DNA from: a virus
Virus record (IMG/VR): IMGVR_UViG_3300027905_000001
Span: 15,362-79,361 of that record
Strand: one strand, 5' to 3'
Length of the DNA: 64,000 nucleotides
Shown here: piece after piece, positions 1 to 64,000 of the stretch
Layout of the letters: each line of letters opens with the position of its first letter
How positions within the stretch are numbered: position 1 is the stretch's first letter
Position numbers and translations under genes: made by a program
Notes under the pieces: model-generated
What the model saw: the letters and a program-made list of their open reading frames with translations, nothing else
Told to the model about the DNA's origin: nothing
The model's database searches: none

Positions 1-284
1 CGTTGGAGGAATTCGAGCAAGTCATCTTTAGTTTCCTCCCCTTTCGCATCAGGTAACATCTTAAGTAGCTTATCCACTAAATTAGCATAAGCCCTAGTCC
101 CGGAGTAGTACATGGTCACGTCTTTAGCCTTTGCTGTGCCGCCGTTTATTTTGGCACTAAGCTTTTTGATGATAATGTTTATGTCTGCCATTTGAGCTAT
201 GAAGTCGCGGGCTATGTTGCGTTGTTCAGGTTGGATTAGGGATAGGAGATCGTCGAGGGGGTTGAGTTCGATTGTTGGTTCCAT
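1..284 (-). CDS. Hypothetical protein, 3' end beyond window start
   Basis: ATG at 282-284 preceded by GGAGG (spacer 7); frame open to position 1. Confidence 0.4.
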   Translation of the reverse strand, partial: MEPTIELNPLDDLLSLIQPEQRNIARDFIAQMADINIIIKKLSAKINGGTAKAKDVTMYYSGTRAYANLVDKLLKMLPDAKGEETKDDLLEFLQ

Positions 285-370
285 ATTTTAGCCTCCGTAT
301 AAAACCAAAAAAGGCGGCTACCAACACATTCCGTTATGGAGTGCATTGATAACCGCCTTTTGCAGGTAGG

Positions 371-622
371 TTATGTTATTAAATTAAATGTTGATTTGAA
401 TTTGCACCACGCAGGAGCCTTGGTCATTAACCCTAATTCGCTAATAACTCTGGCCTTACCGCTCTCTCCCACTTTGCCTATCATGGCATCACTGAAGCTT
501 TCATACGTGGTTGATGCCCATATAATCGTCCTGCCTCTTTTGCTTTCGAAAAAACACTTAGCGCGCCACGTTTTGCGATCGTCCTCTGAGATTGTGTTAT
601 ACTCACAACCAATACAACTCAA
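371..622 (-). CDS. Hypothetical small protein with N-terminal CxxC
   Basis: Track ORF; TTG start with weak RBS. Confidence 0.3.
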   Translation of the reverse strand: MSCIGCEYNTISEDDRKTWRAKCFFESKRGRTIIWASTTYESFSDAMIGKVGESGKARVISELGLMTKAPAWCKFKSTFNLIT

Positions 623-650
623 ATATCATCATCCTCTCGTTTTCGAGTCG

Positions 651-785
651 TTAAATCTTCTCCTTAACAGTCGTCTCTACCGTCTTAACTTTTCCGTCAT
701 GACAGACAATCTTGACTTCTCCATAGTCGGGGAGTGTGATCGTTTTATCCTTGCCGTCGTGGGATAGTGTGATTTTGTTTTGCAT
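651..785 (-). CDS. Hypothetical small protein (44 aa)
   Basis: ATG overlaps stop of upstream gene (TAATG); GGAGG 6 nt upstream; not in track (<60 aa). Confidence 0.4.
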   Translation of the reverse strand: MQNKITLSHDGKDKTITLPDYGEVKIVCHDGKVKTVETTVKEKI

Positions 786-1648
786 TAGTTACCTCCGTTG
801 GGTGATTTCCACAAGTCTCGTTCACGGCACAAAGGACATCTACTCAAGCCGTTATCTTCTTTGCTCTTGCAATTATAGCAGGTTATTGGTCGCCATCTGC
901 TGTATTTAAAGCACCTCAACCCATCGCAACTTTCGCCGATTGCTTCGGCACAATTCTGACATGACTTTTCTTTTACTTTTATTTCGATTGGCTCCCATTT
1001 ATTGAGATTGGTACATTTGTAATATTGTCGGCAACACCCCTCCTCAACATTTCTGCAAGTGGTACAGCCCTTCGCTTGTTTCTCTTCACTGGGCTCACTG
1101 CTTGCCCCCATTTTAATTAGTGCTTGTCCGAGTTCGAGGGCTTCTTGTGGGGTTAATTTTTGATTAAGCACGTAGTACGTGCCATGCATCTGAACACGAA
1201 CGCTGTCAATGCACCCACGGTCAACCTTCAGTGTCATATCATCTTTAGTTATCTCGACATTTTCTATCTCGCCATCCTCATCATTGGCATTGTAGATGGC
1301 GTTTATTTGTTCCATGCACTCATTAAAGGTAATAGCTCCACTATAAAGAAATGCCAGCCATTTAGACGCTTGTCCTTCTTTATCCACTGGCTTATATGTA
1401 ATTTTAACGTTGGACATTTTGGGTTCCTCCTCTAACTTCTTTATTGCTAACTTAAGTTCTTCGAGTACGATTTCAATTCCGTCAAGTGGGTGATGTTTAT
1501 CGAAAACATGATAACAACCGTCTGGAAGTCTTTTGTATCTATTTGCCTTTTTCCGCTTTTCGCTCAAGACTTTTATTAACTTCTCTATTCCGAAGCAAAT
1601 ACAGGTTAGAGACGTGATCGTTATTATGCAAAATGCCAAGGTTAGCAT
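785..1648 (-). CDS. Membrane-anchored Cys-rich protein
   Basis: Hydrophobic N-terminus, many Cys in C-terminal half; track ORF 785-1657, likely ATG at 1648 (GGAGGG 9 nt upstream, TAATG coupling). Confidence 0.5.
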   Translation of the reverse strand: MLTLAFCIITITSLTCICFGIEKLIKVLSEKRKKANRYKRLPDGCYHVFDKHHPLDGIEIVLEELKLAIKKLEEEPKMSNVKITYKPVDKEGQASKWLAFLYSGAITFNECMEQINAIYNANDEDGEIENVEITKDDMTLKVDRGCIDSVRVQMHGTYYVLNQKLTPQEALELGQALIKMGASSEPSEEKQAKGCTTCRNVEEGCCRQYYKCTNLNKWEPIEIKVKEKSCQNCAEAIGESCDGLRCFKYSRWRPITCYNCKSKEDNGLSRCPLCRERDLWKSPNGGN

Positions 1649-1980
1649 TAGTTGCAACCCTCCGATTCCTGCACTATCTCTACTCGCTTATCACAAATAG
1701 GACAGTGAATAGTCGGTCTGCCAACAAGCTTCCTGCTTATGTAAAGTTCAATCTTGCCACACCTTGGGCAGTCGCCGTATGTCATAATTCTAGGGTTTTT
1801 GACGCTTCCGTGGCCTACAGTTGGGATTAGTTGGCCTTCGTTTTTAGCTTTACACTTCTCCTTAGATCTATTTATGAAAATTATCATTGCCCACGAAAAG
1901 GCAACGCAAGATGCCATAAGAAGTATCCACGCAATCTCAAGAAAGAAGTTTGCTATCTGCTGGTTCATGCCGCACCTCAC
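1648..1980 (-). CDS. Small membrane protein with zinc-ribbon (CPRC...CPIC)
   Basis: Track ORF; TM segment then two CxxC pairs. Confidence 0.5.
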   Translation of the reverse strand: MRCGMNQQIANFFLEIAWILLMASCVAFSWAMIIFINRSKEKCKAKNEGQLIPTVGHGSVKNPRIMTYGDCPRCGKIELYISRKLVGRPTIHCPICDKRVEIVQESEGCN

Positions 1981-2498
1981 TTCGACTTCAATAACCTAAA
2001 CTTCTGTTTCGCATATTCAGGGATGAAATTATCTAAATCCTTTTGAAACAATAGGTAGAGATTGAGTGACAATCTATTCGACGAAAAGAAGTAGATCGGA
2101 TTGAAGTACCATTGAGTGATTACATCATCACCAATCTTTACCTCGATCTTAGCCATAATTCTTTTCTTAACCATCCTATTAAGGAATAAAACAGTATGTC
2201 TTTCGGTATCTCGGATTACGTTTGCCATTTGCGGTATGTCCATTGCCTTTATGCCACCATTGCCACGGTAGCCGATCATATTAGTTGTCGAGTAAACTTT
2301 CTTACTTAACAAAAACAGATTAGCTATATCAGACTTGGTTATTTCGTTTGGCAATTCTACATCCTGAAACGTTTTGACGAAACTGCTTTTATTCCAAAAG
2401 AGATAACCTTTTTCTTCGTCGAACATATCTTTGAAGTATGTCTTCTTTGTGCTCACAACGTTACCATGGTCATCTGTTATTTCGGTCGCCCTTATCAT
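1977..2498 (-). CDS. Hypothetical protein
   Basis: Track ORF, 173 aa, no recognisable motif. Confidence 0.45.
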   Translation of the reverse strand: MIRATEITDDHGNVVSTKKTYFKDMFDEEKGYLFWNKSSFVKTFQDVELPNEITKSDIANLFLLSKKVYSTTNMIGYRGNGGIKAMDIPQMANVIRDTERHTVLFLNRMVKKRIMAKIEVKIGDDVITQWYFNPIYFFSSNRLSLNLYLLFQKDLDNFIPEYAKQKFRLLKSK

Positions 2499-2659
2499 CG
2501 AATCACCTCTAAAATCGTGGGTACATTTAAGGCGTTCTATGTACCTGTAAAATTTGACTACCTAAAATGCTGAAACCCTTGGTATAAGCGACTTTAAGGG
2601 TTCTGGATTAAGTAAATCATGCAAACTCACATATATTATATACGTGTGAATCTGCATGA

Positions 2660-2968
2660 TTAGAGTTGTTTTGCGTCTACCTTCTCCACCCAAACTATAT
2701 CCCCATTAGCATCGAACTTCAGCTCATCATCATGCCTAGCTCTAGTTTGTTCGTGGCACTTCCTGCATAGGAGTTCGAGGTTATTCCAGCTATAGCACTT
2801 CTCAGGGTTGTTAACGGTGTCCCATGCTGTTATAGGGTCCTTGTGGTGGACTTCTTCGCCTTTGGATCCGCATTGCTCACAGAGACCGAACTTAGAGGCA
2901 AAGAAAGCTTTGCGGCATTTGATCCAGGCGCTTCGTCCGTAGAATAGTTTGAGTTGGCCTTGACTCAT
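2660..2968 (-). CDS. HNH endonuclease
   Basis: HNH motif EEVHHKDP...NLELLCRKCHEQ with CxxC zinc ligands. Confidence 0.8.
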   Translation of the reverse strand: MSQGQLKLFYGRSAWIKCRKAFFASKFGLCEQCGSKGEEVHHKDPITAWDTVNNPEKCYSWNNLELLCRKCHEQTRARHDDELKFDANGDIVWVEKVDAKQL

Positions 2969-3558
2969 TGGGTATCGTTTGCGATATCAACCGCATAGGG
3001 GAGTATCATTACCTTTAAGTTGGGGCATTGGGATTGTAGATCGTTGCGCAGCCTTTCTATATCGTCACAACGTAGTAATGCACCAAGTTTCAGGACTAAT
3101 GTATCGCTATTCATGATAGTAGCGGTGCTAATGATATAATTAGTCTGAAAACTCATCTTTTTGTTAATCTCTTCAAGCATCGATTTCACATCTCGCTCAG
3201 AGTATTCCTTTTCTCTACGCCATGTTACGGTTATTGCGTCGTTGCTTTCTTGTACTTGGACATTATAAGTTGGTGTAGATTCCGCAAGGCCAAGTAAGTC
3301 AAATCGGTTTGAGTAGCCCCTGTATATCATACTTCTAGTCATAAAGTCGTTCTCAACGGCTACGACAAGAACATCCCTAAGTACCTCAACTACTCCTTCT
3401 GGATTAGATTGCAAAAGGTCTTGGCTTATAGAGAATGTTCCTCTTCTGTCGAGCAGGACGCTTTCTTTGCGCTTGTTTTGGCAGAAAACGTTTTTACCTA
3501 AGTTACCCATTTTCCTCACTCCTTCTTGTTCGGTTAGGTCATCGTCTCTAGTGTTCAT
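2965..3558 (-). CDS. Hypothetical protein
   Basis: Track ORF; probable ATG at 3510 after GTGAGGAAA. Confidence 0.45.
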   Translation of the reverse strand: MNTRDDDLTEQEGVRKMGNLGKNVFCQNKRKESVLLDRRGTFSISQDLLQSNPEGVVEVLRDVLVVAVENDFMTRSMIYRGYSNRFDLLGLAESTPTYNVQVQESNDAITVTWRREKEYSERDVKSMLEEINKKMSFQTNYIISTATIMNSDTLVLKLGALLRCDDIERLRNDLQSQCPNLKVMILPYAVDIANDTQ

Positions 3559-3869
3559 GCAATTACCACCTTTTACCTATACTTACGAGAACATAAAATT
3601 ACTTACCAAGTTTTTGCCGAATTTCTGGGGTGAAATCAAAAAACACCACTCAGTATCACGAGCCTTTGGTACACGGCAGATGGTTTAACCCCCTGGTATA
3701 GGGGTTGGGGGGTGCCTTTATCCCCTCTTTTATACCAGTTTTCGACATAGTTGGGGCATCAATCCGGCATTTAACAACTTCCAGCGCTTGGTTAGCGCAT
3801 CCGGCTGGCTATTCACCGCCTAAGTTATTCTTAGCCTCACATCTCACCCCTGCCTCAGAAGTCTCCTGC
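3559..3869. other. GC-rich structured intergenic region downstream of terS (pac site, terminator or ncRNA candidate)
   Basis: ~310 bp without ORF; imperfect dyad ctggtatagggg...cccctcttttataccag; GC-rich versus flanks. Confidence 0.3.
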
Positions 3870-4769
3870 CTAGATACTATCCTCAGCAGCCTTGCGCCGG
3901 ATCTCTAAGTCAGCCTCATTAACTGCGGTCCTGCGCTCTGCAAGTTTAAGATTAGCGTCATCAACTTTGCGCCGATGCTGATCCGGAGTGAGGTCAAAGA
4001 AGTCCGCCAGCCGGTCAAGTGCCTTATGCTTGTCGTGGAACTTAATAGAGATACCATCCTTAGTCTGCCGAATCTCCTGCACCATCGAAGTGTCCACCTG
4101 GTCGCTGTTTTTGATCCTAACGAAGTTGACATCCTGCACCTGGTACTGACCGTCCGGGCCGACTACGCGCTGGCCGTCGAGATATACCCAATCCTGAGTG
4201 GTCCCGAACTCAAAGAAGTCTCCAGGATCGGACATTGCTATTTTTTCGTAGACCTCCAGTACATCGCGCTTGGTAAGAAAGATGTCCTGAGCTATATCAC
4301 CTTTCAGCCGCCGGATCTCTGCCGCAACCTTAACGTCTCTTAACATCCGGCTGCCCTGGACATGTGCGCCGGCCTTTGGACACCCTGCTTTTATTGCGGC
4401 CATCGTTGCGTTGTGATCCTTGACAAAGTGTAGCGCGAATAGCTGCTGCTTTTCTGTGAGCGGCGAACTCTCTACTATATAATGCGTCTCGCTCCCGGCT
4501 GCTTCTTCCGGCCGTTTCTTTCCCTGGTCCGTTGCCGCTTTCTTCCGGCCGGACTTCTTGTCCGTTGCAACGCTCTTCTTTTGCGTTGCATTGCGTTGCT
4601 TGCCTTGCGTTGCGTTCTGCGTTGCATCGTTGGCCGCTTCTGCTTTGGCCCAGTTCTCTCTGTTCTTCCGGCTGCGGATCGTGCCCGCGCTGATTCCGTG
4701 TTTTGCTGCAAGGTCCCGAAGCGTAATCTCTGTCGTCTCGTATTCTGCGCGTATTACTAGCCAATCCAT
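3870..4769 (-). CDS. terS: Phage terminase small subunit (Terminase_2-like) with N-terminal HTH
   Basis: HTH ITLRDLAAKHGISAGTIRSRK; LTEKQQLFALHFVKDHNATMAAIKAG...SRMLRDVKVAAEIRRL resembles TerS DNA-binding core. Confidence 0.65.
   Translation of the reverse strand: MDWLVIRAEYETTEITLRDLAAKHGISAGTIRSRKNRENWAKAEAANDATQNATQGKQRNATQKKSVATDKKSGRKKAATDQGKKRPEEAAGSETHYIVESSPLTEKQQLFALHFVKDHNATMAAIKAGCPKAGAHVQGSRMLRDVKVAAEIRRLKGDIAQDIFLTKRDVLEVYEKIAMSDPGDFFEFGTTQDWVYLDGQRVVGPDGQYQVQDVNFVRIKNSDQVDTSMVQEIRQTKDGISIKFHDKHKALDRLADFFDLTPDQHRRKVDDANLKLAERRTAVNEADLEIRRKAAEDSI
4582..4625. repeat. Tandem octamer TGCGTTGC (4 copies) inside terS, encoding an NATQ-rich linker
   Basis: Direct count in sequence. 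Confidence 0.7.
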
Positions 4770-4812
4770 TTACATTTTCACAACCCTCCCTACATGTTTG
4801 CTACTATATATC

Positions 4813-4841
4813 TTGCATATGTCTTGACACCATGATATAAT
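4813..4841 (+). promoter_or_regulatory. Sigma-A-type promoter (TTGCAT-17-TGaTATAAT)
   Basis: -35 at 4813-4818, extended -10 at 4833-4841; the motif TATAATAAGTTAAGATC is repeated at 54668-54684. Confidence 0.55.
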
Positions 4842-4875
4842 AAGTTAAGATCTAATTTTGAAGGAGGTAAACGGC

Positions 4876-5271
4876 ATGACAAAGCTCGAAATTGCTAAAA
4901 ACATTAATGCCATCAAGGATTTAGGCCGCATTATTGCAACGAATTGGGAGATGGACTTTGTTGAAGGAGGAATCTATGACAATAAGGGCAATGTCGAAAG
5001 CTGGACTGACCGTGATAATTCAAAAGTGGCCTTTAAGCCCGAAAGCACCGGCACGATAACTTATGTCCTTCAATGCAATAAAGTCCCCTGTCACGTAGTA
5101 GACTACACTAGCACTGATGAAACTCGCGCCCTTGGCGCTACTGGCTGTGAAGATGAAGCTGAATGCCTGGTATTACCTGAAACAAAAATGATAATTACCT
5201 ACGTTTCCACTGAAGATGATTTCAACGAAATGGGATATTACTTAGTGGAAATGGAGATTGTCAATGAGTAA
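4876..5271 (+). CDS. Hypothetical protein (131 aa)
   Basis: ATG after GGAGG; track ORF 4858-5271. Confidence 0.5.
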   Translation: MTKLEIAKNINAIKDLGRIIATNWEMDFVEGGIYDNKGNVESWTDRDNSKVAFKPESTGTITYVLQCNKVPCHVVDYTSTDETRALGATGCEDEAECLVLPETKMIITYVSTEDDFNEMGYYLVEMEIVNE

Positions 5272-5869
5272 TCGCCATGGACACCCCCTTACTTCTGAAC
5301 AAAAGGGAGCGAGGGAGATTGAATATCGGAAAATGGCATTGGAATTTCATAAAGAAACAGGACGTTCGCCCCGGATGGCAGACTTACCTTTTCCTTATAA
5401 AATCTTTAAGGTTCACGACACGTGGAATGCATTTCTTGAAGATTGCGGGCTAGAGGTTAACCGTTTAACCACGGACGTTGAGAAATATTCTTTAATATTC
5501 GATTACAAGGAATTAGCTAAAAACTTAGAACGGACTCCTTACGCATTAGAATTTTATAAAAAATTTGGTTGCCAATACGCAGTCCGCAAATTATTTGGAT
5601 CATGGAATGCATTTGTTAAAGCTTGTGATCTTAAATTAAATAGATTCACAGGAGCAGAAAAAGAAGAACTTGTGGAACGCGTCTTGAAATTAGCTAAGAA
5701 ATTAGGTAAAACACCTACAACTCGTGAATTTAATGCACACGCAAAGAAAAGTAATCTATGCACGACGATGGTTATATGTCGGTATTTCGGAACATGGACG
5801 GAATGCCTTGAGTTTTGCGGGTTAGAGCCTAACCAAAATAAAAATTTTAAGCGTAGAAAGAAGGATTAG
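5264..5869 (+). CDS. Repeat protein with three W-NAF...CGLE units
   Basis: Repeats TWNAFLEDCGLE / GSWNAFVKACDL / GTWTECLEFCGLE. Confidence 0.5.
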   Translation: MSNRHGHPLTSEQKGAREIEYRKMALEFHKETGRSPRMADLPFPYKIFKVHDTWNAFLEDCGLEVNRLTTDVEKYSLIFDYKELAKNLERTPYALEFYKKFGCQYAVRKLFGSWNAFVKACDLKLNRFTGAEKEELVERVLKLAKKLGKTPTTREFNAHAKKSNLCTTMVICRYFGTWTECLEFCGLEPNQNKNFKRRKKD

Positions 5870-5871
5870 CG

Positions 5872-6036
5872 ATGGCAGAAACAACAACCGACGACCGCGA
5901 ACGCATGACACTACGCATCCCCCAGGACATTTGGCGCATGATCAAAATGGACCTGATTGACAAAAAAGAAAAGTCGGCCAATGAGCTTATCACAAACTTA
6001 ATATATGAGCACTACAAAGTACCCCGGCCGCAATAG
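5872..6036 (+). CDS. Ribbon-helix-helix (CopG/Arc-like) small DNA-binding protein (54 aa)
   Basis: MTLRIPQDIWRMIKMDL... beta-strand plus two-helix pattern; not in track (<60 aa). Confidence 0.45.
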   Translation: MAETTTDDRERMTLRIPQDIWRMIKMDLIDKKEKSANELITNLIYEHYKVPRPQ

Positions 6037-6086
6037 CTGGGGGTTTTCTTTACCTAAAAATACTTAATATTTATTGTCTTAATGCC

Positions 6087-6115
6087 TTGACACCACGACA
6101 TAAAAGATGTATTAT
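6087..6115 (+). promoter_or_regulatory. Sigma-A-type promoter (TTGACA-17-TATTAT)
   Basis: Shares CTTGACACCAYGAYATAA with the 4823 region. Confidence 0.5.
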
Positions 6116-6287
6116 TAACACATGGAAAACAGCACTCCAGCCCAATCCAGTGCAACAAACGCTTCCCCCGGCCAATTGCGGTCCGGGTCCGCCAAGAAGC
6201 CGAGAGAGAAAAGTTGACCGTGTGTCAGGGAAGAAGATTAATCCCGACAGGCTACAAAGGGAGCCGGGGAAAAAGGAGTTTTAAATT

Positions 6288-6497
6288 ATGAAACAAACTT
6301 ATTACAGCGTTGGTTATTACTCAGGAAGATCGAACAGCACTAGCACGGCGTTTTTTGATACTAAAGAGGCGGCTGAAAAATTTGCAGATCATGATTACAG
6401 GGATAACGTGGTAGCGCATCACGTGAGCAAGCCTGAGACGATTGCGAAATACGATGAGCTAGTTGCTATGACGGCGTTTGAGCTTAGAGACCGTTAG
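6288..6497 (+). CDS. Hypothetical protein
   Basis: Track ORF; AGGAG upstream. Confidence 0.5.
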   Translation: MKQTYYSVGYYSGRSNSTSTAFFDTKEAAEKFADHDYRDNVVAHHVSKPETIAKYDELVAMTAFELRDR

Positions 6498-6610
6498 GAT
6501 TTGCAGATGGCACCGGCCAGCACCCGGTGTAATGCACTAGCAGGCGTCCAAAGTCGCCGCAAATGCATCCCGACAGCTCGCAAGGAACGGGGAAAAGGAG
6601 GTCAGGACAG

Positions 6611-7057
6611 ATGCTCTATCACAGATTTACTAACTCATCAAACGTAATGTCCAACTGGGGTCACGCAATGTTTGCGGCCAACAGGGACGCGGTCGAAAAT
6701 TACGGTAGTAAAGAGTTTATCTTTAAATCATCTAGGGACAATAGCAAAACGATCAAGTCGCTCAAATCACTGATTATCAAAACTTGGAAGTACGATCAAA
6801 AAAATGGCTTTACCGGGGACTTTGGCAACGGCTGCACAGATGATTACTACTACAACGTCAAGGATAATGCAGTGGACGCTATTAGTATTTACAACAGCTT
6901 TGACCCGTCTAGCGTTGTGGAGAGCGCCGATGCTTGGGACTCCGAGCTTTATCAATGGTTTTGGGAGCGTATCGCGGAGCCTAACGGCATTATGGCAGTT
7001 ACAACTCAAGATGGGGCAATAGTATTTGATGCAGACTTAATTAAGGAGGTATGTTAA
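6611..7057 (+). CDS. Hypothetical protein
   Basis: ATG 6611 after AAAGGAGG; track ORF 6563-7057. Confidence 0.5.
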   Translation: MLYHRFTNSSNVMSNWGHAMFAANRDAVENYGSKEFIFKSSRDNSKTIKSLKSLIIKTWKYDQKNGFTGDFGNGCTDDYYYNVKDNAVDAISIYNSFDPSSVVESADAWDSELYQWFWERIAEPNGIMAVTTQDGAIVFDADLIKEVC

Positions 7058-7318
7058 ATGTCTAATGAGGATGACGTTATGTTTTTCAAAATAGCAAAGG
7101 TTAAAGCCGCTATCAGCAGGGTCCTAGACGGGTGCGTAAACGAGTTGCCGGATATCCAGTTTGGATGGAGCGGATCAGTTATCGAGGTTTATTTATCCGG
7201 CGGTAATTATCAAGTCCGCAACCTTATCGAGTCCCATTTTGTAAATAGCAGGAGGTATAAAGGCGTTACAATTACAAACAACGACACCAAAAAGCGTATC
7301 AGCTTTATTTTAAATTAA
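7058..7318 (+). CDS. Hypothetical protein
   Basis: Track ORF. Confidence 0.45.
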   Translation: MSNEDDVMFFKIAKVKAAISRVLDGCVNELPDIQFGWSGSVIEVYLSGGNYQVRNLIESHFVNSRRYKGVTITNNDTKKRISFILN

Positions 7319-7339
7319 GAAATTGAAGGAGTGTTAAAA

Positions 7340-7558
7340 ATGAAACGATTAGACATTTTTAAAAGCGAAGGTGGATACAGATTAGCATTGGGAATCTACA
7401 ACGACAGCCCCGTAATTGACAAGTCTCCTTGGTTCGAAACCAAGGAAGAGGCCGAAAAAGCAAGGCGCGAAGTCATAGAAGAAGATGAGCGAGAAGCCAA
7501 AATTGAGCAGTATATCCAAGATGGCAATATCGAGGCCCTCGAAAACATGGATAAGTAA
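7340..7558 (+). CDS. Hypothetical protein
   Basis: ATG after GAAGGAG; acidic C-terminus. Confidence 0.45.
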   Translation: MKRLDIFKSEGGYRLALGIYNDSPVIDKSPWFETKEEAEKARREVIEEDEREAKIEQYIQDGNIEALENMDK

Positions 7559-7652
7559 TTGCAGAGGATTAGGAGCCTAAAAACTCCTAATAATGCGCTA
7601 GGCAAGCGGTTCCAAGCCCGCGCCAATCGCAATTTTGAAAGGTGGAGCAATC

Positions 7653-7889
7653 ATGAAATACACCATAGCTGAATACCACGGCATAGACCGGCACCAAATG
7701 CAAGCCCATACCGAGGAAATCATTACCAAGCTTGAATTTATTCGAACAACATGCACGGATGCCGAATCGCTCGAATACACTGACGCCCAACTCGAATTTT
7801 ACCGCGAAGAACTAGCCAGTAAATCCCTGCTTATGTCATCATGGTGGGAAGTTGAGAACTACATGCGGAAAGGTAGGAAAATAGCATGA
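7653..7889 (+). CDS. Hypothetical protein
   Basis: ATG after AAAGGTGGAG. Confidence 0.45.
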   Translation: MKYTIAEYHGIDRHQMQAHTEEIITKLEFIRTTCTDAESLEYTDAQLEFYREELASKSLLMSSWWEVENYMRKGRKIA

Positions 7890-8077
7890 CCATCTACATC
7901 CATGAGTTTTACAAGGACAAGGAAAAGGCGCTCGCATTGGCTGAACTACCGGACGAACTAGATTATCACCGATTTGTCCACGGCTGTGAGCCTAAAAAGG
8001 TGAACATAGTCCCTTATTGGGCAGATTGCGACAAGTACAAGGCGAATAAGTCCACCATGACACTGTTTATTAGCTAA
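7886..8077 (+). CDS. Hypothetical small protein
   Basis: Track ORF, 4-nt overlap with upstream gene. Confidence 0.4.
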   Translation: MTIYIHEFYKDKEKALALAELPDELDYHRFVHGCEPKKVNIVPYWADCDKYKANKSTMTLFIS

Positions 8078-8157
8078 CATCAAGGCTTTTAGCCTTGGCT
8101 CAGCCGCTTTTTGAGCGGTTCAGCGAGGACTAAAAACGAATGAAAGAGGTAATTTAC

Positions 8158-9078
8158 ATGAGCATGATCAACGAACAACTAGCCCAACGATCAAAGGAAA
8201 ACATGAGTTTTTCCGACTACAAACCCGGCAGCGCAACGGCTGAATTCAACCAGGAAATAGCCAACGTCACCACGTTAGTTGAATCGGCCAAGCTCAGGGT
8301 ATCCGACGAAGGGAAAGCCAAGCTAGATCGTTTCCTAGCCTCTTACACCTCTCGTTATGCCGCATGGACCAATAAGCGCAACGCAAATGGTGCAGGACAT
8401 GTTAGTGTTATGATCGCAGGCCCAGCTAACTACAACATGAGAGCGCACGAAAAGTACATGAGCCGTGAAGGTAATCTCTGGAAAGAATACGAGGAATTCC
8501 GAAACCCTGAGTATAAAATTTCCTCCATCGTCGCAGGTGACAGAGTTATAAAATCCAATGATGTCAACGCTATTGAAAAATTGCAGGAGAAAATAGACGG
8601 ACTTGAAAAAATGCAGGAATTAATGAAAGCTTGTAACGCCATCATCCGTAAAAAGAAGCTGACCGACGAAGAGAAGATTGCTGCAATGGTAGAAGCTGGA
8701 GCCAGCGAAAAAGCCGCAAAAGAAACCTTGACCCCTAATTTTATGGGCAGAATAGGTTTTGCCTCTTATTCGCTCAGTAATAACAACGCAACGATCCGAA
8801 ACGCCAAGCAACGAATATCCCAGCTTGAGAAGATCGCTGCACGCGGCACGCAAGAGACTGTCATAGAATCAGACGCGGAGGAAACAAACGGCATACGCAT
8901 AGTTGACAATGTTGAAGCGCATCGGCTGCAAATATTCTTTAATGGCAAGCCATCGGCAGAAGTTCGAACACAGTTAAAGAAAAATGGATTTAGGTGGACG
9001 CCTAGTATTTCCGCGTGGCAGTCGTATCGAAGTGAGAGCGCAAACCGGGCAGCGCGTGAAATAGTGGCAGCAATGTAA
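8158..9078 (+). CDS. Hypothetical protein, C-terminus resembles DUF3560-like domain
   Basis: C-terminal motif LQIFFNGKPSAEVRTQLKKNGFRWTPSISAWQ; assignment from memory. Confidence 0.4.
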   Translation: MSMINEQLAQRSKENMSFSDYKPGSATAEFNQEIANVTTLVESAKLRVSDEGKAKLDRFLASYTSRYAAWTNKRNANGAGHVSVMIAGPANYNMRAHEKYMSREGNLWKEYEEFRNPEYKISSIVAGDRVIKSNDVNAIEKLQEKIDGLEKMQELMKACNAIIRKKKLTDEEKIAAMVEAGASEKAAKETLTPNFMGRIGFASYSLSNNNATIRNAKQRISQLEKIAARGTQETVIESDAEETNGIRIVDNVEAHRLQIFFNGKPSAEVRTQLKKNGFRWTPSISAWQSYRSESANRAAREIVAAM

Positions 9079-9162
9079 TTATATCGCGGGACCATCTTTG
9101 GCCCTGCTCCAAATGTCCGATTATGGGCACTTGGAGGAGAATCAAAATTTAGAGGTGATCAA

Positions 9163-9351
9163 GTGGCGGAAACGTGGTTCTCTCGACTTAAAACAGAGAT
9201 AGAAGATTCGAGAGACTTGCAAGAAATTCTTGGTGTTAAAGTTATCGAGCATCTTTTGTGGAACAATATCTCTCGCGAACAATACGAAACTCTCTCTAGC
9301 CTGCGCGTAAAAAGAATCCTGGAAAATTGGCACGAAGAATTTTTGGCTTAA
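9163..9351 (+). CDS. Hypothetical small protein
   Basis: Track ORF (GTG start). Confidence 0.35.
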   Translation: MAETWFSRLKTEIEDSRDLQEILGVKVIEHLLWNNISREQYETLSSLRVKRILENWHEEFLA

Positions 9352-9406
9352 ATCCACGCCGGACTATTCCGGTTTTTTCCCAACTAAAATTAAGGAGGAA
9401 TAACTT

Positions 9407-10021
9407 ATGTTTCATGCGTTCACGCTCGAACAAGCGAACCTCAGAGAGGTCCAAGGTTGGAAGGTCGGCCAACATGTCCAAGTCAAAGAATGGCGTGGTA
9501 CTTACGAAATCGAAGGCTACCACCAATACGGAAGGCAAAACGAGTACACCACTGTATACCTTGCCAAGCTCAAGAAAGACGGTACTAAGAGCAAATACAG
9601 CGGCGATACACCTATCGCTAACCTCATGCCATTGGGAGCGGCACAACCAACAACAGACAGCGCAGGACGAACAGCACTGCAGGCGGCACAGGAGCTATTC
9701 GGTAGCGGCTTTGCTAAACACGGATGGTATAACACGGATCGCGAATCACTGGTAAAGGTTGAGACGATCAGTAAGACAGGACGCGTCAAGGTGCAAGATA
9801 TAAGCGTCAAGGCTGGAATTACGGCACGTTCAAAGACTGTAGATGGACATAAAGTTTACAGTCAAGAAGATCGCCTGGTAAACTTTGCGGATCTCGAATA
9901 CGGTCTAAGTGGAGATATAAAAACATTCACGCCGCGCCTTTTTTGGGGTGAATGGGGCTTTTGGCATGATGGGGAAATTATCAAGGCCCCAGATATGAAG
10001 CTTACGTGGTTGCTAGATTAA
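9407..10021 (+). CDS. Hypothetical protein
   Basis: Track ORF with AGGAGG upstream. Confidence 0.5.
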   Translation: MFHAFTLEQANLREVQGWKVGQHVQVKEWRGTYEIEGYHQYGRQNEYTTVYLAKLKKDGTKSKYSGDTPIANLMPLGAAQPTTDSAGRTALQAAQELFGSGFAKHGWYNTDRESLVKVETISKTGRVKVQDISVKAGITARSKTVDGHKVYSQEDRLVNFADLEYGLSGDIKTFTPRLFWGEWGFWHDGEIIKAPDMKLTWLLD

Positions 10022-10031
10022 CATAATTTAA

Positions 10032-10055
10032 AGCCGGACATCATCCGGCTTTTTG
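10032..10055 (+). terminator. Rho-independent terminator
   Basis: Stem agccgga/tccggct, loop catca, then TTTT. Confidence 0.7.
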
Positions 10056-10059
10056 GCGT

Positions 10060-10530
10060 TCCCGTTATTATCTTTCCGGCTCCATAGGCTTATACGCCAC
10101 CCTAGCCCATGCAAGCCCTAGAACGCCGTATAAGCCCCCATAATCTCCGTGTGGTCACTATGCAACCTATCGTTATCCAAGGCCCTTATATACCGTTCTG
10201 TGTCCTATCATATCGCAAGCCCTACAAGACGTTTTAAGCCCTCGAAATATCAAAGGCATAACTATGTCAATCCCTAACTATTCAACGCCATACAGGTGCC
10301 ATTCTGCGCCTGTGATAACGCTCTGCGCCTATGTGCCGATACCCTAACGACGGCGGCAAAACGTCCTCTAATTACCTCAATTTGTCGCCTATTGTCGAAG
10401 TTCGCCTGATTTCACCCTGATTTTATGACCATATTTCGACATTCCCAAAATTCTCTCGACATTCCCAAAATATCGGTTTCTTGTAATTTTTATAAAATCG
10501 CTCCACCGAAAAAATATCCCCAGCTTGTAA
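10060..10530. other. GC-rich non-coding region with short direct repeats (ori / pac / ncRNA candidate)
   Basis: No credible ORF; repeated aagccct, ctgcgcct; exact 16-nt direct repeat tcgacattcccaaaat at 10436 and 10456. Confidence 0.4.
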
Positions 10531-10532
10531 AA

Positions 10533-10896
10533 TTATTCGTCCTCGAATCGACAACCGCGGTTACTCTTCATCATCCGATCTCTTGCCATAAACGCCATAC
10601 TGTTCTCGAACTCTTCCCATTTTCGAGCTGTCTCGTATCGCTTGTATGCACTTAGGTATTCGTCGCAATATGAAGCAGGAACATTGGCGCAGCTAGAACA
10701 ACTAGAACTAGAGCGTCCTATATCGCGATATATTCGGGGTTTGTAGCATCTGCATCGAGGCGGTTCTCTCACTAGTTGCTCCCTCCTTAATCCATAGGCA
10801 ATGGTCAACGTCATACTTCCTGCATAAGGCGCAGTTGGTTCGTTCAAGGCTTTTGTCTATTGCGCTGAATTCTTTGCAGCTTCTGTTCTCTCCCAT
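10533..10896 (-). CDS. Cys-rich hypothetical protein(s); two overlapping frames, possible frameshift
   Basis: Track ORFs 10708-10896 and 10533-10847 overlap in different frames. Confidence 0.3.
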
Positions 10897-10933
10897 AAAT
10901 TAGCCCTCATTTTAGGATAATTTTCGAACAATA

Positions 10934-11068
10934 TTAAAGCATGCTTTTTTAGTTTGAATTAAAGCATGCTTTTTTGGTTTTTGTTTATGTAATTAAGGCA
11001 TGCTTTTTCTATGTCTGAAATTAAGGCGTGCTTTTATGTACCACCATCAAGATTAAGGCATGCTTTTT
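10934..11068. repeat. Five direct copies of ATTAARGCRTGCTTTT (palindromic core AAGCATGCTT)
   Basis: Copies starting 10934, 10959, 10993, 11021, 11053, spaced 25-34 bp, in a ~440-bp intergenic region. Confidence 0.75.
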
Positions 11069-11342
11069 GAGTAAAAAAGTGAACACCCTCAATTAAGAAG
11101 GTGTTCGAGTGAGAATAGAGAAGGAGGACAAAATTAAAAGCCCTTGCGAGCTTGTCAAATATTCAAAATAAAGCCGGTTCCAGATCGTAGAACCGGATTC
11201 TCCTTCTACACACGGTAGATGAGTTAAATAAACGAAGCACCGAACGACCACGATACGTAGGTCAATTCGATGCTTCTCAATGTTATAATCATAAACCTTT
11301 TACAGCTCAAATGTGGTAATAAATCGGTAATATTCTGGTAAT

Positions 11343-11915
11343 CTATACGTATTTACTAAAATAAAGGTATCTTTGAAATAATGGCCCTAATATCTCCCAC
11401 AATACTTCAAGCGCTTCTCTGTTAATCTTCCTTAACATTTCGTTTGTGATATAAACTCTACCAACAGAATGGCGCTCGTTAAACACAATCTCAATGTTCC
11501 TCCATGTCATGACTTCAAAGTATTTAGACCTAATAACGGTTTCCTGTTCCCTCGTTAATGCCTTCAGCGCTTCATCAATCTGCTCCATCTCAAGCGTCTT
11601 AAACCTCATCTTCGACCGATCCTCGTCAATCCAAGCCTCAACTAATTCCCTCGTAACCTCTCTGCGCCCTGCTATATGCTCGGTCGGCGAAGTTGTAGTT
11701 GTTGCGTGCGGCATACCGATAATTCTACTTACGCTGTTCTCGAATAACCATAGCTCTCCCGCGCTCAATGCTTGTTCCCATACCAGGATTCTCTGCATAG
11801 TTGTCACGACTTCTGCTTTATGTTTTTTATAGAGTTTCAAGCGTTCTTCGAGTATGTTTTGGGATTCTTTTATCATTGCTATGGTTATTACCTCCTCTCT
11901 ACCGTTTTGCGCCAT
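11343..11915 (-). CDS. Putative sigma-70 region-4-like transcription regulator
   Basis: C-terminal LTREQETVIRSKYFEVMTWRNIEIVFNE HTH pattern. Confidence 0.35.
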   Translation of the reverse strand: MAQNGREEVITIAMIKESQNILEERLKLYKKHKAEVVTTMQRILVWEQALSAGELWLFENSVSRIIGMPHATTTTSPTEHIAGRREVTRELVEAWIDEDRSKMRFKTLEMEQIDEALKALTREQETVIRSKYFEVMTWRNIEIVFNERHSVGRVYITNEMLRKINREALEVLWEILGPLFQRYLYFSKYV

Positions 11916-12258
11916 AACTTCCAGGCAAGCGGTTATTTAAAGCGTCGGAATTTGGATAAAGTTTATTTCTGTTTTTTTCCCAATCAGTGTGATCAACTTT
12001 TCCTGAGAGTTGGCGAGATAGTTCGCGCGTCTTTAAGATATCCTGCATTTTCCCGTTTTCAAATATTTCTATTTCTTCACTTTCAAACATCTCGAACCCT
12101 TCCTCAAAAACCTCGTTGATGAATTTCAACGTATACCCATTATGGTAATCGTGCTTTATCATATTTCCTAACATGTGAACCTTTTTCTCGATTTCCATCC
12201 ATCTGGCAATTCCGCTTCTTACATCATCTGCCTCAGAGCCAAACATTATCTTTTTCAT
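11899..12258 (-). CDS. Hypothetical protein
   Basis: Track ORF. Confidence 0.45.
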   Translation of the reverse strand: MKKIMFGSEADDVRSGIARWMEIEKKVHMLGNMIKHDYHNGYTLKFINEVFEEGFEMFESEEIEIFENGKMQDILKTRELSRQLSGKVDHTDWEKNRNKLYPNSDALNNRLPGSYGAKR

Positions 12259-12434
12259 TTCCTCAATTTCCCCCTATCCCCTAAATACCATCGTTACAAC
12301 AAAATAAAATATCGGAGCTTGCACAATCAAGAGGATGAATCTTTTTAGCGGTTTTTCATTTCCGAAAATGTTCATTAGTACTATTGCCGTGTTTATTCCG
12401 AGTGCGTAGTAGCCACATATTTGTAAGGGTAGGT

Positions 12435-12830
12435 TCATGATTGTTCCTCCCTATACTTTTCTTTCAACCTAAGATATTCTTCGCGCTCGTGCTTCTCATG
12501 GCGTTCCTTCTGCTTTCTATCAGATTCCTCTCTGGCTAACCTTCTAGCCTCGCGAAGTTTATCATAATCGTCTCCTCCGATAACACCGAGTTTCTTAAGC
12601 TCTTCAACTAGCCATTTTTGTCCATCTTTTTCAAAGAGATATTGTTGAACGGAATGTGATTTATAAATCCTTATTTCACTGCTATCTCCGTCATCATCTT
12701 GCTTAGCAACCATCAATCCACCGTCTGTAGTGGCTATGGTTATCGCTTCTGCGAACTGAGCACAATGAATGAATGCGATTGTTTTACCTATGAGATCTTC
12801 ACCTTTTTCGATAAAATACATTTTATTCAA
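12435..12830 (-). CDS. Hypothetical protein with charged coiled C-terminus
   Basis: Track ORF. Confidence 0.45.
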   Translation of the reverse strand: MNKMYFIEKGEDLIGKTIAFIHCAQFAEAITIATTDGGLMVAKQDDDGDSSEIRIYKSHSVQQYLFEKDGQKWLVEELKKLGVIGGDDYDKLREARRLAREESDRKQKERHEKHEREEYLRLKEKYREEQS

Positions 12831-13434
12831 CTTCCTCCGTTTCCCAATAACTCATTTCGGATTCCATTGCTTCGATAAGTTGTTCGATGGTTTCTATGGG
12901 TTCTTCATAACCAGTGAAGGCTTCGAATTCAGATTCGGTGGCCCTGGCTTCGTTGAAAATCTTGATTAACTTTGATAGTTTTATTAGATTTTCTTTCATT
13001 GCTTCATCCATTACCTCGGTTGGTCCGTCCCACTGCCCCAAACTCTTAATATCAAACACGATCCCCACACAGAAAAGCGCATCATCTTCCATAATCTTAA
13101 ACTCGGCATGATGAATATCCGTCTCATATGCCCAGGCCACTTCTCCTTCATTATGCCAAATAGCTTCTATCTGTTTACATTTCTGTTTCGCTAAAGCTGA
13201 ATGAACGCATTCGCAATCACATTCCTCGAAAATTCCGTGTTCATCGAGGTAAATTGTCTTTCCATCAAAACATCCAACTTCTTCGTTAATAGCTCCCCTA
13301 AATTCTGCGTTGTCATCCGAATATCCGAACACTACGACGAACCCGAGTTCCTTAGCCCTTATTGTATCCACTTTGCTTATCTCATTACCCATTTCATTAC
13401 CGTCCAACATCTCGGCAAACTCCTGTATATTCAT
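12823..13434 (-). CDS. Acidic hypothetical protein
   Basis: Track ORF. Confidence 0.45.
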   Translation of the reverse strand: MNIQEFAEMLDGNEMGNEISKVDTIRAKELGFVVVFGYSDDNAEFRGAINEEVGCFDGKTIYLDEHGIFEECDCECVHSALAKQKCKQIEAIWHNEGEVAWAYETDIHHAEFKIMEDDALFCVGIVFDIKSLGQWDGPTEVMDEAMKENLIKLSKLIKIFNEARATESEFEAFTGYEEPIETIEQLIEAMESEMSYWETEEVE

Positions 13435-13664
13435 TACTTTTCCTCCTTAGCCGAATTCAAGTTCCTAATCCTAAATCCCAAACCCCTCAACTTCTCCCTA
13501 ATCTCATTAATCGAAAAGCTGGACATATTCCTTATCTCTGGCAATCCGAGATACGACATCTTAGTCAAATCCTCAAGGGTATTGATTCCTGCATTTCTCA
13601 GGCAACGCAAAGTTCTTGCGGTTAATCCGAGCTCTTCGATTGTTTTATTGAGCGTGTCGTTCAT
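13434..13664 (-). CDS. RNA polymerase alpha-subunit C-terminal-domain-like (HhH) protein
   Basis: IEELGLTARTLRCLRNAGINTLEDL matches alpha-CTD helix-hairpin-helix signature. Confidence 0.5.
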   Translation of the reverse strand: MNDTLNKTIEELGLTARTLRCLRNAGINTLEDLTKMSYLGLPEIRNMSSFSINEIREKLRGLGFRIRNLNSAKEEK

Positions 13665-13674
13665 ACTTTTACTC

Positions 13675-13881
13675 CTATTCCATCTTTTGTTTCGGCTTCA
13701 ATTTGCCGCGCTTCTTATCCCGAACATACTGGATGAACTCCTTCTTGATATACAGTAAATCCAAAACCTTACCGAACATCCATAAATAAGCTTTTATCCC
13801 CAGCGCAACGATAATCATGGCCATAATGAGTAGTGATATCGTGACTATTATCCAAGCTGTCCAGTAGTTAATTGTTGTCAT
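13675..13881 (-). CDS. Small membrane protein
   Basis: Single TM segment. Confidence 0.4.
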   Translation of the reverse strand: MTTINYWTAWIIVTISLLIMAMIIVALGIKAYLWMFGKVLDLLYIKKEFIQYVRDKKRGKLKPKQKME

Positions 13882-14183
13882 TATCCCAGCTCCCTTGGCT
13901 TAATCAACTCAGCCATAACCCCCAACCATATTGCATCCGCTACATTCGATGTTATCCATGCCGTAATACTAGCTGCAACCAGCGTTGCGAATAAGATCAA
14001 CTTAAAATCATTTATCATCGTTGTCCTCTGCCTTCGCCTGGTTATTCACATCCGGCATTTTAAGATAATACAACCATAATATTCTTAGCATCCTGAGCAT
14101 CGTCTCATTAGTCATCGTTGATTACTCTCATTAGTCCGCAAACAATGCAACGCTTTGACTTTTGGTAATAGCTCCACTCGTGC

Positions 14184-14603
14184 TTACATCTTTTCTGTTG
14201 TTTTGTCATACGCTTTCTCCTTTCGATAGTTCAACTCAAGCGTGGCGTAACCAATTATGTCGCGTATGGTGTCTTCTATCGCCTCGTCCTTTACTTGTGC
14301 AGGATTATTATCCAATTGTTCGATGCGGTTCAGCTTGTCCGATATGCGGATATAGAATCCTACCGGGCCATATTTGTCACGAAGTTGATCATAGGAATTT
14401 CCGTAGTCAGTGTTTTTACGTTCGATCAGATCAGCTATTGGATTAAGGATTTCGGAGAATTTGTTTTCCTTCGGAACTTCGATTGGCATCCAACATTTAA
14501 GCCTTGGGATGCATTGATTACATACTATCTGGGCATTATCATACTTACAGGTTTTGCACGTTTTATTGATCATTTTGTTCCCCCTTAGCATCGAATATCT
14601 CAA
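14184..14603 (-). CDS. Hypothetical protein with N-terminal CxxC pairs
   Basis: Track ORF. Confidence 0.4.
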   Translation of the reverse strand: MRYSMLRGNKMINKTCKTCKYDNAQIVCNQCIPRLKCWMPIEVPKENKFSEILNPIADLIERKNTDYGNSYDQLRDKYGPVGFYIRISDKLNRIEQLDNNPAQVKDEAIEDTIRDIIGYATLELNYRKEKAYDKTTEKM

Positions 14604-14766
14604 GCCTCTTCAGCTCCATCTCGCCATTGACAACTCGACTAAATATGTCGCAAAGGATAGCGTTGAGGTCGTTTCGACTTTTGATAGGCGTTGCTTCTGA
14701 TCGCTTACCGCTGGCCGGAATATCTCCTGCGTAGTATTTGCCGTTGATGGCTAGGATTTTATTCAT
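14563..14766 (-). CDS. Hypothetical small protein
   Basis: ATG overlaps MazG-like stop (ATGA); track ORF 14563-14841. Confidence 0.35.
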   Translation of the reverse strand: MNKILAINGKYYAGDIPASGKRSEATPIKSRNDLNAILCDIFSRVVNGEMELKRLEIFDAKGEQNDQ

Positions 14767-15293
14767 ACTTCCACAAAATATCCTTTCGAAATCAATTTCT
14801 TTTCGTGCAATATCCGTTGATCTTCGACCGATATCCCCCACTTATCCGCAATAGTATAGATCATCGTGACCGCACTCTGCGCAACGTCGAATGCCTCTTC
14901 GATTAATCTTAAAGGATTTCCTTCGCCCGTCTTAAGTCTCGGTTTCTCTCCGCTCATTTGATTATTTTTACCGATTACTTGAAGTAATTCCCCTAGCTCC
15001 TCAATCAACTTGTAGGTGCATGATTCGATAGTTGGTAGGAGTCCATTGAGTCGGTCGAAGGATATAAATTCTATGGCATCATCTTCTCTGCCTTTCGCCT
15101 CAAACCACTCCCCATCCAGACAAGTTTTCCCATCGCAATCAGGGTATTTTTTGCAGTTGTTGCAATCCCACTTTTGTTTCCACCCTGTTAAATCATAGAC
15201 CGTACAGGCCATACTACATGCTAATGTTTCGTGCTTGGCACAATTCTCGCATGTCATTTCTCGTTCTTGTCTCATTTCACCGCATTCTTTCAT
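14763..15293 (-). CDS. MazG-like nucleotide pyrophosphohydrolase with Cys-rich N-terminal extension
   Basis: YKLIEELGELLQVIG...LIEEAFDVAQSAVTMIYTIA resembles MazG EExxE helices. Confidence 0.45.
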   Translation of the reverse strand: MKECGEMRQEREMTCENCAKHETLACSMACTVYDLTGWKQKWDCNNCKKYPDCDGKTCLDGEWFEAKGREDDAIEFISFDRLNGLLPTIESCTYKLIEELGELLQVIGKNNQMSGEKPRLKTGEGNPLRLIEEAFDVAQSAVTMIYTIADKWGISVEDQRILHEKKLISKGYFVEV

Positions 15294-15345
15294 TTTGTAC
15301 CTCCAATTTTTATTTAATTATTGCTATTTAGTTAAACTTTACTTA

Positions 15346-15858
15346 TTAAAAATCTCCATATAATTCAAGATAGTCTAAAACTACACCACCACACTGACAA
15401 ACAACATTAAATCCATCAAACTCGCTAATTGGTATACTCTTCCTTCCTCCTGAGAGTGCATCATTCCAAAACCGCATGAGCTCATCTAGTTCCAGCCTGT
15501 AGATTTTATACTTGGTTGTCATTTCGATGAGTAGGAAGGATGTTCCGCCTTGAGCCTGCCAATTCTTTAGAAATTCAATTTGATGTGGTTCGATGTTGGA
15601 TAAAGGGAATCGTTTTTGATCGTGGCATTGTTTGGCATCAAAGGCGACAGGTGCTCGTCCTTTTACTACTCCAATGTAATCTATTGTTGATTTTTCGCTT
15701 GGATAAGCTGACGTAACTTTTCCTTTTGACCAAATAACTTTCCAAGGAACCCAAACTTTTTGGATAAGAGCATCACCTTTGGCTTGGTATTGCTCGTTGG
15801 CATGTTCGATAAGTTGCTCTAGCCCCTTACCCCTATTAGCGTATAGCGTATTACTCAC
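15346..15858 (-). CDS. recU: Holliday-junction resolvase RecU
   Basis: ANRGKGLEQLIEHAN..., DYIGVVKG...FDAK, FPLSNIEPHQIEFL, GGRKSIP match RecU conserved blocks. Confidence 0.7.
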   Translation of the reverse strand: MSNTLYANRGKGLEQLIEHANEQYQAKGDALIQKVWVPWKVIWSKGKVTSAYPSEKSTIDYIGVVKGRAPVAFDAKQCHDQKRFPLSNIEPHQIEFLKNWQAQGGTSFLLIEMTTKYKIYRLELDELMRFWNDALSGGRKSIPISEFDGFNVVCQCGGVVLDYLELYGDF

Positions 15859-15976
15859 TACTTAATTCCCATCCTCCGATCCGTCTTATCCGCCGTTTTC
15901 ACCATCGCTATTGTCACAATGTAAATAATAATGGCAATTGTGGATATTGCGCCTGTCCAAAACCCTTGCCACCACA

Positions 15977-16417
15977 CTAGGAATCACCTCTTTCCATGTA
16001 CAATAAGACAGCCTTGCAAATGGCTCCTGACGCCGTATCGGCTACCACCCAATCATATTCAATAGTGGCTTTATATACAGTTTCGTCGCCGATACCTGAA
16101 TAATGTTGGAGATTAGTTGGATAGAAACGGTCAAATAGTTTCATGGCATCCTCAATACTTCTTGACCAATCTTTTAAGCCATGGACGATATGTTTCATTT
16201 CATCAATTTCGCTAGCCTCTATTTGCCTGTATCTTTCCTTCATGATTTCCGGATTCCTAAAGGCTCTCCACGGTTCCCTATCGTTGGGTTTTTGGAAAAT
16301 GACATAAAGGTAATCACCTCTTTTTTCTTCCCAAATTGTCCAACTTAAGACTTTTGTTGCTATTAATAGATTTAGTTTCGTGCCGGGTTTTAAGGTTAAA
16401 ATCTCATCTCTACTCAC
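15977..16417 (-). CDS. Hypothetical phage protein
   Basis: Track ORF. Confidence 0.35.
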   Translation of the reverse strand: MSRDEILTLKPGTKLNLLIATKVLSWTIWEEKRGDYLYVIFQKPNDREPWRAFRNPEIMKERYRQIEASEIDEMKHIVHGLKDWSRSIEDAMKLFDRFYPTNLQHYSGIGDETVYKATIEYDWVVADTASGAICKAVLLYMERGDS

Positions 16418-16623
16418 TCAACATTCCCCCTCTTCGCCTTTTTCTTCTTATTCAAAATCTTCTCACATACCCAGCTCATACACTCGCCACATGATCCATT
16501 GCACGCTTCTTTCAGCGTTTCACAAACTAAGCCAGCTCCATCTTCGCGAGGTGCAGATTCGGGGCATTGTAGGCACTTACACGGACTTCTTACGCGCAGC
16601 TTCGATTTAGCTATAGTGATCAA
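16414..16623 (-). CDS. Cys-rich small protein
   Basis: Track ORF. Confidence 0.35.
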   Translation of the reverse strand: MITIAKSKLRVRSPCKCLQCPESAPREDGAGLVCETLKEACNGSCGECMSWVCEKILNKKKKAKRGNVE

Positions 16624-16643
16624 TCCTTTCTGTTTGTCGAATT

Positions 16644-16847
16644 TTAGAAGGGTAGCTTAGGTAATTCCTCTAGTAATGGGTTTCTACCATAAACCCTTAC
16701 CTCGCATTCATCGCAGAAGACAGGGTTTATTGGCATCCCCCTGCATCCGCATTGTTCACCTTTACAGCAAAATTCTGGTTCGTATTCGTCGTAGACTTCT
16801 ATTTCTTTGTGGCATCCATCGCATTCGTAGATTTTCAACCGAATCAC
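16644..16847 (-). CDS. Cys-rich small protein (zinc-ribbon-like)
   Basis: CDGC...CCKGEQCGC...CDEC. Confidence 0.4.
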   Translation of the reverse strand: MIRLKIYECDGCHKEIEVYDEYEPEFCCKGEQCGCRGMPINPVFCDECEVRVYGRNPLLEELPKLPF

Positions 16848-16855
16848 TCCTTTTG

Positions 16856-17374
16856 TTAATTGATATAATTTGACATTAATTTTGCCCCGGCTTCTTGTAC
16901 GACCTTAACCGCTTGTTCAAGTTCTTTATATACTCCTAGCCCTATCTGTTTTCGATTAATCATTAAGTAGGCTCGCCATTTTTTGGATGATTTGCGCCAA
17001 CTAACGCCCCTAAATCCTGAATTAGTTTTGCATTCTGCTTTTCTATTTTGCATGTTTACTGAATGAGTTACATTTCTAAGATTCCCTTTTGTATTATTTA
17101 ATGTGTCATGGTCAACGTGATCTACCACTAAATCATCGGGGCAATTGGTTATTAATCGATGTAGGCGTTTTGGTTTCAATCCTTCGCTAATCGACACATT
17201 ACTTATGGCATAAAACGAACTTGTCCCTTCAGACCAAAGAGCATGCCACTTTGCACCACCTTTTTGGGCTATCTCTAAATCCTCCCTATCAATTAAAGTT
17301 TCCATCACAGATCCATCTTCTCTATCTAAAAATATTGCCACTTTATCCCCTCTAAATTCGAATCTGTTTTTCAT
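16856..17374 (-). CDS. HNH homing endonuclease with AP2 DNA-binding domain
   Basis: HNH block LVVDHVDHDTLNNTKGNLRNVTHSVN; AP2-like FRGVSWRKSSKKWRAYL. Confidence 0.7.
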   Translation of the reverse strand: MKNRFEFRGDKVAIFLDREDGSVMETLIDREDLEIAQKGGAKWHALWSEGTSSFYAISNVSISEGLKPKRLHRLITNCPDDLVVDHVDHDTLNNTKGNLRNVTHSVNMQNRKAECKTNSGFRGVSWRKSSKKWRAYLMINRKQIGLGVYKELEQAVKVVQEAGAKLMSNYIN

Positions 17375-17422
17375 ATTCTCACCTCCTTTTCTTATCTATA
17401 TTATACCATAAGCTTACCTAAG

Positions 17423-17451
17423 TTGCACTAAGGTTAAGCATGGTATATAAT
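17423..17451 (+). promoter_or_regulatory. Sigma-A-type promoter (TTGCAC-17-TATAAT)
   Basis: Consensus-like hexamers with 17-nt spacer. Confidence 0.6.
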
Positions 17452-17469
17452 ATAATTCGAGGTGAGGAA

Positions 17470-17631
17470 ATGGGAGATTTAAAAAACAGGCAAAGATATA
17501 CAACTTCCTTGGATAATGAGCTAGTGGAAAAGCTCAAAAAGTTATCAGAGAAGACGAAAATTGCCCAATCAAAGTTACTGGATGAAGCAATAGAATTAGT
17601 TCTTAAGAAATATGGGAAGCCTGATAAGTAA
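17470..17631 (+). CDS. Ribbon-helix-helix-like small regulator, paralog of 23632-23811
   Basis: RBS GAGGTGAGGAA; shares NRxR...D..L...L.KLS..T.I..SKL.DEA...LKKYG with its paralog; antisense to flanking operon. Confidence 0.5.
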   Translation: MGDLKNRQRYTTSLDNELVEKLKKLSEKTKIAQSKLLDEAIELVLKKYGKPDK

Positions 17632-17670
17632 GGGTTTCCCTTCCTTTCTGGTATTTAATTAGAATGATTA

Positions 17671-18085
17671 TCAAAAAGGAATGTCATCATCTAAGGAAAC
17701 TCCGTGACCAAATGAGCCTTTAGCCTCACTTGAGCTATTCGAGGATTCCGATAAGTTGCTATTCTTCGGGCTAAGGAATTCCACTTCGTCGGCAATCACG
17801 TCGTATGACCTTTTTTTTATTGCCATCCTTATCCGTGTAATCACTAATCTGTAGCGACCCTGTGACAAGGGCCTTATTTCCTTTTGCTAATGCGTTTGCA
17901 CATAGCTCTGCAAGCTGTTTAAAACATTTCACGTTAATAAAATCTGTCTCTTTCTCGCCTGCGGAATTCTTAAACCTTCGCCCGACCGCTAGTGTGAAGT
18001 TGGAAATAGCAACGCCCGAAGTTCCATAGCGTAACTCACAATCCCTCGTTAAATTCCCTGACAAAATAATCTTATTCATGCTCAC
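17671..18085 (-). pseudogene. ssb: Single-stranded DNA-binding protein, reading frame broken in an A8 run
   Basis: N-terminal OB-fold in one frame; SSB tail ...DDDIPF in the next; shift at T8 run 17811-18. Confidence 0.7.
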
Positions 18086-18254
18086 TTACCTCTTTCTGCT
18101 CAATCTCGAACTTAGCCCATAACCACACAATGATATTTAACAGATCATCCTTGGTTGTTCCGTTGTGAGTTACTAGGTCTAACTCGTTTTGCACAACTTT
18201 AATCTTTTGATATTCTTCTAGCTCATCCCAATTTGGATATTTCATTTTTGGCAC
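18072..18254 (-). CDS. Hypothetical small protein
   Basis: Track ORF. Confidence 0.35.
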   Translation of the reverse strand: MPKMKYPNWDELEEYQKIKVVQNELDLVTHNGTTKDDLLNIIVWLWAKFEIEQKEVSEHE

Positions 18255-18266
18255 ATCCTCATCCTT

Positions 18267-18671
18267 TTAGATCAAGTATCCTTTTCCCTTGCAACATTCG
18301 CACACCTTCCATTGAGTACACATACCCAAGTCGATAAACCAACCCTCAAGAACCTCGGTTACCTTTAGCCCCATGCCTTTGTCACCCACCTCTTTTGGCT
18401 GTTTCGAACAAGGACTTATATTGCTATCACACTCACATTCATCGCACTCTTCACAGGCAGTAACCATCGGCATCTTGTCCCACAATATGGATTCCGGCGT
18501 TGCTGTGCATTTTTGCTCACCAAGCATTTGCTTTATCGCTGGATTAAGATTAATTGACCAAAAAAGCATAGCCTTGTTATCCTCATCGTGCCTTAGTGGA
18601 TGCTTGCCTAAGTAAATGTGAGTCGGTCCACCTTCGAATTCGTTGATTATTCTTGGATTCATTTTAAACAC
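18267..18671 (-). CDS. Cys-rich hypothetical protein
   Basis: Track ORF; CEECDECECD and CECCKGKG clusters. Confidence 0.4.
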   Translation of the reverse strand: MFKMNPRIINEFEGGPTHIYLGKHPLRHDEDNKAMLFWSINLNPAIKQMLGEQKCTATPESILWDKMPMVTACEECDECECDSNISPCSKQPKEVGDKGMGLKVTEVLEGWFIDLGMCTQWKVCECCKGKGYLI

Positions 18672-18687
18672 ACATCCTCATTATTTT

Positions 18688-19383
18688 CTATTGTCCTATT
18701 GGTTCGCTTATTTTCTCGAATTCCAGTACATACACCCACGGATTTAAGCCCCATCCGTAGCCTCGTTTTTTGTTTAAATTATCCCAAAGTTCACTAAATG
18801 CATCCCTGGCCGTGAGATCAAATTCGGCAACATCGTCAAATTTTCCATCACCTATTTTGTCGTGAAAATCAATACAACCTTCGCTTCTTGCGTCTTCCTC
18901 AGTTATGATCTGCAACCTCTCGGCTCTAATATTTGTCACCTTCAGGAATAACCTAGCGGCTTTGCGTGGCATATAGATCGATGGCCGCCAGTAGTTAAAA
19001 TGCTCAGGGTTATCATCTGCCCTGTATACTATTGGGCAACCTTCAAAATCGTCGATATCAAGTTTTCCAGTTACTACCCGATAGTCCATATCAAGCTGTG
19101 ACCACGTTTCTCGAACCCAAAGGATATCTCCGACATCACGGGGTATTTTGCAATAATGACTTACCCGCCCATTATCCGACTCCCAGCACACGCACCCCTC
19201 GTTTTTGGAATTTGTCGAACTCGTGATTCTGCCAATAATATGATAATTTTCAGGCGGTTGATATTTAACTACTCGCCTTGTTTGAGTTTTCCTCCCTTCC
19301 AGAATCGCATTAATGGACTCACTAGAAAAAATTATCGGCTTTTCTTTAATCATTTTTTGCTCCTTTCTAGGCCCTCTATCCAT
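18688..19383 (-). CDS. ASCH/PUA-like domain protein (putative)
   Basis: IIFSSESINAILEGRKTQTRR ... GDILWVRETW; assignment from memory. Confidence 0.35.
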   Translation of the reverse strand: MDRGPRKEQKMIKEKPIIFSSESINAILEGRKTQTRRVVKYQPPENYHIIGRITSSTNSKNEGCVCWESDNGRVSHYCKIPRDVGDILWVRETWSQLDMDYRVVTGKLDIDDFEGCPIVYRADDNPEHFNYWRPSIYMPRKAARLFLKVTNIRAERLQIITEEDARSEGCIDFHDKIGDGKFDDVAEFDLTARDAFSELWDNLNKKRGYGWGLNPWVYVLEFEKISEPIGQ

Positions 19384-19469
19384 CTCGCCTTATAGTTTTG
19401 TACCTATTTTAATTTATCCAAGCCCTAGCACCACTCTATGGCCCTCTCATAGGATTATGCTCACTCCCA

Positions 19470-20129
19470 TCATGCGCGGATTACTCGCAATAACATCTCC
19501 TCAAATTCAATCTCCCTCAGCTCTCGAAGCGACCTTATGTTATCTCCCACGACAACCCATGCTTGCTTTATTTTTTCTTCAAGGCCAAAGTTCTCGTCAA
19601 TATTTGCCATGATTCTGTCCATGACTTCTTCCGTTTCCTCGACTTCTCGCGCGGTCCATGTTGGTTCTGGTTCGGCTAGGTCGCCAACATCATGATACAA
19701 ATATGATTCATCCTCAACTTTTTCGTCGAAACATTCTGCTTCATATGTCCCGTAACATTCTGAAACTTCGCTTTGTGATGTTTTAGGTTCGACTTTACCA
19801 ACTTCCGCACAATCATCCACCCCCTCACTCTCCAACGCCTCAGACACATCTTCTCGCTCTTCTACGGCAACCTCAGCCACTTCCTCCGCACTCTCTTTAA
19901 CTTGCTCGATGACCACCTTTCTTATCTTGATCTTCGCGTTAGCCTCCAACCCTTTTTTAAGCAAATAAGCTACACTTGTGCTAACGTCATACTTTCGCGC
20001 TACGTCGATGGTTAGCCCAATCGCGTTAAACTGTTCTATTGTTGTTATTTCTGCTCGCAATTTGTTTGCATTTTCAGATATTTTTGACATGTTCAGCCTC
20101 CTCATTCTTGTTATAGTTGCGTTTTCCAT
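19470..20129 (-). CDS. Acidic hypothetical protein with N-terminal HTH-like segment
   Basis: Track ORF. Confidence 0.4.
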   Translation of the reverse strand: MENATITRMRRLNMSKISENANKLRAEITTIEQFNAIGLTIDVARKYDVSTSVAYLLKKGLEANAKIKIRKVVIEQVKESAEEVAEVAVEEREDVSEALESEGVDDCAEVGKVEPKTSQSEVSECYGTYEAECFDEKVEDESYLYHDVGDLAEPEPTWTAREVEETEEVMDRIMANIDENFGLEEKIKQAWVVVGDNIRSLRELREIEFEEMLLRVIRA

Positions 20130-20340
20130 TGTCTGAGTATCCTAATTCGTCCCAATCGAAGATACCCACGTTCGAGCCCATGTCATGTTTGGCTCTAAAA
20201 TTGCAGATCCTTTTGGTGTTGCATCGTAATTCCTCCGCTATTTGCCTGTCTGTAAGTCCGTTTAGCCATAGTTGCTCGATAGCTTCAGCTTCCATAGGGC
20301 TTATTGATTGTGCCATTTTCATTTTGTACCTCCCTAACAA
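20074..20340 (-). CDS. Small HTH protein (sigma-70 region-4 / LuxR-like)
   Basis: LTDRQIAEELRCNTKRI. Confidence 0.4.
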   Translation of the reverse strand: MLGRYKMKMAQSISPMEAEAIEQLWLNGLTDRQIAEELRCNTKRICNFRAKHDMGSNVGIFDWDELGYSDNGKRNYNKNEEAEHVKNI

Positions 20341-20668
20341 GTTTTACTCCATAAAAATCCATCAACTTCGCACATGTAGGGCAAGGTATAGGATCAACCT
20401 CATCAGCGCATACTAGATACAACTCTGCACCTTCAAGGCTTTCCCTCGCATTAATGAGTGCCATTTGCTCTGCATGCACACTAGAACATTCGGCGTAATC
20501 TCCTACGTTATGCTCTATATCCAATCTGGAGCACGTAACGCATGTTGTAGGGCTTGTATTCCATCCCTTTGATATAATCTGACCATGCAGGACGATTACG
20601 CATGCGTAGCGACGCTTGAGGCAGTTCGAGCAGGGTAATAGTTTTCGTGCTTCGTCGAAGTAGTTCAA
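20285..20668 (-). CDS. Cytidine/dCMP deaminase-fold zinc enzyme
   Basis: VHAEQ (H-A-E) and PCPTC (PCxxC) about 28 residues apart; start overlaps radical-SAM stop by 4 nt. Confidence 0.6.
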   Translation of the reverse strand: MNYFDEARKLLPCSNCLKRRYACVIVLHGQIISKGWNTSPTTCVTCSRLDIEHNVGDYAECSSVHAEQMALINARESLEGAELYLVCADEVDPIPCPTCAKLMDFYGVKLVREVQNENGTINKPYGS

Positions 20669-21390
20669 ATGTTACCCTCCATAGCTTTTCTCAAATCATC
20701 CTTGATGTAATAATTGCACCCGTGCATCTTAAGTACCATTTCGACATTCTCGCCAGTCTGTTTCCAGTCAATCTGATTCGCTCTTGAATCGTAATTCCAG
20801 CGACCAACTTTCCAAAGGTCAACGTGTTTATGGAGAATATGGATAAAGTCAAGTGCATCGGCAGGAATGATGATAGGCTCAAGACTTACCCATGTTTTTA
20901 TTCCAAGCGTTCTTGCCGTTATGATGGCAGCTATTCGATCATCTACGGGTGCTGCGCCTTTTTCCCACCGTTCAGAGCATTTGCGGACAGTCAAGGTTGT
21001 CCCGAACGAATCACCCTTTTCGTACAAGCTAAAATCTCTACTCGCCCTCATGCCGCCTTTTGTTAGAACGGTGAAGTTTGCTCCTGCGTTTTTGATGGCT
21101 TCGATAATTTCTTTGGTTGGAGTTGTGTCAATATCGCAATAAGGATCTGTTGAAAAGCATAGAAGGATATTCTTGCCTTTGAACTTACCGCTTGATAATT
21201 GCTTTTTGGTCGCTTCAACTATTCCTTCGCGCGGTTTAACGTCAGCGAAATCTTCGTTTGGTTTCCATCTGTCGTGCATCTTTTTGGCAAAGCAATAAGT
21301 ACATAAATGTGAACATCCCTCGTAGATATTAAGAGCTAAGGGTGCATATTCAAGAGCTTTTCCGCTCGGCTTATAAATCGGATTGATCAT
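20665..21390 (-). CDS. Radical SAM enzyme (SplB/COG1533-like N-terminus)
   Basis: CxxxCxxC within LNIYEGCSHLCTYCFAKK. Confidence 0.65.
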   Translation of the reverse strand: MINPIYKPSGKALEYAPLALNIYEGCSHLCTYCFAKKMHDRWKPNEDFADVKPREGIVEATKKQLSSGKFKGKNILLCFSTDPYCDIDTTPTKEIIEAIKNAGANFTVLTKGGMRASRDFSLYEKGDSFGTTLTVRKCSERWEKGAAPVDDRIAAIITARTLGIKTWVSLEPIIIPADALDFIHILHKHVDLWKVGRWNYDSRANQIDWKQTGENVEMVLKMHGCNYYIKDDLRKAMEGNI

Positions 21391-21405
21391 ATTCTTCCTC
21401 CTCTA

Positions 21406-21588
21406 TTAGTCCCTATAGGCTTTTATACACTTCCCGATATCCATTTGCGTACCTGCACTTTTTGCAAGAACTGAACCCACTAACACGGAATCAAGGAATT
21501 CCCTAGCCTTCTTAGCTTCGTCGGGCGTTAGGTAATCTCTATATGTTTTTCGTGGCTTTTTGAATTGTCGGGCTGTTTTACCGAGCAT
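21406..21588 (-). CDS. Hypothetical small protein
   Basis: Track ORF. Confidence 0.3.
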   Translation of the reverse strand: MLGKTARQFKKPRKTYRDYLTPDEAKKAREFLDSVLVGSVLAKSAGTQMDIGKCIKAYRD

Positions 21589-21600
21589 GGCTTGCCCCTC

Positions 21601-22455
21601 CTAATCTTTTTTTGTCCTGTGGTCAAAATCTTTGGCAAATAATAAATGATCTACCGTCATGCCTAAAATCCTAGATACTGTAGCCTCGCCGTAATCTCCT
21701 AATCTTTCTTCAAGTGGTTTGGGGTAGTAGTTCGTCGTAAACCCCGTCAATAGATTGGCGCGATACCTTAGATCAATCAGCCGGTAATACATCGCTTGCA
21801 CCCATTCTGTGGGTTTTTCCTTGCCGACATCGTCCAAGATCAGAGCTTGAGCCTTGGCTAAAGTTTCAATCTTTGCCTCCATGCCACTTTCGTTTTTCCT
21901 GAACTGAGCATCCCTTAACTCTGCAAGTAAGTCGGCAGACGATACAAACACAACCTGCACCCCTTTATCAAGCATGTCCTTGGCGATAATGCTGGCTAAC
22001 ATCGTTTTCCCTACTCCTGGATTTCCGAGCAATAAAAACCCTTTGGCGTCCGATTCACTTTTGATTAATTCAGGCCATAGCTTTAAGTAATTAATTACAC
22101 CCTTGTGCATGTTTCGGTTTCCGTCGTTGACTTTATAATTAGCAAGGCTGTATCTGAGCTGTTGAGATGTTAGCCCGGATGATTTTAGTTTTCTGGCCGC
22201 GTTCTTCTTAATCTTACAAACACACTCCTTGTAAAGCGTTAGTCCGTATAAGTCTTTTTCATCAGTGGCAACTATCTCCCGATCTTCACAATCAGAGCAG
22301 TTATATTTCTTTTCGACAGGTTTTAAACTGTATCCAGATGTTCCAGTGTTGAAAAGGTTAAGTCTGTTCCTAACTTCTTCCTCTGAGGATTTCGGAGAGT
22401 ATGGGGTCCGTTTCCCAAGGTTTAGAATCTCCTTGATCGATTGAATTGCTTCCAG
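21601..22455 (-). CDS. DnaC/IstB-like AAA+ helicase loader; canonical start missing
   Basis: Walker A GNPGVGKT, Walker B LILDD; first ATG at 22110, but frame stays open upstream to 22477 with no ATG/GTG/TTG; AGGGAGG precedes CTG at 22455. Confidence 0.6.
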   Translation of the reverse strand: MEAIQSIKEILNLGKRTPYSPKSSEEEVRNRLNLFNTGTSGYSLKPVEKKYNCSDCEDREIVATDEKDLYGLTLYKECVCKIKKNAARKLKSSGLTSQQLRYSLANYKVNDGNRNMHKGVINYLKLWPELIKSESDAKGFLLLGNPGVGKTMLASIIAKDMLDKGVQVVFVSSADLLAELRDAQFRKNESGMEAKIETLAKAQALILDDVGKEKPTEWVQAMYYRLIDLRYRANLLTGFTTNYYPKPLEERLGDYGEATVSRILGMTVDHLLFAKDFDHRTKKD

Positions 22456-23290
22456 TTTTGTTACCTCCCTTGGCTTTTAAGTTCTTGCCCCATTTAACAC
22501 AATTTCCCAGCCACGTATTAATCTGTGATCTTGGTTTACTTTTTACATCAAGCGGCTTATCTAGTTTGTCGAAAGACCAGTCCTTAATCGCTCCCAAGAT
22601 ATCTATGGTTGGGTATCGTTCTTGAAGCTCTCGGTACATTTTCAATTCCTTCGCCCTGTCAATCGGATAATCCTTAACTTTTTCAAGTGTGCGAATTAGG
22701 TCTATTTCATCAGGCAGAAGAATGAGATCATTTTCTTTTCTTTCTTTTACTTCCTTTCCTTTACTATTCTCTTCTTTAGGGATTTCTGTAGGAAATAATC
22801 CATCTTCAAGAGGATTAATGTCTACATTAACTACAGATGGTAGGTTGTTACCGTCAACATAAACCATATTTACAGTAAAATTATCAGTTTGCTTAGGTGG
22901 AGAAATAAGTAGATATTCAGATATGAGCGTTATCTCTTTGCGTCTTTCTACAGATTTGAAGTATCTTTTTTGGATTCCTCCGCTAGTAAGTATTTCGTAT
23001 TTTAGATACAAGGATGAATTGAAAAATTCCCACTTAATGCAATCAGAAACTATCTCGGTGATAATATTAATGTCTACATTAACCTTACTGGAGAGTAGTA
23101 ATTGTTCGCGCTCTGTCCATTTATAGAAATATCCTTCCTTATATATTTTCATAAGAAGTTTGATTAAAACCGCAAATCCAGTGATCTTATGCTTTGCTTC
23201 AATAAGCAAAACTTTGTCGTCTTGGTCCATGTCAATATCGAGGGGAAAATAATCCAATCCCTCTTTTTGCGGTCTTGCCAAGTCATTCAC
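22370..23290 (-). CDS. Replication initiation / replisome-organiser protein (DnaD-like)
   Basis: N-terminal DYFPLDIDMDQDDKVLLIEAKHKITGFAVLIKLL typical of phage replisome organisers. Confidence 0.55.
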   Translation of the reverse strand: MNDLARPQKEGLDYFPLDIDMDQDDKVLLIEAKHKITGFAVLIKLLMKIYKEGYFYKWTEREQLLLSSKVNVDINIITEIVSDCIKWEFFNSSLYLKYEILTSGGIQKRYFKSVERRKEITLISEYLLISPPKQTDNFTVNMVYVDGNNLPSVVNVDINPLEDGLFPTEIPKEENSKGKEVKERKENDLILLPDEIDLIRTLEKVKDYPIDRAKELKMYRELQERYPTIDILGAIKDWSFDKLDKPLDVKSKPRSQINTWLGNCVKWGKNLKAKGGNKTGSNSIDQGDSKPWETDPILSEILRGRS

Positions 23291-23501
23291 CTTCCACTAA
23301 AGAAAAAATATCATCATATGGAATATCAAGCTCCTCAGCTATCTTCTTGGCTGTAGCAGGACTAGGGTTGAATCTGCCCTTTTCGATTGCATAAATACTT
23401 TCCTTGGACACTCCAACCTTCTTGGCTAAATCTGCAATTGACACGCCTTTTCTTATCCTTAACTCCGCTAATTTAGCTCGGTCGGTTTTAATTTTTAACA
23501 C
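23283..23501 (-). CDS. HTH XRE-family transcriptional regulator
   Basis: ELRIRKGVSIADLAKKVGVSKESIYAIEKG. Confidence 0.65.
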   Translation of the reverse strand: MLKIKTDRAKLAELRIRKGVSIADLAKKVGVSKESIYAIEKGRFNPSPATAKKIAEELDIPYDDIFSLVEGE

Positions 23502-23581
23502 TTACTTACCTCCGTTTCCTTAATCATCCTACTTATACATTATAACATATACTTGTACAAGTAACAATCAATAGGTATAAA

Positions 23582-23610
23582 TTGAAATAACTTTGTGTAG
23601 ACTGTATAAT
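23582..23610 (+). promoter_or_regulatory. Sigma-A-type promoter (TTGAAA-17-TGTATAAT)
   Basis: Extended -10 TGn at 23602-23604. Confidence 0.6.
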
Positions 23611-23631
23611 ACAAAGTTGGGAGGAGATATT

Positions 23632-23811
23632 ATGACTGGCGAATTAAGAAATAGAGAACGTTTTGGCGCTGCTTATGATAAAGATTTACTGGCCGGATTA
23701 CGCAAATTATCAAAAGATACACGAATTCCAGCCAGTAAGTTGATTGATGAGGCGTTAGAGGATTTATTGAAAAAATATGGAGTTGAGGTGAAGAGAGAAA
23801 GCCAGGAGTGA
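23632..23811 (+). CDS. Ribbon-helix-helix-like small regulator, paralog of 17470-17631
   Basis: RBS GGGAGGAG; antisense orientation. Confidence 0.5.
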   Translation: MTGELRNRERFGAAYDKDLLAGLRKLSKDTRIPASKLIDEALEDLLKKYGVEVKRESQE

Positions 23812-23829
23812 TTCCCTGGCTATTTTTTT
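23800..23829. terminator. Hairpin terminator between convergent genes
   Basis: agccagg/cctggct stem followed by TTTTTTT. Confidence 0.55.
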
Positions 23830-23852
23830 ACTCCCAATACATCTGACTTTTC

Positions 23853-25079
23853 TTACTCGACCCCTATTCTAGCCCTTGCAATACCCGCATAAGCTTTTTC
23901 TTTGTCAATTCCGATAAAATGGCAACCTACACCCTTTGCGGCCAATGCGGTTGTGCCTGATCCAATAAAGGGGTCTAGCACCGTACCGCCTTGAGGTGTG
24001 ACAAGTTTAATTAAGTACTTCATGAGATCAAGGGGCTTTACGGTAGGGTGATTATTACCTTCGCCCCGTTCCCTCTTGGAGGCCTTAGCACAATAAAAGA
24101 ATCTACTTGCCCCTCCCGAATCGCCATAACTAATCATTTCCGTTCCCTCTGGACGACTTTCTCTTGCGTAAGCATTAGCCTGATAACCTTTACTTGATAC
24201 TCCCTTTTTAGCTCCAGTTCCACTTTTCAGTATGCCTGTTTGCTCATCCAGAACTGCAGCTGCTACTTCATCAAAAATTATGTTTGCGGGAAATCTTCCC
24301 AATGGATTACTTTGGCTTTCTGTTAAGTTGGTTCCCTTTCCGTTTCCATATACTGTATTTGGTGTACGTGGTGGTCTACCTCTATCGTCATTGGTCCCTA
24401 TTCGGCTATCGTTGATATTGATCCCACCTGTTCCCCATTTAAGAACATTAGCCGCCACTGTCTTTTCGCTTAATGGTTTTCTGGCAACTACAATAGGTTC
24501 ATGCGCAGGTTTTAGAGCCGTACCCCAACCGTCCCATTGCTTTGCTTCATCAGTTTGAGCATCTAGATCGAATGTTCCACCCAACTCATACGATGCTGGC
24601 CTATCTCCCTGCTCTAAATGGATGTTATTGAAACCCATCCCTTGCTGCTGAAAATTAGTCTTTTCCAGCTTGCAGTAATCCTTTGTATTAGCTGACCCGT
24701 AAAGCAGTTTACCTTCAATACCCTTGGCAATGTTGTAAGACTTAGGGAATCCACTGCCATAAATCCACATGATCTGATCCCTGATCTCGAATCCAGCGTC
24801 TTCAATAGCACAAGCCATTCGGTGGTATGTTCTGCTCCCACCGAAGGATAGTAGATATCCCCCAGGCTTTAGTACACGTAAAAATTCTTTCCACATTGCA
24901 ACGTTGTAGGCAATTCCGGTATTGTCCCAAGACTTCCCCATGAATCCCAATTCATAAGGCGCATCCGTTACGCCAGAATCTATACTATTTGCGGGTATTC
25001 CCTTCATAACTTCCAGGCAGTCACCTAAAATAATTGAATCAAGCAAACTTTTACCCCTCCCTTTACTCAGCCTGTCCAC
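23853..25079 (-). CDS. DNA methyltransferase (N6-adenine / N4-cytosine beta-class)
   Basis: N-terminal TDAPY (DPPY-like) and C-terminal VLDPFIGSGTT (FxGxG), in beta-class order. Confidence 0.65.
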   Translation of the reverse strand: MDRLSKGRGKSLLDSIILGDCLEVMKGIPANSIDSGVTDAPYELGFMGKSWDNTGIAYNVAMWKEFLRVLKPGGYLLSFGGSRTYHRMACAIEDAGFEIRDQIMWIYGSGFPKSYNIAKGIEGKLLYGSANTKDYCKLEKTNFQQQGMGFNNIHLEQGDRPASYELGGTFDLDAQTDEAKQWDGWGTALKPAHEPIVVARKPLSEKTVAANVLKWGTGGININDSRIGTNDDRGRPPRTPNTVYGNGKGTNLTESQSNPLGRFPANIIFDEVAAAVLDEQTGILKSGTGAKKGVSSKGYQANAYARESRPEGTEMISYGDSGGASRFFYCAKASKRERGEGNNHPTVKPLDLMKYLIKLVTPQGGTVLDPFIGSGTTALAAKGVGCHFIGIDKEKAYAGIARARIGVE

Positions 25080-25162
25080 CCAGCATCAATAACCCATCCA
25101 ACTTATAGATAAAATAATCCTTCTGCTCCTTTTTGTTTTTATTCAAATGCCCAGCTTTGGCA

Positions 25163-25531
25163 TTATTCTATGAACCATTTACCGTACTTTAATTTTTGTC
25201 TAGTTACCGTCCATGTTCGCTCATTATCCTGCAAGCACTGATTGTCGGTATCCCTACCACGATAAGTACTTTTATCATTACCGCTCAATGTAACTATGAC
25301 AGTTTTACCTTCGATCCATGCCGAAAGAGCTTCTTGCCAAGTGACTTCTTGAGGCACCGGCTCCCAATCCTCATCAAATAGCAGCTGTGTAGGCTCGTCG
25401 GTTGATCCTTGTCTCTGGAGCCTCTTGAATGAATTAAAGAAATATATTTCCCCGTTCTTCATCCTTTTATAAGGAGTTATTGCTTCTGGATTATTTAAGG
25501 CAAGTGTATATAATTCTCCAGTTTTAAGCAT
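25163..25531 (-). CDS. Hypothetical protein
   Basis: Track ORF. Confidence 0.4.
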   Translation of the reverse strand: MLKTGELYTLALNNPEAITPYKRMKNGEIYFFNSFKRLQRQGSTDEPTQLLFDEDWEPVPQEVTWQEALSAWIEGKTVIVTLSGNDKSTYRGRDTDNQCLQDNERTWTVTRQKLKYGKWFIE

Positions 25532-25563
25532 TTAATCACACTCATTTCTCTCTATTATTATCT

Positions 25564-26210
25564 CTAAATGTAATCATTCACGTTTTTCCTAAACAATCCA
25601 CCCATACTCTTCTGCCATACTGACTTATTATTTTTGCCAATTTCCTGCTTGGTCATGACAGGTTTTGTCGCTGCTTCGAGTTCTGGCATGCCGGATTTTA
25701 TTCTGGCGTTGAAGCATTTCCTTGAGATGTTATTGGATTGTGCGAGTTGGATGTAGCTCGTGGTCATAAGGCGCATCTCTTGGAAAATCTAGTATCAATT
25801 GGAGTAGTGGCTGCTATTTCGGCGCTCCATCCCCTGCCCATTCTGGTAACAAAAGTACCCTTTGATATTCCGTTTCTCACAGCTATGTCCTCATATTCCT
25901 TGGGATATTTGCGCTTCTTTTCAGCCATGATCTTAATGATCGTATCTCGCTCAATAGAAGGTATCTCTGACGCTTCTTTAGGTGACATGCCCCCTCTCGT
26001 TACGCGAGAATAAAACAATGACCTGCTTATGCCGTTTCGTTCTGCTATGATTAGCCATTCACCCCATTTGTGGTAGTTGACAGGGGTTGTTATAGCTCGC
26101 TCAATACTCCACGCTAGGTCACGCACTCTTGCTGTGACTACTCTTTCGTTGATGCCATTTTGTGCCGCCATAGCATACTTGTCAGGATTGATATAGAAGG
26201 AGTAAGACAT
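25564..26210 (-). pseudogene. Protein with four HTH-like repeats (NGIS...GWS...TTP), split by a -1 frameshift
   Basis: Fourth repeat LAQSNNISRKCFNARIKSG continues in the second frame; shift maps to a T4 run near 25785. Confidence 0.45.
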
Positions 26211-26261
26211 ATTTACCTGCTTTGATTAATGGGGCGGCCTTTCAACCGCCCCTATATTTAA

Positions 26262-26501
26262 TTACTCAATCACTATGACCTTGCCTGATTCTAGCCACGT
26301 TTTTACACCTTCACATTCCGAACCTCCATTTATAGATTCATAGAGGTATCCTTCGCAAAAACCATCGCCATCGTCACAGTTTTTGCAACCAAAGCAGTAT
26401 TCTTCGGTTACTTCCCAGCACTCAGGATGGAGATGTACGCTAGATACTGTTCTGCCATCTGTTGATACCCACTCGACAGACTTGCTTCCTTTTTCAATCA
26501 T
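26262..26501 (-). CDS. Cys-rich small protein
   Basis: Track ORF. Confidence 0.35.
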   Translation of the reverse strand: MIEKGSKSVEWVSTDGRTVSSVHLHPECWEVTEEYCFGCKNCDDGDGFCEGYLYESINGGSECEGVKTWLESGKVIVIE

Positions 26502-26625
26502 CTCATTGCACGCGAAACATCGTCGGGTCTTTCTGGTCCTTAAAATAGGTGAGCTCCTTATAAATGTGGCTATTTTACTCCCTCCTCGAATGAGGCAAGT
26601 GTGAGTTGCCGTTGTGTTTGGTTAC

Positions 26626-27219
26626 TTAAAAAGGATAAAGTTCTAGTGGAATATTTCTTCCAGCCTCCGCGATTACAACAATTTTTCCTGTCAACTCTTC
26701 GATTTCTCTAACCATTCTTTCTGCGTTGGAATTGCTGTCTGATAAATGAAGTAGCACTATCTTCTTCACTTGCGACAAATCATTAGCTCGCAAAAACTCT
26801 TTGACATGCTCAAGTGAAAAATGGCTTTCGAGTAGTCGGTTTTTCATGCTTTGGGGGATGTAGCCAGCTTCAATGTTTGCGTCAAGGGTATCTTTGCAGT
26901 AGTTTGATTCTACAAGGATATAATTTAGTGAATTAAAACGATTGCGAATATAGTAGGTATCCGTACAAAAAATAAGTTTTTCGCTGGTTGGTTTGTATTG
27001 AATTAGGTAGCCGAAAGGCTGATCGCAATCATGTTGAGTGTCGAACGGTAAAACGATGAAATCTCCAACTTGAAACTGTACGCCAGCGTCAACCATTTGT
27101 GTTCTGTGGCTCTGAGATATGCCTATTTGCTTGGCTGTTCCGGAAGAGGTATAAATATCTACACCCGCCTTAATAACGTCCTTTGCGCTTCGTGAATGGT
27201 CAAAGATGTTCGTGGGTTA
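26626..27219 (-). pseudogene. MBL-fold (YycJ-like) metallo-hydrolase missing its N-terminus
   Basis: Frame open 37 codons upstream of first ATG (27096) with no RBS; starts ...NIFDHSRS where HxHxDH is expected; downstream blocks ESHFSLEH, LLHLSDSNSN. Confidence 0.5.
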
Positions 27220-27318
27220 TTAGGCACCCACGGATACGAGATAGATTAAAATCTAGGGATTGTTGTATTTTTTTAAAAGAAACTCCACATTCAATTAAAA
27301 GAGAACCGGTGTCGCTTT

Positions 27319-27939
27319 CTAAAACATAGCCATTTGCCCTTGATGACGAACTGATAACCTTGAGGTGCATTGTACTTTCCCCTTTCTCTCTTTAAATCTC
27401 CAAATGAATCCTCCAGCTTGTTTCCTAGTTAATCCTGGTTTGTATTCTGTCTCGCTTGCAACTTGAAGAATGTTCCTTCCGCATACTCCAGTTAACCTAA
27501 AGGCCTCTTGAGCGTTGGGATATTCGGCTAGTAGCTCGCCATTTAGGTTGTATTGTTGAATGGCATTAGGTCTTATGAATTTGTTGTATTTATTCATTCC
27601 TTTTAGCATGTTTGGATGAATAGATATTGCATGGATAACATTTTCGCTCCCAGATACCCACTCTAGGTTTTCAACCTTGTTGTTTTGCTTATTGCCATCC
27701 TTGTGATTTATCTGAGGCTTATTATTGACGTTGGCTATAAAAGCTTCAGCAACAAGTTTGTGAATTCTCGCATACCTTACACGTCCTTTATGAGTAAGGA
27801 CTACGGAAAGATAATCCTTTTTACTGTTTTTATTAGACAAGATAAACCCTTCCCTTAATTTCTTGAAGCTTTTCAACCTACCCTTGGTTGATATTTGATA
27901 TACACCCTCAAATCCCTCAATATCTTTCCATAGTTCCAA
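27319..27939 (-). CDS. HNH homing endonuclease (NUMOD4-like N-terminus)
   Basis: WKDIEGFEGVYQIS; HNH block INHKDGNKQNNKVENLEW; TTG start after GGGAGGTG. Confidence 0.7.
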   Translation of the reverse strand: MELWKDIEGFEGVYQISTKGRLKSFKKLREGFILSNKNSKKDYLSVVLTHKGRVRYARIHKLVAEAFIANVNNKPQINHKDGNKQNNKVENLEWVSGSENVIHAISIHPNMLKGMNKYNKFIRPNAIQQYNLNGELLAEYPNAQEAFRLTGVCGRNILQVASETEYKPGLTRKQAGGFIWRFKERKGKVQCTSRLSVRHQGQMAMF

Positions 27940-27996
27940 TTTTCACACCTCCCTAATTTACTTACTCCCTGAATTTATAACCTTTAAGTTCATAGC

Positions 27997-29019
27997 CTAA
28001 AACCCTGGGCCAGTGGTTTGATTATTCGCTTCCTCGGCCTTTTTATCCATCTCAACTATTTCAGCATCAGTAATCCCTTCTGGTTCCGTAACTGCTTCTC
28101 GGTCGCTTGAAACTTCCTCGCCTTGGATATCCACAACATCTCCCTTATTAGCGTTTTCGGCAATGACCTGCTCGACCTCGGCTTCTTTAAATTCGTGTTC
28201 GAGCTGATTTAGTCGCATGTAATCATCATCAATCTTTTGACTGTCAATGGTAATGTCTTTGTAGGCGGCAATAAAAACAGTTTTGAAGCACATTTTATCG
28301 AACCATCCCTCGACTTGCTCTTTACCGGCCGGCTTACCATTTTTCCAGATTGTCTTTTCTCCGCCCCAAAACTCGGCAGAAGCTTTATCCGGTTTCCTCT
28401 TCTCGATATCCTTACGCGGCATAACAACAAGTTTGTTTTTCTCAGGATGATCAAAATAGATATGATAATAGAAACCTCCTACAATATCACCACGCTCAAA
28501 GTCGTTGGTGATCTCAAACTCATAATGTTCAACTTTATTGGCGTGGGATTTTTTATGCGATTTGAATTTATCCGTCGAATAAACAAGTTCGACCACAACG
28601 TCATCTGGCACATCTAAGCCATATTTAACTGCCTTGAGCTGCCTACCTCTGTATCCCGGCATGAAGGTAATGCCATATTTATTGAGTGCCCCTTGCTTGA
28701 AGGGGATTAGGCTAACGTGGTTCTCTTGTGTCGGGTCCCAGCCAATCCTAGCTGCCGCCACAACGCTCTGAGCAAGTTCCTCCATATTGATATTCCCCCA
28801 GGTGTAGGATAGTTGTTCCTGGTAATCTCCGGTCTTCTTGAGGCGCTTTTCCTCTGCCTTCTTGAGCATGGAATCGGCAACAATAAAGTAGTTTTGCGCT
28901 AAACGCTTCTGAAAGTTAGTTAGTGCAATATCGCCAACGCTACCTTTAAATTCAGCTAATACCTTGTTCATAAATCGTTCCGACATTGGTTGCTCTTTTA
29001 CCGCTACTTCATTTGCCAT
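27997..29019 (-). CDS. recT: RecT-family single-strand annealing recombinase
   Basis: NKYGITFMPGYRG block; acidic C-terminus; adjacent to SbcC-like ATPase. Confidence 0.7.
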   Translation of the reverse strand: MANEVAVKEQPMSERFMNKVLAEFKGSVGDIALTNFQKRLAQNYFIVADSMLKKAEEKRLKKTGDYQEQLSYTWGNINMEELAQSVVAAARIGWDPTQENHVSLIPFKQGALNKYGITFMPGYRGRQLKAVKYGLDVPDDVVVELVYSTDKFKSHKKSHANKVEHYEFEITNDFERGDIVGGFYYHIYFDHPEKNKLVVMPRKDIEKRKPDKASAEFWGGEKTIWKNGKPAGKEQVEGWFDKMCFKTVFIAAYKDITIDSQKIDDDYMRLNQLEHEFKEAEVEQVIAENANKGDVVDIQGEEVSSDREAVTEPEGITDAEIVEMDKKAEEANNQTTGPGF

Positions 29020-31019
29020 TATTCTTGTACCTCCACTCTCAAAATAGGATCTTCCACACTGACGATCAACTTAATAACCTGCGAATTTACCCCCACAAAA
29101 CTGCTCAAGCTTTCCGCGTTATCGACAAAAATAGGGCAACTAACTCCATAAAACTCTGACAGCAAATTGATAATTTCTAATCCGGTATTAATTTTTCCAC
29201 CGTTATTAGCACCATCGAATTCAACGAGCACTCCGTTCGTATCTACCAGTGTCCGACAAACTTCTTTCTCCGTCCCATCGTTCAGGGTGTCAAACAACTT
29301 GAACTTGACTGTTTCGAACTTGCTATTAATCCTATCTTCCAGCATTTTCACTTTCGCACTTGTGAACTGTTTAATCAGGAAATCGTGTCGTTCGTATTCG
29401 CTGAGTTCTTGTGCAAGTTTGCTTTCCTCTGCCTTTAGCTCATTAATGCGAATATGGGCCTTTTCGACTACTTCCTTCTGATTCAAGGTTTTGTTCAGGG
29501 CTTCAATTGTGTCTGCAATTTCTTGCTTTCTGGCTAGGATTTCGGTTGTTGTATCTTCGACGGGCTTGTCCAGTTCGACGTTAATCCTGTCTAGAGTGGC
29601 TTTAAATACAGAATAAGTGCTGTCTGCATCATAATTAACGACTGTCGGTTGTTGCTGCTCTGTTATTGCGGTTTCTAATTCGGAAAGGCGAATATTGATT
29701 CTTTTCAAAGATTCTTCCAACGTGCTGAGACTCGCAGAATCTATTTCCTTTTCCTCGTTAAGAACTTCGGCCCTAGCCGCCTTATCTTTGCCCTTGGCGC
29801 GAATAGATGCCAATGCCTGAACTTTGTCCTTGTCGAAATTCTCTTTCAGCTTATCTATCTTTTCTTGAGTTTTTCCTTCGGGCAAAGGTTGTTCGCAAGT
29901 TGGACAATTAAAGCCTTCTGGAGCTACAAATTGCCTCGAATTTTCTTCGCTCCACTCTTTGCGAAGTTCGATAATTTTTCCAGCAATTGCATCAAGTTCC
30001 GCAATTCTTACAAGGGAATTAGAGCCTAACCTCGATACTTCCTTGGAAATGGAATACTTTTCACCTTCAAGATTTGCTTTTTCGTCAACCAACTTTTTGG
30101 ATTCAGCCCCAGCTTTTACTTCAAGTTCTAACTTCCGCCCATTAATCTGATTCTGTAATGCATACGCCTGTTGCTGTTTCTGACGATACAAACTAGCCCC
30201 TTGAGCGTTTGTAGCTAGCTCTAATTCAATGCCCTGTAAAGTGGCTTTCTGCTCCTGTAGCGAGGTTTCTATAGCTGTGTAGTCAACCTCATCTACGGAT
30301 ATCGACCGTTGCTGTTCACTGATTCTGGCAGGTATCCCATCAAGATCCTTTTTGGTGTTTTTGATCTTCTCGGCTATGACTAATTTGTGATTTTCGATTG
30401 TTCTGCCCGAATTGATTACGGTTAAAAGGTCCAACATGCTTTTATCGGATGCTGTTACGCATGAATCAATAACGCCTGAGTCTGATAAATTACCTGATAT
30501 TTCGAACAGAATCTTGCGCCGTTCTTGCCAAGTCCAGCCCTTGCCATCCGTATTGAAAAAGAGGGGATTCGTTAGGAGTTTGAAGATATTTTCTTTTATG
30601 AGAAGGTTAATTTCTAGGACATAATCCTTGGCTTTCACAGGGACGTCGTTTACCCAGTAGGACGTTTCATTTCCGTCAAAGATGGTTTCTTGCGAACCTC
30701 TTTTTTTAACCCATTTTTCTGAGAGTTGGCGCTTTAGTTTTAGAGACTTGCCGTTTACAAGAAAGATTCCCTCGACGCTTGATTCAAGATGATGGATTTC
30801 GTTGCCGTCTTTGTCTTGTGGTTTTATTTGGTAGTCTGATCTTCCGTCCGAATCCTTTCCAAATAAAAGCCACTGACTAGAGTTATAAATCGTGGATTTA
30901 TAAGTTGCATTTCTTCCGTAAACATCAGCATTTTTTCCGTTTAACTCAAGGGTAAAATCCTCTACGCCTTTGAAATTAATTAGGTGCAGTGATTGTAATT
31001 GAATAATAGTTTGATTCAT
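29019..31019 (-). CDS. SbcC/Rad50-like recombination ATPase
   Basis: N-terminal P-loop-like GRNATYKST; CPTC zinc-hook-like motif in coiled-coil; C-terminal IFVDNAESL. Confidence 0.65.
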   Translation of the reverse strand: MNQTIIQLQSLHLINFKGVEDFTLELNGKNADVYGRNATYKSTIYNSSQWLLFGKDSDGRSDYQIKPQDKDGNEIHHLESSVEGIFLVNGKSLKLKRQLSEKWVKKRGSQETIFDGNETSYWVNDVPVKAKDYVLEINLLIKENIFKLLTNPLFFNTDGKGWTWQERRKILFEISGNLSDSGVIDSCVTASDKSMLDLLTVINSGRTIENHKLVIAEKIKNTKKDLDGIPARISEQQRSISVDEVDYTAIETSLQEQKATLQGIELELATNAQGASLYRQKQQQAYALQNQINGRKLELEVKAGAESKKLVDEKANLEGEKYSISKEVSRLGSNSLVRIAELDAIAGKIIELRKEWSEENSRQFVAPEGFNCPTCEQPLPEGKTQEKIDKLKENFDKDKVQALASIRAKGKDKAARAEVLNEEKEIDSASLSTLEESLKRINIRLSELETAITEQQQPTVVNYDADSTYSVFKATLDRINVELDKPVEDTTTEILARKQEIADTIEALNKTLNQKEVVEKAHIRINELKAEESKLAQELSEYERHDFLIKQFTSAKVKMLEDRINSKFETVKFKLFDTLNDGTEKEVCRTLVDTNGVLVEFDGANNGGKINTGLEIINLLSEFYGVSCPIFVDNAESLSSFVGVNSQVIKLIVSVEDPILRVEVQE

Positions 31020-31415
31020 CTATTTCCCATCCTTTTCAGTTTTATTTTTCCACCACAACGGAAGATTTCTCCTAAACAAGGGCTTATCTCCATCCCAACC
31101 GTCGATATTATAAATCGGTATCATCTCCATTAACGCGACATTATGCTCCCTATTGCACCCTTCCGACTGCTCCCAAGCCCCGCATAAAAATATTGCATCG
31201 CAGCTACTTACAAGCTCCTCGCAAAAGGTCAGAGCTAATGCTCGTTGTTCTGGTACTTTGTCGCTGAGATAGGAAAAAGAGTGAACTGGCGAGATTGGGA
31301 TAACGCCGAACTTTGTTAATGCTTGGCAGATGTGCGTGATGGCTTGGAGGTTTTGCTTTTTGCCGTTGAAGGGGTGGCAGATATACACTTTTTTCATAAT
31401 TGTCCTCCTTCGCAT
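31020..31415 (-). CDS. Nucleoside 2-deoxyribosyltransferase-like fold protein (putative)
   Basis: KKVYICHPF ... AIFLCGAWEQSEGCNREH; weak similarity from memory. Confidence 0.3.
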   Translation of the reverse strand: MRRRTIMKKVYICHPFNGKKQNLQAITHICQALTKFGVIPISPVHSFSYLSDKVPEQRALALTFCEELVSSCDAIFLCGAWEQSEGCNREHNVALMEMIPIYNIDGWDGDKPLFRRNLPLWWKNKTEKDGK

Positions 31416-31822
31416 TCACACGGTCCGACCTGTTCTAAATCTCCCTCGCATGGTCTATAATAGGGTTGAGATATTTTTTCTTCGTCCGGGGTTCCCTCTG
31501 CAAAGGGAGCCTCTTCTTTTTGCATAACTAAGCTAATAAGCGTTTCTCCTTCGTAATCGATAAAGTACAACTCACATTCAGCACCATTCATGGGGTCAAC
31601 ATAAGTAGTAGATGGTCCATGATAACAAAGCTCGGGAAAAACAAAGTCTAACTCGCTGTTAATGATGGCATCTACTTTGTCCCAACTCACATTCGGCATA
31701 GAAACTACTCTGATCACTGATGTTCCGTCGTTAAGGAATTCAAGGCCAGATCTATGGATTAAGCTTGGATATTCGGCTAACCCTTGGACCGCTTGAAGTT
31801 GTTCGATTGTAAGTCTTTTCAT
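31394..31822 (-). CDS. Hypothetical protein
   Basis: Track ORF. Confidence 0.4.
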   Translation of the reverse strand: MKRLTIEQLQAVQGLAEYPSLIHRSGLEFLNDGTSVIRVVSMPNVSWDKVDAIINSELDFVFPELCYHGPSTTYVDPMNGAECELYFIDYEGETLISLVMQKEEAPFAEGTPDEEKISQPYYRPCEGDLEQVGPCECEGGQL

Positions 31823-32042
31823 TTACTCACTCCCCTTCATTCTTCATCATCCAGAAAACTCTCAAAAATCAACGTGTCTTCATACGTGTTGTCCGCCTTA
31901 CCGTATAACCACCAATCCATCATTACGTTATACTACCTCTTTTCTTTAAAGATGCTTTATCCTAGCAATTTAAAGAAAGAGATATAACACATAATATGCT
32001 CTAGGTGGTTCGAGCTTTAGTTAACTAAAGCGTTTAAGTGAA

Positions 32043-32990
32043 TCATGTTAGTTTTTTACCAATTTCCAAGATAACTTTGGTAGTGCAAGCGTCACCAGCT
32101 CCTCGATACATTTGTGTGTCGCTAATTCCTGCAAGCATGACCTTATCTATGATTAAGTCAGATATGCTCTGAAGCCTCCAAAACTCACGAGGAGTTAGCC
32201 TTCTTAATCTTCCTTCAATAAGTATCTTGGGTTGCCTATTCCCGCCTTCACAGGGGGTTATGCAAGGACTTAAGCCATCAATTCCATATACTCTGCGAAT
32301 ATTGTCTTGACCATGTATATCCAGCATCCCGATGACATTAATCATTGTCATACCGCTGTGATTTCCCCCGCTATGTCCCCCTGCCGTTAATGTTCTAGCA
32401 ACTGTGGTTTTTGTTGACTTGCCGATTGTAGAATATTCGTTAACTTCGTATTCGAGAGGAAATACTTTTCCAGTACCTCGTCCTCTAAGATGTCCGACAG
32501 TGAACACCCTCTCCCGATTTTGTGGGACTCCGAAGTTTTTGCTGTTGAGCAGTTCCCACTCCACGTCATACCCCAGTGCGTCCATTTGATAGAGTATTTC
32601 GAGGTAGTCAAATCCTTTATTGCTGGATAGCATTCCCTTAACGTTTTCATAGAGAATATACTTGGGTCGATATTCTTCTGGAGTCTCCCTGACGAGTCTA
32701 AATACTTCTGAAACAAGAGAACTTCTGTCTCCCTCAAGCCCTGCTCGCTTTCCTGCAATACTAAAGTCTTGGCAAGGTGCTCCGAAGCACCACATGTCTG
32801 CCCTTGGAATGTCTGTAGCATTAGTTGCTCTAATGTCTGCACCTTCTGGCTCCTTCCCAAAAATTATTTTGTATATTTGTCGTTTGTGCTTGTCCCATTC
32901 AACCGAGTAAACACATTTATGTCCAGCTTGCTCCATGCCCATTCGGATTGTGCCGATTCCACAGAAGAGATCGATGAAGGTTAAATTCAT
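32043..32990 (-). CDS. DNA (cytosine-5)-methyltransferase
   Basis: Motif I DLFCGIG, motif IV PCQDFS, ENV, QNRERVF. Confidence 0.85.
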   Translation of the reverse strand: MNLTFIDLFCGIGTIRMGMEQAGHKCVYSVEWDKHKRQIYKIIFGKEPEGADIRATNATDIPRADMWCFGAPCQDFSIAGKRAGLEGDRSSLVSEVFRLVRETPEEYRPKYILYENVKGMLSSNKGFDYLEILYQMDALGYDVEWELLNSKNFGVPQNRERVFTVGHLRGRGTGKVFPLEYEVNEYSTIGKSTKTTVARTLTAGGHSGGNHSGMTMINVIGMLDIHGQDNIRRVYGIDGLSPCITPCEGGNRQPKILIEGRLRRLTPREFWRLQSISDLIIDKVMLAGISDTQMYRGAGDACTTKVILEIGKKLT

Positions 32991-33406
32991 ACGATTAACC
33001 CCTCTTTTATCAACATATCTTCTAAACTACGTCCAGTTGGCGTATACTGTTGGTGTATCGTTTCCTTTATGTCTTGGCTGTCCGTTGGCGCGGATAGCCT
33101 TTCTTCGCGTCCGGGTGCCCTCTTCAAGAAAAAGGTAATACTCGCTCCACTTGGATCATCAATGCCATACGCCTCATTAAATGTTCCATCTTCATCAAGA
33201 AGCACACTTGGCTTTCTGTAAACCGCGTCAGGGAATATCTTGTCTATTTCTACATCACACTCGTTGTAGTCGGCATTTGGTTGAGAGATGAAGTTAACCG
33301 TCCGCGAAATTCCTATGCCGCTGATGCTTGAATAAATGAACAGTGATGGTACACGTTCACTGAGATTGACAATGGATAAAACTTGGTTATTGGTTAAGCC
33401 TCGCAT
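32987..33406 (-). CDS. Hypothetical protein
   Basis: Track ORF. Confidence 0.4.
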   Translation of the reverse strand: MRGLTNNQVLSIVNLSERVPSLFIYSSISGIGISRTVNFISQPNADYNECDVEIDKIFPDAVYRKPSVLLDEDGTFNEAYGIDDPSGASITFFLKRAPGREERLSAPTDSQDIKETIHQQYTPTGRSLEDMLIKEGLIV

Positions 33407-33566
33407 TTCCCTAACCCCCTCATATTCAGCGTTCTGACCTTTTCTGTGACACGATGCACTATCACCAAGCGGTCGGGGCAGTCAATTGAGATCAGCCACG
33501 CTTCGGGGTTAATGCCAAGCGCTTTGAGCTTTATCTTTTGTGAGCGAGTTGGACATTTTGCATTTT

Positions 33567-33824
33567 TCATCGTTCAATCCCCCACTGACAGCTATCCACA
33601 TAAAGCGGTACAACCTGCCTCTGCGCCATCATGCGCGTATCTACATAATCAACAACCTTATCCATCTCTGTATCCCTCATGCCCTGCATGATCAGTTGCC
33701 AGTCGTGATGATGCTCCTGCTTTTTAACCTTAGCTCGCTGACTGAGTTTTTCGCGCTTGTACGCTTCGATTTCGCGTCTGATGATGCTGCGCTTAAGGAT
33801 CCAGCGCAGTAGTTTTTCTAGCAT
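33567..33824 (-). CDS. Hypothetical small protein
   Basis: Track ORF. Confidence 0.3.
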   Translation of the reverse strand: MLEKLLRWILKRSIIRREIEAYKREKLSQRAKVKKQEHHHDWQLIMQGMRDTEMDKVVDYVDTRMMAQRQVVPLYVDSCQWGIER

Positions 33825-34018
33825 TTTGATGCTCTCCTTTTTCGTTTATTTCTCACCTTTGCCCCTTTAGTAGCAAATGGGATAACAAGTTGAGAAAACC
33901 ATACGCCGCCTTCATCCATCTCCCAAATTGTCCCGCATGGGCATGTAGTTTTTATCTGTCCATCGGGGAAATTCATCACTTTGCCGCAAGTGCAGATTTG
34001 GTCCTTTTGTTTGGTCAT
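33818..34018 (-). CDS. Zinc-ribbon small protein
   Basis: CTCG...CPCG. Confidence 0.4.
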   Translation of the reverse strand: MTKQKDQICTCGKVMNFPDGQIKTTCPCGTIWEMDEGGVWFSQLVIPFATKGAKVRNKRKRRASKC

Positions 34019-34031
34019 AAAGGATGCCTCC

Positions 34032-34322
34032 TTAAATCCTTATACTTTCACCAAGCTCCTTTTCAATGCGCTCAACTTCAGACATCAGTTCTCTAAACCC
34101 CGACGCTCTGCTTTCGCGAATCTGACGATGGAGCAAGAACTTATAGGCTTGATTGATCGTGCTCACTGAACCCTCAAATACTAACCTTTCATCCCCGGCC
34201 TTAGCTCCCTCGCGTGTCTCTGTACCCTTTTGATCGTTTTTGTGTGTGCTTTTGCTATACACCGTCCATTGGTAAGGGTCTGAGATGACGCAATACTTTT
34301 CGTTGACATCGATTCTTGCCAT
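34032..34322 (-). CDS. Hypothetical protein
   Basis: Track ORF. Confidence 0.4.
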   Translation of the reverse strand: MARIDVNEKYCVISDPYQWTVYSKSTHKNDQKGTETREGAKAGDERLVFEGSVSTINQAYKFLLHRQIRESRASGFRELMSEVERIEKELGESIRI

Positions 34323-34576
34323 TAGTAACTCCTTCCACCCAACAGATTCTTCATTTGCGATAAAAACCTCATTCTTGGATTTGTGCTACGAGCCATAGCA
34401 GAGTTCATAACATCTTGGGATTCGCGCTTTTGCTTGCGGGTTTCTTTCTTGGACCCCCACACAAAATGACGAACGCAATGATAGGTTTTCTCCATGTAAT
34501 CCCAATAGGATAGCCCTTGCTTTCTTGCAGCTTGACTGGCTTGGTTTGCCGTGTTATTGCTTTTCATTTTGTTCAA
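34322..34576 (-). CDS. Hypothetical small protein
   Basis: Track ORF. Confidence 0.35.
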   Translation of the reverse strand: MNKMKSNNTANQASQAARKQGLSYWDYMEKTYHCVRHFVWGSKKETRKQKRESQDVMNSAMARSTNPRMRFLSQMKNLLGGRSY

Positions 34577-34811
34577 CCTCTTTCTCGTCTTCGATGGCCT
34601 CGCTTAAATCAATCTGCCCCTTGGCTAATTCGATCAACTTGGCATTTTCAGCCTTGAGTTGGTCGAGTTCGTTTACTGGTTCATCTTTCCATCCAACTAA
34701 CGTTTCGCCAGTTCCGGCACATTCATAACAAACCGCGTTATATCCAGTTCCATAACCGAAAAATCCTCCACCATTACATTTTGAGCAAGGCGTTGTTATC
34801 GGTTTTTTCAT
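34554..34811 (-). CDS. Small protein with DnaJ-type zinc finger (two CxxCxGxG)
   Basis: CSKCNGGG and CYECAGTG. Confidence 0.45.
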   Translation of the reverse strand: MKKPITTPCSKCNGGGFFGYGTGYNAVCYECAGTGETLVGWKDEPVNELDQLKAENAKLIELAKGQIDLSEAIEDEKEVEQNEKQ

Positions 34812-34825
34812 GAACTATCTCCTTT

Positions 34826-35014
34826 CTACGCTACCTGATATCTCCTGATTAATCCGAGCGTAATCTCCGCCACTTGGACCGCATACGCCATGCTTGTCAT
34901 CTTTCCAAGGTTGACATTATTAGCTCGTATGTCATTAGTGGTTAACGCCATGACTTCGCGAAATTCTGCGTTAGTCATTGAGCCTAATTTGGCTTCTAGG
35001 GTTTTTCTGAGCAT
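34826..35014 (-). CDS. Hypothetical small protein
   Basis: Track ORF. Confidence 0.3.
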   Translation of the reverse strand: MLRKTLEAKLGSMTNAEFREVMALTTNDIRANNVNLGKMTSMAYAVQVAEITLGLIRRYQVA

Positions 35015-35235
35015 GTTTTCGCCTCGCTTTCCTCGTTCTTGCGGTTAGCGAATTGGCAATTACCTACGCCAACCATCCCACCACATTCCTTTTCGCAATA
35101 ATACTCAGTAGTCGGAGCTAAGACATGGCATTTGGGTAGATTGCCGCATACCGCACATTGGCACTCCTTGCATGCTGGACCGCGTTCAATCCTCATTAAT
35201 CTACTCCTTTCTACACAATCCTCAGCGGACACCAT
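34996..35235 (-). CDS. Cys-rich small protein
   Basis: CKECQCAVCG...CEKECGG. Confidence 0.35.
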   Translation of the reverse strand: MVSAEDCVERSRLMRIERGPACKECQCAVCGNLPKCHVLAPTTEYYCEKECGGMVGVGNCQFANRKNEESEAKTCSEKP

Positions 35236-35493
35236 TCCGGGCTTGTCCTGGTATTAATCGACGGTATGCGGGTTGCACACTTCTTCGTGGACTGTGGCGC
35301 TTTAGGGTGATTGCAAAGGCTCTTTCTGCCTGAGCGTATGAGCCATGGGCAGGTCTTGCATCTTGGTAGGATCATGGGGTTATCTCCTTTCGTCATCTAG
35401 TGATCCCATAAAAAACGAACGCCACCGCGAGGATAACAACTATTAGGCTTATCACTTTTGTTCTCACCTCCCTTCGTGCCAACGTTTTCACAA

Positions 35494-36333
35494 TCACTCA
35501 TTGGCTTTCACAAACCGTTCGCGCATATCGTCGATAAGTTTCAGATCGTTTTCGGTTAGTTGGGCATCATCAGGGACCTTCTCTGTCAACGCCTCCATAA
35601 CGCTCTCATTCCACCTAATCTGATAGCCGCTATGCCCATTCTTCACATAAGGGAATTCTTCGCCATAAGGTTTTCCAGCTTCCGTAATACGCCAATCCTT
35701 ATTGCCTTTGGCATCTACTTGTTGTTCCAGTAATCCTTTAGCGAGTAATGCCTTATTCGCATTGACCGCACTAATTCCAAGACGTTTACCAACTTCGGTA
35801 GGATTTAAGTATCCGGTTTCGTGTTCGGCAGCAGGGAGACATTTCGCAATATCCTGTAAATTTAGGCCGCTGTTTGTTTCTACTGCGCGAATACATGCGG
35901 CCTGGGCTATGCCGATACTTATACCTAGCTTTTCTTTGAGATATTCCGCTGTGTCAAATGCGTCTTTGATTGCTGGCCGGACGCGGGAAGATGTTCTCTT
36001 TTGCTTTGGCGCGGTTAACGTCTTCTCCATTTCCTCAAACTTGGTCACGTAAGTTGCTGTGAAGAGTACGCCCTTTTCGCCTGTCATTTTGTTGGCTACC
36101 ATGTCGCAGCCTTTGCGGGTTAGGAGGTAGCAGGGGCGGCTTTCGCCTTTGGCATCAATGTAAGTACTCGGGATGAAGAAATCTAACGAACGGAATTCTC
36201 CGTTGGTTAAGTGGGTTTCATACGTAGCGATCTTAGCGAGTAGGTCAGAATGCCTAACGTCTGTCATTTCGGCGGCATCCCGGCTGTCAATTACATAAAC
36301 CCCGTCTTGGTTGATAACTTGCAATTTGTTCAT
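35494..36333 (-). CDS. Phage antirepressor (Rha N-terminal domain plus Ant/KilAC-like C-terminus)
   Basis: VINQDGVYVIDSRDAAEMTDVRHSDLLAKI. Confidence 0.65.
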   Translation of the reverse strand: MNKLQVINQDGVYVIDSRDAAEMTDVRHSDLLAKIATYETHLTNGEFRSLDFFIPSTYIDAKGESRPCYLLTRKGCDMVANKMTGEKGVLFTATYVTKFEEMEKTLTAPKQKRTSSRVRPAIKDAFDTAEYLKEKLGISIGIAQAACIRAVETNSGLNLQDIAKCLPAAEHETGYLNPTEVGKRLGISAVNANKALLAKGLLEQQVDAKGNKDWRITEAGKPYGEEFPYVKNGHSGYQIRWNESVMEALTEKVPDDAQLTENDLKLIDDMRERFVKANE

Positions 36334-36336
36334 ATT

Positions 36337-37002
36337 TCACCCCCTCGCTAACCGCTTTTTGGCGATATTTGACTTTTTAATCAATAAGTCTCTAATTTGG
36401 TAGTAATCGAATCCAAGTTCATAAAGTACAGCAATCTTATGTGTTTGATTCTCAACAAGTTCCATTTCGCCAGAAGTCATAAAGTCGAGTGCGACAGCCT
36501 TTTTATCCGCTCCACGTTCCTTACGGATACTTGCGGCAATTTTACCAAGAGCCGCTTTGTAGGATAGGTCGATAAAAAGTTTGTAATCCCACTCGCTACG
36601 ATTTGGATTTTCCTTAATCCTATCTAGCAAAGGTTTGCGAGTTGGTTTGAGTGTCATTTTACCGATTTGGCGTTTTTGAAGTTCGGTTCGCATTTCGTAG
36701 AATTGGCGAACGAGTTCGGTTTTGAAATCAATTACAGTTTCGGTATTTCTCAGGAAGGTAACTAAGAGTGTTGCTTGCTCCTCGTTCAGGTGATAAACCT
36801 TTCTAATTTGCGTACCACCTTTTGTTTCAAAGGGTGTCATTTCAAATGATACCCTTCCGAACTTTTCGAGCCGTTGCTGATGCTTTTCAATCAATAGATA
36901 AACTGAACGGTTTGCAATTTTTGCATACTCAGCGATTACATCACTCGTTGTAAATGGTATAGCCTTGATAGAGTTCGGTTCAAGAAAAACTAAGTCACCC
37001 AT
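36337..37002 (-). CDS. Phage regulatory protein Rha family
   Basis: NSIKAIPFTTSDVIAEYAKIANRSVYLLIEKH. Confidence 0.65.
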   Translation of the reverse strand: MGDLVFLEPNSIKAIPFTTSDVIAEYAKIANRSVYLLIEKHQQRLEKFGRVSFEMTPFETKGGTQIRKVYHLNEEQATLLVTFLRNTETVIDFKTELVRQFYEMRTELQKRQIGKMTLKPTRKPLLDRIKENPNRSEWDYKLFIDLSYKAALGKIAASIRKERGADKKAVALDFMTSGEMELVENQTHKIAVLYELGFDYYQIRDLLIKKSNIAKKRLARG

Positions 37003-37192
37003 TAAAATCCTCTCCTTGATTTAGTTGGCCGCTTTTTGATTCGACTCTTGAGCTTGAACCAAATTGATAATCGCGATAACTCCTTCACGAATCTTCTTAG
37101 AGCTATAAATTGGAGGAAGATACGTGACTTTATTTTTTGATGCCAAATAATTTCTCTCCTTTTCGTTTTATGTGTATAATACTTTCGCAAAT

Positions 37193-37208
37193 AGTAAATA
37201 ATATTAAC
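37193..37208. promoter_or_regulatory. Operator-like motif GTAAnTnATATTAACG, copy 1
   Basis: Copies at 37193, 37293, 37583 around the cro/cI pair. Confidence 0.5.
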
Positions 37209-37292
37209 GTCGAGATCAAATAAAAAGGAATTGCTTAGAAAAAGCGTGGACAAGTATTGCGTAAATGTAAATACAATTTATAATGTAACGTG

Positions 37293-37308
37293 TAAGTAAT
37301 ATTAACGC
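37293..37308. promoter_or_regulatory. Operator-like motif, copy 2 (overlaps cro-like stop codon)
   Basis: gtaagtaatattaacg. Confidence 0.5.
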
Positions 37309-37544
37309 AATGCGTCCAACACCGCCTCGGATTGGGCTTCCATTTCTACGTCTGGGAACAACTCGTTAACTGGAGTATCAAACAAGAAAGATAGCTTCAG
37401 CATTAACTTGCCACTAGGCGTTGCGTTGCCGTTCTCAATATACCTTATCATGGTCCCAGTAACTCCGACGGCAGCGCCTACTTTATCCTGTGTGCCATAG
37501 GCTCTTCTTAGTTGTTTGAATCTTTCTCGTTTATGTCTTGTCAT
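37302..37544 (-). CDS. Cro-like HTH XRE-family regulator (first gene of leftward early operon)
   Basis: AYGTQDKVGAAVGVTGTMIRYIENG; divergent from CI-like gene. Confidence 0.6.
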   Translation of the reverse strand: MTRHKRERFKQLRRAYGTQDKVGAAVGVTGTMIRYIENGNATPSGKLMLKLSFLFDTPVNELFPDVEMEAQSEAVLDALR

Positions 37545-37582
37545 TCTGTATCACCACCTTTGTCCTTGATAGAATATTATCA

Positions 37583-37598
37583 CGTAAATCATATTAAC
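37583..37598. promoter_or_regulatory. Operator-like motif, copy 3, in divergent promoter region
   Basis: gtaaatcatattaacg; -10-like TATACT at 37612-37617. Confidence 0.5.
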
Positions 37599-37645
37599 GC
37601 AATATGTAAATTATACTTTCTTTTATGGAAATGAGGAAAATATTT

Positions 37646-37984
37646 ATGATTATCGGTATGGGCAGTAGAATTAGAGTTCTTCGACTTGAACGAGGGTTAA
37701 CACAGGACCAAATGGCATATAAACTGGACATGAATCGTGCGAATTTCTCACATTACGAAAGAGACACATCTTCCCCACCGTGCGAAGTTCTGGTCAAAAT
37801 AGCTGATATTTTAAATACAACTACAGATTTCCTTCTTGGACGCACAGATACTAATCCACCCGATGCTGCAACAATCAAACAACTACAAGGAATTAATGAA
37901 TTACCGCAAGACAAGAGAAGATTTGTAATAAATATAATAAATTCGATTATTTCAGAAATAATCGAAGAGGCTAAGGAGGAATAG
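37646..37984 (+). CDS. CI-like HTH XRE-family repressor, coupled to integrase
   Basis: RBS GAGGAAAA; VLRLERGLTQDQMAYKLDMNRANFSHYERD; stop 3 nt before integrase ATG. Confidence 0.6.
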   Translation: MIIGMGSRIRVLRLERGLTQDQMAYKLDMNRANFSHYERDTSSPPCEVLVKIADILNTTTDFLLGRTDTNPPDAATIKQLQGINELPQDKRRFVINIINSIISEIIEEAKEE

Positions 37985-37986
37985 GT

Positions 37987-39465
37987 ATGCATGGAATACT
38001 ATACCTGCGCAAAAGCAGAGAAGATGAGCAATATGAAAAAAATACTGGCGAAGATGTTCTGCAAACCCATCGCGAACGTTTGGTTATGCTCTGTAAGTCG
38101 CGGGAAATTACCTTCGACGAACGCGCAGAGGTACGAAGCGGTGATACGATCGCAGGTCGGCCTAAATTTCAGAATATACTAGATACGGATCTCCCCTCTG
38201 GTCAATACTCTTGTATCATTGTTACTGAAATTTCTCGACTTGGCAGAGGGGACATGGAGGATGCAGGAAGAATATACAAAACCATAATCCACAACGAGAT
38301 TAAGATTGTCACGCCGAATAAAATATATGATCCGTTAAACCCTTCCGATCTTCGCCAGCTAAGGTTCGAGCTATTCATGTCTCGGGAGGAATACGAAAGC
38401 ATTAAGGAAAGACTATGGAATAATAGAAATTACCGGGCAACACAAGGTTATGCCGGCAATTATATTGTCACGCTCGGTTTTCGCCAGTCCAGGGGGATAG
38501 TCGAGATAATCCCCGAAGAGGAAAAATTAGTGCTTGAAATATTTACGATGCGCTCTGAAAATTACTCCTATCAAGAAATAGCGGATTACTTTAATTCCAG
38601 AAATTTAAAGACAAAACGCGGAACAAAGTATCATGAATCTACAATATATAAGATATTAAAAAATCCCAGGTATATAGGAGTGGCTAAGTGGCAAGGCAAG
38701 GAATATATAGCTAAGCACCCTGCGATAGTCTCATTGGACCTATGGAACTCTGCGCAGGATATCAACGCTGAAAGACATCACAAGAGACGAGGGTCAAAAA
38801 ACGATAACCCTTATCTAGTAGAGCTATACTGTCGAGAATGCGGGCAAAGGATGTACGGGGAACGCTCTACCCCGCAAAGGGTAATAGATGGTGTTCGAAA
38901 GCTATATAAAAGCAGAGACATCTATATTTGTAGGGGCAGAAAAAGCATCCCTAAATGTTGGCACCACATAGGAGCCAGCGTTGTTCACTCGACCATCCTT
39001 GATGAGCTTGGGAAGATAATATCAGATCCGCAGATTTTTCTTGAGTTAGTCAACGAGAGAGAATCAAGACTTGGCGTCGATACTAATGGTTTATCAGATC
39101 AAGTGGATGAATTAAATAAGCAAGTCAAGGATAAAAACATCCTTTTGGTAAAAATAGAGAACGATTATGAAAAAGGCGACCTATCCGCTTTGCTATATAC
39201 TAAACACGTTGAAAAAATATCCAAAGAAATAGCATCTATTGAAGGTAGGATAAAAAAAATTAAGGCCGATTTATTAAAATCAGCCATTAAGATTAGTCCT
39301 CCTATGGAATTACAATCAATTTTGAAAACATTCCTAAATAACTGGAACGCCTATCCTAATAGTGACAAGAAGCTCATCATTAGATCATTTCTTCCCAGGG
39401 TTGAGGTGAACAAGCAGGGTGAATTCTTTATCGCTATTACTTTGCCTGATTCTATCGAAATTTAG
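37987..39465 (+). CDS. Large serine recombinase (phage integrase, serine type)
   Basis: N-terminal resolvase-type catalytic domain (YLRKSREDE), recombinase domain, Cys-rich zinc ribbon, C-terminal coiled coil; 492 aa. Confidence 0.8.
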   Translation: MHGILYLRKSREDEQYEKNTGEDVLQTHRERLVMLCKSREITFDERAEVRSGDTIAGRPKFQNILDTDLPSGQYSCIIVTEISRLGRGDMEDAGRIYKTIIHNEIKIVTPNKIYDPLNPSDLRQLRFELFMSREEYESIKERLWNNRNYRATQGYAGNYIVTLGFRQSRGIVEIIPEEEKLVLEIFTMRSENYSYQEIADYFNSRNLKTKRGTKYHESTIYKILKNPRYIGVAKWQGKEYIAKHPAIVSLDLWNSAQDINAERHHKRRGSKNDNPYLVELYCRECGQRMYGERSTPQRVIDGVRKLYKSRDIYICRGRKSIPKCWHHIGASVVHSTILDELGKIISDPQIFLELVNERESRLGVDTNGLSDQVDELNKQVKDKNILLVKIENDYEKGDLSALLYTKHVEKISKEIASIEGRIKKIKADLLKSAIKISPPMELQSILKTFLNNWNAYPNSDKKLIIRSFLPRVEVNKQGEFFIAITLPDSIEI

Positions 39466-39515
39466 CAAACGGGAAACCTTCCGACAATTTCAAAATAGGG
39501 AAGGTTTCCCGTTTG
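39466..39515 (+). terminator. 17-bp perfect inverted repeat after integrase stop (terminator or att-site candidate)
   Basis: caaacgggaaaccttcc / ggaaggtttcccgtttg around a 16-nt loop. Confidence 0.5.
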
Positions 39516-39520
39516 CGGTT

Positions 39521-39784
39521 TTATATCTTTCCTTCATATAATAAGGATTTCAAGAGTTCTATTCCGTCATTGAATCCCTGCTTATATGTATTTTCCAGAA
39601 GAGCATCCACTCTTGATGTTGATAATTCTTCATAGCGATCAAAAATATTTCTTTCCTTACCCAGTAATCTTATTATGTCAACGCTCAAGGAAATGGATTC
39701 TTTTATCCACTCACTGTAATCAGTTGTTTCTTTTGTTTTTTGATAAGCAACGCCAAAGATTCTTTCCGGCATCAGCTTGTCCAT
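39521..39784 (-). CDS. Hypothetical protein
   Basis: Track ORF. Confidence 0.3.
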   Translation of the reverse strand: MDKLMPERIFGVAYQKTKETTDYSEWIKESISLSVDIIRLLGKERNIFDRYEELSTSRVDALLENTYKQGFNDGIELLKSLLYEGKI

Positions 39785-40194
39785 GATAATATCAAGTATT
39801 TTTTCAGTCGGAATATTTTTTTCAATATCTATATCCTCATCTCCTGCCTGAATTTATGTTTTACCAGTCTCTATATACTAGAACGTGTGTTCTTAATTTT
39901 CAAGGGGTAATTTGTCGCAAAAGAAATAAATCGTTTCTCTTCCCCTTTCTCTCGCTACCCGTAGGAACAAAGTCCTACAATCAGTCCTAGATATAATTCA
40001 GAATATTTATTTAAGTTATTGACAGTATACGCTATAACGTTTGTCGAAATCGCGTGAAATAAAGGAGGCCAAATGTGAATATTTTGTGATTATAAATTAT
40101 ACTTAAGTCTACATATTATAATACCTGCTACATTTTTGTGTTAGCAGGATTAATCCTATCCTCTGTGGAAGTATTTTCCTATGGTGGTGAGGCG

Positions 40195-40416
40195 ATGGAT
40201 TTAGAAGATAAGTTAAAGGATAACAAAATACAATACATACTAGACAAGCGTGATATGTCGCAAAAAGACCTTGCCGCAACGCTCGGGTGGTGGCCGAGTG
40301 ACATAAGCGACATCGTTAACGGTAAGGTTAAGCGCCTTACGCTCATTCGCGCTTCGATGATATCCGTTGCTCTCGGGTATTCGGTTGAGTATATTTGGCC
40401 TACTTTATTCAAGTAG
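40195..40416 (+). CDS. HTH XRE-like regulator
   Basis: ATG after GGTGGTGAGG; MSQKDLAATLGWWPSDISDIVNGK. Confidence 0.5.
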   Translation: MDLEDKLKDNKIQYILDKRDMSQKDLAATLGWWPSDISDIVNGKVKRLTLIRASMISVALGYSVEYIWPTLFK

Positions 40417-40431
40417 GCCAAATATTTTTTT
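40396..40431 (+). terminator. Rho-independent terminator overlapping gene 3' end
   Basis: 9-bp stem tggcctact/agtaggcca then T-run. Confidence 0.65.
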
Positions 40432-40553
40432 ATATTTTTTTAGTCATAAAATTAGACTTTCGTCTATATACTTTATCACACCCAGTAAGCCACCGTCACA
40501 CCACGTCTTACACTATACTACGCCAGTCAGACAAAATTTTGAGAGGTGAGAAT

Positions 40554-40760
40554 GTGAAGAAAAGAAGAACTTTTTGGGACGGAGATGATCTTTGCTCAAA
40601 GCTAGACGCAATACCAGAAAATGAACTAAGTACCATAATCCGCATGGCACTACGAGCATGGTTTAAGATCGACAGCAAGCCCGAACTAACCGTTACCGAC
40701 GCAAGGCAGATAGCGCAGGAGCTGGTAAGGCAACGCAAAGTTGAAAGGAGCGAACGCTAA
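40554..40760 (+). CDS. Ribbon-helix-helix-like small protein
   Basis: GTG start after GAGAGGTGAG; RRTFWDGDDL...STIIRMALRAWF. Confidence 0.4.
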   Translation: MKKRRTFWDGDDLCSKLDAIPENELSTIIRMALRAWFKIDSKPELTVTDARQIAQELVRQRKVERSER

Positions 40761-40921
40761 TGTTCTGGAAGAAATCCATTAAAGCCTCCAAACTCTCAGG
40801 GCTTATCAAGGAAATAGCTAAGGCGGCATCATTAGTACCTTATGGGGATGGCGCGCTGGACTTAGGTTGGGAGGAACTAACCGTCAGTGATCTACTCGAA
40901 TGGATGGAGGAAAGTTTATAG
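40760..40921 (+). CDS. Hypothetical small protein (53 aa)
   Basis: TAATG coupling to upstream gene; not in track. Confidence 0.35.
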   Translation: MFWKKSIKASKLSGLIKEIAKAASLVPYGDGALDLGWEELTVSDLLEWMEESL

Positions 40922-40938
40922 GAAGTGAGGTTGAAATA

Positions 40939-41166
40939 ATGGACATAACTAAAATCCAAAAAATCGTTCGCAAGGCTATCAAGGACTACGCCATTACCGC
41001 AAAGTACGATGAGGAAATTCTAGTATCATTTCTCAGCGTGGATATTTTCCGGGAGATCAACGAGGATTCCCCGGCACCTCTCTCGGATCCCAAGGCTCCC
41101 CCTCGCCGCAATACTAACCAGAATGCATTAGGTCTGGTAAATCACGAAGCAGGTGAAACGCCATGA
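40939..41166 (+). CDS. Hypothetical small protein
   Basis: ATG after GTGAGG. Confidence 0.4.
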   Translation: MDITKIQKIVRKAIKDYAITAKYDEEILVSFLSVDIFREINEDSPAPLSDPKAPPRRNTNQNALGLVNHEAGETP

Positions 41167-42491
41167 GTGAAAAATCATCGTCCGTAAAGCCCGACCTGAT
41201 CGGCTTGACATCCTCTACTCTGGTCAAACTTGGACGCTTTGCCCTACGTCATATCGGCAGTCCCAACAACTCCTATGCGAACAAGATAATGCTGAACTGG
41301 AAACGCAATGACATATGCACCGAAACCAAAGAGCGAGGCAAGGATTACACAGAGAAGAAATACCCTACGCTAGTGGAAAAGACAATGAAGGGTCATAATC
41401 GAGTACTTAGATACAAGATACCCACCGGTCTAAATCCGCAGAAAGTCATGAAATCCCTCTACGACATCGAGTTCGATCTCAAGTCAGAAGTCCTATTCAA
41501 GCGACTTGAGAACGATCCCAAAGCGCACTTCTCACTCACTATCTTATCCGGCAAACTGTTAGACATTATCAACTACTCCAACGAGGCCAGTATTACTCCA
41601 GATGGCAAGGAGTTAAGCAAAGGTCTATGGATACCTCTAGGGTGGTCAAGAAGGGGCTTGGAACAACTTAATTTAGCCTCTAGCAACAGCCCTCATCTTA
41701 TGATCGGAGGGGCTACAGGAGGCGGCAAGAGCATCCTTGGCAGGCTTATCCTTGCTACCCTCCATATCCGCTATAACCGTGATGAATGCCGACTATGGCT
41801 CTGTGACCTTAAACATGGCAACGGCACAGCAAGGCTAGGGAAAAACCCTCTCCTTGTAGATAGGACTATTTCTGATCCGGGCGAAGCAGAACAAATGATG
41901 GACGATCTCTCTGTGATTATTGGCGAGCGATATAATTTATTTAAGGAGTATGAGTGCGACGATTTACAGGCGTTTAACGAGGAATATCCAAGATTGAGAT
42001 TGCCGCGCATTGTGGTTTATGTGGATGAATTAACCAAACTTGAGGGCAAGGAGTTCTCCAGGGCTCGTGAAAAGATGACTAAAGTCACGGGGGAATCCAG
42101 GGGTGCAGGAGTGCATGTTATTATCTCTTGTCACAGGCCCACAGCTAACCTTGTGTCCGGCACGATGAAGAACAATATCTCTGCCGTTGTCGCGTTTAAT
42201 TGCAACGCTGTATCGGCTCGTGTGTTGCTTGGAGAAGATCCGGAGGATTACAAGGCAGCCAGCATGATTGATCCAGATATCGAAGGTCGAGCATTGTTTA
42301 AATTTAAAGATGAGGTATTGCTGCAGGTCCCCTACATCGACAACCATGCAATCAAGTCCCTTATGGCCAACTATCAAAAAGCGATAATTAAAGGTAAGGT
42401 CGAGCCAGTGATACAGGCTGTTATTTCCACTAGGGTGGTTGAGCACTCAGTCGGGCACTCACTCGGTCATACTATTGAGCACCCCCAGTGA
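41163..42491 (+). CDS. FtsK/SpoIIIE-family DNA translocase-like ATPase
   Basis: Walker A GGATGGGKS, Walker B VVYVDE. Confidence 0.75.
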   Translation: MSEKSSSVKPDLIGLTSSTLVKLGRFALRHIGSPNNSYANKIMLNWKRNDICTETKERGKDYTEKKYPTLVEKTMKGHNRVLRYKIPTGLNPQKVMKSLYDIEFDLKSEVLFKRLENDPKAHFSLTILSGKLLDIINYSNEASITPDGKELSKGLWIPLGWSRRGLEQLNLASSNSPHLMIGGATGGGKSILGRLILATLHIRYNRDECRLWLCDLKHGNGTARLGKNPLLVDRTISDPGEAEQMMDDLSVIIGERYNLFKEYECDDLQAFNEEYPRLRLPRIVVYVDELTKLEGKEFSRAREKMTKVTGESRGAGVHVIISCHRPTANLVSGTMKNNISAVVAFNCNAVSARVLLGEDPEDYKAASMIDPDIEGRALFKFKDEVLLQVPYIDNHAIKSLMANYQKAIIKGKVEPVIQAVISTRVVEHSVGHSLGHTIEHPQ

Positions 42492-42614
42492 TTGTACTCA
42501 ACGATTCAATGCGCTTTATAGGCTCCTTTGGTCATGCCGTGCGGTCCGTAAAGTGCTTTATTATCCTTACTTTTTTATTTTGTATTTATTTTATATTTTT
42601 GCGAGGTGAAAATT

Positions 42615-43244
42615 GTGAACTTAGTGGCATATGGCAAGCAACGAGACGAACGAATTATGGGGCTAGTAGGGCTTGGGACAGCCTTTACGCGAAGCCAAAT
42701 AGAGCGAGTTATATTTAAGGGAAGTAAGCGTAAGGCTCAGACTAGACTGCAGGTGCTATCCGATTCAGGGCGACTAAAAAAGATTATCCGCAGTCCCCAC
42801 GAACCAGCCATCTATTGCCTCAAAAAACCCCGAAATATCGATCATTATTTACTTATCAATGAAATCTATTGTGCCGTAATGTCTCAGAAAAAGTCTTGGC
42901 ATATCGTCAAGTGGCAATGGTCATATCCAATTATGGAAGGTAAGATTTGGGCAGACGCAATGGTTGATATTTACGACCAACTCAATAAGCGTAGGCATGT
43001 TATATTTGTTGAGGTTGAGCGTTACGCAGACCGTAAGTTCGAGAAGGATAAAAAGTATTCAGCCATTACCAGCGCGAACTGGACGAAAGAAGAGTGGGCG
43101 ATTAAGGAGCCTACAAGGATATTGTTCCCGGCAATCCTAGTTGTCACCGAATGCAAATTAGAGGTCAAAAGCGAGTTGGATTTCTTTGTTGCCACGATGG
43201 ACCAAGTCAAAAAAGACATTTACTCTATTATCTTAAGGAGGTAA
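42615..43244 (+). CDS. Replication-relaxation family protein (putative)
   Basis: GTG after GAGGTGA; N-terminal winged-helix-like segment; assignment from memory. Confidence 0.4.
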   Translation: MNLVAYGKQRDERIMGLVGLGTAFTRSQIERVIFKGSKRKAQTRLQVLSDSGRLKKIIRSPHEPAIYCLKKPRNIDHYLLINEIYCAVMSQKKSWHIVKWQWSYPIMEGKIWADAMVDIYDQLNKRRHVIFVEVERYADRKFEKDKKYSAITSANWTKEEWAIKEPTRILFPAILVVTECKLEVKSELDFFVATMDQVKKDIYSIILRR

Positions 43245-43248
43245 CACC

Positions 43249-43467
43249 ATGGGTAAACTAGGAAAAGTGACCACAAAGGCCACCTATGGAATCCTGAATC
43301 TGGCGATGAAACCTATTTACGATCAGATGAAAAAAGAGAGAAAAGAAGAAGTTAAAAGATGGAACAAATCGCTAGATATAGCTTCTCAGGATGCAATGGC
43401 CGAGGCTAGATATTTTGAAGTAAGGCAGCCGTTTGATTCGATTATCCACAAGCACCCATTGTGGTAG
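43249..43467 (+). CDS. Hypothetical small protein
   Basis: Track ORF. Confidence 0.4.
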   Translation: MGKLGKVTTKATYGILNLAMKPIYDQMKKERKEEVKRWNKSLDIASQDAMAEARYFEVRQPFDSIIHKHPLW

Positions 43468-43490
43468 TAATGACAATAGTAATGACTTTT

Positions 43491-43570
43491 AGCCCCTTCG
43501 TAAACCGAGGGGCTATTTTAATGCCCTGACATAACGAAACCCCAGCATTTGCCGGGGGTTAGTTTTTATT
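43491..43570 (+). terminator. Two tandem hairpin terminators
   Basis: agccccttcg...cgaggggct + ATTTTAAT; aaccccagc...gccgggggtt + AGTTTTTATT. Confidence 0.55.
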
Positions 43571-43645
43571 CTCTATTATTTATGGCTATTCGGATTATAT
43601 GGTGGAAAATGAGTTTGGAATTTCCAGTTTTATAATAAATAATTA

Positions 43646-43700
43646 CTACTATTATAGCGTTATCGCTTGACAAATTATAGCGATAACGCTATAATAGTAG
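43646..43700. promoter_or_regulatory. Perfect 22-bp inverted repeat enclosing a consensus promoter (TTGACA-17-TATAAT)
   Basis: ctactattatagcgttatcgct (43646-43667) is the exact reverse complement of 43679-43700; -35 at 43667-43672, -10 at 43690-43695. Confidence 0.75.
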
Positions 43701-43763
43701 TAACAGCTAAAGATTACATGAACCCGACAGCCCATAAGGGGCGGGGCGAGAGGAGAATATAAA

Positions 43764-44624
43764 ATGGCAAATGAAGTCGTCAAGGAATACTACAAATGGG
43801 ATGAAACAGGTGAAGCTTTTGGCATAAGTATAAGCTACGATGCCGGAGATGACTGTGGTCCAGTTGCTGGGCTTAAACTAAGTGGTGGACAACCAAAAGA
43901 AGTCAACGGTCAAAATGTCGTTTGGTTCGAAAAAACAACCAAAGGTCAGCCCGTCGCCATAAAGTATAACAGCCGTCCCGATTTAGCAGCCCTTGTGAAC
44001 GAGTATAAAAAGTTTCAGGCTGAGCAACAAACAAGGCATAATACCCGGGCTGCTGCACATCAAGCCGAGCGGGAAGCCATAGACAACCCTCTACTTGAGG
44101 ACATGGAAGCAGAAGCTGTTGAATTGCGGAAAAAGATTCCGACCGGGCATATCGAGGTTGATGTCGAGGATAATGGCAATCTTGACGGCTATCCTAATTT
44201 AAAATACTCAGTAAACGGCGTTGAATTGCCTTGGGATAAGGTCAACCATATTGGCACTGCGAGTGCGATTCGCCCAGGCGCATTAGGTTCTTTTGCTCAA
44301 ATTTATGTCGTATCTATCGCCAAGGATCAAATCGAACAAATCAAAAAAGAGCAGGAAGAGAAATCGGCAATCAACCAAGCTAAAAAAGAGGCTTACCAAA
44401 GAGAATTAACTGGGACTATAATCCCTCCGGCGGCCTTAGAGGCTTACAACTATTACCACGGTGACGCAGAACTAGCATGGGAAAAAGAAGATGAATCCTC
44501 TTGGGCTCTTATTGAACGATGGACCACTTATATCGAGGCACAACATGGGATTGCCCCTCGTAAATTACAGCACATGGTTTCGGAATCCGCGCGCGAAGAG
44601 AATTATGGGATCAATGAGGGTTAG
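43764..44624 (+). CDS. Hypothetical protein (286 aa) under the palindromic operator
   Basis: RBS GAGAGGAG; track ORF. Confidence 0.5.
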   Translation: MANEVVKEYYKWDETGEAFGISISYDAGDDCGPVAGLKLSGGQPKEVNGQNVVWFEKTTKGQPVAIKYNSRPDLAALVNEYKKFQAEQQTRHNTRAAAHQAEREAIDNPLLEDMEAEAVELRKKIPTGHIEVDVEDNGNLDGYPNLKYSVNGVELPWDKVNHIGTASAIRPGALGSFAQIYVVSIAKDQIEQIKKEQEEKSAINQAKKEAYQRELTGTIIPPAALEAYNYYHGDAELAWEKEDESSWALIERWTTYIEAQHGIAPRKLQHMVSESAREENYGINEG

Positions 44625-44645
44625 TGGAGAGAGTGTTTGAAAAAA

Positions 44646-44680
44646 GAAAGAGCCGTAATCAATCGGCTCTTTCTGGATAA
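44646..44680 (+). terminator. Rho-independent terminator
   Basis: gaaagagccg / cggctctttc stem then T-rich. Confidence 0.6.
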
Positions 44681-44784
44681 CTTTTTATTTCAATCCACGC
44701 CTTACGGCGACAATCCTTGATGGGATTTATTACCCATAATATAATCCAAATAGCAGTATATGTCAAGACTAAGGAGGGCATTTC

Positions 44785-45492
44785 GTGAAAAAGAAACATC
44801 GGTCTATTTCGCAGATACTTGATAGATCGAAATCTGCCGAATCAAGAAGAGCTATCACTATAAATTGGTCAAAGTCATGGGAAAATGAGACCATGGAACT
44901 CATACGTAACCTTGAACAGGCTGTAAGGGCCATGGATTACGATCAGCTATGCATTAATACCAGGCAGCTTAAGGCGGTTACTCAAAAACGTTTTGGAGCC
45001 CTGCCAAATATATTTATGCACCTCACTAAGGCTGGTGCCGCAGAGAAAAACCCGGAAAAAGAACCCGAACCATTAGCCAATGCAGCTGTACAAGATATAC
45101 ACAAAAAGCAGGATGTCCCAAAAGAACCAGATGAGCCGAGCCATGCGGAGGAGCAGCATGTGCCCGGAATCTGCATAGACTGTGGTGTCAGTTTTAATGC
45201 TAAAACCAGCCGCCAAAAGCGGTGCCCCGAGTGCCAAGTTGAACACAACAAGGCGTTACGGTTAGCCGCGGCCAAGGCAACTCAAGATGTCAAAAGAGAT
45301 AGGCCTCTTTTGGATATCATGGAGGGATACATTACGGTAAAAGAATGGGCGAGCAAGCACGGTAAGAGTCCGTCCAGCGCTCAGAATATATTGTCCAATT
45401 CCCCTACTCTTGTACCAGCTGCCAGAAAGGTGCGCAATCCTCGCGGCGGCGTGGATATCTGGGTCGTACCAAAAGAGACAATATGGCCTTAA
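44785..45492 (+). CDS. Hypothetical protein with C-terminal zinc ribbon
   Basis: GTG start after AAGGAGGG; CIDCG...CPEC. Confidence 0.45.
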   Translation: MKKKHRSISQILDRSKSAESRRAITINWSKSWENETMELIRNLEQAVRAMDYDQLCINTRQLKAVTQKRFGALPNIFMHLTKAGAAEKNPEKEPEPLANAAVQDIHKKQDVPKEPDEPSHAEEQHVPGICIDCGVSFNAKTSRQKRCPECQVEHNKALRLAAAKATQDVKRDRPLLDIMEGYITVKEWASKHGKSPSSAQNILSNSPTLVPAARKVRNPRGGVDIWVVPKETIWP

Positions 45493-45513
45493 TAAAATAA
45501 AGGAATGATAGCG

Positions 45514-45693
45514 ATGGAACTTAAAGACGTACTAACAGGTCCCGAAGCTGCGCAACTTTGGAGCATTGGAGAGTCAACAGTCCGCAATGCAGCTGCGGCG
45601 GGTAAATTCAACGAAGACGAAGCTCGAAGGGCAGGGAAAAACTGGCTAATCACCAGAGAAGGCATGAAAAGAGTATTTGGTGATCCTAACTAA
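45514..45693 (+). CDS. Small HTH DNA-binding protein (excisionase-like)
   Basis: LTGPEAAQLWSIGESTVRNAAAAGKF...WLITREGMKRVFG. Confidence 0.45.
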   Translation: MELKDVLTGPEAAQLWSIGESTVRNAAAAGKFNEDEARRAGKNWLITREGMKRVFGDPN

Positions 45694-45800
45694 ATGGTCC
45701 ATACCATTTAGTTACAATTATGGAAACAGGGTTTTGATCATTCCACCATAAAATCCGCAGAGCCTATATTTCTTGGCTTTTAGGATATCTTCTGTATTTT

Positions 45801-46055
45801 TCACGCCTTATTCCTCCCATACTTCTTTTCGTACATTGGCTTAAGAATTGCATAAAAGTCGCAATCCTCCAATTTATTCCCATACTTATCCCTGAATTCA
45901 GCTTGCAGTTTTTGTCTAGGAATGTGGCAACTCCCTTTGTAAGGGCATTCGCAAGGCCCCTTGACCATCGTGTCGCCATAGCATTCTTTTTCTTTACAAT
46001 CGTGATGTCCTTGGCAGATAGGATATTCCATGTAATGGCCCGAGCATTCTTTCAT
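45801..46055 (-). CDS. Cys-rich small protein
   Basis: Track ORF. Confidence 0.4.
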   Translation of the reverse strand: MKECSGHYMEYPICQGHHDCKEKECYGDTMVKGPCECPYKGSCHIPRQKLQAEFRDKYGNKLEDCDFYAILKPMYEKKYGRNKA

Positions 46056-46420
46056 TATTTCATCTCTCTCCTAAAAATCTCATTAATCCTACCGACCATC
46101 TCCACCGGCAACGCAACCCGACACATCTCATAATTACTATAATCCGAAGGAGATATACCAAGTGACTTAGCCATCTTTGAGATAGTTATCTGTAACTCTT
46201 TTCTCTTAGCCCTAATCGATATCATTTGTACTTCATTCCTACTATTTGCCTTGACCACTTCTCTTATTTCTTCTTCTCGGTATTCCCTGATCGATTCCTT
46301 GGTCTGCTTTGTTAAGCAACTGAGGTTACGGCAATCGTATGTCCCGCCATGAGTTCCGTTCGGACCATCCCATAAGGCGAAAACGTATTTAGTCGGGTCG
46401 TTGCAGGTTTGACAGTTCAT
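46055..46420 (-). CDS. Zinc-finger plus HTH-like protein
   Basis: N-terminal CQTC...C..C; C-terminal ISKMAKSLGISPSDYSNYE. Confidence 0.4.
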   Translation of the reverse strand: MNCQTCNDPTKYVFALWDGPNGTHGGTYDCRNLSCLTKQTKESIREYREEEIREVVKANSRNEVQMISIRAKRKELQITISKMAKSLGISPSDYSNYEMCRVALPVEMVGRINEIFRREMK

Positions 46421-46606
46421 CTACTCATCCTCCTTCGTGCATCTTTTACCATTCCAGAACGCGCAATCAGCATAGCAACTCCAATTGTCTACACTAAATC
46501 CCATATAGCAATTCAATCGCTTCTGTTTATCTTGGGAAGATTCCAATATTGGTTCTCTATCTTCCACCGACCCATTTATCGCATGCCAATTTTCCTTCAT
46601 GTTCAT
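46421..46606 (-). CDS. Cys-rich small protein
   Basis: Track ORF. Confidence 0.35.
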   Translation of the reverse strand: MNMKENWHAINGSVEDREPILESSQDKQKRLNCYMGFSVDNWSCYADCAFWNGKRCTKEDE

Positions 46607-46805
46607 TTATTTAACCTCCCTACATGTTCGCAAGTATTGCACATCCACCCTTGAAAGTAAGAATTCCAATACGATAAGCAACCACATTTTGGACAGAGTT
46701 TCATTTATTTCCCCTCTTTCTTCTTCTTTTTGAGTTCTCTAATGCAATCCTGCCTCAAATATCAGATTGGCCATTATTCCGTTGCGAAGTGGTTGGGGGT
46801 ATTCT

Positions 46806-47060
46806 CTAAAATACACACTCGCACGGAAGTTCATCAAAAAAGCTCAATTGCTTACCATGCGTCTTGGCTAACTTCCAAAACTGAGCCGATGCAATATGCT
46901 CTGTCGCGGGAACATCATTACGCTTCATTTCTTCAAACATTGGTTCCATTTCATCGAGATACATATCCGACTTTATGGAGTGACCTATTTCATTTTCTGC
47001 CTCTTTTGCCTTTAACCATATGTCGGGTCGCGTCATATAAACGATGTACCAATGTTGCAT
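46806..47060 (-). CDS. Hypothetical protein
   Basis: Track ORF. Confidence 0.35.
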   Translation of the reverse strand: MQHWYIVYMTRPDIWLKAKEAENEIGHSIKSDMYLDEMEPMFEEMKRNDVPATEHIASAQFWKLAKTHGKQLSFFDELPCECVF

Positions 47061-47085
47061 CCCCGCCTTTAAACACCCAATGCAA

Positions 47086-47630
47086 TTAGCGTGTTTGAAT
47101 GTGCCGTAGGTCCCAGGGGGGAGTTATTCCTATTTCTTTTGTGCTTTTTATTGTGTGATCCCAAAGAATAAGAGGGTAGTCCGTCTTGTATCCCCTTATG
47201 CCTAATATTGACGAACGTCTTTGCGCTCTGCCTTTTTCCTTCTCCGACTTGTCGAATCCGTAGTATATGGTAACTTCTTCGCAAATTCCGTCTTTGACAG
47301 GGAAATTTTCCTTGAGGTATTTATCGAAGGGAACCGTTTTTATTCTGTTTGTGCAAAGTATTTGTCCTGCTCCAAACTTGAACCCTCCTACTTCTCGGCA
47401 TACATCGAATTGGTCTTTTACTTCCCATCCGTCCATATTTGCGTAGGTAATCGGAACGCCTATATAATTTGCTACATCACCCTTGAACCGTTTTATATCC
47501 GCATCCTCTACCCTTTTATTAATATCGTGATTAAGGAGGATTAAATCTTTAGTTCCGTATTTCCTAGCTACTTCTATTGCTGTTTTTGCCGAACTATGTC
47601 CTCCAGAGTAACAAATCAAGCGTTTTATAA
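47086..47630 (-). CDS. PP-loop ATP-pyrophosphatase-like protein (PAPS-reductase/QueC-like superfamily, putative)
   Basis: SGGHSS P-loop-like motif in LICYSGGHSSAKTA; start uncertain (track 47697 overlaps upstream HTH ORF). Confidence 0.35.
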
Positions 47631-47635
47631 TTATT

Positions 47636-47815
47636 TTACCTCCCCTTCTCGATCCATTCAAGGACCGAATTTCTCTCAATTCTCCAATCTCTGGCAATCT
47701 TAAACGCCCTTAGTCCTCCACTTTTAATTGCCCTCTTGACCGTTTGTTCGCTCACTTTTAAAAATGTTGCAAGTTCTTTAGGGGTTGTGATTTCTGGTAA
47801 ATTATCAAGTACCAA
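47636..47815 (-). CDS. Excisionase-family HTH DNA-binding protein (59 aa)
   Basis: TTG after GGAGG; TPKELATFLKVSEQTVKRAIKSGGLRAFKIARDWRIERNSVLEWI; not in track. Confidence 0.45.
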   Translation of the reverse strand: MVLDNLPEITTPKELATFLKVSEQTVKRAIKSGGLRAFKIARDWRIERNSVLEWIEKGR

Positions 47816-48051
47816 CTATATCTAACCTCCATTCTATTATATCTAAGTATATCACAAAATAGCATAGTTGTACATGTTAGCAAGGTAAAAAATGGTCAAT
47901 ATTTCTAGATACTTAGCCATTGTTGATAGTGACTTGCTTCGTCGTTCTTGCTTCGTTTATGGTTCGCGTATAGTTGTGATTTAGTAGCTCAACTTCGTCG
48001 TTCCCTTATAATCCGGTAAGAGGGAACGGAAACGTTTAGATAGTTACCCCC

Positions 48052-48597
48052 TTACGCCACGCCTTGTACTCTTAACACTTTCATAATCTCATCCTCAAGG
48101 TTTTCTAGTTTTCCAAATTTGTAATTTATCCTATAGAGCCTTATGTTATTGTCCCTACAATACCTGTTCTTTAGGACATCATGAGCTACCGTATTCCCTC
48201 CCCACTCATCACCCTCTTTATGCTGCGCCCCGTCAATTTCGATTAAAAAGGGCCTTAATTCTCCTTGGATATAGAAATCGAACCTCAATAATTTACCGTT
48301 TAAGCCCTTTAACCCTTTAAATGTTTTTTCTTTCTGGAATATAGCATTATACCTTGTTAATATTTCTATAGCCTTTTCTTCGCCGAATGATTTTCCCGTC
48401 ATGCAATTTCGACAAATAGGGTTTTTGATTAATAGCTTTCTTTTAACAAGCATGGTGTTGTTGCATTTAGGACATAGGCATTCGATCTTGCCATATTTCT
48501 TACCTAGATTTATAAGTCCACTAACTTTTAACTTCTCTTGATTTCGTTCAAAGTTAATTTGATTAGTTATGGCTTTCTGTGCCTTAGATTTACTCAA
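48052..48597 (-). CDS. DUF559/Vsr-like PD-(D/E)xK endonuclease with N-terminal zinc ribbon
   Basis: CLCPKC...CRNC; LRFDFYIQGELRPFLIEIDGAQH; probable TTG 48597 after AAGGAG (track ORF extends to 48765). Confidence 0.5.
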   Translation of the reverse strand: MSKSKAQKAITNQINFERNQEKLKVSGLINLGKKYGKIECLCPKCNNTMLVKRKLLIKNPICRNCMTGKSFGEEKAIEILTRYNAIFQKEKTFKGLKGLNGKLLRFDFYIQGELRPFLIEIDGAQHKEGDEWGGNTVAHDVLKNRYCRDNNIRLYRINYKFGKLENLEDEIMKVLRVQGVA

Positions 48598-49074
48598 CCA
48601 CAAACACTCCTTATATACGTTCTTAAAGAAGATCCGGTAGAGGGGCCGGAGGAAGGACAAAGTTATGCCCCTCATTCGAAGAAAATGGACTGTTTTAGTC
48701 CAAAATCCAAGAATGAGAGAAGCATATTTTAATTTATCCGTGTGTCGGTTCCTCGGATATCTCAAACCTAGTTGATATGTTGCTCTCGCAAATATACGCT
48801 ACTCTACTAACGCGCCCATAGAGTGGAATGTGCGTACACCCCGTCAACACGTCACATGCTGACCGCTATTTTAACCTCCTGTATGCCGTTTAAGGGCCGC
48901 CATCGCCCAACGCAAGGTCATAGACAAAACTAGGAATTATCTCGCTTGCGCCACCAGTTTGGTTATAAGCAGCCGGTAACTGCATATAGTTTATAGTGTG
49001 TTTATACTTCCACTAGACAAACACAAAGCGACAAACCCTTGACGGCCTGTCGCTGAAAATTCCTTAATTTACAC

Positions 49075-49103
49075 TTGTCCTAAGTTGCCTTAGAATGTAT
49101 AAT
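49075..49103 (+). promoter_or_regulatory. Sigma-A-type promoter (TTGTCC-17-TGTATAAT)
   Basis: Extended -10; no downstream ORF. Confidence 0.45.
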
Positions 49104-49183
49104 AGTATTAAGTGTTTTTCCTGCTGATTCAGGTAAACGCCAGAAGTCCTCAACTTGTCCAAGAGTTGGGGGCTTTGTTTATG
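49104..49183 (+). ncRNA. Candidate small RNA (promoter to terminator, ~80 nt, no ORF with RBS)
   Basis: Promoter at 49075-49103; terminator hairpin cctcaact/agttgggg (49148-49171) plus U-tract. Confidence 0.3.
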
Positions 49184-49251
49184 TAATTACCTATAGTATA
49201 TCAGGTAATTTATGGCTTGTACAGAGTTTCTTTCATATAAGAGTAAATAAA

Positions 49252-49292
49252 AAAGCCGCCCTCTCCAATTAAGGAAAGAACGGGCTTTTATT
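49252..49292 (-). terminator. Terminator-like hairpin after holin gene
   Basis: aaaagccc...gggcggctttttt then T-run on minus strand. Confidence 0.4.
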
Positions 49293-49299
49293 ATGTCAA

Positions 49300-49812
49300 T
49301 TATGCAGTTTGTTCTTCCTTCTCTTCGACAACAGGAGTAACCACAACAGGCTTAACAACAGGAGCCCATTGTATCTTACTCAACTCCTGCTGTACAACAC
49401 TAACAATACCGAGTGCATCAGGAGCAATCTTCTGTACTGCAGCCGTAATCATGGCGTTAATTTTTTCCTCAGTATAAGGTGTAGCGGTCCCAACTAACTG
49501 TGCAAGTTCATCTTTAGCTTTTTTGTACGCACTCTCGATAAGTGTTTCCCATTGCGAATCTGTAAGGCTAATTCCTGCTTTTTTAGCAAGTTCCTTGACC
49601 GATGCAAGTGCAGCAACATATTTTCCTGAGCCCAGTGTTACACCGTGCTTTTCTGCGTATTGAGCGGCGAAGTTGACCGCTTCTGTTGCGAGTTCTCCTG
49701 CTGTGGCGAGTTGTTTGGATGAGATGTGTAGCTTGCCGATGATGGCGACGATTACGGCTACGGCGAGACTTGCGGCGATGTTTACACCTTGAGTTATTGT
49801 TGTCATATCCAT
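49300..49812 (-). CDS. Holin, LL-H-like family
   Basis: N-terminal TM (NIAASLAVAVIVAIIG), then amphipathic region resembling LL-H-type holins; ATG 49812 after AAGGGGGA. Confidence 0.55.
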   Translation of the reverse strand: MDMTTITQGVNIAASLAVAVIVAIIGKLHISSKQLATAGELATEAVNFAAQYAEKHGVTLGSGKYVAALASVKELAKKAGISLTDSQWETLIESAYKKAKDELAQLVGTATPYTEEKINAMITAAVQKIAPDALGIVSVVQQELSKIQWAPVVKPVVVTPVVEEKEEQTA

Positions 49813-49897
49813 ATTAAAGATATCCCCCTTTTGTTTTAATAAGAGTTGGTGTGATGGGTTGTTATTAAAGCGACTAGGTATTATGCACAAAGGCTAT

Positions 49898-50107
49898 TTA
49901 TTCGCGCCGAGCTATGCTCGCATTTCCCCACATAACTGCTTCTTCAATAGCGGTTATGGCTAAGGATTGTTCTCTTGAGGGTGGGCATAACGTTAAAATT
50001 ATCTCAGCAAATGCTTTGCCCATGCCCCTAATTTCCTCGAACCTTTGTGCTTGCCCATCTTTCGGGTCATGATAAGTAAAACGGTTTTCCAATTCATTCT
50101 CATCCAT
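49898..50107 (-). CDS. Conserved small phage protein, unknown function
   Basis: RFTYHDP...SREQSLAITAIEEAVMWGNASIA; family not identified. Confidence 0.45.
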   Translation of the reverse strand: MDENELENRFTYHDPKDGQAQRFEEIRGMGKAFAEIILTLCPPSREQSLAITAIEEAVMWGNASIARRE

Positions 50108-50209
50108 GATAATTCCTCCTTAAATTTAATTTCGGCAAATATAAAAGCAGGCCATTACGACCTGCTTTGTTTTTATAAATCCCAATATGCCGGGATTGGG
50201 AAAGGTTGC

Positions 50210-50680
50210 TTATTCGATTATGGTCCAGTCTTCGACGAGCATATCGGTTTGTGACGCTAACCAGCCCATAAGAATTTTATTATCTGCCGTTTTCATGATG
50301 ATGTATGGCAAAACGTCCGCGCTCCCGCCATTTTCCTCAGCGAATTTCCGACTGTGTTTATTCCAGAATCCTTCAGCTTTCAAGCTGTTGGCTTCGGGGT
50401 GAGAAATTGCAATCCACATTGCTTTACCGTTCCAACCCTGACGAGCAACCTTAAAACCCTTTTTCATGGCTTCAATCGCCAATCCAAACGTCATACCATC
50501 AGTTTGGCGGTAGGCCGCCTCGAACACATCTTTAGGCGACCAACTTACATAATCATCCTCGCAAATAACCTTGTAGCCGTCTTGGCATTCTCCAGAATAA
50601 ACCAGGGGTCTTACTTGCTCGTTATACTCCGCAACAGTCATTGGTTCGGCATGAATAATTTTTACTCCAATATATTGCAT
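50210..50680 (-). CDS. DUF2829-like protein (Tad2-like candidate)
   Basis: MTFGLAIEAMKKGFKVARQGWNGKAMWI ... WLASQTDMLVEDWTII; internal ATG would give ~94 aa. Confidence 0.45.
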   Translation of the reverse strand: MQYIGVKIIHAEPMTVAEYNEQVRPLVYSGECQDGYKVICEDDYVSWSPKDVFEAAYRQTDGMTFGLAIEAMKKGFKVARQGWNGKAMWIAISHPEANSLKAEGFWNKHSRKFAEENGGSADVLPYIIMKTADNKILMGWLASQTDMLVEDWTIIE

Positions 50681-50867
50681 TTGCTTTTCCTTCTTTCAGT
50701 TTTTCATTTCGACAAATGCATACCTAATTATAGCCCCATCGACCATTTCACTAATCTAAAAATCCCATAGCAGGTTGCCCCGCCCCCAATCATCCCAAGA
50801 GCAATAACAACCTTGATGAGAGTATCAATTATTTTGGCATCTTTATCGGTTATCCCCCACATACTCA

Positions 50868-51671
50868 TTACCCCACCACTCCCAACACAGCTTTCATCGT
50901 TGCCCACCGATCAGCACCAGCCAGCAACGCAACCCCACTGGGTGCACTAGAACCCCCAACCTGATACTTAGTTGTCGCCATAGCTAACAATGCAGGAGTC
51001 GCAAAACTAGCCTGTACAATCGGGCAATTAAGCTTCAATGCCAAGTCTGCCGCAATCGGTAAATCTGCGTCTCCATAATAAAGCACTAAGTAATTCATAC
51101 TTCCTCCAATCTCCGGCCAACAGCCAGAACCGTAATTAATTTCGTTTAGGTCAACACTGATACCCGCTATTTGAGTATCGTTTTGATACTGATAAATGTC
51201 ATTGCCCTCGTGTATCTCACCGCCTGACCACGCATATGTCTGCCAATAGCGGTCAACGTCAAGGGCTTGCATGACCGCGTAAGAGCCGTAAACTCCTAAG
51301 AGGTATTTGCTCCCTAATCCATCGCCCACGCCCTGGAAATAGTCCACTATGGCTCCCATATCAGTAGATTGTGCGTCGAAGTCAACCGTGAAATATATCG
51401 CTATGCCGTTTGGTGCTCTGAGGTTGACGGCAGCTGTTATGGCTTGTGCTGCGTCTGATATGCCTTGATTGTAGGTGAAATAGGATGCGGTTGTGGGATT
51501 TGTTTCAAAGATGAGGAATACGGATAAGCTTGCATTGTGGATGGCTGTGAGTTCGGTTGGAGTTAATGCGTAATCGCCAGTGAGGTAGCGGCCTACGGCC
51601 ACTACTCCATCAGCTTTTAGGACTGTTACTATTGCCGCGGTTAAAGTTGCTGCACAATCTATCGCTTCCAT
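50868..51671 (-). CDS. Endolysin candidate: glycoside-hydrolase-like (DUF1906-type) domain plus cell-wall-binding-like C-terminus
   Basis: GVVAVGRYL, YFTVDFDAQ blocks; C-terminal LLAGADRWATMKAV resembles CWB2 repeats. Confidence 0.5.
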   Translation of the reverse strand: MEAIDCAATLTAAIVTVLKADGVVAVGRYLTGDYALTPTELTAIHNASLSVFLIFETNPTTASYFTYNQGISDAAQAITAAVNLRAPNGIAIYFTVDFDAQSTDMGAIVDYFQGVGDGLGSKYLLGVYGSYAVMQALDVDRYWQTYAWSGGEIHEGNDIYQYQNDTQIAGISVDLNEINYGSGCWPEIGGSMNYLVLYYGDADLPIAADLALKLNCPIVQASFATPALLAMATTKYQVGGSSAPSGVALLAGADRWATMKAVLGVVG

Positions 51672-52648
51672 TACTTTTGCCCCGTCTCGACCTTATAACC
51701 TTCGTTTTCAAGATTAGTTACCACAAAATCAGCTTGATCCTTCGTGATCCCGTTCACTTCGACGTAAAATGTAACCCCAGTTGCTTCCTCGGGCCCTTCC
51801 TCCACTCCCATTGTCGCCAATCCAGCCGCAACGCTGTCTGCTTGTGCTTTTGTTAAGCCTGTTACACGGACAAAGTAATCCACTAGTGCGGGTGCAGGAG
51901 TTACACTTGTCAGCGCTGCGAGATCAGCCTGCAGTTGTGTGAGATTAAAACCTTCGAGCGACAGGCCCTGACCGTTCAGCATTTCCGTCGAAAGTTGAGC
52001 CCAAGCCTCATCGCAATAAGTCTCGAAAAACTCCTTGGACATTTTTTGTACTGCACCCCACGTTATAACGCTTATCCAAGTTCCATCCCAGCCGTCAAAC
52101 TCTACGTCATGACCGCCTTCGATCGTCGCACCCGGAACGACTGTCCATGGTTGTCCAGCGCTAAACTGGTCCTGCGCTGTGGATGGCACTTGTATGCCCA
52201 GTTTTACATCTGACAGCAAGAAAGCCGCTTCGAGAATTTCATTGAAATTAGTTTGGTCTAAGGCGAGATAAGCGCCGATCTTATGGCGTATGCCGTTCGC
52301 GTCGATCATACCCGTTGTCCGCATGTATTCGAGCGCTGTCCTAATATCGGTGCCCTGGTCAGAGTTTGGATCATTCGGGTTATATCCCGTGATGGCCGAA
52401 TAGTCAGCAATTGCGTTGGCATCGGTAAATTGTGCTTGCTTACTTCCTTCTGCTGTCCAAAGCTCTACGGCATGGTCGCTACCTGCGATAACACAATCTC
52501 CAAGGGTGTCATTCGCCAACATGCCGTAATTACTTACGAGTGCTTGATGTCCGAATGTTGCAGGGATAGGTGGTAAGGCAGTACCTCTGTAATTTTTATA
52601 GAGCAGGTCTTTGTGACTTGGTTTAAATGGTTTTTTACCTAGTTTCAT
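51671..52648 (-). CDS. Lysis-cassette protein with possible Cys/His peptidase motif and two C-terminal repeats
   Basis: GDCVIAGSDHAVE; repeats VTGLTKAQADSVAAGL / VNGITKDQADFVVTNL. Confidence 0.35.
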   Translation of the reverse strand: MKLGKKPFKPSHKDLLYKNYRGTALPPIPATFGHQALVSNYGMLANDTLGDCVIAGSDHAVELWTAEGSKQAQFTDANAIADYSAITGYNPNDPNSDQGTDIRTALEYMRTTGMIDANGIRHKIGAYLALDQTNFNEILEAAFLLSDVKLGIQVPSTAQDQFSAGQPWTVVPGATIEGGHDVEFDGWDGTWISVITWGAVQKMSKEFFETYCDEAWAQLSTEMLNGQGLSLEGFNLTQLQADLAALTSVTPAPALVDYFVRVTGLTKAQADSVAAGLATMGVEEGPEEATGVTFYVEVNGITKDQADFVVTNLENEGYKVETGQK

Positions 52649-53031
52649 TTTGATACACCATCCTTTAAACTTTTAAGCATCTCCGTTTGCAGGTCTAATG
52701 TATGGGCAATATGCGTCAACGCTTTATGGTCCACATCTGCCTTAGCATCCTGACGGGCCTGAGCTTTGTTCTGGCTTCTCTGTAATGCTGGAAGCGCCCA
52801 CCACTGTATCCAGTTTGACGAGATTACAGCGAGCAGTACCTTCGTCCAGTCGGGCAGGGGCAGGACCATCAACGGCAGGATAAATGCTAAGTTAAACATT
52901 ATCCGACTAGCCAAGATGTGATCTGTAAGCCAGTCGATTAGATGGTCATTCAAGCGAGCGATCTTCTTTTCGCATTGCTTGGCTTCATTGATTAATTCAT
53001 TGGGGTGTGTCACCGCATGGTGCTGATTCAA
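52645..53031 (-). CDS. Membrane protein (holin-like candidate)
   Basis: Hydrophobic core IMFNLAFILPLMVLPLPDWTKVLLAVI. Confidence 0.35.
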   Translation of the reverse strand: MNQHHAVTHPNELINEAKQCEKKIARLNDHLIDWLTDHILASRIMFNLAFILPLMVLPLPDWTKVLLAVISSNWIQWWALPALQRSQNKAQARQDAKADVDHKALTHIAHTLDLQTEMLKSLKDGVSK

Positions 53032-53527
53032 TATCTTTTAACACCTTCTCTGCTGTTTCTCCACATTCTGGTACTGGATTTTCGTTATCCTTTGCCAATT
53101 TCTGCATAATCCAAGACGGAAACGTCATGTCATGGATGCCTGTTCCACTACCACCATCCTCATGATCTACGCCAGTGTGATGGCTCTGGCAGAGACAAAC
53201 GAGGCACCTAACATCATCCACGGTGGTTAGTGGTTGATTCTTCAGGAGCCTCCCGTAGCCATAAATGTCCCACTCTTCGACGAATGTTTTCAGCTTGTCA
53301 AAATTTATAATGCTGGAAAACATCCATTCTGCCTGATGATGAGACTGAAGATCCTCGGTTGTGCCGCAAATATAGCAAAAGTAATGCCCATCCTCTTTCA
53401 GACGGGCTTTTGACTTGCGAAATTCTGCGCTCTCAGTGCGTTCGATTGTGTTGGGGTCAATGATAACCTCGTGTAGCGTTCGTTTCATTTCGTGTGCAAT
53501 CATTGCCCATTCCCCTTCTCGTTGCAC
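52997..53527 (-). CDS. Zinc-binding HNH-like protein (putative)
   Basis: CYICG...SHH and CLVCLCQSHHTGVDHEDGG. Confidence 0.3.
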   Translation of the reverse strand: MQREGEWAMIAHEMKRTLHEVIIDPNTIERTESAEFRKSKARLKEDGHYFCYICGTTEDLQSHHQAEWMFSSIINFDKLKTFVEEWDIYGYGRLLKNQPLTTVDDVRCLVCLCQSHHTGVDHEDGGSGTGIHDMTFPSWIMQKLAKDNENPVPECGETAEKVLKDIESAPCGDTPQ

Positions 53528-53823
53528 AACTGATTCAGCCGCAAATGAGCCGACTTGGTAGATTCATCGATTCGCGCAATTGCTACGGCATGATCAGAGA
53601 GTTGGGTGGAATGACCTTCCAGCTTGCGGTTTGTGTCCCGCTGTTCGAGGAGTATGTCGTCTGTGCGTTGCTTGATGTAAGTAATATCAGCCTGTTGCTC
53701 CCCGGTCTTAGCCCCTGCTGAGTATGTGTCTTTTTTTGCGCCCCGAGAATATCCCCAATAGGCAGATATGATGCCACAAATCGACCCTGCGGCTACAATG
53801 TACGAGACGGTTGTTTGATCCAC
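53500..53823 (-). CDS. Membrane-anchored coiled-coil protein
   Basis: N-terminal TM then charged region. Confidence 0.35.
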   Translation of the reverse strand: MDQTTVSYIVAAGSICGIISAYWGYSRGAKKDTYSAGAKTGEQQADITYIKQRTDDILLEQRDTNRKLEGHSTQLSDHAVAIARIDESTKSAHLRLNQLCNEKGNGQ

Positions 53824-53861
53824 TTGATCATCCCCTTTTCACCTCTTTTACTTGCTACCTG

Positions 53862-54341
53862 TTAGAATGATCCGATATAAGTTAAGAGTTTTGACCCCGA
53901 GACATCCTTTGGCGTTGGGTACTTGATCCCCGGGCAGAGATCAATGTCAGTATCGCTGTAGATACCGGCCCATAAGTTCGAGCAAATCCTCAAGTTCGGC
54001 GGTTCGCGATACGGCACAATCACGCCAAACGTGTATCTCATAAACTCGATAAAATCTAACCACCAGTCATATCTCTCGCCGACGCTGTATGTGGCTAATT
54101 CGAGTATTCTCCATCGTTGCTCGCGGGTTAGGTTGTTGTAACGAAACACGTCCGCACAGCCCTTGTACTTGCTCACGCGGGCATAACCCGTACGCCTAAG
54201 ACCTTCGGCTTCTATAAGCTCGCCGTGTCCTACATAGCCCGCCACGTGGCTATAACAGGAGTTTTCGACGCGTTCTATTGCTTCGCTGATTATACCCTTG
54301 CCGCGAACAAGGACGAGATCGCCTATGTGTAAATCTAACAT
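53862..54341 (-). CDS. Permuted papain-fold (NlpC/P60 superfamily, YiiX/C92-like) putative cell-wall peptidase
   Basis: GDLVLV...SCYSHVAGYVG and C-terminal RICSNLWAGIY; ATG 54341 after GGGAGGGAAG. Confidence 0.5.
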   Translation of the reverse strand: MLDLHIGDLVLVRGKGIISEAIERVENSCYSHVAGYVGHGELIEAEGLRRTGYARVSKYKGCADVFRYNNLTREQRWRILELATYSVGERYDWWLDFIEFMRYTFGVIVPYREPPNLRICSNLWAGIYSDTDIDLCPGIKYPTPKDVSGSKLLTYIGSF

Positions 54342-54360
54342 CTTCTTCCCTCCCTTCAGA

Positions 54361-54388
54361 CAATAAAAATAACCCCGTGTTGGGGTTA
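54361..54388 (-). terminator. Rho-independent terminator (minus strand)
   Basis: taacccc/ggggtta stem with U-run. Confidence 0.6.
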
Positions 54389-54412
54389 AGGTGTAAACGA
54401 CCAACGCCAGGG

Positions 54413-54580
54413 TTAATTCCCGGCGTTCTTTTCTTTTTCAATCAAAATATTAACAATCACGCTCACTGTGCGCCTTTGCTTCTCAGCTTTTTCCTGTAAC
54501 CAAGCCAATATTTCTGGTTCAAAGTAAATTGCCTCACGAATTTTCTTATCTGACTTAATTGGCCTCCCTCTCTCAGCCAT
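54413..54580 (-). CDS. Ribbon-helix-helix (CopG-like) small regulator (55 aa)
   Basis: ATG after AAGGAGTG; KKIREAIYFEPEILAWLQEKAEKQRRTVSVIVNILIE; not in track. Confidence 0.45.
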   Translation of the reverse strand: MAERGRPIKSDKKIREAIYFEPEILAWLQEKAEKQRRTVSVIVNILIEKEKNAGN

Positions 54581-54644
54581 ATCGATCACTCCTTAAAGTA
54601 ATTATACAGCATTAAAAATATTTTGCAATACCTTAAATTATCTA

Positions 54645-54673
54645 TTGTAAAGCATTTTGAGGCATGTTATAAT
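54645..54673 (+). promoter_or_regulatory. Sigma-A-type promoter (TTGTAA-17-TGTTATAAT)
   Basis: Downstream motif TATAATAAGTTAAGATC identical to 4836-4852. Confidence 0.55.
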
Positions 54674-54706
54674 AAGTTAAGATCAAAAACAGAGGAGGAA
54701 GCAAAG

Positions 54707-54910
54707 ATGGTAAAGAGCGACAAGGAATTCCATGACCTAATGATTCAGTTTGAGAAAAATGCAAAAGACATAACCTACGGACACATTGTAGAAAGGGACA
54801 ACTCAGGAATAAAGGGCGTTTGGTATACCGATGGGTACATAAACACTTTATTTGACGCATATATGCACGGATACGAATACGCAAAATGCTTGGTTAACCA
54901 ACTCGACTAA
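54707..54910 (+). CDS. Hypothetical small protein (moron module)
   Basis: ATG after GAGGAGGAAG. Confidence 0.45.
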   Translation: MVKSDKEFHDLMIQFEKNAKDITYGHIVERDNSGIKGVWYTDGYINTLFDAYMHGYEYAKCLVNQLD

Positions 54911-54951
54911 AAAGGCCAGCTGGACAAATACCGGCGCAAGGAGTAAACCTC

Positions 54952-55107
54952 ATGAAACAACTAACCTGCACCTGTAGTCATACACCAAAGCAACCCAAGT
55001 GTAATCAAAACTGCACCTGCAATAAATGTGGCAAAGAGTACTACTACTCTAAGCCGCTCGATAAATGGATGTTTGCCCACAGAACGCACAGTGCGAAGGA
55101 GGAATAA
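54952..55107 (+). CDS. Cys-rich small protein (51 aa)
   Basis: CTCSH...CNQNCTCNKCG; not in track. Confidence 0.35.
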   Translation: MKQLTCTCSHTPKQPKCNQNCTCNKCGKEYYYSKPLDKWMFAHRTHSAKEE

Positions 55108-55109
55108 TT

Positions 55110-55298
55110 ATGGATTACGAAAAATTATGGAGCGAACTCAGGGAGCGTTTATTTACTGACGCAGAGAAGGATATCAGCAATGACTTAAAGGTCCATATCT
55201 GTATACACGTTACCGAGATGATGGGCGAAATGGAGCAAGATAAAAAGCACGAATCGTACCGTAGCGAGTTGAACGCACAGGAAAGCACCCGTCCTTAG
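55110..55298 (+). CDS. Hypothetical small protein
   Basis: ATG after GAAGGAGG. Confidence 0.4.
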   Translation: MDYEKLWSELRERLFTDAEKDISNDLKVHICIHVTEMMGEMEQDKKHESYRSELNAQESTRP

Positions 55299-55418
55299 CC
55301 TGGCAGCCGAACGAGTGCTTAAGATAACACCGGAGTGTCGCGGTTATTATACCATGGCGCTCTGGTTTTTGCGTTGTTAATACAGGACTTTACTTATATC
55401 GTGTCTTTAGCGAACCAC

Positions 55419-55871
55419 TTATTGAACCATAACAGCTACCGTAGCAACAAAATTACCGTCAACGGTTGCAATCATCACATCGACCGTACCTATCGCTACA
55501 GCAGATATTAACCCTGAACTCGACACAGTTGCAATAGCTGTATTTGTACTGATATAAATTAACCCTTGATTGGTTGCATTGGTAGGCGTAACAACAGGTG
55601 TAAGTTGTTGTGTCGTGCCATCTGCGATTGTAAATGTTGGAGGGGAAACGCTTACGCCCGTTACTGGCACTGTCGCTACTTCTGCATAATTACCGCTTTG
55701 GTAATCTACGCCTATTTTAAAAACGTCTAAAGCAGTAGGCAGGGTTACGAACACTCCCGAACATTGTAGGTGTATAGTTCCTGTTGGGTCAACGATAGAC
55801 GGTGTAAATGAGATTGAAGTTGTACCATTTTCGTTTGTTACTTTTTGAGTTACGTGTAAATTTACAATCAT
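55419..55871 (-). CDS. Tail-associated protein with bacterial Ig-like (Big_2) domain
   Basis: VTGVSVSPPTFTIADGTTQQLTPVVTPTNATNQ...TVSSSGLISAVAIGTV. Confidence 0.55.
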   Translation of the reverse strand: MIVNLHVTQKVTNENGTTSISFTPSIVDPTGTIHLQCSGVFVTLPTALDVFKIGVDYQSGNYAEVATVPVTGVSVSPPTFTIADGTTQQLTPVVTPTNATNQGLIYISTNTAIATVSSSGLISAVAIGTVDVMIATVDGNFVATVAVMVQ

Positions 55872-55890
55872 TTTTAGTTGCCTCCTAAAT

Positions 55891-56649
55891 TTATTTTGAA
55901 GCGTTATAGTTTTTAAGCACTTCTGATGCGCTTAATGCCCTGTTATACAGACGGTTCATATAAATATTTCCGTACCAAAAATTAGCAGGCCTATCGGCTG
56001 CGTAACCCAAACAATAATTATTAGTTGGAGTAAGAAATGTCCCTGTAGCTAATGCAGACGATATCAATATGCCATTACTATAAATACTCAATGTATTGCC
56101 ATCATAAGTTACAACGATATGTGTCTTGACCCCTGTAATTAAGTTAGCGCCGGATATATTAGTCGCTACACCGTTAGTAAACACTCTTACGGTAGGTACT
56201 AACCCTGATTGTGCCATATAAAGTACAAAACCATTATTGTAATCATAACCTCCGATTGTATCAAAAGCTGCCCCTGATGTTCTCTTCGTGGATAACATAA
56301 TTTCAAATGTAAAAGTTTGAGGCATAGCCGTATTAACAAGAGATGGTATCGGGATGTTGTCGTCTACTCCGTCAAACGCTACACCATTGCCCCCATCTGA
56401 ACCACTTGTCGATGTGTAACCGAAGTTAGCAGGGATGCCGTTGTGGTTATTACCACTGTTATCCACCCATGTAGTAGTTGGTGGGGAGTTTGAAAACGAA
56501 TGACCATCCAACCACAACACCAAACCGTTTGTGACAATAGGTGGTTTTTGGTTTTCTCCAATCAGTCCAAAAAACATATCATCACCCGCCTTACATCGCG
56601 CCAAAGGCGATATTAGCAGTCGTAACAACACCTGTACCGCCAGCATCAA
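55891..56649 (-). CDS. Tail-associated protein with LamG/ConA-like lectin domain
   Basis: VAFDGVDDNIPIP...FTFEIM...HIVVTYDGNTLSIYSNG; likely start ATG 56577. Confidence 0.5.
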   Translation of the reverse strand: MMLAVQVLLRLLISPLARCKAGDDMFFGLIGENQKPPIVTNGLVLWLDGHSFSNSPPTTTWVDNSGNNHNGIPANFGYTSTSGSDGGNGVAFDGVDDNIPIPSLVNTAMPQTFTFEIMLSTKRTSGAAFDTIGGYDYNNGFVLYMAQSGLVPTVRVFTNGVATNISGANLITGVKTHIVVTYDGNTLSIYSNGILISSALATGTFLTPTNNYCLGYAADRPANFWYGNIYMNRLYNRALSASEVLKNYNASK

Positions 56650-57145
56650 TGACGAGAGTTAAGCTATCACCAATAGCGGTCATTTTTACAGGTATTGCAG
56701 ATTCCCACCCACACCTAGTGCCACTACTTGCACCACTGCCGATAACTTCTTTCCAGTTTATAGCCGATCCATCTTTGATTAATGCTTTTATGTCATTTCC
56801 TGCGCTACCTCCTGAGATTACTACCTCAATAGCTGTTACGTAGATGCTTTTACCTGTTACGCTTGCGATTGTAAGAGTTTGCGGAGAGTTTGATGAGCTA
56901 TCTTGAGTTACGCAAGAGACGTTCGTTAAACTCCCAGTAATGGTCATTTGCTGAGGAACAGGCGGTTGCCATGCTGTTCCATCGAAATTCCATGTGCCGC
57001 CTACGCCGTCTAGTACCTTACAGGTTGATCCTGCTTGCAACGGATGCCCATTCGCATCGACAAGAGGCTTAGTGTCTGCCGTATAGCATTCGTAATCACG
57101 CGGATAGAGCACGCCTCCACTACGAACTACTTCAATCACTGCCAT
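56591..57145 (-). CDS. Tail fibre-associated protein
   Basis: Track ORF, context. Confidence 0.4.
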   Translation of the reverse strand: MAVIEVVRSGGVLYPRDYECYTADTKPLVDANGHPLQAGSTCKVLDGVGGTWNFDGTAWQPPVPQQMTITGSLTNVSCVTQDSSSNSPQTLTIASVTGKSIYVTAIEVVISGGSAGNDIKALIKDGSAINWKEVIGSGASSGTRCGWESAIPVKMTAIGDSLTLVIDAGGTGVVTTANIAFGAM

Positions 57146-57191
57146 ATAATCATCTCCTTTTTATCTAGCGTTCGGCACCATCCAAGGTGTT

Positions 57192-58127
57192 CTACCACGT
57201 CACTATAATTGCACCGTTGCCGCCAGCTACCCCATTTGTTCCTACATTGTTATTTTGACCACTCCCACCTTGCCCACCTTCCCCATAAGTATATGCTCCA
57301 TTAGCGGCATTGCCACCTAGGCCGCCTGGTGGAGTGGATACCTGATTGCCTGTTTGTCCTTGCGTAATGAGTGGGGCACCCAAACCTAGTCCGCCCACAC
57401 CTGCCGTGGATGCCGCGCCTGCCCCTGGAAGTGATTGATTTCCCCCATACGCAGTGAAGGTCAAGAAAGTTGTGCTCCCTCCAACTCCCCCAGCTGCCCC
57501 GATCCCTGTCGAGCTACCATTTCCTGCCGTTCCTCCCGCTCCAATGACACCAGTTATTACCTGTAGTGGCGTTACATGTAGCCATCCAGCCACGTAGCCC
57601 CCAGCGCCTGCTCCAGCTGCGCCCTGTGCGTATATTCCGCCTGTTGCTCCTGCCCCGCCACCTCCGCCACCGATGAGTTCAACATAAATGCAAACAATCC
57701 CGAGAGGCACGATAAATATTCCAGTAGAAGTAATTATTTGATACCCTGTATTCCCTGGCTTCGCCCATGTTCCGGGTGTTCCTGCCGTGACGCATATCCA
57801 AATAAATCCGGATTGATCGATCGCCCAGTCCCCAACTAAGAATGTTCCCGTTGTCGGCGCTCCGCTTGTAGTAGCTCCAACATATCGGCTTGTTGCCGTT
57901 GCGCCTGCTATCCCAACTGTGGAAATAGGACCGGTTATATTCCCTTCGTCAAGTGCCGCTATCCCTGATTCGATATTGTTCATATGCGCCGCTGTAAATT
58001 GCGTCCCTGCCTGTGTCGGGCTGTCATTCAGAGATAGAATTACATTGCCAGGTACACTTCCAGTTGCCGTAAATTGTCCAGGATTTGCTGATATTCTATC
58101 GAGCCAATTGGTAGGGTTATAACTCAT
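57192..58127 (-). CDS. Glycine-rich tail fibre protein
   Basis: Long GGxGxxG tracts. Confidence 0.55.
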   Translation of the reverse strand: MSYNPTNWLDRISANPGQFTATGSVPGNVILSLNDSPTQAGTQFTAAHMNNIESGIAALDEGNITGPISTVGIAGATATSRYVGATTSGAPTTGTFLVGDWAIDQSGFIWICVTAGTPGTWAKPGNTGYQIITSTGIFIVPLGIVCIYVELIGGGGGGAGATGGIYAQGAAGAGAGGYVAGWLHVTPLQVITGVIGAGGTAGNGSSTGIGAAGGVGGSTTFLTFTAYGGNQSLPGAGAASTAGVGGLGLGAPLITQGQTGNQVSTPPGGLGGNAANGAYTYGEGGQGGSGQNNNVGTNGVAGGNGAIIVTW

Positions 58128-58139
58128 ATCTTCTCCTTT

Positions 58140-58622
58140 CTAGTTGTGCCAACCCAAACCGCATATAGCTAAGTTCTGACCGCAGAATAGGGATTCCACC
58201 ATTGCGCCGGTCACTAAGTTATAAAGGGCCAACTCGTTTCCTTCAATTCGATTTGTGTCTACGTAAGAAAAGGGTTGATTAAACGTCCAAGTTGTTTTAG
58301 GTGTAATCCATCCAGGAGGAGCAATTCCATAGCAGTTAAAAAGCGCCAAGATATTACCCTCGATTCGGTTTAGGGAATCGTAGAAGTCGAGAGTGCTTCC
58401 GTCTGTGCGATTGGTTATCGTTGTTAGATTTAAAGTGTAGCCTCGTTTTTGCAGGAGTGCCGCGATAGAGACAATATTACTTTCTATATAATTCCAGTCG
58501 GAGTAGTTGAAATAATCTTGAGCCGTCCAAGGAGTGCCGGGAACGTGTCCTCCTCCTCCTACTGATAGTACTGCATCTAATTGAGTTGTGTTTAATTGAG
58601 ATGTGTTTAGCACTTGTCCCAC
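58140..58622 (-). CDS. Tail fibre-associated protein
   Basis: Track ORF, context. Confidence 0.4.
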   Translation of the reverse strand: MGQVLNTSQLNTTQLDAVLSVGGGGHVPGTPWTAQDYFNYSDWNYIESNIVSIAALLQKRGYTLNLTTITNRTDGSTLDFYDSLNRIEGNILALFNCYGIAPPGWITPKTTWTFNQPFSYVDTNRIEGNELALYNLVTGAMVESLFCGQNLAICGLGWHN

Positions 58623-58634
58623 CTCGCACGAACG

Positions 58635-59969
58635 CTAATAAGTAGTAACCCCGTTGTTACCGCAATTACCTATTACCTCATAGTTGGTAACAGAACCACT
58701 GGCCATTGCGACTGGAGTAGCGCCTGTATATCCATTAAAACTGTTGCCTATAATAGTTACTCCAACTACATTTGTAAGATTAACCGCGTATCGGACATCG
58801 TTACTCGAATTGTCCTTATACATTTGATTGCCCGAAATAACTATTTCAGTGGAAGTATCCGTGAGCGATGCCGCCGCAATGTAAATCAAGTCATAAACCG
58901 CTCCAGACGTTCCACAATTCCTGATTATGTTATTTACAAATGATATTTTATGATTAGTGGCACCTGCCCAAGCGCCGATAGGTAAGTATATTGAATGTTG
59001 CTGTGCATTTTCAAAAATATTATTGGCAAATAGTAGGCAAGTAGCCCCATTTTGGATTAACAAATTATTGACTGGATTGCCATCGAAATGATTTCCAATA
59101 AACCTGCACGACCCGCCTTGGATACTAAGATTTGCGCCTGAAGATCCTATATTATTGTAGCAAAACCAAGAATCAGTAGTTCTGTATCCCCACAAAACCC
59201 CTTCGAGCGTACTAGCCTCGAAATTACAATATTGGATTCTGTTTAAATAACCGAGGTTGTTTGACGCGGTAGCATCCCAATTTAGCAACAGACTATGAAC
59301 CGTACCTTGAGTAGTAACGTTGTTAACAGTAGATTGAGACATTGTTAGGTATAGAGCAACGCCGCCATTAACAAAGGTATTGACACCGTTATTCATGTTA
59401 ATTACAAAGTTAAGCATTGCCGCATTAATCATCATAGCCGTATTCTGAAATGCGTTTATGTCTCCTACGGCTAAAAATACAGTTGCCGTTCCTGAACCCT
59501 CAAGGACTATATTTGACATCATATTAATGGGAGCGTGCAAGTTAATTGTTCCATCTAGAAAAAATAACTTACCGCCATTAGTAAGCGAACTAATAATGCC
59601 ATTAATCACAGCGGTGTCAGTTGTACCATCTAAAATGTAGTTAGCCCTACTCTTCTGCAAAGAATTAGAAGGAGCGATAAGTATCGCCCCTCCGTTCTGT
59701 AATTCTAAAATATGGCCTGATGTTAATAATAATTGAACCTTCGTTCCACTGGCAAACGTTTGCGCCGCGGTGCCCTGTTGCGCACGATTAATCCCCGTTG
59801 CTGTTACCTCGACTATCTCACAGGCGCTAGGGCTGTTAAGCGGGTCTACCCCAATGGTTAGATAGTAGGGATACGCTAAGGAAGGGCTTGTTGTCAGCGT
59901 CAAGGTCGTCTGTGATGAAGTCATAGCGGAGGATAGAGTTGTTGAAAAGTTGTTGGCTACTGAATGCAC
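58635..59969 (-). CDS. Tailspike-like protein with right-handed beta-helix (pectate-lyase fold) pattern
   Basis: Periodic N/G/I-rich repeats (NNIIRNCGTSG, IGNSFNGYTG). Confidence 0.6.
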   Translation of the reverse strand: MHSVANNFSTTLSSAMTSSQTTLTLTTSPSLAYPYYLTIGVDPLNSPSACEIVEVTATGINRAQQGTAAQTFASGTKVQLLLTSGHILELQNGGAILIAPSNSLQKSRANYILDGTTDTAVINGIISSLTNGGKLFFLDGTINLHAPINMMSNIVLEGSGTATVFLAVGDINAFQNTAMMINAAMLNFVINMNNGVNTFVNGGVALYLTMSQSTVNNVTTQGTVHSLLLNWDATASNNLGYLNRIQYCNFEASTLEGVLWGYRTTDSWFCYNNIGSSGANLSIQGGSCRFIGNHFDGNPVNNLLIQNGATCLLFANNIFENAQQHSIYLPIGAWAGATNHKISFVNNIIRNCGTSGAVYDLIYIAAASLTDTSTEIVISGNQMYKDNSSNDVRYAVNLTNVVGVTIIGNSFNGYTGATPVAMASGSVTNYEVIGNCGNNGVTTY

Positions 59970-59987
59970 TTCGTCACCTCATCCTGA

Positions 59988-60440
59988 TTAAGTTAGCGTT
60001 ACGGTAAGTTGACCAGCGTTGAAGGTTAGAGTTTCGCCTGTTGTTATGGTTGTTGAAGACAGGGTAGAGTTCACTTGGCCAAAAGCAATCAACGTACCCG
60101 TACTAAATATTCCCCAATACGTAACAGGAGCATTCCAGTTCGAAGTGGCAACAGGGAAACTGATAGCGTTTTTGTTTGATACACTAGCGGGACTTACCGG
60201 ATTACCGCCAGTCCAATTTGGGTTCCAATTTGCTTGAGTGCCTGGGCAAGATACTCTGGCATAACCGCCCGTAGTTGGTTCGTTGAAATTCCAAGCTTCG
60301 TAAGTCGGTACTGGTGTTGTGGTTGATAGTGCTATACATAGAGTGGGTGGTGTTAAGGTAAACTCTTCAGCGTATATAACATTATCACTATTAAAAAATG
60401 ACCCCAAAAACATAACATCCAAGGTGGCTGCAAAGCCCAT
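59988..60440 (-). CDS. Tail fibre-like protein
   Basis: ATG after AAGAAGGGGTG. Confidence 0.45.
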   Translation of the reverse strand: MGFAATLDVMFLGSFFNSDNVIYAEEFTLTPPTLCIALSTTTPVPTYEAWNFNEPTTGGYARVSCPGTQANWNPNWTGGNPVSPASVSNKNAISFPVATSNWNAPVTYWGIFSTGTLIAFGQVNSTLSSTTITTGETLTFNAGQLTVTLT

Positions 60441-60659
60441 TTAATTTCACCCCTTCTTAATTAAATCGTTGATCCTGAATTCGTTAGGCTACTCACGGAA
60501 TTAATTGACCCCGATCCGTAGACGGTTGAATATACCACAGGCGCGGTAACCGTAACTAAACAAGCACCTGCGTAACCACCATCAAAAGTATGAACGCCAA
60601 CTGATACGACCCCGGCACTAACCGCTGCAAAATGGCATTTATATACATCCTTTCTTGGA
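60441..60659 (-). other. Non-initiated coding relic: extra Big_2 C-terminus plus YGSGSINSVSSLTNSGS repeat in +1 frame
   Basis: Translates to ...HTFDGGYAGACLVTVTAPVVYSTVYGSGSINSVSSLTNSGSTI, matching internal repeats of the 1041-aa protein. Confidence 0.5.
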
Positions 60660-63600
60660 CTAAATTACTGTAACGGTAGTTCCCGCGGAGGGACTTCCTC
60701 CATAGGCTAGTACGTATACAAAACAATAAGCTCCGCTAGTTCCAACAGCGGTTATCAATCCCGTACTCGACACCGTTGCTATGGATGTATTCGAGCTTAA
60801 ATAGGTTACATTTTGATTAGTGGCATAGGTAGGGGCTATGGCATAGGTCATTTGACTTGTACTTCCATAGGAGAGGCTAATATTTGAAGATGAGGTAAGG
60901 GTTATCCCTGTTACTTGAGCACCTACATTTGCCGAACTAGAAGCAGTATATCCTCCGTCTGAGGTTCTAACCGTTATTGAAGGAATACCTGTCTTACCTC
61001 CTACTGCTGTCACGAATCCTGTGCTTGATACTGTTGCCACAGTAGTATCTGTACTCGACCACGTCACGCTTTGATTTGTAGCGTTCGACGGGGATACTGT
61101 AGCTGTATACTGCCCTGTGTTCGGACTACCGTTACACACTAGATTGATATTGGAAGGACTTATGGTTACTCCCGTTACTGAAATAGTAGCCGCACTGACC
61201 GTAACATAGCAATTGCTATTAAATCCACCATCATATGATCTTACATATACATTTACGGAGCCGGGGCTTACAGCCGTTATTAATCCTGAGCTGGATACAG
61301 AAGCTATGGCTGAATTATCAGTAGTGTAATAAACCGAAGGATTGGTTGCGTTAGAGGGTGTTAAGGTGTAATAAAGCTGCTGTGTTCCCCCGACAGTTAG
61401 ATTCGCAGATCCCGGGGTTACGCTTACCCATGTTACTGGAATGTTTATACTAGAGCCTGAATTTGATAGAGAACCAAAGGAAGATATTGAACCCGAACCG
61501 TAAACAGGTACTACAGCCGCGCTCACAGTAACATAACAATTACAATTAAATCCGCCATCATTAGCCCTCGCATACACATTTACCGAACCAGTTCCAACAG
61601 CGGTTATCAATCCCGTACTCGATACCGTTGCTATAGCTGAATTATCGGTTGTATAGTATATAGTTGGGTTAGTTGCATTAGATGGAGTAACCGTAGTTGT
61701 TAGTTGCTGAGTGCCCCCTACTGTAAGATTTGAAGTAGCTGGAGTTACCGTAACACCTGTAACATGGATATTGGTCGATATGCTAGAACCGCTGTTAGTT
61801 AAACTACCCACGGAACTAATGGAGCCAGAACCATATACCGTACTACTGGCGCCGTTATCAACTAAACTACTCACGGCGCTAATTGATCCTGATCCATATA
61901 CCACGTTACCCGCTCCGTTATCAACCAAACTGCTAGTTGAGCTTATTGAACCTGATCCATTAATAGTCCTAGCTCCCCATCCCTTACCGTTTAGCGTCCC
62001 TGACAGAGTTCCGTTAAACCTAAATTCCTGCCGAATAATCTTCGCTTGCTTCTGAGCTGTTGCATATTGCGAATCCCAAAACATTACGTCTCCGCACTCA
62101 AGGGATGGGTCCATCCAGCTTTCAACTTCGTACAGATAAACATTACTACATTCGGCGGCATACCAATTTAGTATATTTGTCGCCATGGTTGCATCTGTGA
62201 CAAGAGGGTTATCGAGATCAACTTCATTACTGGGTTGGCTTCCCGAATTATTGACAATTTGCTGAATGGATGTACCCGTGATCGTAAGTCCTGAAATGGA
62301 TATACCGACTGAACCGGACCCGGTTATAGTTAACTGGGCTGCATTGGCGTAATACGTGGCGCCTACAAGCGTTCCGCCCGTTATCGTACAGTTGCCAGGC
62401 TCCGCACATGACGCAGGAGTAGCAGGAGTGGTATAAGTTACCCATGTTGTGATAGTGCTGTTAACTGTCACGTTGCCCGTATAAACATTACTTACTGCAC
62501 TATCCACAGTGTTCGAGTAGATATTCAGCGTAAAGTAATTGTAAGGGTCCTGAATTGCAATCTTGGGATAGGTTTCTTGCATAGACAACGTTAGTTCTTC
62601 TGTGTAAGGCATCGTATTTAATGGCATCTGACTTGCCGATTGTCTAATATGCAGGACATTGTACCTATCCACATAAACAACCGCCATGCCCGCCTGAGCA
62701 ATATACATTAAGGCGTCATGGTGAGACATAGCCGATAGCACTCCGCTCGTACTGATACCTTGTAGTGCCGTGTCGATCTGATAGGCTATTTTCATGCCCG
62801 CCTGAGACTGAAAATCCGTAATTACTGCCACGGCTAATGCATAAAGCGTTATGGGGCTGCCTGTGTATCCAAAGGCATAATAGGTTGTTCCATCGGCAAT
62901 GTCGAGCAGGTCCCTTGCGTAGAGGGTCGATGATAGATAGTTGGCATCGTTTAACCAGTTATATAGATAGAAAGTACCCAATGGCACTGTCTCTGTTGCT
63001 CCATTGGCGTATATGAGGTTAAGCGATGGTTTAAGAGGCTGTTTCTTCTGCAAATTACCAAGATAGAGATTGAAATTATTTAAGTTGTTGGCAATGCTCG
63101 CATGAGCCTCTTTAGGCGGAGCGCTGTTGCCTAATGGGTCAAGTTCTTCTAACACATCAAGATCAAAGAGGTTGTTGCCTGTCCAGAGAAATTGTTCTCC
63201 GAATAATACCTCGGATAAATGTACACGGCGCAAGGGAGCGTTCGTGCTGTTAAAAGTAATAACTACTTGAACGATGTTATTAAGTTGTTGCGAGAAGAAG
63301 TAGTTCGCCGATGTTGGATTGACGTTATAGGTGACTTGATTAGAGCTACTATCGGTAGTCACAATCTGAATTGAATTGCAATAATCCCCAGTGAGTGGGG
63401 AAAACACGAAGGTTAGCCCAAGGCTTGTAAACGGCGCTGATTGCGTCAAGGTAAGCACTGGAGGTGTGGCGAAGTTACCGTTTGCATCCGAGAGGACCGC
63501 GCTCCACCATCCGACCGAATCCGATGTATCAACATCTGTCGGCTTTGGGGGCGTAAAAAAACTACCGTCCAAAAGGAGGTAGTTGTTCTCTTCACTCATA

Positions 63601-63785
63601 TATTTACGGATTTGAGATAGGCCATCTGTGACTTCTGCAACGCCTCCTACGCCCGCTATTGATGTGGCTGTTGGTGTGCAGTTATTTTGTGCTGCCACAT
63701 CCACCATGTCGAATTCAACGAGCGCCGACATTGTGCGTGGGAAAGCAGAAATAGAGTTGTTGAAGTTTTGAGATACGTTTAGCAC
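60660..63785 (-). CDS. Large tail protein (receptor-binding / host-specificity candidate) with four Big_2 domains
   Basis: 1041 aa; four Big_2-like units (TVGGTQQL...TPSNATNP...DNSAIATVSS.GLITAV); tandem YGSGSISS repeats. Confidence 0.65.
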   Translation of the reverse strand: MLNVSQNFNNSISAFPRTMSALVEFDMVDVAAQNNCTPTATSIAGVGGVAEVTDGLSQIRKYMSEENNYLLLDGSFFTPPKPTDVDTSDSVGWWSAVLSDANGNFATPPVLTLTQSAPFTSLGLTFVFSPLTGDYCNSIQIVTTDSSSNQVTYNVNPTSANYFFSQQLNNIVQVVITFNSTNAPLRRVHLSEVLFGEQFLWTGNNLFDLDVLEELDPLGNSAPPKEAHASIANNLNNFNLYLGNLQKKQPLKPSLNLIYANGATETVPLGTFYLYNWLNDANYLSSTLYARDLLDIADGTTYYAFGYTGSPITLYALAVAVITDFQSQAGMKIAYQIDTALQGISTSGVLSAMSHHDALMYIAQAGMAVVYVDRYNVLHIRQSASQMPLNTMPYTEELTLSMQETYPKIAIQDPYNYFTLNIYSNTVDSAVSNVYTGNVTVNSTITTWVTYTTPATPASCAEPGNCTITGGTLVGATYYANAAQLTITGSGSVGISISGLTITGTSIQQIVNNSGSQPSNEVDLDNPLVTDATMATNILNWYAAECSNVYLYEVESWMDPSLECGDVMFWDSQYATAQKQAKIIRQEFRFNGTLSGTLNGKGWGARTINGSGSISSTSSLVDNGAGNVVYGSGSISAVSSLVDNGASSTVYGSGSISSVGSLTNSGSSISTNIHVTGVTVTPATSNLTVGGTQQLTTTVTPSNATNPTIYYTTDNSAIATVSSTGLITAVGTGSVNVYARANDGGFNCNCYVTVSAAVVPVYGSGSISSFGSLSNSGSSINIPVTWVSVTPGSANLTVGGTQQLYYTLTPSNATNPSVYYTTDNSAIASVSSSGLITAVSPGSVNVYVRSYDGGFNSNCYVTVSAATISVTGVTISPSNINLVCNGSPNTGQYTATVSPSNATNQSVTWSSTDTTVATVSSTGFVTAVGGKTGIPSITVRTSDGGYTASSSANVGAQVTGITLTSSSNISLSYGSTSQMTYAIAPTYATNQNVTYLSSNTSIATVSSTGLITAVGTSGAYCFVYVLAYGGSPSAGTTVTVI

Positions 63786-63814
63786 CTATTCACCTTCTCT
63801 CACCACCTCCTATT

Positions 63815-64000
63815 TTATATCTCAATCAGATCACATTTTATCTGCTGGAAAGTGACTACTTGATAAGCGTCGATTTTAACGTCCTCATAAGTTATATCTC
63901 CAGCATAGAATTGTCCTGTGTAACTTCCTCCACTTACACCTGGGTCAAGGATCGTTGCGGTGAATTGGGGAGTGCTGGATTTTACGAGCGCGATCATGGA
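63815..64000 (-). CDS. Structural-module ORF, possibly 5'-truncated by window edge
   Basis: Track ORF 63815-63997; frame open to window end. Confidence 0.3.
   Translation of the reverse strand, partial: SMIALVKSSTPQFTATILDPGVSGGSYTGQFYAGDITYEDVKIDAYQVVTFQQIKCDLIEI

Follow-up and report, generated by a model that had tools for sequence, protein, structure and literature searches.

The locus and its prophage setting

Two overlapping reading frames occupy positions 20285 to 21390 of the window, a term used here for the whole 64,000-nucleotide stretch of viral DNA that was analysed. The first (20665..21390, minus strand) starts with ATG and encodes a protein of 241 residues that includes the stretch LNIYEGCSHLCTYCFAKK, in which C26, C30 and C33 form a CxxxCxxC motif for binding a [4Fe-4S] cluster (21292..21315, minus strand), accompanied by Y32 and F34. 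The second (20285..20668, minus strand) starts with TTG and encodes a protein of 127 residues, in which the deaminase zinc motif H65-A-E67 ... P95-C96-x-x-C99 (20372..20476, minus strand; located by regular expression) is present as VHAEQ and PCPTC. A preliminary description of the locus, made from the sequence, had read these as a radical SAM (rSAM) enzyme and a CDA-fold deaminase, and both assignments are upheld: the coordinates of both are exact, the Pfam profiles PF04055 (Radical_SAM) and PF00383 (dCMP_cyt_deam_1) match the respective ORFs above their curated cut-offs (35.6 bits versus 29.5, and 39.1 bits versus 25), and the motifs are invariant in the corresponding family alignments, A1 and A2 (in the former, C26, C30, Y32 and C33).

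The 4-nt overlap between the two frames is likewise confirmed. At the junction (20665..20680, minus strand; GGAGGGTAACATTTGAAC), the TTG of the deaminase gene (20668-20666) overlaps the TGA of the rSAM gene (20667-20665) to give TTGA; the deaminase start codon is TTG, not ATG, and a Shine-Dalgarno sequence, GGAGGG (20680-20675), lies 6 nt 5' of it (GGAGGG-TAACAT-TTG-A). We consider this start call sound, because an in-frame TAA is found two codons 5' of the TTG and the short-form homologs of the deaminase share its start residue (MINYFDEARK...). A truncated protein, as the NCBI label 'fragment' would have it, was ruled out on the grounds that several homologs begin at the same residue.

Candidatus Desulfosporosinus infrequens encodes a protein that shares 100% identity with the rSAM protein. 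The high-coordinate end of the prophage carries a serine recombinase (plus strand) and cI/cro-like genes at ~37-39 kb, which are separated by anti-repressor-like genes from a C5 DNA methyltransferase (32043-32990). Following the minus strand from there, the order is a DUF4406-like gene; an SbcC-like ATPase and a RecT-like gene; a free-standing NUMOD4-HNH gene and a frameshifted MBL-fold gene; an N6/N4 methyltransferase (23853-25079); an XRE regulator, a Lin1244/DnaD-like replication protein and a DnaC/IstB-like ATPase; then a 60-aa ORF, rSAM and the deaminase. Beyond the pair come a small HTH gene, an acidic 219-aa protein, an ASCH-like 231-aa protein and SSB; HNH-AP2, RecU, a MazG-like gene (14763-15293) and DUF1599; a gene taken to be late-regulator-like, to which no profile matches; and the small terminase (3870-4769). 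The two DNA methyltransferases and the MazG-like gene had been pointed out previously as the surroundings of the pair, and correctly so, the MazG-like label being given by inference only, with no Pfam or NCBIfam match. NCBIfam and Pfam scans of the neighbours at 18267-18671, 18688-19383, 19470-20129 and 21406-21588 returned no match, nor did a megablast search of positions 19000-23500 against deposited phages. The GC content of both genes is in line with that of the prophage and gives no signal of horizontal transfer.

A promoter-like site is located 5' of the XRE gene (23539..23567, minus strand): TTGTTA-17-TATAAT with a TG extension and 10/12 matches, which is a match to the consensus only. 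Only this one promoter-like site was found and, between 23700 and 19300, no terminator-like site on the minus strand, so that both genes probably belong to one long transcription unit that would start there.

A probable short-form dCMP deaminase

The 127-residue protein is very probably a compact, zinc-dependent dCMP (deoxycytidylate) deaminase, and as such an unremarkable addition to a known family, as judged from sequence profiles and a predicted structure. In alignment A2, H65, A66, E67, P95, C96 and C99 are invariant, and SNC-x-R and G[WY]N motifs are conserved. Among phage protein families, PHROG 174 ('dCMP deaminase') matches with E 2e-22; in a profile search of the PDB, the enzymes of cyanophage S-TIM5 (4p9c; E 5.7e-15) and Streptococcus mutans (E 3.7e-13) are followed by those of T4 and human, all of them dCMP deaminases, with TadA appearing only at E 0.0086. 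The structural comparison gives the same answer: when Foldseek was run with the AF2 model (pLDDT 85), dCMP or dCMP/dCTP deaminases took all of the first 15 places (the best with E 1.2e-7 and 29% identity), and cytidine deaminases, RibD and TadA rank below them. Against the ComEB equivalog TIGR02571, the protein scores 19.3, below the cut-off of 219.45.

With the known enzymes (S-TIM5, 4p9c; T4 Cd, 1vq2; S. mutans ComEB, 2hvv; human DCTD, 2w4l), it has in common the CDA fold, the HAE/PCxxC zinc site and both motifs named above, SNC-x-R and G[WY]N; unlike them, it is only 127 residues long, shorter than all four, and it has additional conserved cysteines (C16, C23, C43, C46 and C61) that may constitute a second metal site. 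In related phages, relatives of the deaminase are found at the equivalent position, and in two of the contigs that encode them a ThyX gene is found within 5 kb, one of these also having a dCTP-deaminase/dUTPase gene. Homology and these nearby genes of the relatives suggest that the enzyme would convert dCMP to dUMP and so supply thymidylate synthesis as the phage replicates its DNA. The window holds no credible thymidylate synthase, the sole ThyX-like RHRxxS match being in a 151-aa overlapping ORF at 9684; therefore, the dUMP would go to the host enzyme.

The radical SAM protein and its possible substrates

The 241-residue protein is predicted to be a [4Fe-4S]/SAM radical enzyme and belongs to a large compact family that is catalogued but uncharacterized. 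Its PF04055 score and a (beta/alpha)6 partial TIM barrel place it in the Radical SAM superfamily. The family comprises 954 clusters (at 50% identity) at E<=1e-30 and 3529 at E<=1e-10, with 413 relatives in IMG/VR. Its members reside mostly in phages and prophages of anaerobes, from largely anaerobic habitats (gut, sediment and peat): Clostridia, Oscillospiraceae and Desulfo- lineages predominate among the hosts, with some methanogens and Dehalococcoidia; contigs assigned to Methanosaeta, Methanosarcina, Dehalococcoidia and Desulfovibrio are among those that carry it. Distant relatives are found in Bacteroidales phages and in an Acidianus virus. Across the 35 homologs of alignment A1, the invariant residues include, in addition to the cluster cysteines C26, C30 and C33, those of C78-F-x-x-D-P-Y, T110-K111, E143, S169-x-E-P and Y227-Y-x-K-x-D-L. 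A PDB profile search with the family gave no significant match (best E 0.06), a fold search of BFVD yielded nothing beyond viral rSAM proteins that were unnamed or generic, and the best phage-family match is PHROG 13321 ('unknown function'). In the literature on DUF5131, on SplB-like phage enzymes and on rSAM/ParB/methyltransferase/ASCH contexts, we found neither a characterization nor any biochemistry for this family.

By its sequence profile, the protein is placed in the clade of spore-photoproduct lyase (SPL), PA0069, Rv2578c and phage M6 gp53. Its best NCBIfam matches are the uncharacterized rSAM families Rv2578c (52.4 versus a cut-off of 430), PA0069 (46.7 versus 360) and 'radical SAM mobile pair B' (36.8 versus 410). 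Many family members carry precomputed matches to both PF04055 and DUF5131 (PF07505, phage Gp37/Gp68), which is likewise uncharacterized, the latter scored by the present protein at 21.2 versus a cut-off of 28.9. As it falls below the curated cut-offs of all four, we regard it as representing a separate compact subfamily. In RadicalSAM.org, DUF5131 is assigned to Megacluster-5-2, which adjoins SPL in Megacluster-5-3 (PMC9477430).

A close parallel of described function is M6 gp53, an SPL-like rSAM enzyme shown to isomerise N-alpha-GlyT in DNA; as of 2021, it and SPL were the only two rSAM enzymes described as acting on DNA (PMC8989533). The family aligns to gp53 over 154 columns (hhalign; E 3.6e-5, probability 71%), which is better than its alignment to the SPL of Geobacillus thermodenitrificans (SplB; PDB code 4fhc), and the two share the cluster motif, DP[YF] and an [EN]PV strand. 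Like the protein studied here, gp53 is phage-encoded, lies in the same clade and gives identical sub-threshold NCBIfam matches. It differs in its length of 480 residues, with ~120 additional N-terminal and ~200 additional C-terminal residues, in having Ser at the position of C78, and in its setting: its neighbours, a PLP enzyme, a thymidylate-synthase homolog and a DNA polymerase, form a hypermodification cluster, and none of these is present in the window.

The genomic associations of the family point in the same direction as its clade. Fusion proteins include Prim-Pol+D5_N+DUF5906+rSAM, rSAM+Prim-Pol, rSAM+ParB_N and an intein-bearing member, with two further fusions in the loci L095 and L153; some of these metagenomic fusions could be gene-calling read-throughs. 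Of 157 loci, 71 have a ParB-like or DNA-methyltransferase gene within +-5 genes of rSAM, and 20 have an ASCH-like gene there; the ParB and methyltransferase neighbours may just be what this part of a phage genome usually contains. In the cultured Parabacteroides phage PDS1, the distant homolog gp34 sits between SSB and ASCH/MazG genes. Based on the clade, the fusions to primase-polymerase/D5-helicase and ParB-N domains, and the frequent ParB and DNA-methyltransferase neighbours, we lean slightly towards a role for rSAM on DNA. The enzyme would cleave SAM reductively to generate a 5'-deoxyadenosyl radical, and this would abstract a hydrogen from DNA, its substrate, at replication or thereafter, resulting in repair or in post-replicative base remodelling. 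SPL and M6 gp53 both begin their radical chemistry at the C5 substituent of thymine inside DNA. In the present family, a hydrogen-return relay like that of SPL could involve the Y32/Y34 pair together with the invariant C78.

Three more specific or competing assignments have to be set against this. That the protein is a true SPL seems improbable to us, although a phage of a spore-forming host would benefit from an enzyme that repairs 5-thyminyl-5,6-dihydrothymine in its own DNA or that of the host, and although a comparison made with the true 4fhc sequence aligns the two (hhalign E 7.7e-4; 14% identity) and brings together the cluster motif, Y96, Y98, D143 and the EP...R motif of SPL with their counterparts. 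In this alignment, the C90/C94/Y96/C97/Y98 segment of SPL falls on the CxxxCxxC region, with Y32 on Y96 and F34 (Y in the family consensus) on Y98, the two tyrosines of the SPL relay. The catalytic cysteine that serves SPL as hydrogen-atom donor is C140/C141; here, C140 aligns to F79, one residue away from the invariant C78. Moreover, the alignment covers residues 80-240 of SPL, leaving its N-terminal ~80 and C-terminal ~100 residues unaligned (241 residues versus 341); the SPL model TIGR03886 scores only 13.8 bits versus a cut-off of 437.55, and the ~340-residue architecture of that model is absent. Additionally, the Methanosaeta, Methanosarcina, Dehalococcoidia, Desulfovibrio, Bacteroidales and Acidianus lineages among which the family or its distant relatives occur are not known to form spores. 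We rejected the identification as SPL on architecture, score and host range. A substrate other than DNA is also rather unlikely, though less so than SPL activity: the protein would then be a glycyl-radical activase of the PFL-AE/NrdG type, a modifier of RNA or protein, or an uncoupled SAM cleaver, whereas sequence profiles consistently favour the SplB/PA0069/Rv2578c clade and the fusion partners are DNA-replication and ParB domains. The activase in particular was rejected, as neither NrdD nor another glycyl-radical enzyme was seen in the window or among the recurrent neighbour clusters. At about the same low level of likelihood we place a replication-associated DNA-modifying enzyme that would install or remodel an undescribed base by radical chemistry, by analogy with M6 gp53; it would possibly act together with the products of the flanking ParB-N and methyltransferase genes and, in this prophage, might additionally use dU-type substrates from the neighbouring deaminase.

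Adjacency of the two genes

The preliminary description had proposed that the two genes form a translationally coupled, nucleic-acid-modifying unit, and had itself made the proposal depend on their being conserved together. We compared 80 viral and 80 genomic loci encoding relatives of rSAM, three more for its closest relatives, and seven loci encoding close relatives of the deaminase, by means of phmmer, the A1 and A2 family HMMs and the regular expression [HC]AE...PCxxC applied to all six-frame ORFs. The pair is absent throughout: a deaminase accompanies an rSAM-family gene in 0/160 loci (within about +-6 kb), and an rSAM gene accompanies a deaminase-family gene in 0/7 (+-5 kb). The gene that follows rSAM belongs to 77 different clusters across the loci, the commonest occurring in only four.

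The stop/start overlap is generic, being routine both in this prophage and 3' of rSAM in other phages. Five of the 58 adjacent same-strand pairs in the prophage overlap by 4 nt and three by 1 nt; elsewhere, the rSAM stop codon overlaps the following gene by 4 nt in 22/94 loci. The same holds for the relatives with 81, 77 and 71% identity, where the overlapping gene encodes a sigma-70-like 205-aa protein (two loci) or an unrelated 135-aa protein (the third). The synteny, in turn, locates a break between the two genes. One phage locus (L169) matches the upstream block, namely the DnaD-like (57%) and DnaC-like (89%) proteins, the small ORF and rSAM (77%), whereas two others (L164 and L167) match the downstream block, from the deaminase (65-71%) through the small HTH, 219-aa and ASCH-like proteins to SSB (up to 88%). 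The switch in similarity between these two phage groups falls exactly at the rSAM/deaminase boundary. This boundary is a mosaic joint, and the adjacency of the genes stems from modular phage recombination.

Given the absence of co-occurrence, the mosaic joint and the generic overlap, we are highly confident that rSAM and the deaminase do not make up a conserved unit. Of the role in nucleic-acid modification that had been suggested for them, what stands is a plausible one for rSAM alone, by virtue of its clade, fusions and neighbours; the joint role does not. Lack of co-conservation is, however, no proof against cooperation of the two products in this one phage.

A dedicated two-enzyme pathway would nevertheless have some attractions. 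In such a pathway, a uracil-type product of the deaminase (dUMP, or dU in DNA) would serve as the substrate that rSAM modifies, and hypermodified phage DNA or a counter-defence product would result; the genes are adjacent on the same strand, with the 4-nt overlap placed behind a good Shine-Dalgarno sequence, and the alignment of the rSAM family to gp53 recalls the precedent of 5-hmdU-derived hypermodification, in which a phage dCMP deaminase gives dUMP and M6 gp53 remodels the base (PMC8989533). Against it stand not only the counts, the mosaic joint and the overlap statistics given above, but also the gene content. The window yielded none of the partners that the known pathway requires, namely a thymidylate-synthase-like dUMP hydroxymethylase, 5-HMUDK, aGPT-Pplase, a PLP decarboxylase and a phage DNA polymerase, whereas M6 has its thymidylate-synthase homolog, PLP enzyme and DNA polymerase near gp53. 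More generally, no M6/ViI-type thymidine-hypermodification gene was detected by Pfam searches of 20 neighbouring ORFs and inspection of the called ORFs in the window, the small ORFs being profiled in part. The phage uses DnaD/DnaC-like loaders and, therefore, depends on host replication. For defence components, a PADLOC scan gave marginal matches only (PDC-M30B, E 0.0082; a dCTPase core motif, E 3.5e-5 over 40 residues). DNA hypermodification by the pair, as had been envisaged, thus lacks the other known genes of such pathways in the window, and we judge the two-enzyme pathway very improbable.

The explanation that we prefer, and which as a whole we hold to be reasonably probable, is that a temperate phage is integrated in Candidatus Desulfosporosinus infrequens and that both genes are independent accessories in its replication module. 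Recombination between phage modules would have set them side by side; they would be co-transcribed, and possibly translationally coupled, to no greater extent than most neighbouring phage genes, with no step joining the two enzymes.

The evidence speaks for a routine phage dCMP deaminase gene and a separate accessory gene having come to lie next to each other through ordinary phage mosaicism, not for a new pathway, and the boundary provides a clean worked example of how a start/stop overlap can mimic functional coupling in phage genomes. The remaining point of interest is the rSAM family itself, which is large, well conserved and experimentally untouched, and whose small proteins are encoded by phages and prophages of largely anaerobic hosts; the study of one of its members could uncover new DNA repair or modification chemistry.

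Cysteines of the radical-SAM protein and the deaminase

Position 81 of the radical-SAM family, within the motif C-F-x-C-D-P-Y, is a cysteine in at least 90% of the aligned members; the corresponding residue of the window protein (21148-21150) is a threonine, as it is in P0002, its closest relative. A cysteine that is otherwise almost invariant, located beside the putative active site, has been lost in this lineage. In the adjoining dCMP deaminase, five further cysteines (C16, C23, C43, C46 and C61; window 20486-20623) are conserved across the family outside the catalytic zinc site. Some dCMP deaminases have a second metal site with a structural role, and these cysteines may provide one here.

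The domain of the window radical-SAM family is also found in two giant ORFs among the comparison loci. That at L153:5983-12192 encodes a 2069-residue deltaproteobacterial protein carrying two additional CxxxCxxC modules, which, as we read them by eye, would be a DUF1848-like radical-SAM module and a third module resembling spore photoproduct lyase. The other, a 1077-residue Methanosaeta protein (L095:2766-5999), has a primase/helicase-like N-terminus fused to the radical-SAM domain.

Nucleotide-pool, MBL-fold and homing-endonuclease-like genes

Nucleotide-pool genes are scattered through the prophage: a DUF1599 ('nucleotide modification associated domain 1') gene at 14184-14603, a MazG-like gene at 14763-15293 whose product is Cys-rich at its N-terminus, and a DUF4406/DUF7768 gene, nucleoside 2-deoxyribosyltransferase-like, at 31020-31415. 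The first two are present also in relatives that lack the radical-SAM gene.

A metallo-beta-lactamase (MBL)-fold gene on the minus strand (26629-27370) is split by a frameshift at approximately 27202-27206, close to its HxHxDH motif: when the intact homolog from the comparison locus L001 is mapped onto the window, its residues 1-55 fall in frame -1 and residues 57-246 in frame -2. The split gene is either a pseudogene or an assembly error in the MAG. Two free-standing homing-endonuclease-like genes, both on the minus strand and each flanked by conserved genes, combine NUMOD4 with HNH_3 (27319-27939) and HNH_3 with AP2 (16856-17374). The former has a RecT-like gene on one side and the split MBL gene on the other; in the L001 relative a similar HNH gene is on the opposite side of the MBL gene.

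Further mobile elements in the window

The window contains more than one mobile element (37300-48800 and 49300-63800). A plus-strand block adjoins the serine recombinase and cI/cro switch of the prophage; plus-strand genes here encode an FtsK/TraG-like Walker-A protein (41163-42491) and, on our own reading, a putative replication protein (42606-43244). Beyond this block, the minus strand carries a tail-fibre and lysis block, including a 1041-residue protein (60660-63785). This second block resembles the terminal part of another prophage or of one that has been rearranged.

ASCH-like neighbours of the radical-SAM family

A 231-residue ASCH-like protein is encoded on the minus strand at 18688-19383; searches of Pfam and NCBIfam returned no match to it. 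Its homologs (cluster C9, represented by L137:8112-8870) recur near members of the radical-SAM family and, together with two other ASCH-like clusters, are present in 20 of the 157 radical-SAM loci. In the cultured Parabacteroides phage PDS1, moreover, an ASCH-domain gene comes after the distant radical-SAM homolog. The association between the two families may be a real functional one, or it may be merely positional.

Follow-up and report, generated by a model that had tools for sequence, protein, structure and literature searches.

Among the systems that bear on the locus described here, lambda O contacts lambda P through its C-terminus, and infC starts at AUU, a rare start codon. In Firmicute helicase loading, the tail of DnaD engages DnaB, and the tail of DnaB in turn engages the AAA+ domain of DnaI (PMC13326638), the N-terminal domain of which is a zinc-binding helicase-interaction domain (PMC2673437). 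CTG initiates at only 1–2% of the AUG level in E. coli (bioRxiv 10.1101/063800), and a survey of ATA, ATT and CTG starts in Listeria found them in <0.3% of core genes (PMC13068326).

Here, we analyzed a minus-strand gene in a viral DNA stretch of 64,000 nucleotides (hereafter, the window), which belongs to SbF1, a genome assembled from a SIP metagenome, for which strain heterogeneity is 10%. A DnaC/DnaI-like AAA+ ORF extends from 22476 to 21601, a frame of 291 codons. As the initial annotation had recognized from the sequence, its first ATG, GTG or TTG is the ATG at 22110, behind 122 start-less codons that run up to the stop at 22477; the 169 codons 3′ of this point contain 12 canonical start codons, versus none in the 122 codons on the 5′ side. 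The window has 55 ORFs that run for ≥150 codons from stop to stop, and none has a longer start-less leader than this one; the runner-up has 40 codons. A run of this length has a chance probability of ~0.004 given the in-frame canonical-start triplet frequency of the window (4.4%). The other features that had been noted also proved to be present, namely a cysteine-containing segment upstream of the ATG (CSDC at 22299–22288 and CVCK at 22224–22213), an AGGGAGG sequence followed by a CTG, and an overlap with the upstream DnaD-like gene, whose terminal TAG at 22372–22370 lies 86 nt inside a CTG-started loader. We consider it probable (roughly 0.78), on the strength of the sequence comparisons below, that an intact loader of 284 aa is translated from this CTG. 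The coordinates are summarized in Table 1.

Table 1. Features of the loader–initiator locus in the window
Feature	Coordinates	Strand	Basis
Proposed CDS of the DnaC/DnaI-like AAA+ helicase loader, 284 aa, CTG to TAG	21601–22455	-	Translation, profile matches, homologues, AF2 model
Loader stop codon TAG	21601–21603	-	Sequence
Walker B, LILDDVG	21823–21843	-	Sequence; D208 and D209 invariant
Walker A, GNPGVGKT	22003–22026	-	Sequence; G147, G149, K150 and T151 invariant
ATG of the database annotation (169-aa "fragment"); internal conserved Met116	22108–22110	-	P0009/SPF51184.1; no Shine-Dalgarno (SD) sequence; in a helix; aligns to an internal Met of full-length homologues
Zinc-ribbon-like segment CSDC...CVCK (C53, C56, C78, C80), upstream of the annotated start	22213–22299	-	Alignment and AF2 model
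Dual-coding overlap, 86 nt: loader residues 1–29 and initiator C-terminal tail, loader frame +1 to initiator	22370–22455	-	Sequence and relatives
Replication-initiator gene (Lin1244_N/DnaD-like), likely start TTG 23281 rather than GTG 23290	22370–23281	-	Pfam, PHROG, SD
Initiator tail motif KPWETDPIL; family consensus PW-(E/K)-x-DPY-(L/M/C)	22397–22423	-	Sequence and alignment
Initiator tail peptide NSIDQGDSKPWETDPILSEILRGRS; consensus DPYL			
Proposed CTG initiation codon	22453–22455	-	Sole in-frame near-cognate with a strong SD; same arrangement in L002, L173, L176/L177 and L180
SD sequence AGGGAGG, 8 nt from its last G (22464) to the CTG	22464–22470	-	Sequence and anti-SD duplex energy
In-frame TAA closing the loader frame upstream	22477–22479	-	Sequence

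The gene product belongs to the DnaC/DnaI/IstB clade of AAA+ helicase loaders by profile, motif and fold alike. It matched Pfam IstB_IS21 (PF01695; 3.9e-14, 53 bits versus a cut-off of 24.1), PHROG 50 "DnaC-like helicase loader" (1.8e-47, residues 41–282), NCBIfam PRK06921 (residues 24–276), and the DnaC and DnaI entries of the PDB (~1e-12). Besides the Walker motifs, the protein carries FTTNY and VSR, with R230 and R262 invariant in 28 sequences; by position, R262 is a candidate arginine finger and N242 a candidate sensor I. The top Foldseek matches of the predicted structure were DnaI (2w58), DnaC (6qem) and IstB (8q4d, 5bq5), all with a probability of 1.00. Judged by profile scores, the loader is a member of a phage subfamily and not a DnaI or DnaC orthologue, because it fell below the curated cut-offs of the NCBIfam DnaI and DnaC equivalogs (79.8 bits versus 228 for DnaI). 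An IS21 IstB transposition helper was rejected, as the upstream neighbor is a Lin1244_N/DnaD-like initiator rather than IstA, and the IS21_help_AAA score was 63 bits versus a cut-off of 200.

We then asked where the protein begins. Full-length homologues span 98–99% of the CTG-started product at about 55–83% identity, and conserved protein sequence reaches ~110 residues upstream of Met116. The profile matches to PHROG 50, NCBIfam, and the PDB entries of DnaC and DnaI likewise begin well before residue 116. Between the overlap and Met116, dN was 0.14–0.22 with dS saturated, corresponding to a dN/dS of ~0.07–0.12. Across 28 sequences, C53 and C56 never vary and C78 and C80 hardly do. The AF2 model of the 284-aa loader had an overall pLDDT of 84.4, rising above 90 for the zinc ribbon and for a β-hairpin (61–67/73–77), and it places Met116 within a predicted helix (114–130); the conserved CxxC...CxC together with the confidently modeled hairpin is zinc-ribbon-like by prediction, although neither sequence nor fold gave a match confined to the DnaI N-domain. 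Thus, given the homology, the dN/dS of ~0.1, the conserved cysteines and the confident model, the comparison and the modeling indicate that the N-terminal region is real protein under purifying selection, and Met116 is an internal residue, not the start. The initial annotation had allowed that homologues might instead begin at the position equivalent to 22110 with nothing conserved upstream, which is the opposite of what we found. The predicted layout would comprise a disordered N-terminal stretch of ~45 residues, a zinc-ribbon helicase-interaction domain, a linker and the AAA+ ATPase.

The SD duplex at CTG 22455 amounts to −13.2 kcal/mol, on par with the starts of neighboring genes (−11.4 to −13.9), compared with −3.5 at ATG 22110 and −3.4 to −5.0 at the other in-frame near-cognate codons. 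Upstream duplexes of −11 kcal/mol or stronger accompany 8 of the 1502 CTG triplets in the window, and of these eight CTG 22455 alone opens an ORF of ≥60 codons. The RNA around the SD and the start is unstructured, less structured than shuffled sequences (z +1.19); an SD-masking hairpin, as a translational coupling model would have it, was looked for at the loader start and rejected. Initiation at the CTG would be driven by the AGGGAGG and read as fMet by the initiator tRNA.

Comparison with related loci showed the same architecture throughout. In all 23 distinct loci, a single strong SD (−10 to −17 kcal/mol) stands a few codons ahead of a conserved SI(K/R)EIL motif, and homologues begin within a few codons of the position of the CTG. 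The codon behind this SD is ATG in 9 loci, GTG in 7, TTG in 2 and CTG in 5, window included. The five CTG loci are the window, L002, L173, L176/L177 (one locus seen in two assemblies) and L180, the four outside the window coming from assemblies of other projects, and on the protein tree they fall at no fewer than three distinct places. L002 is the locus of Ca. Desulfosporosinus nitrosoreducens PR. As L002 and L180 are just 68% identical, the CTG start has been retained over a long divergence. L173 resembles the window in having no canonical start before the zinc ribbon; L002, L176 and L180 contain other in-frame canonical codons, none with an SD, and the strict need for a non-canonical start is therefore confined to the window and L173 among the CTG loci. 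Because the sole strong SD precedes the CTG, homologues start nearby, and the SD-plus-CTG arrangement recurs in relatives, initiation at CTG is the best reading, and from this combination we infer its actual use in translation.

Several other explanations for the missing canonical start were weighed against initiation at CTG. In a decaying prophage, an ATG- or TTG-to-CTG mutation could have silenced the loader, leaving a pseudogene too young to have acquired stops. The low efficiency of CTG in E. coli would fit such a loss, as would the GTG or ATG starts of the nearest relatives (~80% identical), the TTG of L178 at the homologous site (GGAGGTAACACGA-TTG versus GGAGGTAACAAAA-CTG in the window, one transition apart) and the two frameshifts elsewhere, which are reported by the initial annotation alone and on which a Pfam scan of five adjacent or overlapping ORF pairs shed no light. 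We nevertheless regard it as unlikely, as the 291-codon frame is intact, all catalytic and zinc motifs are kept, the SD is fully preserved, the N-terminal region has a dN/dS of ~0.1, and SD-plus-CTG is shared with four further loci, two of which differ by 32% in protein sequence, a pattern unexpected for a lethal lesion. An error in the consensus, whether a miscalled base or a strain chimera that replaced a true ATG, TTG or GTG, is very unlikely. The genome was co-assembled from Illumina reads with CLC and has the strain heterogeneity given above, and an independent copy of this exact locus was not found by exact-protein look-ups of two window proteins, by scanning viral contigs for the sequence pattern at the loader start with the first base left free, or as a near DNA match in the phage collection. 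However, coverage is ~34x, a substitution falling exactly in the start codon is improbable, and the four assemblies of other projects also show CTG at this SD-coupled position.

Two further possibilities would place initiation elsewhere. Among the other near-cognates, ATT 22446 is the strongest contender; the closest relatives L043, L045, L046 and L048 have an in-frame ATG at the aligned position (M-QSIKEIL), and AUU is an established if rare start. Yet this ATT lies 17 nt past the last G of the SD, and the duplex in the usual SD position is just −3.4 kcal/mol. The matching ATG in those four relatives also lacks an SD (−2 to −4), their SD-coupled start lying 8–9 codons upstream, while L044 and L054 carry ATA at this position and a proper ATG upstream; its use is highly improbable. 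We give even less weight to a programmed +1 (or −2) ribosomal frameshift in the overlap, which would append the loader to the C-terminus of the DnaD-like initiator. Internal SD-like sequences can stimulate +1 shifting, as in prfB; the loader frame is also +1 to the initiator, both here and in the 21 relatives with an overlapping initiator, with an overlap of 80–110 nt conserved. On the other hand, by-eye inspection of the window overlap and the codon alignment revealed no slippery, stop or rare slow-decoding codon at a fixed position, and the SD-to-CTG spacing of 8 nt is of the initiation type, versus 3 nt for prfB-type stimulation. Furthermore, 18 of the 23 loci have an ordinary SD and a canonical start at the same place, which identifies independent initiation as the mode of this family. 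Thus, of the three readings that the initial annotation had left side by side, CTG initiation gained support from the sole strong SD, the homologue starts and the recurrence; the base error, the kind of data-quality problem toward which it had leaned, and the frameshift fusion are unneeded and without positive support, and both, like the pseudogene, are poorly supported.

These results also bear on how the gene has been annotated. The ORF listing of the window gives the loader solely as a 169-aa ORF. The database likewise begins the protein at ATG 22110 and names the 169-aa entry "DNA replication protein (fragment)"; this is an artefact of gene calling, since the usual programs accept no start codons other than ATG, GTG and TTG. 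Relatives have also been called short (171, 168, 221 and 239 aa). The idea that such truncated homologues (P0028 and others, 157–239 aa) are start-less was rejected for most, as L043, L050 and L174 have a normal GTG or ATG with an SD; their truncation probably arose where a program would not accept a long overlap of genes on one strand. The truncated loader calls would hence come from two weaknesses of gene callers, which miss CTG starts and overlaps of ~90 nt between genes on the same strand.

The gene upstream of the loader encodes a replication initiator, matching Pfam Lin1244_N (1.2e-26) and the replication-initiation families PHROG 20437/2562. Its start is likely TTG 23281 rather than GTG 23290, because the SD duplex is −11.4 kcal/mol at the former and −2.7 at the latter. 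The overlap with the loader and its frame relation are kept in 21 of 22 related loci, the exception being L172, and within the overlap both the third-position variability of the loader and its dS are depressed. At least four unrelated Pfam families of initiators share the PW-x-x-DPY tail, which is encoded inside the 5′ end of the loader gene. The 5′ end of the loader gene would in this way double as coding sequence for the C-terminal tail of the initiator. By analogy with B. subtilis, where the C-terminal tail of DnaB binds the AAA+ domain of DnaI, the initiator tail probably contacts the loader. Published descriptions of an overlap between initiator and loader genes were sought, with no relevant result.

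What might such an arrangement be for? As CTG initiates poorly in those species in which it was measured, output of the loader may be very low, and a weak start codon could keep the loader scarce relative to the initiator. An excess of DnaC-type loader is known to inhibit the replicative helicase. Weak starts (CTG, TTG or GTG) are present in 14 of the 23 loci. We tentatively propose, as a possibility that we hold to be less than even, a self-contained "adaptor cassette" in which a second reading frame over the first ~100 nt of the loader gene specifies a universal C-terminal tail, through which various unrelated initiators or organizers would dock onto this loader. Mosaic recombination could then swap initiators without breaking the initiator–loader contact, and weak starts would be selected to keep a potentially helicase-poisoning loader sub-stoichiometric, making the CTG a maintained regulatory start and not an accident. 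The dual-coded tail is a testable candidate for the initiator–loader contact in a group of Desulfitobacteriaceae prophages, and it illustrates how, in mosaic phage genomes, two modules that interact can be linked by coding sequence that overlaps. General principles are unchanged by this finding, which is of moderate interest: the CTG-started loader is a known kind of exception, mis-annotated as a "fragment", with a modestly interesting family pattern.

Compared with described systems, the loader shares with DnaI of B. subtilis and S. aureus and with phage DnaC-like loaders the AAA+ core, the Walker A and B motifs, the candidate sensor I and arginine finger, and a gene position directly 3′ of a replication-initiator gene; in addition, its ATPase is preceded by a cysteine-rich N-terminal domain predicted to be zinc-ribbon-like, which recalls DnaI. 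It differs in being just 16–26% identical to the solved loaders in fold alignments, in its predicted disordered and dual-coded leader of ~45 residues, and in its proposed CTG start. The initiator tail resembles those of DnaD, DnaB and lambda O, as a short, conserved, aromatic-containing C-terminal tail on diverse initiators or organizers encoded immediately 5′ of the loader. Unlike them, PW-x-x-DPY lies within the loader gene in a different reading frame and recurs in initiators of unrelated Pfam families, with the loader as the candidate partner. Like infC and other genes with fixed near-cognate starts, the loader has a near-cognate codon behind a normal SD, would use the initiator tRNA with presumably low output, and belongs to a class routinely missed by gene callers. 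In contrast to the near-cognate genes of Listeria, SD-coupled CTG accounts for 5 of 23 loci in this one phage gene family and ATG for merely 9, a proportion well in excess of what is usual for such starts, which points to selection for low loader output.

On the minus strand, the frame of the DnaC/DnaI-like AAA+ loader runs open from 22476 to its stop codon, TAG 21603-21601; the in-frame stop on its upstream side is TAA 22479-22477. As the initial annotation claimed, it lacks a canonical start over 122 codons, the first ATG/GTG/TTG being ATG 22110, and the AGGGAGG (22470-22464), CTG (22455-22453), CSDC and CVCK elements lie where that annotation had placed them. In the window, 55 stop-to-stop ORFs reach 150 codons or more, and none of the others comes close to this start-less leader, the runner-up having 40 codons. 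Of the window's in-frame codons, 4.4% are canonical start triplets, giving P ~0.004 for 122 codons without one; the loader's C-terminal 169 codons hold 12. The next-longest leaders, of 40 and 31 codons, belong to 26626-27216 (minus) and 50261-50770 (plus), respectively, which are possibly further mis-started or disrupted genes.

The loader and the overlapping initiator sit within a phage-like replication module, near a DUF5131/radical-SAM-like gene, methylases and an HNH endonuclease. Four genes in a row here (21588-23501, minus) use four different starts, GTG, TTG, CTG and ATG, with a strong Shine-Dalgarno (SD) sequence before each. The initiator most likely begins at TTG 23281 (SD −11.4; product M-ARPQKEGLDYFP, resembling MARPKKQTVDYFP in the related locus L131) rather than at GTG 23290, the start in the ORF listing, whose SD of only −2.7 amounts to none.

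Features of the replication module in the window
Feature	Position	Strand	Matches
HTH gene	start GTG 23501	minus	
Lin1244_N/DnaD-like replication initiator	23281/23290..22370	minus	Pfam 1.2e-26; PHROG 20437/2562
Initiator tail KPWETDPIL	22423-22397	minus	
AAA+ loader	between initiator and small ORF; CTG-started CDS 22455-21601	minus	
Small ORF	start ATG 21588	minus	

The N-terminal 115 residues of the loader are genuine protein. Homologues retrieved with the CTG-started 284-aa query covered 98-99% of it at 55-82% identity; aligning them shows no variation at C53 and C56 and almost none at C78 and C80, and the SSGL...Q segment that follows is likewise conserved. Alignments to family profiles begin well before residue 116 (PHROG 50 at residue 41, NCBIfam PRK06921 at 24), as do those to solved loaders (DnaI 4m4w at 75, DnaC 6qel at 91). 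Between the overlap and Met116, comparison with the closest relatives (~80% identity) gave dN of 0.14-0.22 and dS of ≥1.45 where estimable and saturated in the remaining pairs, with dN/dS of ~0.07-0.12. The AlphaFold2 model (pLDDT 84.4) matches the fold of DnaI, DnaC and IstB; residues 1-45 are disordered, the cysteine-bearing beta-hairpin 61-67/73-77 and helix 80-93 each reach pLDDT ~90, and Met116 falls within helix 114-130. The N-terminal domain of DnaI is a zinc-binding helicase-interaction domain (PMC2673437), the equivalent of which a product begun at Met116 would miss. Because homologues, cysteines, profiles, dN/dS and the model support the region upstream of ATG 22110, which itself lacks an SD (−3.5 kcal/mol), we set aside the refuting case named by the initial annotation, in which homologues would begin at the counterpart of that ATG and the sequence upstream would be unconserved.

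For each ATG, GTG, TTG, CTG, ATT, ATC or ATA codon in frame near the N-terminus, we then computed how well positions −20 to −4 pair with the 16S 3′ tail, taking a generic Firmicute anti-SD. Of the window's candidates, only CTG 22455 was preceded by a strong SD (−13.2 kcal/mol, 8-nt spacer), on par with the start SDs of neighboring genes (−11.4 to −13.9). An SD of −11 kcal/mol or better precedes 8 of the 1502 CTG triplets in the window, and CTG 22455 alone among them opens an ORF of ≥60 codons. RNA near it shows less structure than its shuffled versions (z +1.19). Taken with the relatives described below, SD-driven CTG initiation is the best explanation of the headless loader (probability roughly 0.8), as judged from sequence. 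CUG starts are functional yet weak, reaching in E. coli 1-2% of the AUG level (bioRxiv 10.1101/063800), and near-cognate starts occur in <0.3% of core genes in Listeria (PMC13068326).

Loss of the start codon in a decaying prophage is unlikely, given the low dN/dS. The 169-aa ORF from ATG 22110 is 100% identical to SPF51184.1, a "DNA replication protein (fragment)" of Candidatus Desulfosporosinus infrequens. That genome is metagenome-assembled (Illumina, CLC co-assembly, ~34x coverage, 10% strain heterogeneity; PMC6372793), and an assembly error at the loader start, as the initial annotation had suspected, is quite improbable. Initiation at another near-cognate codon is more improbable still: ATT 22446 scores −3.4 and the remaining in-frame candidates no better than −5.0 kcal/mol. 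Least probable of all is a +1 frameshift fusion with the initiator, the ORF of which extends 86 nt beyond the loader CTG (22370-22455, minus).

The pairing of a strong SD with CTG also recurs among relatives. We gathered the DNA of 22 further distinct loci from genomic, metagenomic and viral-contig sequences and by look-up of exact proteins; each carries a single strong SD (−10 to −17) a few codons ahead of a conserved SI(K/R)EIL motif. Across the 23 loci including the window, which are phylogenetically non-independent, the SD-coupled codon is ATG in nine (L001, L044, L046, L050, L051, L054, L129, L131, L174), GTG in seven (L043, L045, L048, L049, L179, L181, L183), TTG in two (L172, L178) and CTG in five: the window, L002 (Ca. 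D. nitrosoreducens PR), L180 (Logan SRR22746138), and L173 and L176, two contigs of GCA_016276955.3, with L176 recurring as L177 in a Logan assembly. In L173, as in the window, no canonical start precedes the zinc ribbon (the first in L173 is GTG at codon 60); L002, L176 and L180 contain further in-frame canonical codons, all without an SD. The CTG loci fall in at least three separate places on a neighbor-joining tree. L173 is 94% identical to the ATG-started L051, whereas the sisters L002 and L180 share only 68% identity, and CTG has therefore been kept through deep divergence. L178 reads GGAGGTAACACGA-TTG and the window GGAGGTAACAAAA-CTG, so the window start is one transition from a TTG start. 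Among close loaders, L172 (206-1108, TTG start) alone has no initiator ORF overlapping it from upstream; its downstream neighbors are SdpI-like and HTH genes, and it possibly represents a relocated or stand-alone copy.

Public homologue calls are often cut to 157-239 aa (L043, L050, L174, L181, L183; protein clusters P0028 and P0036). We rejected these as a sign of missing starts, since a good SD and canonical start lie upstream, such as the SD and GTG before the 171-aa call on the L043 contig. Gene callers disallowing a ~90-nt same-strand overlap are the probable cause.

Wherever a relative has an initiator upstream (21/21), that gene's stop falls 80-110 nt into the loader, whose frame is +1; the arrangement is absent from more distant loaders (~40% identity). 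The upstream protein families vary (Phage_rep_O; Phage_rep_org_N with Phg_2220_C; DnaB_2; Lin1244_N; some without a Pfam match), and all end in the tail ..G(D/N)xxPW(E/K)xDPY(L/M/C).., common to initiators from four or more unrelated Pfam families and encoded in another frame within the loader's first ~30 codons (window; L001, L002, L043-L054, L129, L131, L173-L183). Loader third-position diversity is 0.40-0.43 in the overlap versus 0.57-0.58 elsewhere, and dS is 0.37-0.74 versus saturated. By pN/pS, constraint is stronger on the loader frame across the first nine codons (0.33 versus 0.61 for the tail frame) and stronger on the tail frame across the following six, which make up the DPYL part (0.53 versus 0.87). 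The overlap is dual coding, located in the loader's disordered leader. The B. subtilis proteins DnaD and DnaB use their C-terminal tails to contact the next helicase-loading protein, and one such contact is that of the DnaB tail with the AAA+ domain of DnaI (PMC13326638); by analogy, the phage tail is plausibly a putative loader-docking (or helicase-docking) peptide, which would travel with the loader gene when initiator modules exchange.

The window tail reads DPIL (22397-22405, minus) versus DPY(L/M/C) in nearly all relatives, and the loader correspondingly TPYSP versus T-(P/H)-T-S in most relatives; from sequence comparison, the site looks like a local compensated +1/−1 change (ACCCCATACTCT vs ACCCCTACCTCG). 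In L049 (1477-2607), a Phage_rep_org_N...Phg_2220_C replisome organizer carries an HNH endonuclease domain between its halves and retains the common tail. Initiator linkers of the L044, L054, L050 and L176 upstream ORFs contain ETSEEPLPDHL repeats (x2-5), NNS runs and SPSPSPSP runs, and repeat copy number varies among close relatives.

These findings correct the "fragment" annotation of the loader. CTG starts are rare but known exceptions, and the loader adds a further case; what goes beyond routine is how frequently CTG and other weak starts appear across the family, together with the shared dual-coded initiator tail, neither of which was described in any paper found in a limited literature search. 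Profiles, motifs and fold place the loader in the DnaC/DnaI/IstB AAA+ loader clade. An IS21 IstB identity was rejected, as IstA is absent and the score falls under the cut-off. Compared with bona fide DnaI and DnaC, the loader scores under the NCBIfam cut-offs for both, and so represents a phage subfamily.

Follow-up and report, generated by a model that had tools for sequence, protein, structure and literature searches.

The window is a 64,000-nucleotide stretch of viral DNA (positions 15,362 to 79,361 of IMG/VR record IMGVR_UViG_3300027905_000001), and the genes described here all lie on its minus strand. The SbcC/SMC-like ATPase gene (29019..31019; PHROG phrog_77, 3.5e-62) is the conserved upstream member of an ATPase-recT-hydrolase module whose order is the same in relatives. 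It is followed by a gene for a 340-aa recT-like single-strand annealing protein (27997..29019; phrog_34753, 7.6e-119, and phrog_148 RecT-like, 4e-14). Between recT and the hydrolase gene, where a sequence-only reading of the window had already placed an HNH gene, we confirmed a free-standing HNH endonuclease gene (27319..27939) that encodes 206 aa from a TTG start preceded by a GGGAGG ribosome-binding site. Its product matches Pfam NUMOD4 (4.8e-13) and HNH_3 (1e-8) and the HNH endonuclease family phrog_59, and it combines a catalytic HNH domain with a DNA-binding module, as a free-standing homing endonuclease does. A seeming JGI variant of this protein differs solely in the translation of the TTG start. 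In HNH-less relatives the hydrolase gene comes directly after recT. Two such relatives (L001 and L003) were compared with the window, and in both recT abuts the hydrolase gene, with 1 nt between the recT stop and the hydrolase start and no HNH gene there.

The hydrolase gene itself is laid out in two reading frames. Part 1 (codons 1-56, 27203..27370, MHLKV...GCLITHEHL) begins with an ATG at 27370, about 5 nt after a ribosome-binding site read from the sequence (AAGGGGAAAG, 27375..27384), and its ORF runs to 27200 including the stop. It overlaps the 3′ end of the HNH ORF by 52 nt in a different frame, matches the N-termini of intact homologues, and ends with the first half of the metal-binding motif HxHxDH. 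Part 2 (26626..27201, DHSRSAKD...ELYPF) continues in the +1 frame for 191 codons plus a stop and carries the TQHD, TDT, and HLS metal ligands. The putative recoding site CTT TGA C (27199..27205) lies at the junction and consists of a Leu codon (27205..27203), UGA (27202..27200), and a C (27199). Just upstream is a 7-bp hairpin, CGUGGGU-N8-ACCCACG (27211..27232), whose 3′ end lies 5 nt before the CUU take-off codon. Within the loop of this hairpin (27232..27211) lies TAA TAA, which closes the downstream frame and had been noticed previously as an in-frame stop. A megablast search of cultured phages with the window region gave no match, and scans of viral and genome collections for exact DNA patterns of the window locus found none.

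The hydrolase gene is interrupted but intact

The sequence-only reading had described an MBL-fold hydrolase gene truncated at its metal-binding motif, and part of this description holds up. The frame of ORF 26626..27096 is open for about 37 codons further upstream and reads ...PTNIFDHSRS...; the break within HxHxDH is real, and the blocks further downstream are indeed those of an MBL-fold hydrolase (Pfam Lactamase_B_2, 1.4e-10). The truncation, for which there was said to be no room for a first exon, must be abandoned, since codons 1-56 are present as ORF 27370..27200 with their own ribosome-binding site. That reading had itself made truncation depend on the N-terminal part staying missing, and the part was found. 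Alignment to intact homologues, which the same reading had suggested, placed the breakpoint at a single extra T in the TTT run of CTT-T-GAC. Skipping one T there (27205..27199) yields a 247-aa protein that has HEHLDH intact and aligns colinearly with single-ORF homologues of 246 to 248 aa at up to 74% identity. Placed after the x codon of HxHxDH and before its Asp codon, the extra T thus splits the hydrolase into 56 and 191 codons, the latter in the +1 frame, and the gene is interrupted but intact, not truncated. Removal of the 5′ end by endonuclease insertion, or an arrangement with a missing exon or an intron, falls away for the same reason: part 1 was found, and the frames rejoin by the one-T skip. 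Both pieces were deposited as a “fragment” (SPF51192/SPF51193, “Candidatus Desulfosporosinus infrequens”), part 1 being SPF51193.1. The first start codon in the frame of part 2 is 35 codons in, and part 2 alone therefore cannot carry the D-H of the motif.

The rejoined 247-aa protein scores 41.6 bits against PF12706 (cut-off 27) over residues 24-208 and matches phrog_392 (9.9e-76) over residues 1-243. It has a full set of metal ligands, with HEHLDH only after the one-T skip and TQHD, TDT, and HLS in part 2. Based on these matches, it is predicted to be a recT-associated MBL-fold metal-dependent hydrolase of PHROG 392. The suggestion that the gene might encode an Apyc1-type counter-defence enzyme looks weak, given 17.5 bits against a cut-off of 50 for PF23023, with only residues 18-60 (43 residues at the motif) aligned, and E = 0.0025 for 7t28, the only relative with a solved structure. 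The hydrolase is like Apyc1 (PF23023; PDB 7t28) in being a phage-encoded MBL-fold enzyme of similar size, and some of its relatives carry an Apyc1 annotation. Unlike Apyc1, it holds a conserved place after the SbcC-like ATPase and recT and before ssb, and this placement points to a role in DNA recombination or repair rather than to that of Apyc1.

Interruptions at the same codon boundary recur across the family

The break is shared by 21 other family members as CTT-T-GAY. Among the family members in IMG/VR, CTT-T-GAC occurs in 14, CTT-T-GAT in 1, in-frame CTT-GAC in 7, and CT[A/C/G]-T-GAC in none. Further CTT-T-GAY cases include five in bacterial or archaeal genome contigs and one with an HSH variant of the motif. 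Retrieval by protein patterns gave in-frame genes only, because one of the patterns spanned the motif, and is no measure of how rare interrupted alleles are. A C follows the UGA in 14 of 15 shifted alleles, compared with a GAC:GAT ratio of 58:43 in intact relatives (p = 0.009). The state of the gene, shifted or intact, changes often among close relatives.

Besides the single T, inserts of several nucleotides occupy the same boundary, so that the gap ranges from 1 to 7 nt in at least ten different versions. Such mini-inserts also occur at this site in isolate genomes and cultured phages. Of nine multi-nucleotide insert types, eight start with a stop codon (p = 2e-10); the exception starts with CCC, the CCCA insert of Clostridium perfringens, which holds no stop. 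UGA is the dominant stop among the inserts, and UAG comes first in three (L334, L336, and L419). Among seven inserts of 6 to 7 nt, the last codon is synonymous with the take-off codon in six (p = 3e-7), while the 6-nt insert of L335 has no matched landing codon. For the 1-nt version in the window, re-pairing of CUU on UUU is the counterpart of the matched landing codon. The first 8 codons past the insert contain no start codon in any allele.

The interrupted alleles show no sign of decay. In all 29 that do not run into a contig end, both parts are open, with no second lesion in ∼190 codons, and the later metal ligands are retained in almost all interrupted alleles. The dN/dS ratio between two shifted alleles is 0.06 to 0.07 in both parts (dS, 0.9), although part of the divergence of this pair may predate the insertion because an intact allele (L088) is equally close. 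Taken together, interruptions at the motif position recur widely in the family and are neither unique nor random. The earlier suggestion of an inactivated gene fits poorly with the intactness of both parts in the window and in every interrupted allele not cut by a contig end.

Sequence context of the junction

The window heptamer CUU UGA C is identical to the +1 frameshift site of prfB, in which the Leu codon, the RF2-specific stop, and the C after the stop are all conserved (PMC12421855). Both the slippery CUUU (CTT T, 27205..27202) and the weak stop UGA-C (TGA C, 27202..27199) are present. The window has no Shine-Dalgarno-like element 3 nt before CUU, the bases there being CAC GAA CAU (His-Glu-His), and in all shifted alleles the bases upstream of CUU are CAY GAR CAY. 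Frameshift efficiency may be low because the prfB-type stimulator is absent.

The window stem has a predicted free energy of −13 kcal/mol, and its 66-nt context has a z score of −2.42. Stems abutting the take-off codon are enriched in interrupted alleles (mean z score −2.05, versus −0.55 in intact ones; p = 0.005), in a comparison controlled for composition by shuffles, and the longest such stem comprises 17 perfect base pairs. The 5′ arm of the stems codes for “HE,” an unusual dipeptide that 1 of 163 intact proteins contains. The hairpin flagged in the sequence-only reading thus turns out to be a member of a stem class that is enriched just upstream of the interruption, and it may be a stimulator of the forward shift.

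Association with HNH endonuclease genes

Of 19 shifted loci, 6 have a homologue of the window HNH in the slot that separates recT from the hydrolase gene and a seventh has a remnant of one, versus none of 100 intact loci (p = 8e-6). HNH homologues with 48 to 69% identity occupy the same slot in other interrupted loci. With HNH-first sampling, eight of nine distinct, independently sampled loci were interrupted at the same boundary, by inserts of 4 to 7 nt, and these included a Paenibacillus isolate and a C. perfringens isolate; one HNH-bearing locus (L424) has an intact motif. The earlier proposal that the break is tied to the HNH gene is therefore upheld as an association, by the eight HNH-first loci and by the lack of the HNH gene from all 100 intact loci, while the anatomy that was proposed for it was wrong. 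A second HNH family, phrog_374, in the recT-hydrolase gap of L121 was not counted; it also occurs at non-adjacent positions in intact loci. In four intact loci with larger recT-hydrolase gaps (L140, L162, L185, and L004), inspection of the translated ORFs found cargo unlike an endonuclease, and a Pfam scan of the L004 gap ORF, the sole one scanned, gave no hit.

The HNH gene is sporadically distributed, being present in scattered lineages and absent from L001, L003, and the 100 intact loci. Interrupted alleles without it include L124, L127, L129, L130, and phages phi18:3 and phi46:3. A clear mosaic was observed between L128 (HNH, shifted) and L011 (no HNH, intact), which are ∼90% identical downstream of the motif and 59% identical upstream, with the junction at the motif. 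Differences between C-part and N-part identity are larger in HNH-adjacent alleles, and the N-parts of interrupted alleles have one another as nearest neighbours in 14 of 28 cases versus 15% expected. In the window, the N-part and C-part have different intact nearest relatives, a weak mosaic signal. Many shifted alleles have no adjoining HNH gene, and some of these (L124, L127, and L130) show no mosaic pattern; shifted alleles without HNH or mosaic need either endonuclease loss or an independent origin.

A probable mobile cassette and its alternatives

We consider it probable that the locus is a mobile cassette consisting of a homing endonuclease and a protective mini-insert, the interrupted gene being rescued by ribosomal frameshifting or hopping. 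According to this model, the ribosome would pause when CUU occupies the P site and the A site contains the weak stop UGA-C. The peptidyl-tRNA-Leu would slip from CUU to UUU, GAC would be read next, and a full-length enzyme with HEHLDH would result. Its trans-frame product would contain the junction-spanning peptide CLITHEHLDHSR, while ribosomes that terminate would yield a 56-aa peptide. The hairpin 5 nt upstream would re-form behind the ribosome and might aid its forward movement. The HNH protein would act as a homing endonuclease, and its target would include the conserved stretch that encodes the motif in HNH-less hydrolase genes. The mini-insert would disrupt this target, protecting the carrier genome, and the endonuclease gene, the hydrolase N-part, and the insert would be spread jointly by break repair. 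Since the protein sequence of the motif is not free to vary, the surviving inserts would be only those that the ribosome can skip, either 1 nt making a shifty stop or 4 to 7 nt with a stop first and a matching landing codon last.

An alternative account would be that the endonuclease or an ordinary mutation damaged the motif and that the alleles are undecayed, non-functional remnants of an enzyme that the phage can dispense with. The fragment annotation in the source record and in the Cellulophaga phages, the lack of a Shine-Dalgarno-like stimulator, and alleles such as CCCA and TGAGAT, which do not have the full recoding hallmarks, are all compatible with a dead gene. We nevertheless regard this account as unlikely, given that none of the 29 uncut interrupted alleles has a second lesion, that the catalytic residues are largely kept, and that dN/dS is ∼0.07. 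Random damage would also not give eight of nine insert types that start with a stop or six of seven that end in a synonymous codon, nor would it favour a CTT codon with a C after the stop or bring hairpins with it. We are similarly doubtful, to a slightly greater degree, of a regulatory frameshift as in prfB, by which output would be tied to host RF2 or a toxic nuclease kept low, with the HNH gene being coincidental. The identity of the heptamer with the prfB site, the prevalence of UGA among the inserted stops, and the fact that about half of the shifted alleles have no adjoining HNH gene would agree with such a device. Coincidence is hard to reconcile with the presence of HNH in none of the 100 intact loci and with interruption of eight of nine HNH-first loci; the UAG-first inserts (L334, L336, and L419) are not read by RF2, and frequent changes of state among close relatives suit a fixed device less well than a mobile or selfish element. 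The regulatory and cassette ideas are not mutually exclusive.

The remaining explanations are much less probable. Translation of the two pieces separately, followed by assembly into a split enzyme, has a precedent in the split enzymes that accompany endonuclease insertions in T4-like phages (10.1101/2022.08.31.505936), and some gut phages are known to reassign stop codons (10.1101/2021.08.26.457843), which raises the idea of an altered code that reads through the inserted stops. Both are very unlikely here: in every allele the 8 codons following the insert lack a start, and a separate C-piece would be without the D-H ligands, while reassignment cannot rescue inserts of 1, 4, or 7 nt, would put two extra residues inside an invariant motif, and would involve a stop codon that in most loci also terminates other long ORFs. 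That a homopolymer TT was miscalled as TTT would be a natural suspicion for a one-base change in a T run of a metagenome-assembled genome. We judge such a sequencing or assembly error to be extremely improbable, because NCBI, JGI, and Logan assemblies all record the same 156-aa product, 21 other contigs, which come from unrelated samples, show the identical break, same-site mini-inserts are present in isolate genomes and cultured phages, and the break is specific to CTT...GAC and linked to HNH.

Extending the cassette model from this locus to the family, we lean toward the view, with modest confidence, that these loci form a widespread second natural class of homing endonuclease and recoding-immunity-insert cassettes that arose independently of T4 gene 60 and has gaps of 1 to 7 nt. 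On that view, many solutions would have evolved at one codon boundary of the catalytic motif: a shifty stop of the +1 kind, skips of +4, and hops of +6 or +7 that join matched codons with the help of a 5′ hairpin. The CUU UGA C of the window would be a functional, selected +1 site outside prfB, and the 6- to 7-nt alleles would be natural short hops.

If this is true, coupling a selfish endonuclease to an insert that can be skipped in translation would amount to a general evolutionary strategy and be no one-off. It would also supply dozens of natural variants for dissecting slips and hops (1, 4, 6, and 7 nt; UGA, UAG, or a rare codon) that span states with and without matched codons and hairpins. 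Annotation pipelines would then undercount a functional phage enzyme, because its genes are labelled as fragments or pseudogenes or go uncalled. Cultured test systems exist in Cellulophaga phages phi18:3 and phi46:3 versus phi19:3, in a C. perfringens prophage, and in a Paenibacillus prophage. The T4 gene 60 bypass cassette was still called unique in a 2022 analysis (10.1101/2022.08.31.505936), and we found no earlier description of such hydrolase cassettes in the literature searched, a coverage that most subscription journals lay outside.

Comparison with known recoding systems

The prfB site has AGGGGG 3 nt upstream, whereas the window site is without it and has a hairpin upstream instead. 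Whereas prfB acts in termination, the hydrolase is unrelated to it, and therefore no autoregulatory loop is implied; the hydrolase site appears to have arisen independently many times and not to have been inherited. In synthetic Escherichia coli constructs, Weiss et al. in 1987 reportedly observed +1 slips beside stops and, where matching codons flank a stop, +5/+6 hops across it. The same geometry is seen in CTT[TGACTA]GAC, CAA[TGACAG]GAC, and CAT[TAGCAC]GGA, although those constructs were engineered reporters of low efficiency and the hydrolase cases are natural alleles under selection. We also considered the “cyclic-nucleotide phosphodiesterase” frameshift cluster of Antonov et al. (2013), with 6% efficiency; its slippery motifs are A rich, and hence it is not the same.

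The “savior” indels of herpes thymidine kinase G-run mutants, in which low-level frameshifting is compensatory (PMC5009743), are likewise protective indels that are tolerated since a few ribosomes restore the frame. There a drug poses the threat and ribosomes slip on a G run, whereas for the hydrolase the threat is presumably an endonuclease and the slip or hop would be adjacent to a stop.

The closest parallel is the mobA-gene 60 region of T4, where a free-standing endonuclease gene of the HNH type adjoins a gene that is interrupted inside its metal-binding site by an insert that prevents self-cleavage (10.1101/2022.08.31.505936). Every phage with the endonuclease carries the T4 insert, as do several from which the endonuclease has been lost (10.1101/2022.08.31.505936), and gene 60 has a stop or hungry codon after the take-off codon, matched take-off and landing codons, and a 5′ stem-loop (10.1101/2022.08.31.505936; PMC5009743). 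The hydrolase loci share HNH adjacency, stop-first inserts, matched codons, upstream stems, and HNH-less alleles with this system. The targets differ, being a topoisomerase in T4 and an MBL hydrolase after recT here, and the T4 host gene is split into two genes, which the hydrolase is not. The window HNH is of the NUMOD4 and HNH_3 type and is likened to MobA by its arrangement, with no homology implied. The gap is 50 nt in T4 and 1 to 7 nt in the hydrolase loci, too short to be homologous, and the window version would be a +1 frameshift, whereas that of T4 is a bypass.

Results

All genes of the module described here lie on the minus strand: an SbcC-like ATPase gene (29019..31019), a recT-like gene (27997..29019), a gene for a 206-aa NUMOD4 + HNH_3 endonuclease (27319..27939), and an MBL-fold hydrolase gene in two parts (27370..26626). 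The hydrolase belongs to PHROG 392 ("metal-dependent hydrolase") and Pfam Lactamase_B_2; the possible Apyc1 identity raised by the sequence-only reading is weak, with a score below the Apyc1 threshold. The gene is constantly found downstream of the SbcC-like ATPase gene and recT, with ssb often following, and this position suggests a putative nuclease of the recombination module.

The same reading saw only the second part and took the gene to be truncated at its 5' end. We located the first 56 codons in a different frame (27370..27203, minus strand; MHLKV...GCLITHEHL), with their own ribosome-binding site and overlapping the HNH ORF, in another frame, over its final 52 nt. A UGA (27202..27200) directly follows, and the second part continues for 191 codons in the +1 frame (DHSRSAKD...). 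Omitting one T in CTT-T-GAC gives a 247-aa hydrolase with a complete HEHLDH motif, colinear with single-ORF homologues of 246-248 aa (identity up to 74%) whose motif DNA reads CAT CAA GAC CAT or CAT GGG GAT CAT in frame. The hairpin flagged earlier held up: its 7-bp stem (-13 kcal/mol) has its 3' end 5 nt before CUU and belongs to a class of upstream stems. Because the hydrolase starts 1 nt after recT in the relatives L001 and L003, the HNH gene is an insertion. The source is a prophage in a Candidatus Desulfosporosinus infrequens MAG, whose depositors marked both hydrolase pieces "fragment."

Two genes downstream of the hydrolase, a 148-aa ORF (25764..26210, minus strand) matches phrog_1065 (unknown function, 1e-37) and, weakly, phrog_3377 "HNH endonuclease" (6.7e-8). 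A 408-aa ORF (23853..25079, minus strand) is DNA methyltransferase-like by eye, and in annotated relatives among the Cellulophaga phages, genes for DNA methyltransferases lie downstream of this module. In L001, which is the closest intact relative, the gene that follows the hydrolase (5835-6733) was called as two adjoining AAA-domain ORFs (181 and 118 aa, 4-nt overlap), which may be another split gene.

The window's junction has the same heptamer, CUU UGA C, as the +1 frameshift site of prfB (PMC12421855). A scan of IMG/VR with the pattern CAYGARCAYCTTTGAYCAY, which represents HEH-L-DH in frameshifted form, produced 19 matches, 15 of which were divergent members of the hydrolase family broken at the identical base. 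When only GAC was allowed as the Asp codon, IMG/VR contained 14 family members with the shifted CTT-T-GAC, 7 with in-frame CTT-GAC, and none with the control CT[A/C/G]-T-GAC; the zero is informative because Leu is more commonly encoded by CTG, CTC, and CTA in intact genes. The base after UGA was C in 14/15 shifted alleles, versus 58 GAC to 43 GAT in intact relatives (p = 0.009). Further shifted alleles were found (five in bacterial or archaeal genome contigs; one with an HSH motif). Shifted genes share only 31-73% identity, and several have far closer intact relatives (up to 92%); therefore, the shifted state was gained or lost many times. One shifted recT-hydrolase module of phage type (L222) lies on a contig labelled as a Candidatus Bathyarchaeia MAG (CAZLHA010000003.1), a placement that could stem from mis-binning or point to an unexpected range of hosts.

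Homologues of the window's HNH protein (48-61% identity) sit between recT and the hydrolase in the shifted loci L113, L119/L123, L128, L131, and L279, and shifted locus L114 retains a 49-aa remnant. None occurred in the 100 intact loci whose upstream flank was 700 nt or longer, so that the slot contained HNH in 6/19 shifted versus 0/100 intact loci (p = 8e-6; p = 2e-4 when the intact set is limited to the 52 closer relatives). Because this association started from shifted alleles, we repeated the test from the HNH protein, searching for its closest homologues in IMG/VR, a cultured-phage collection, and a large protein database. All of them (56-69% identity, plus one at 44%) lay directly upstream of a hydrolase gene, and 8 of the 9 distinct loci carried differing small inserts that interrupt the motif at one and the same place. 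Written as take-off codon[insert]resuming codon, these were Leu to Leu in CTC[TGACTT]GAT (L414, MT838995.1) and CTT[TGACTA]GAC (L421-L423); His to His in CAT[TAGCAC]GGA (L334) and, with 7 nt, in CAC[TGACCAC]GGC (L418, Paenibacillus sp. GYB004) and CAT[TAGCCAC]AAA (L419/L420); CAC[TGAGAT]GGT with an unmatched landing codon (L335); the 4-nt GGT[TAGC]GAT (L336); and CTC[CCCA]GAC, lacking a stop, in three assemblies of a Clostridium perfringens prophage (L415-L417). In the sole exception, L424 (3067-3819) and L425 (MAG GCA_004196315.1), an HNH homologue of 58% identity lies directly upstream of an uninterrupted hydrolase (CAT CGC CAC CTT GAT CAC; WIDHRHLDH); divergence of its sequence may protect this hydrolase, or the locus may count against the immunity idea.

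At L121 (978-1652), a 224-aa HNH endonuclease of another family (phrog_374, 5.6e-58; no Pfam match) fills the recT-hydrolase gap beside a shifted allele; this family also occurs at other positions in the intact loci L162 and L144. The cultured Cellulophaga phages phi18:3 and phi46:3 carry CAA[TGACAG]GAC at a point where the related phi19:3 reads CAA GAT; their interrupted hydrolase is annotated as two CDSs, and no HNH gene adjoins it. The two genes (NC_021794.1, 2501-3250; NC_021792.1, 1501-2250) are identical over all 752 nt compared in phages of different genera (Baltivirus and Bacelvirus), suggesting, from sequence identity, that the module was exchanged recently.

A stop codon opens 8/9 multi-nucleotide insert types (p = 2e-10 versus 3/64), and 6/7 inserts of 6-7 nt close with the take-off codon or a synonym of it (two Leu/Leu, three His/His, one Gln/Gln; p = 3e-7). 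Folding of the 36-nt stretch that closes with the take-off codon is more stable in interrupted alleles (mean z versus shuffled controls, -2.05, n = 30) than in intact ones (-0.55, n = 44; p = 0.005). The His-Glu-His codons themselves form the 3' arm of the stem in many alleles, and that arm ends at the take-off codon; the 5' arm encodes "HE" in five alleles, a pair found at that position in 1/163 intact proteins. The stem of L335 has 17 perfect pairs (-26.5 kcal/mol). Its insert, TGAGAT (within 3650-3740), repeats a hexamer of the 5' arm of this adjacent hairpin (TTCATGAGATATC...); all other inserts of 6-7 nt have a matched landing codon, and this one does not.

The interrupted genes do not resemble pseudogenes. 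Both parts are open in 29/29 interrupted alleles that do not run off a contig, with 170-192 codons after the break, and skipping the insert restores a canonical HxHxDH in each; later metal ligands are kept in nearly all. Between two shifted alleles (dS 0.93), dN/dS was 0.06 for part 1 and 0.07 for part 2, with the timing of divergence uncertain because an intact relative is equally close. In every interrupted allele the first 8 codons past the insert are free of start codons, and a separately made C-terminal piece therefore could not hold the D-H ligands. The CCCA insert of the C. perfringens prophage (around 3198-3240, including the isolate assembly GCA_016071175.1) leaves the zero frame open for about 20 more codons. 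In AT-rich C. perfringens, CCC is probably little used; if so, this may be a "hungry codon" form of the signal, and otherwise the allele may be truly dead.

Downstream of the motif, L128 (HNH, shifted) and L011 (no HNH, intact) are ~90% identical in DNA, versus 59% from HNH to the motif, the similarity switching at the interruption. Where an HNH-adjacent allele has a fairly close intact relative, its N-part is generally much less similar; three shifted alleles without HNH show no such drop. The nearest neighbor of an interrupted allele by N-part was also interrupted in 14/28 cases versus 15% expected (p = 1e-5). The window's allele gives a weak mosaic signal, its N- and C-parts being closest to two different intact proteins.

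Discussion

The best-supported interpretation is a mobile cassette that joins a homing endonuclease gene to a protective mini-insert in the presumed endonuclease target, with the hydrolase gene rescued by ribosomes. The HNH enzyme would cut the conserved motif-coding DNA of intact hydrolase genes, and the mini-insert would shield the interrupted gene. A ribosomal +1 slip would rescue the window's allele, and short skips and hops would rescue the others. The sequences themselves establish the gene anatomy, how often the break recurs, its codon specificity, the HNH association, the insert properties, and that the genes are intact; ribosomal shifting or hopping and its efficiency, HNH cleavage of intact motif DNA, and protection by the insert are inferences from these. 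We found no prior description of such a hydrolase-HNH recoding case in the literature covered; most subscription journals lay outside it, and earlier work may exist. MBL-fold hydrolases are unmentioned in a major recoding review (PMC5009743) and in a phage frameshift-prediction paper, and a 2013 genome-wide frameshift survey has no cluster matching this break.

Unlike prfB, the window's site has no Shine-Dalgarno-like element, which suggests that shifting would be modestly efficient unless the hairpin compensates. The cassette parallels phage T4 mobA/gene 60, where the insert blocks self-cleavage, is found in every phage carrying the endonuclease, and persists in several phages after endonuclease loss (10.1101/2022.08.31.505936). 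Forward movement has been proposed to be driven by pairing of mRNA exiting the ribosome (10.1101/2024.12.09.627546). The hallmarks reported for the gene 60 bypass also recur among the interrupted alleles described here: the take-off codon is followed by a stop, take-off and landing codons match, and a stem-loop lies on the 5' side.

Follow-up and report, generated by a model that had tools for sequence, protein, structure and literature searches.

The three copies of the GTAANTNATATTAACG motif at the immunity region of this viral genome appear to be the strong members of an array of six sites, arranged in three pairs whose members lie 22-32 bp apart. These sites would serve as operators of an ImmR-like CI repressor, and probably also of a small Cro protein, at two promoters that would face each other ~280 bp apart with cro nested between them: the lytic promoter, P(cro), and a promoter-like sequence beyond the cro stop codon, which we designate P_conv and which may be the sole or a major source of cI-int transcription. 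We regard this overall model, a six-site operator array for CI (and probably also for Cro) combined with face-to-face promoters, as reasonably likely.

Exactly three matches to GTAANTNATATTAACG were found in the window (the whole 64-kb stretch of DNA that was analysed), all of them on the plus strand (copies 1 to 3 in Table 1), and none was found in 100 dinucleotide-preserving shuffles of the window. The original prediction had counted the copies correctly, with each of its coordinates (37193, 37293 and 37583) one base off, and the three that it listed turn out to be half of a conserved array of six, organised as three pairs. The copies are 15-bp near-palindromes of the form GTAAAT-N3-ATTWAC, which reads GTAAAT-N3-ATTAAC in the window; the consensus in related loci is the perfect palindrome GTAAAT-N3-ATTTAC, and a pooled matrix derived from 39 strong sites is palindromic. 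When sites were scored against GTAAAT-N3-ATTTAC over 12 positions with a cut-off of at least 10/12, the whole window contained nine, compared with ~5.2 expected per 64 kb under a Markov model, and five of the nine fall inside one 430-bp stretch at the immunity region, where a sixth, weak site was also recognised (scores in Table 1). A dyad-symmetric cluster with five copies at or above 10/12 in 430 bp of an immunity region is the pattern looked for in operators.

Table 1. Genes, putative promoters and predicted operators at the immunity region (window coordinates; site scores are matches to GTAAAT-N3-ATTTAC over 12 positions).
Feature	Position	Strand	Description
Phage_pRha-domain genes (two)	36337..37002 and 35494..36333	-	
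41-aa ORF	37021..37146	-	first gene after Oe/Of; conserved
Of	37172..37186		weak sixth site, minus-strand GAAAGTATTATACAC, 8/12
Oe (copy 1)	37194..37209		strong predicted operator, GTAAATAATATTAAC, 11/12; before the small ORF and the Rha genes
Hairpin	37233..37245	-	degenerate, 4-bp stem, then T-rich tract; from folding
P_conv	37257..37284	+	promoter-like, cI strand; -35 TTGCGT (37257-62), 16-nt spacer, -10 TATAAT (37279-84)
Od	37267..37281		GTAAATACAATTTAT, 11/12; in the P_conv spacer and at the edge of its -10
Oc (copy 2)	37292..37307		strong predicted operator, 10/12; overlaps the cro stop codon; ~+1 to +16 of P_conv
cro	37302..37544	-	cro-like HTH_3 gene, 80 aa
P(cro)	37574..37602	-	-35 TTGCGT (37602..37597), 17-nt spacer, TG-extended -10 TGATAATAT (37582..37574)
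Ob (copy 3)	37584..37599		strong predicted operator, 11/12; fills the P(cro) spacer
Oa	37606..37620		weaker site, GTAAATTATACTTTC, 10/12; 22 bp from Ob, on the cI side
cI	37646..37984	+	cI-like repressor, ImmR/Xre-type HTH, 112 aa from the likely start
Integrase	37987..39465	+	large serine recombinase gene, 3 nt after cI

For comparison, Cro homologs (58-81% identity) were traced to their contigs, and ~13 non-redundant loci were obtained, belonging to Desulfosporosinus, to Paenibacillus or to metagenomes. Searching genomes and metagenomes with the Cro alignment contributed two loci each; most of the comparison loci came from exact-protein look-ups and from an IMG/VR scan with the CI-HTH alignment, which yielded 39 more. 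A DNA search of a phage collection with positions 36300-38000 returned only short, irrelevant matches inside the Rha gene. The six-site array occupies fixed positions in the ~13 related loci, although their Cro proteins show just 58-77% identity, in a common order that reads, in the direction of cro, Oa, Ob, cro, Oc, Od, hairpin, Oe and Of, followed by a Shine-Dalgarno sequence, a conserved small ORF and a variable gene of the Rha, ANT, Bro-N or ORF6N type. Oa is a weak site in the relatives (GAAAAT-N3-ATTTAC), and the Oa-Ob spacing is 22-23 bp in all 13 loci. Strong sites resembling Oc are found at +2/+3 after the cro stop codon in nearly all relatives; Od (ATAAAT-N3-ATTTAC followed by GCAA) lies 25-34 bp past Oc and is a full operator sequence in the Paenibacillus loci L006 and L022; and Oe is again a strong site, located 63-74 bp after Od, ~+99 past the cro stop codon. 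Of reads GAAAAT-ATT-ATWCAC and lies 31 bp from Oe in most relatives, compared with 22 bp in the window and in L003; in the window this shortening corresponds to a 9-bp deletion within 37172-37209 relative to most relatives. Since 22 and 31 bp represent two and three helical turns, the two sites would lie on roughly the same face of the helix at either spacing, which fits cooperative binding. A conserved CGAAARTATTATWCAC block was also considered, by eye, as a LexA/Cheo box, a reading that was rejected since the block is not palindromic in that register and fits the weak Of site instead.

The hairpin between Od and Oe has a stem of 5-8 bp followed by TTTATTT in the relatives, again in the direction of cro. 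Four consensus pairs are recognised, three of them with compensatory changes, and the stem is broken in the window; the structure resembles a weak terminator separating cro from the genes that follow. The first of these genes, the 41-aa ORF, carries a conserved GKVIYLPPIYDPKKVREG / GKVIYLPPIYDPKKVREGILEILNLV motif in eight loci, is always the first gene past the distal operator pair and has no match in Pfam or PHROG.

The Cro protein of the window has a 100% identical counterpart in Candidatus Desulfosporosinus infrequens. The cI reading frame opens at 37625, and alignment with relatives places the likely start at 37646. The closest solved relative of the CI HTH is the Xre-family regulator of ICEBs1 (PDB 7t8i, E 5.7e-11), so that this part of the protein is homologous to the ImmR repressor of the ImmR/ImmA module. 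The adjacent ImmA (M78) protease of that module was not found: the recombinase gene directly follows cI, and tblastn searches of the window with the M78 proteins of three relatives gave no match with E <0.7. Several relatives do have an M78 (ImmA-like) protease gene next to cI, on the side of the recombinase gene and ahead of it, and the protease is encoded in L008, L015 and L016. Across loci, CI has a highly conserved N-terminal HTH (GLTQDQIAEKLNMNRANFSHYERD...TDYLLGR) and the C-terminal parts are modular, with at least five types, including a fusion to an S24 peptidase in Paenibacillus; the window CI has neither an S24 peptidase domain nor an adjacent ImmA/M78 protease, and relatives carry one or the other. 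In two loci, L010 and L011, a 109-aa lipoprotein-like gene (2082-2411) stands in the place of cI with lysis genes beyond it; both loci keep cro, all of the operators and the convergent promoter, and L011 has an IS605/TnpB insertion downstream. The window also contains a second small HTH_3 gene (40138-40416, plus strand), ~670 bp to the right of the recombinase gene.

The identity of the DNA-binding protein was approached through co-variation between recognition helix and motif, with GTAAAT-type sites counted within 600 nt upstream of cI. Loci in which the CI helix reads MNRANFS[HN]YE or MNPANFSSYE (two have the latter) contain one to three GTAAAT-type sites and no GGTATT-N3-AATACC site, with L029 as the exception; loci with the helix MGRSNFGHIE contain no GTAAAT-type site and three to five GGTATT-N3-AATACC sites; and loci with other CI helices contain neither. 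Helix type and motif type therefore segregate cleanly over 38 loci, as looked for in operators, apart from L029 (L002), which encodes a CI homolog with the same helix and has no sites; this locus is uninformative because the homolog stands in a different context. The Cro proteins change in parallel with the CI helix types, so that CI and Cro are not separable as the binding protein on these grounds, and both are expected to use the sites. From the dyad symmetry, the conserved positions, the helix co-variation and the location of copy 3 in the spacer of the cro promoter, we infer binding by these proteins and consider it very likely that the motif copies are CI/Cro operators, in line with the original prediction of repressor sites.

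P(cro) has the form TTGCGT-17-TGnTAATAT with Ob in its spacer, a configuration that is conserved in all 14 aligned loci. Judged from sequence, Ob overlaps the core of the lytic promoter, which is the classical position for an operator predicted to repress it. The location of copy 3 between the Cro-like gene and the CI-like reading frame (37302..37544 on the minus strand and 37625..37984 on the plus strand) was confirmed, as was the overlap of copy 2 with the cro stop codon (37302-37304). The description of this interval as a divergent promoter region fits poorly: it contains only two sites, 22 bp apart, in contrast to the lambda-type P_RM/P_R arrangement, and the aligned loci share no conserved cI-strand promoter between cI and cro. 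Since the cro promoter is clear and a conserved cI promoter is absent from the intergenic region, the divergent-promoter picture is probably wrong. The other two copies do lie downstream of cro and ahead of the Rha genes, as had been proposed, with the qualification that copy 1 sits 48 bp upstream of the 41-aa ORF and the two Phage_pRha genes come after that ORF. Copy 2, which had been assigned to the leader of the Rha gene, is better placed at about +1 to +16 of a conserved promoter-like sequence on the opposite strand.

This sequence, P_conv, has a predicted start near 37291, about the first base of Oc, and is oriented through antisense cro toward cI and int. Its -35 hexamer, TTGCGT, matches TTGACA at just three of six positions. 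A cI-strand TTGCGT-16/17-TATAAT sequence located 18-36 nt past the cro stop codon is present at 9/12 or better in 10 of 13 loci, and the remaining three have TACAAT or TATAGT as the -10 hexamer, keeping T1, A2 and T6. The two hexamers do not vary, in contrast to the right half of Od, which degenerates, and selection therefore appears to act on the promoter and not on the operator alone. At least three immunity types, differing in their operators, have P_conv in this position. In the group characterised by the MGRSNFGHIE helix (group 2), in which the sequences are not alignable with those considered above, the cro homolog is closely followed by a perfect TTGACA-17-TATAAT, with the -35 embedded in the operator GGTATTGACAATACC and another operator at ~+5 to +20; in L044 the corresponding sequence is TTGCGT-[CGTTATTTTAAATAACG]-TATAAT. 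Relatives that have no cro (L025/26, L030-36 and L043) carry the equivalent of P_conv 134-171 nt upstream of cI. In these cro-less loci (~1300-1500 in L025/L026, ~1330-1500 in L030-L036 and L043) only ~80-110 nt separate the lytic promoter from the opposing cI-strand promoter, a face-to-face arrangement like that of P2 and 186.

At the sequence level, a predicted lysogenic promoter is thus located downstream of the lytic promoter and aimed at it. Given the conservation of its hexamers we infer promoter activity, and we consider P_conv likely to be functional; that it also feeds cI, which would require read-through across antisense cro, is close to evenly balanced. Of 23 loci, 15 are free of terminator-like structures in the interval from P_conv to cI. 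With the strong site Oc at +1, P_conv would be shut when repressor is abundant, and may therefore serve in establishment or be self-limited. Should Oc equal Ob in strength, P_conv would be silent in the lysogen; a separate maintenance promoter may then be needed, and there may be a weak one proximal to cI. A search of Rfam over 36900-37750 gave no match at E<=1. RNAalifold predicted no consensus pairing over the first ~110 nt of the transcript that P_conv would produce, and a structured small RNA was therefore discarded as an interpretation.

Three other readings of the locus were weighed against this model. The repeats might be bound by another protein, such as a Rha-domain protein or a host factor, or might be chance repeats in an AT-rich sequence. 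Rha-domain proteins are putative DNA binders and the immunity region is indeed AT-rich, but the shuffle control speaks against chance, the sites persist where the downstream gene is of the ANT, Bro-N or ORF6N type and not Rha, and the motif follows the helix type of CI and Cro, which together make this reading very improbable. A more serious contender is a plain divergent switch like that of lambda or TP901-1, in which cI would be expressed from a weak intergenic promoter, the downstream copies would be merely auxiliary operators, like O_D of TP901-1 or phi13 (stabilising repression through looping and blocking early genes), and the TTGCGT...TATAAT sequence would be inactive. In its favour, cI and cro are divergent genes, TP901-1 and phi13 provide documented examples of switches with three operators, one of them distal (PMC8516035), a promoter-like TTGATA-18-CATATT (9/12) is present on the cI strand at 37566-37595, and -10-like hexamers are found inside Oa in several loci. 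However, no intergenic cI-strand promoter is conserved across the loci, whereas immunity groups with differing operators share the downstream -35 and -10 hexamers, which are also kept directly upstream of cI where cro is missing, and we consider a switch of this kind unlikely.

The remaining alternative accepts P_conv as real and proposes that it yields only an anti-cro RNA, similar to OOP or sar, that ends inside cro, short of cI. The window does have a weak terminator-like hairpin on the cI strand inside antisense cro (CCTGTGTGCCATAGG followed by CTCTTCTTAG, 37487-37501), which could stop P_conv transcripts before they reach cI, and comparable hairpins are present in L012, L018 and L020. Against this, the T-tract in the window is poor (CTCTTCTTAG), the 15 loci without such a hairpin include nearly all of group 2, and no conserved RNA structure was found in the putative transcript. 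Moreover, in the relatives that lack cro the promoter opposes nothing but the lytic promoter and is the sole recognisable promoter for cI. An exclusively antisense role consequently appears improbable, more so than the divergent switch and less so than binding by an unrelated protein.

In the six-site model that we prefer, repressor bound at the first pair (Oa and Ob) would shut lytic transcription, since Ob fills the spacer of the cro promoter. The second pair (Oc and Od) would bracket P_conv, which would fire back through cro toward cI and the recombinase gene and would be self-limited by the repressor because its start site coincides with Oc and its spacer is occupied by Od. At the third pair (Oe and Of), bound repressor would keep the small ORF and the Rha genes silent, whether through occlusion of a weak promoter or by acting as a roadblock to transcription reading through from P(cro); alternatively, it could tether loops to the other two pairs. 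A convincing sigma-A promoter could not be recognised at Oe/Of, where the candidates (TTATKN-17-TATWCA and TTTACA-18/20-TAATAT) have poor hexamers or spacing and are displaced by the 9-bp deletion in the window. It is plausible that this pair controls antirepressor expression, as had been suggested; the antirepressor function itself is a matter of annotation only, the Rha proteins being identified as regulators or anti-repressors by Pfam (Phage_pRha) and PHROG ('transcriptional regulator' or 'anti-repressor'). With the lytic and lysogenic promoters face to face and cro between them, transcriptional interference and antisense effects on cro would be possible.

The operators themselves are an ordinary kind of element, and the original finding adds little because operators are expected at a prophage immunity region. 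We tentatively propose, as a reading that is somewhat less likely than not, that a widespread family of Firmicutes prophages, characterised by an ImmR-like CI, a small Cro and a serine or tyrosine integrase, drives its repressor-integrase operon from a strong, operator-bearing promoter beyond cro, head-on to the lytic promoter, and not from the interval between cI and cro, and thereby operates a CII-independent lysis/lysogeny switch based on convergent transcription. If true, cro would be nested antisense in the cI leader and would be absent altogether in some members. The correspondence between recognition helix and motif, a weightier outcome, provides a defined operator code for uncharacterised ImmR-type repressors in Desulfosporosinus, Paenibacillus and related prophages. 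The prediction of face-to-face promoters enclosing cro in these phages is directly testable, since the Paenibacillus larvae phage phiIBB_Pl23, the closest isolated phage with this layout, shares it; the record of this phage annotates a promoter only in the cro direction. In phiIBB_Pl23 (L028/L032/L063, ~1084-1112 and 1418-1470) the convergent promoter bears a GTAAAT-type site and the cro-promoter region has CTCAAATTTAATTTGAG-type palindromes instead, which suggests that related but diverged operator variants occur within one phage.

The switches of TP901-1 and the staphylococcal phage phi13 employ operators designated O_R, O_L and O_D, and the present locus resembles them in having several palindromic predicted CI operators, of which one overlaps the lytic promoter and another is placed farther out, inside or past that first lytic gene, as well as a small second regulator transcribed divergently from cI (PMC8516035). 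It differs from them in that the CI HTH is of the Xre/ImmR type according to Pfam and PDB matches, which showed no sequence relationship to these switches, in that the second regulator is an HTH_3 Cro and not MOR, and in the presence of six sites in three phased pairs, with a conserved cI-strand promoter between the distal sites. Furthermore, P_R and P_L of TP901-1 are divergent, whereas the lytic and predicted lysogenic promoters here are convergent. The match of the CI HTH and the order of repressor and integrase on one strand are shared with ImmR/ImmA of ICEBs1 from Bacillus subtilis. Relatives of the window also carry an M78 (ImmA-like) gene, as ICEBs1 does, whereas the window has neither ImmA/M78 nor S24. 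To our knowledge, ICEBs1 has no cro, and we know of no convergent immR promoter in this element.

In phage lambda, the promoter P_RE lies downstream of cro and reads back toward cI, convergent with the lytic promoter; both P_RE and the pE promoter of coliphage 186 are weak and need the CII activator. Like P_RE and 186 pE/pL, P_conv is located past the cro-type gene and reads antisense to it, toward cI and int. Unlike P_RE and pE, it has near-consensus hexamers, which argue against the need for a CII-type activator, and has the repressor's own predicted operators in its spacer and at +1; the hosts here are Firmicutes, in contrast to those of the coliphages lambda and 186. Face-to-face promoters with a long transcript overlap also form the bistable prgQ/prgX switch of the Enterococcus plasmid pCF10, which shares this promoter layout with the arrangement predicted here and differs from it in being a plasmid conjugation system under peptide pheromone control with unrelated proteins. 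The convergence of pR and pE in 186 has been discussed with respect to transcriptional interference (PMC7708051), and the general concept of a convergent-promoter switch is treated in PMC5001618. In the literature on Gram-positive phages we found no description of a convergent cI promoter, which constitutes weak negative evidence. Work on face-to-face promoters has until now centred mainly on P2/186-type coliphages and pCF10, and the architecture predicted here would represent a modestly novel version of these known convergent-promoter switches.
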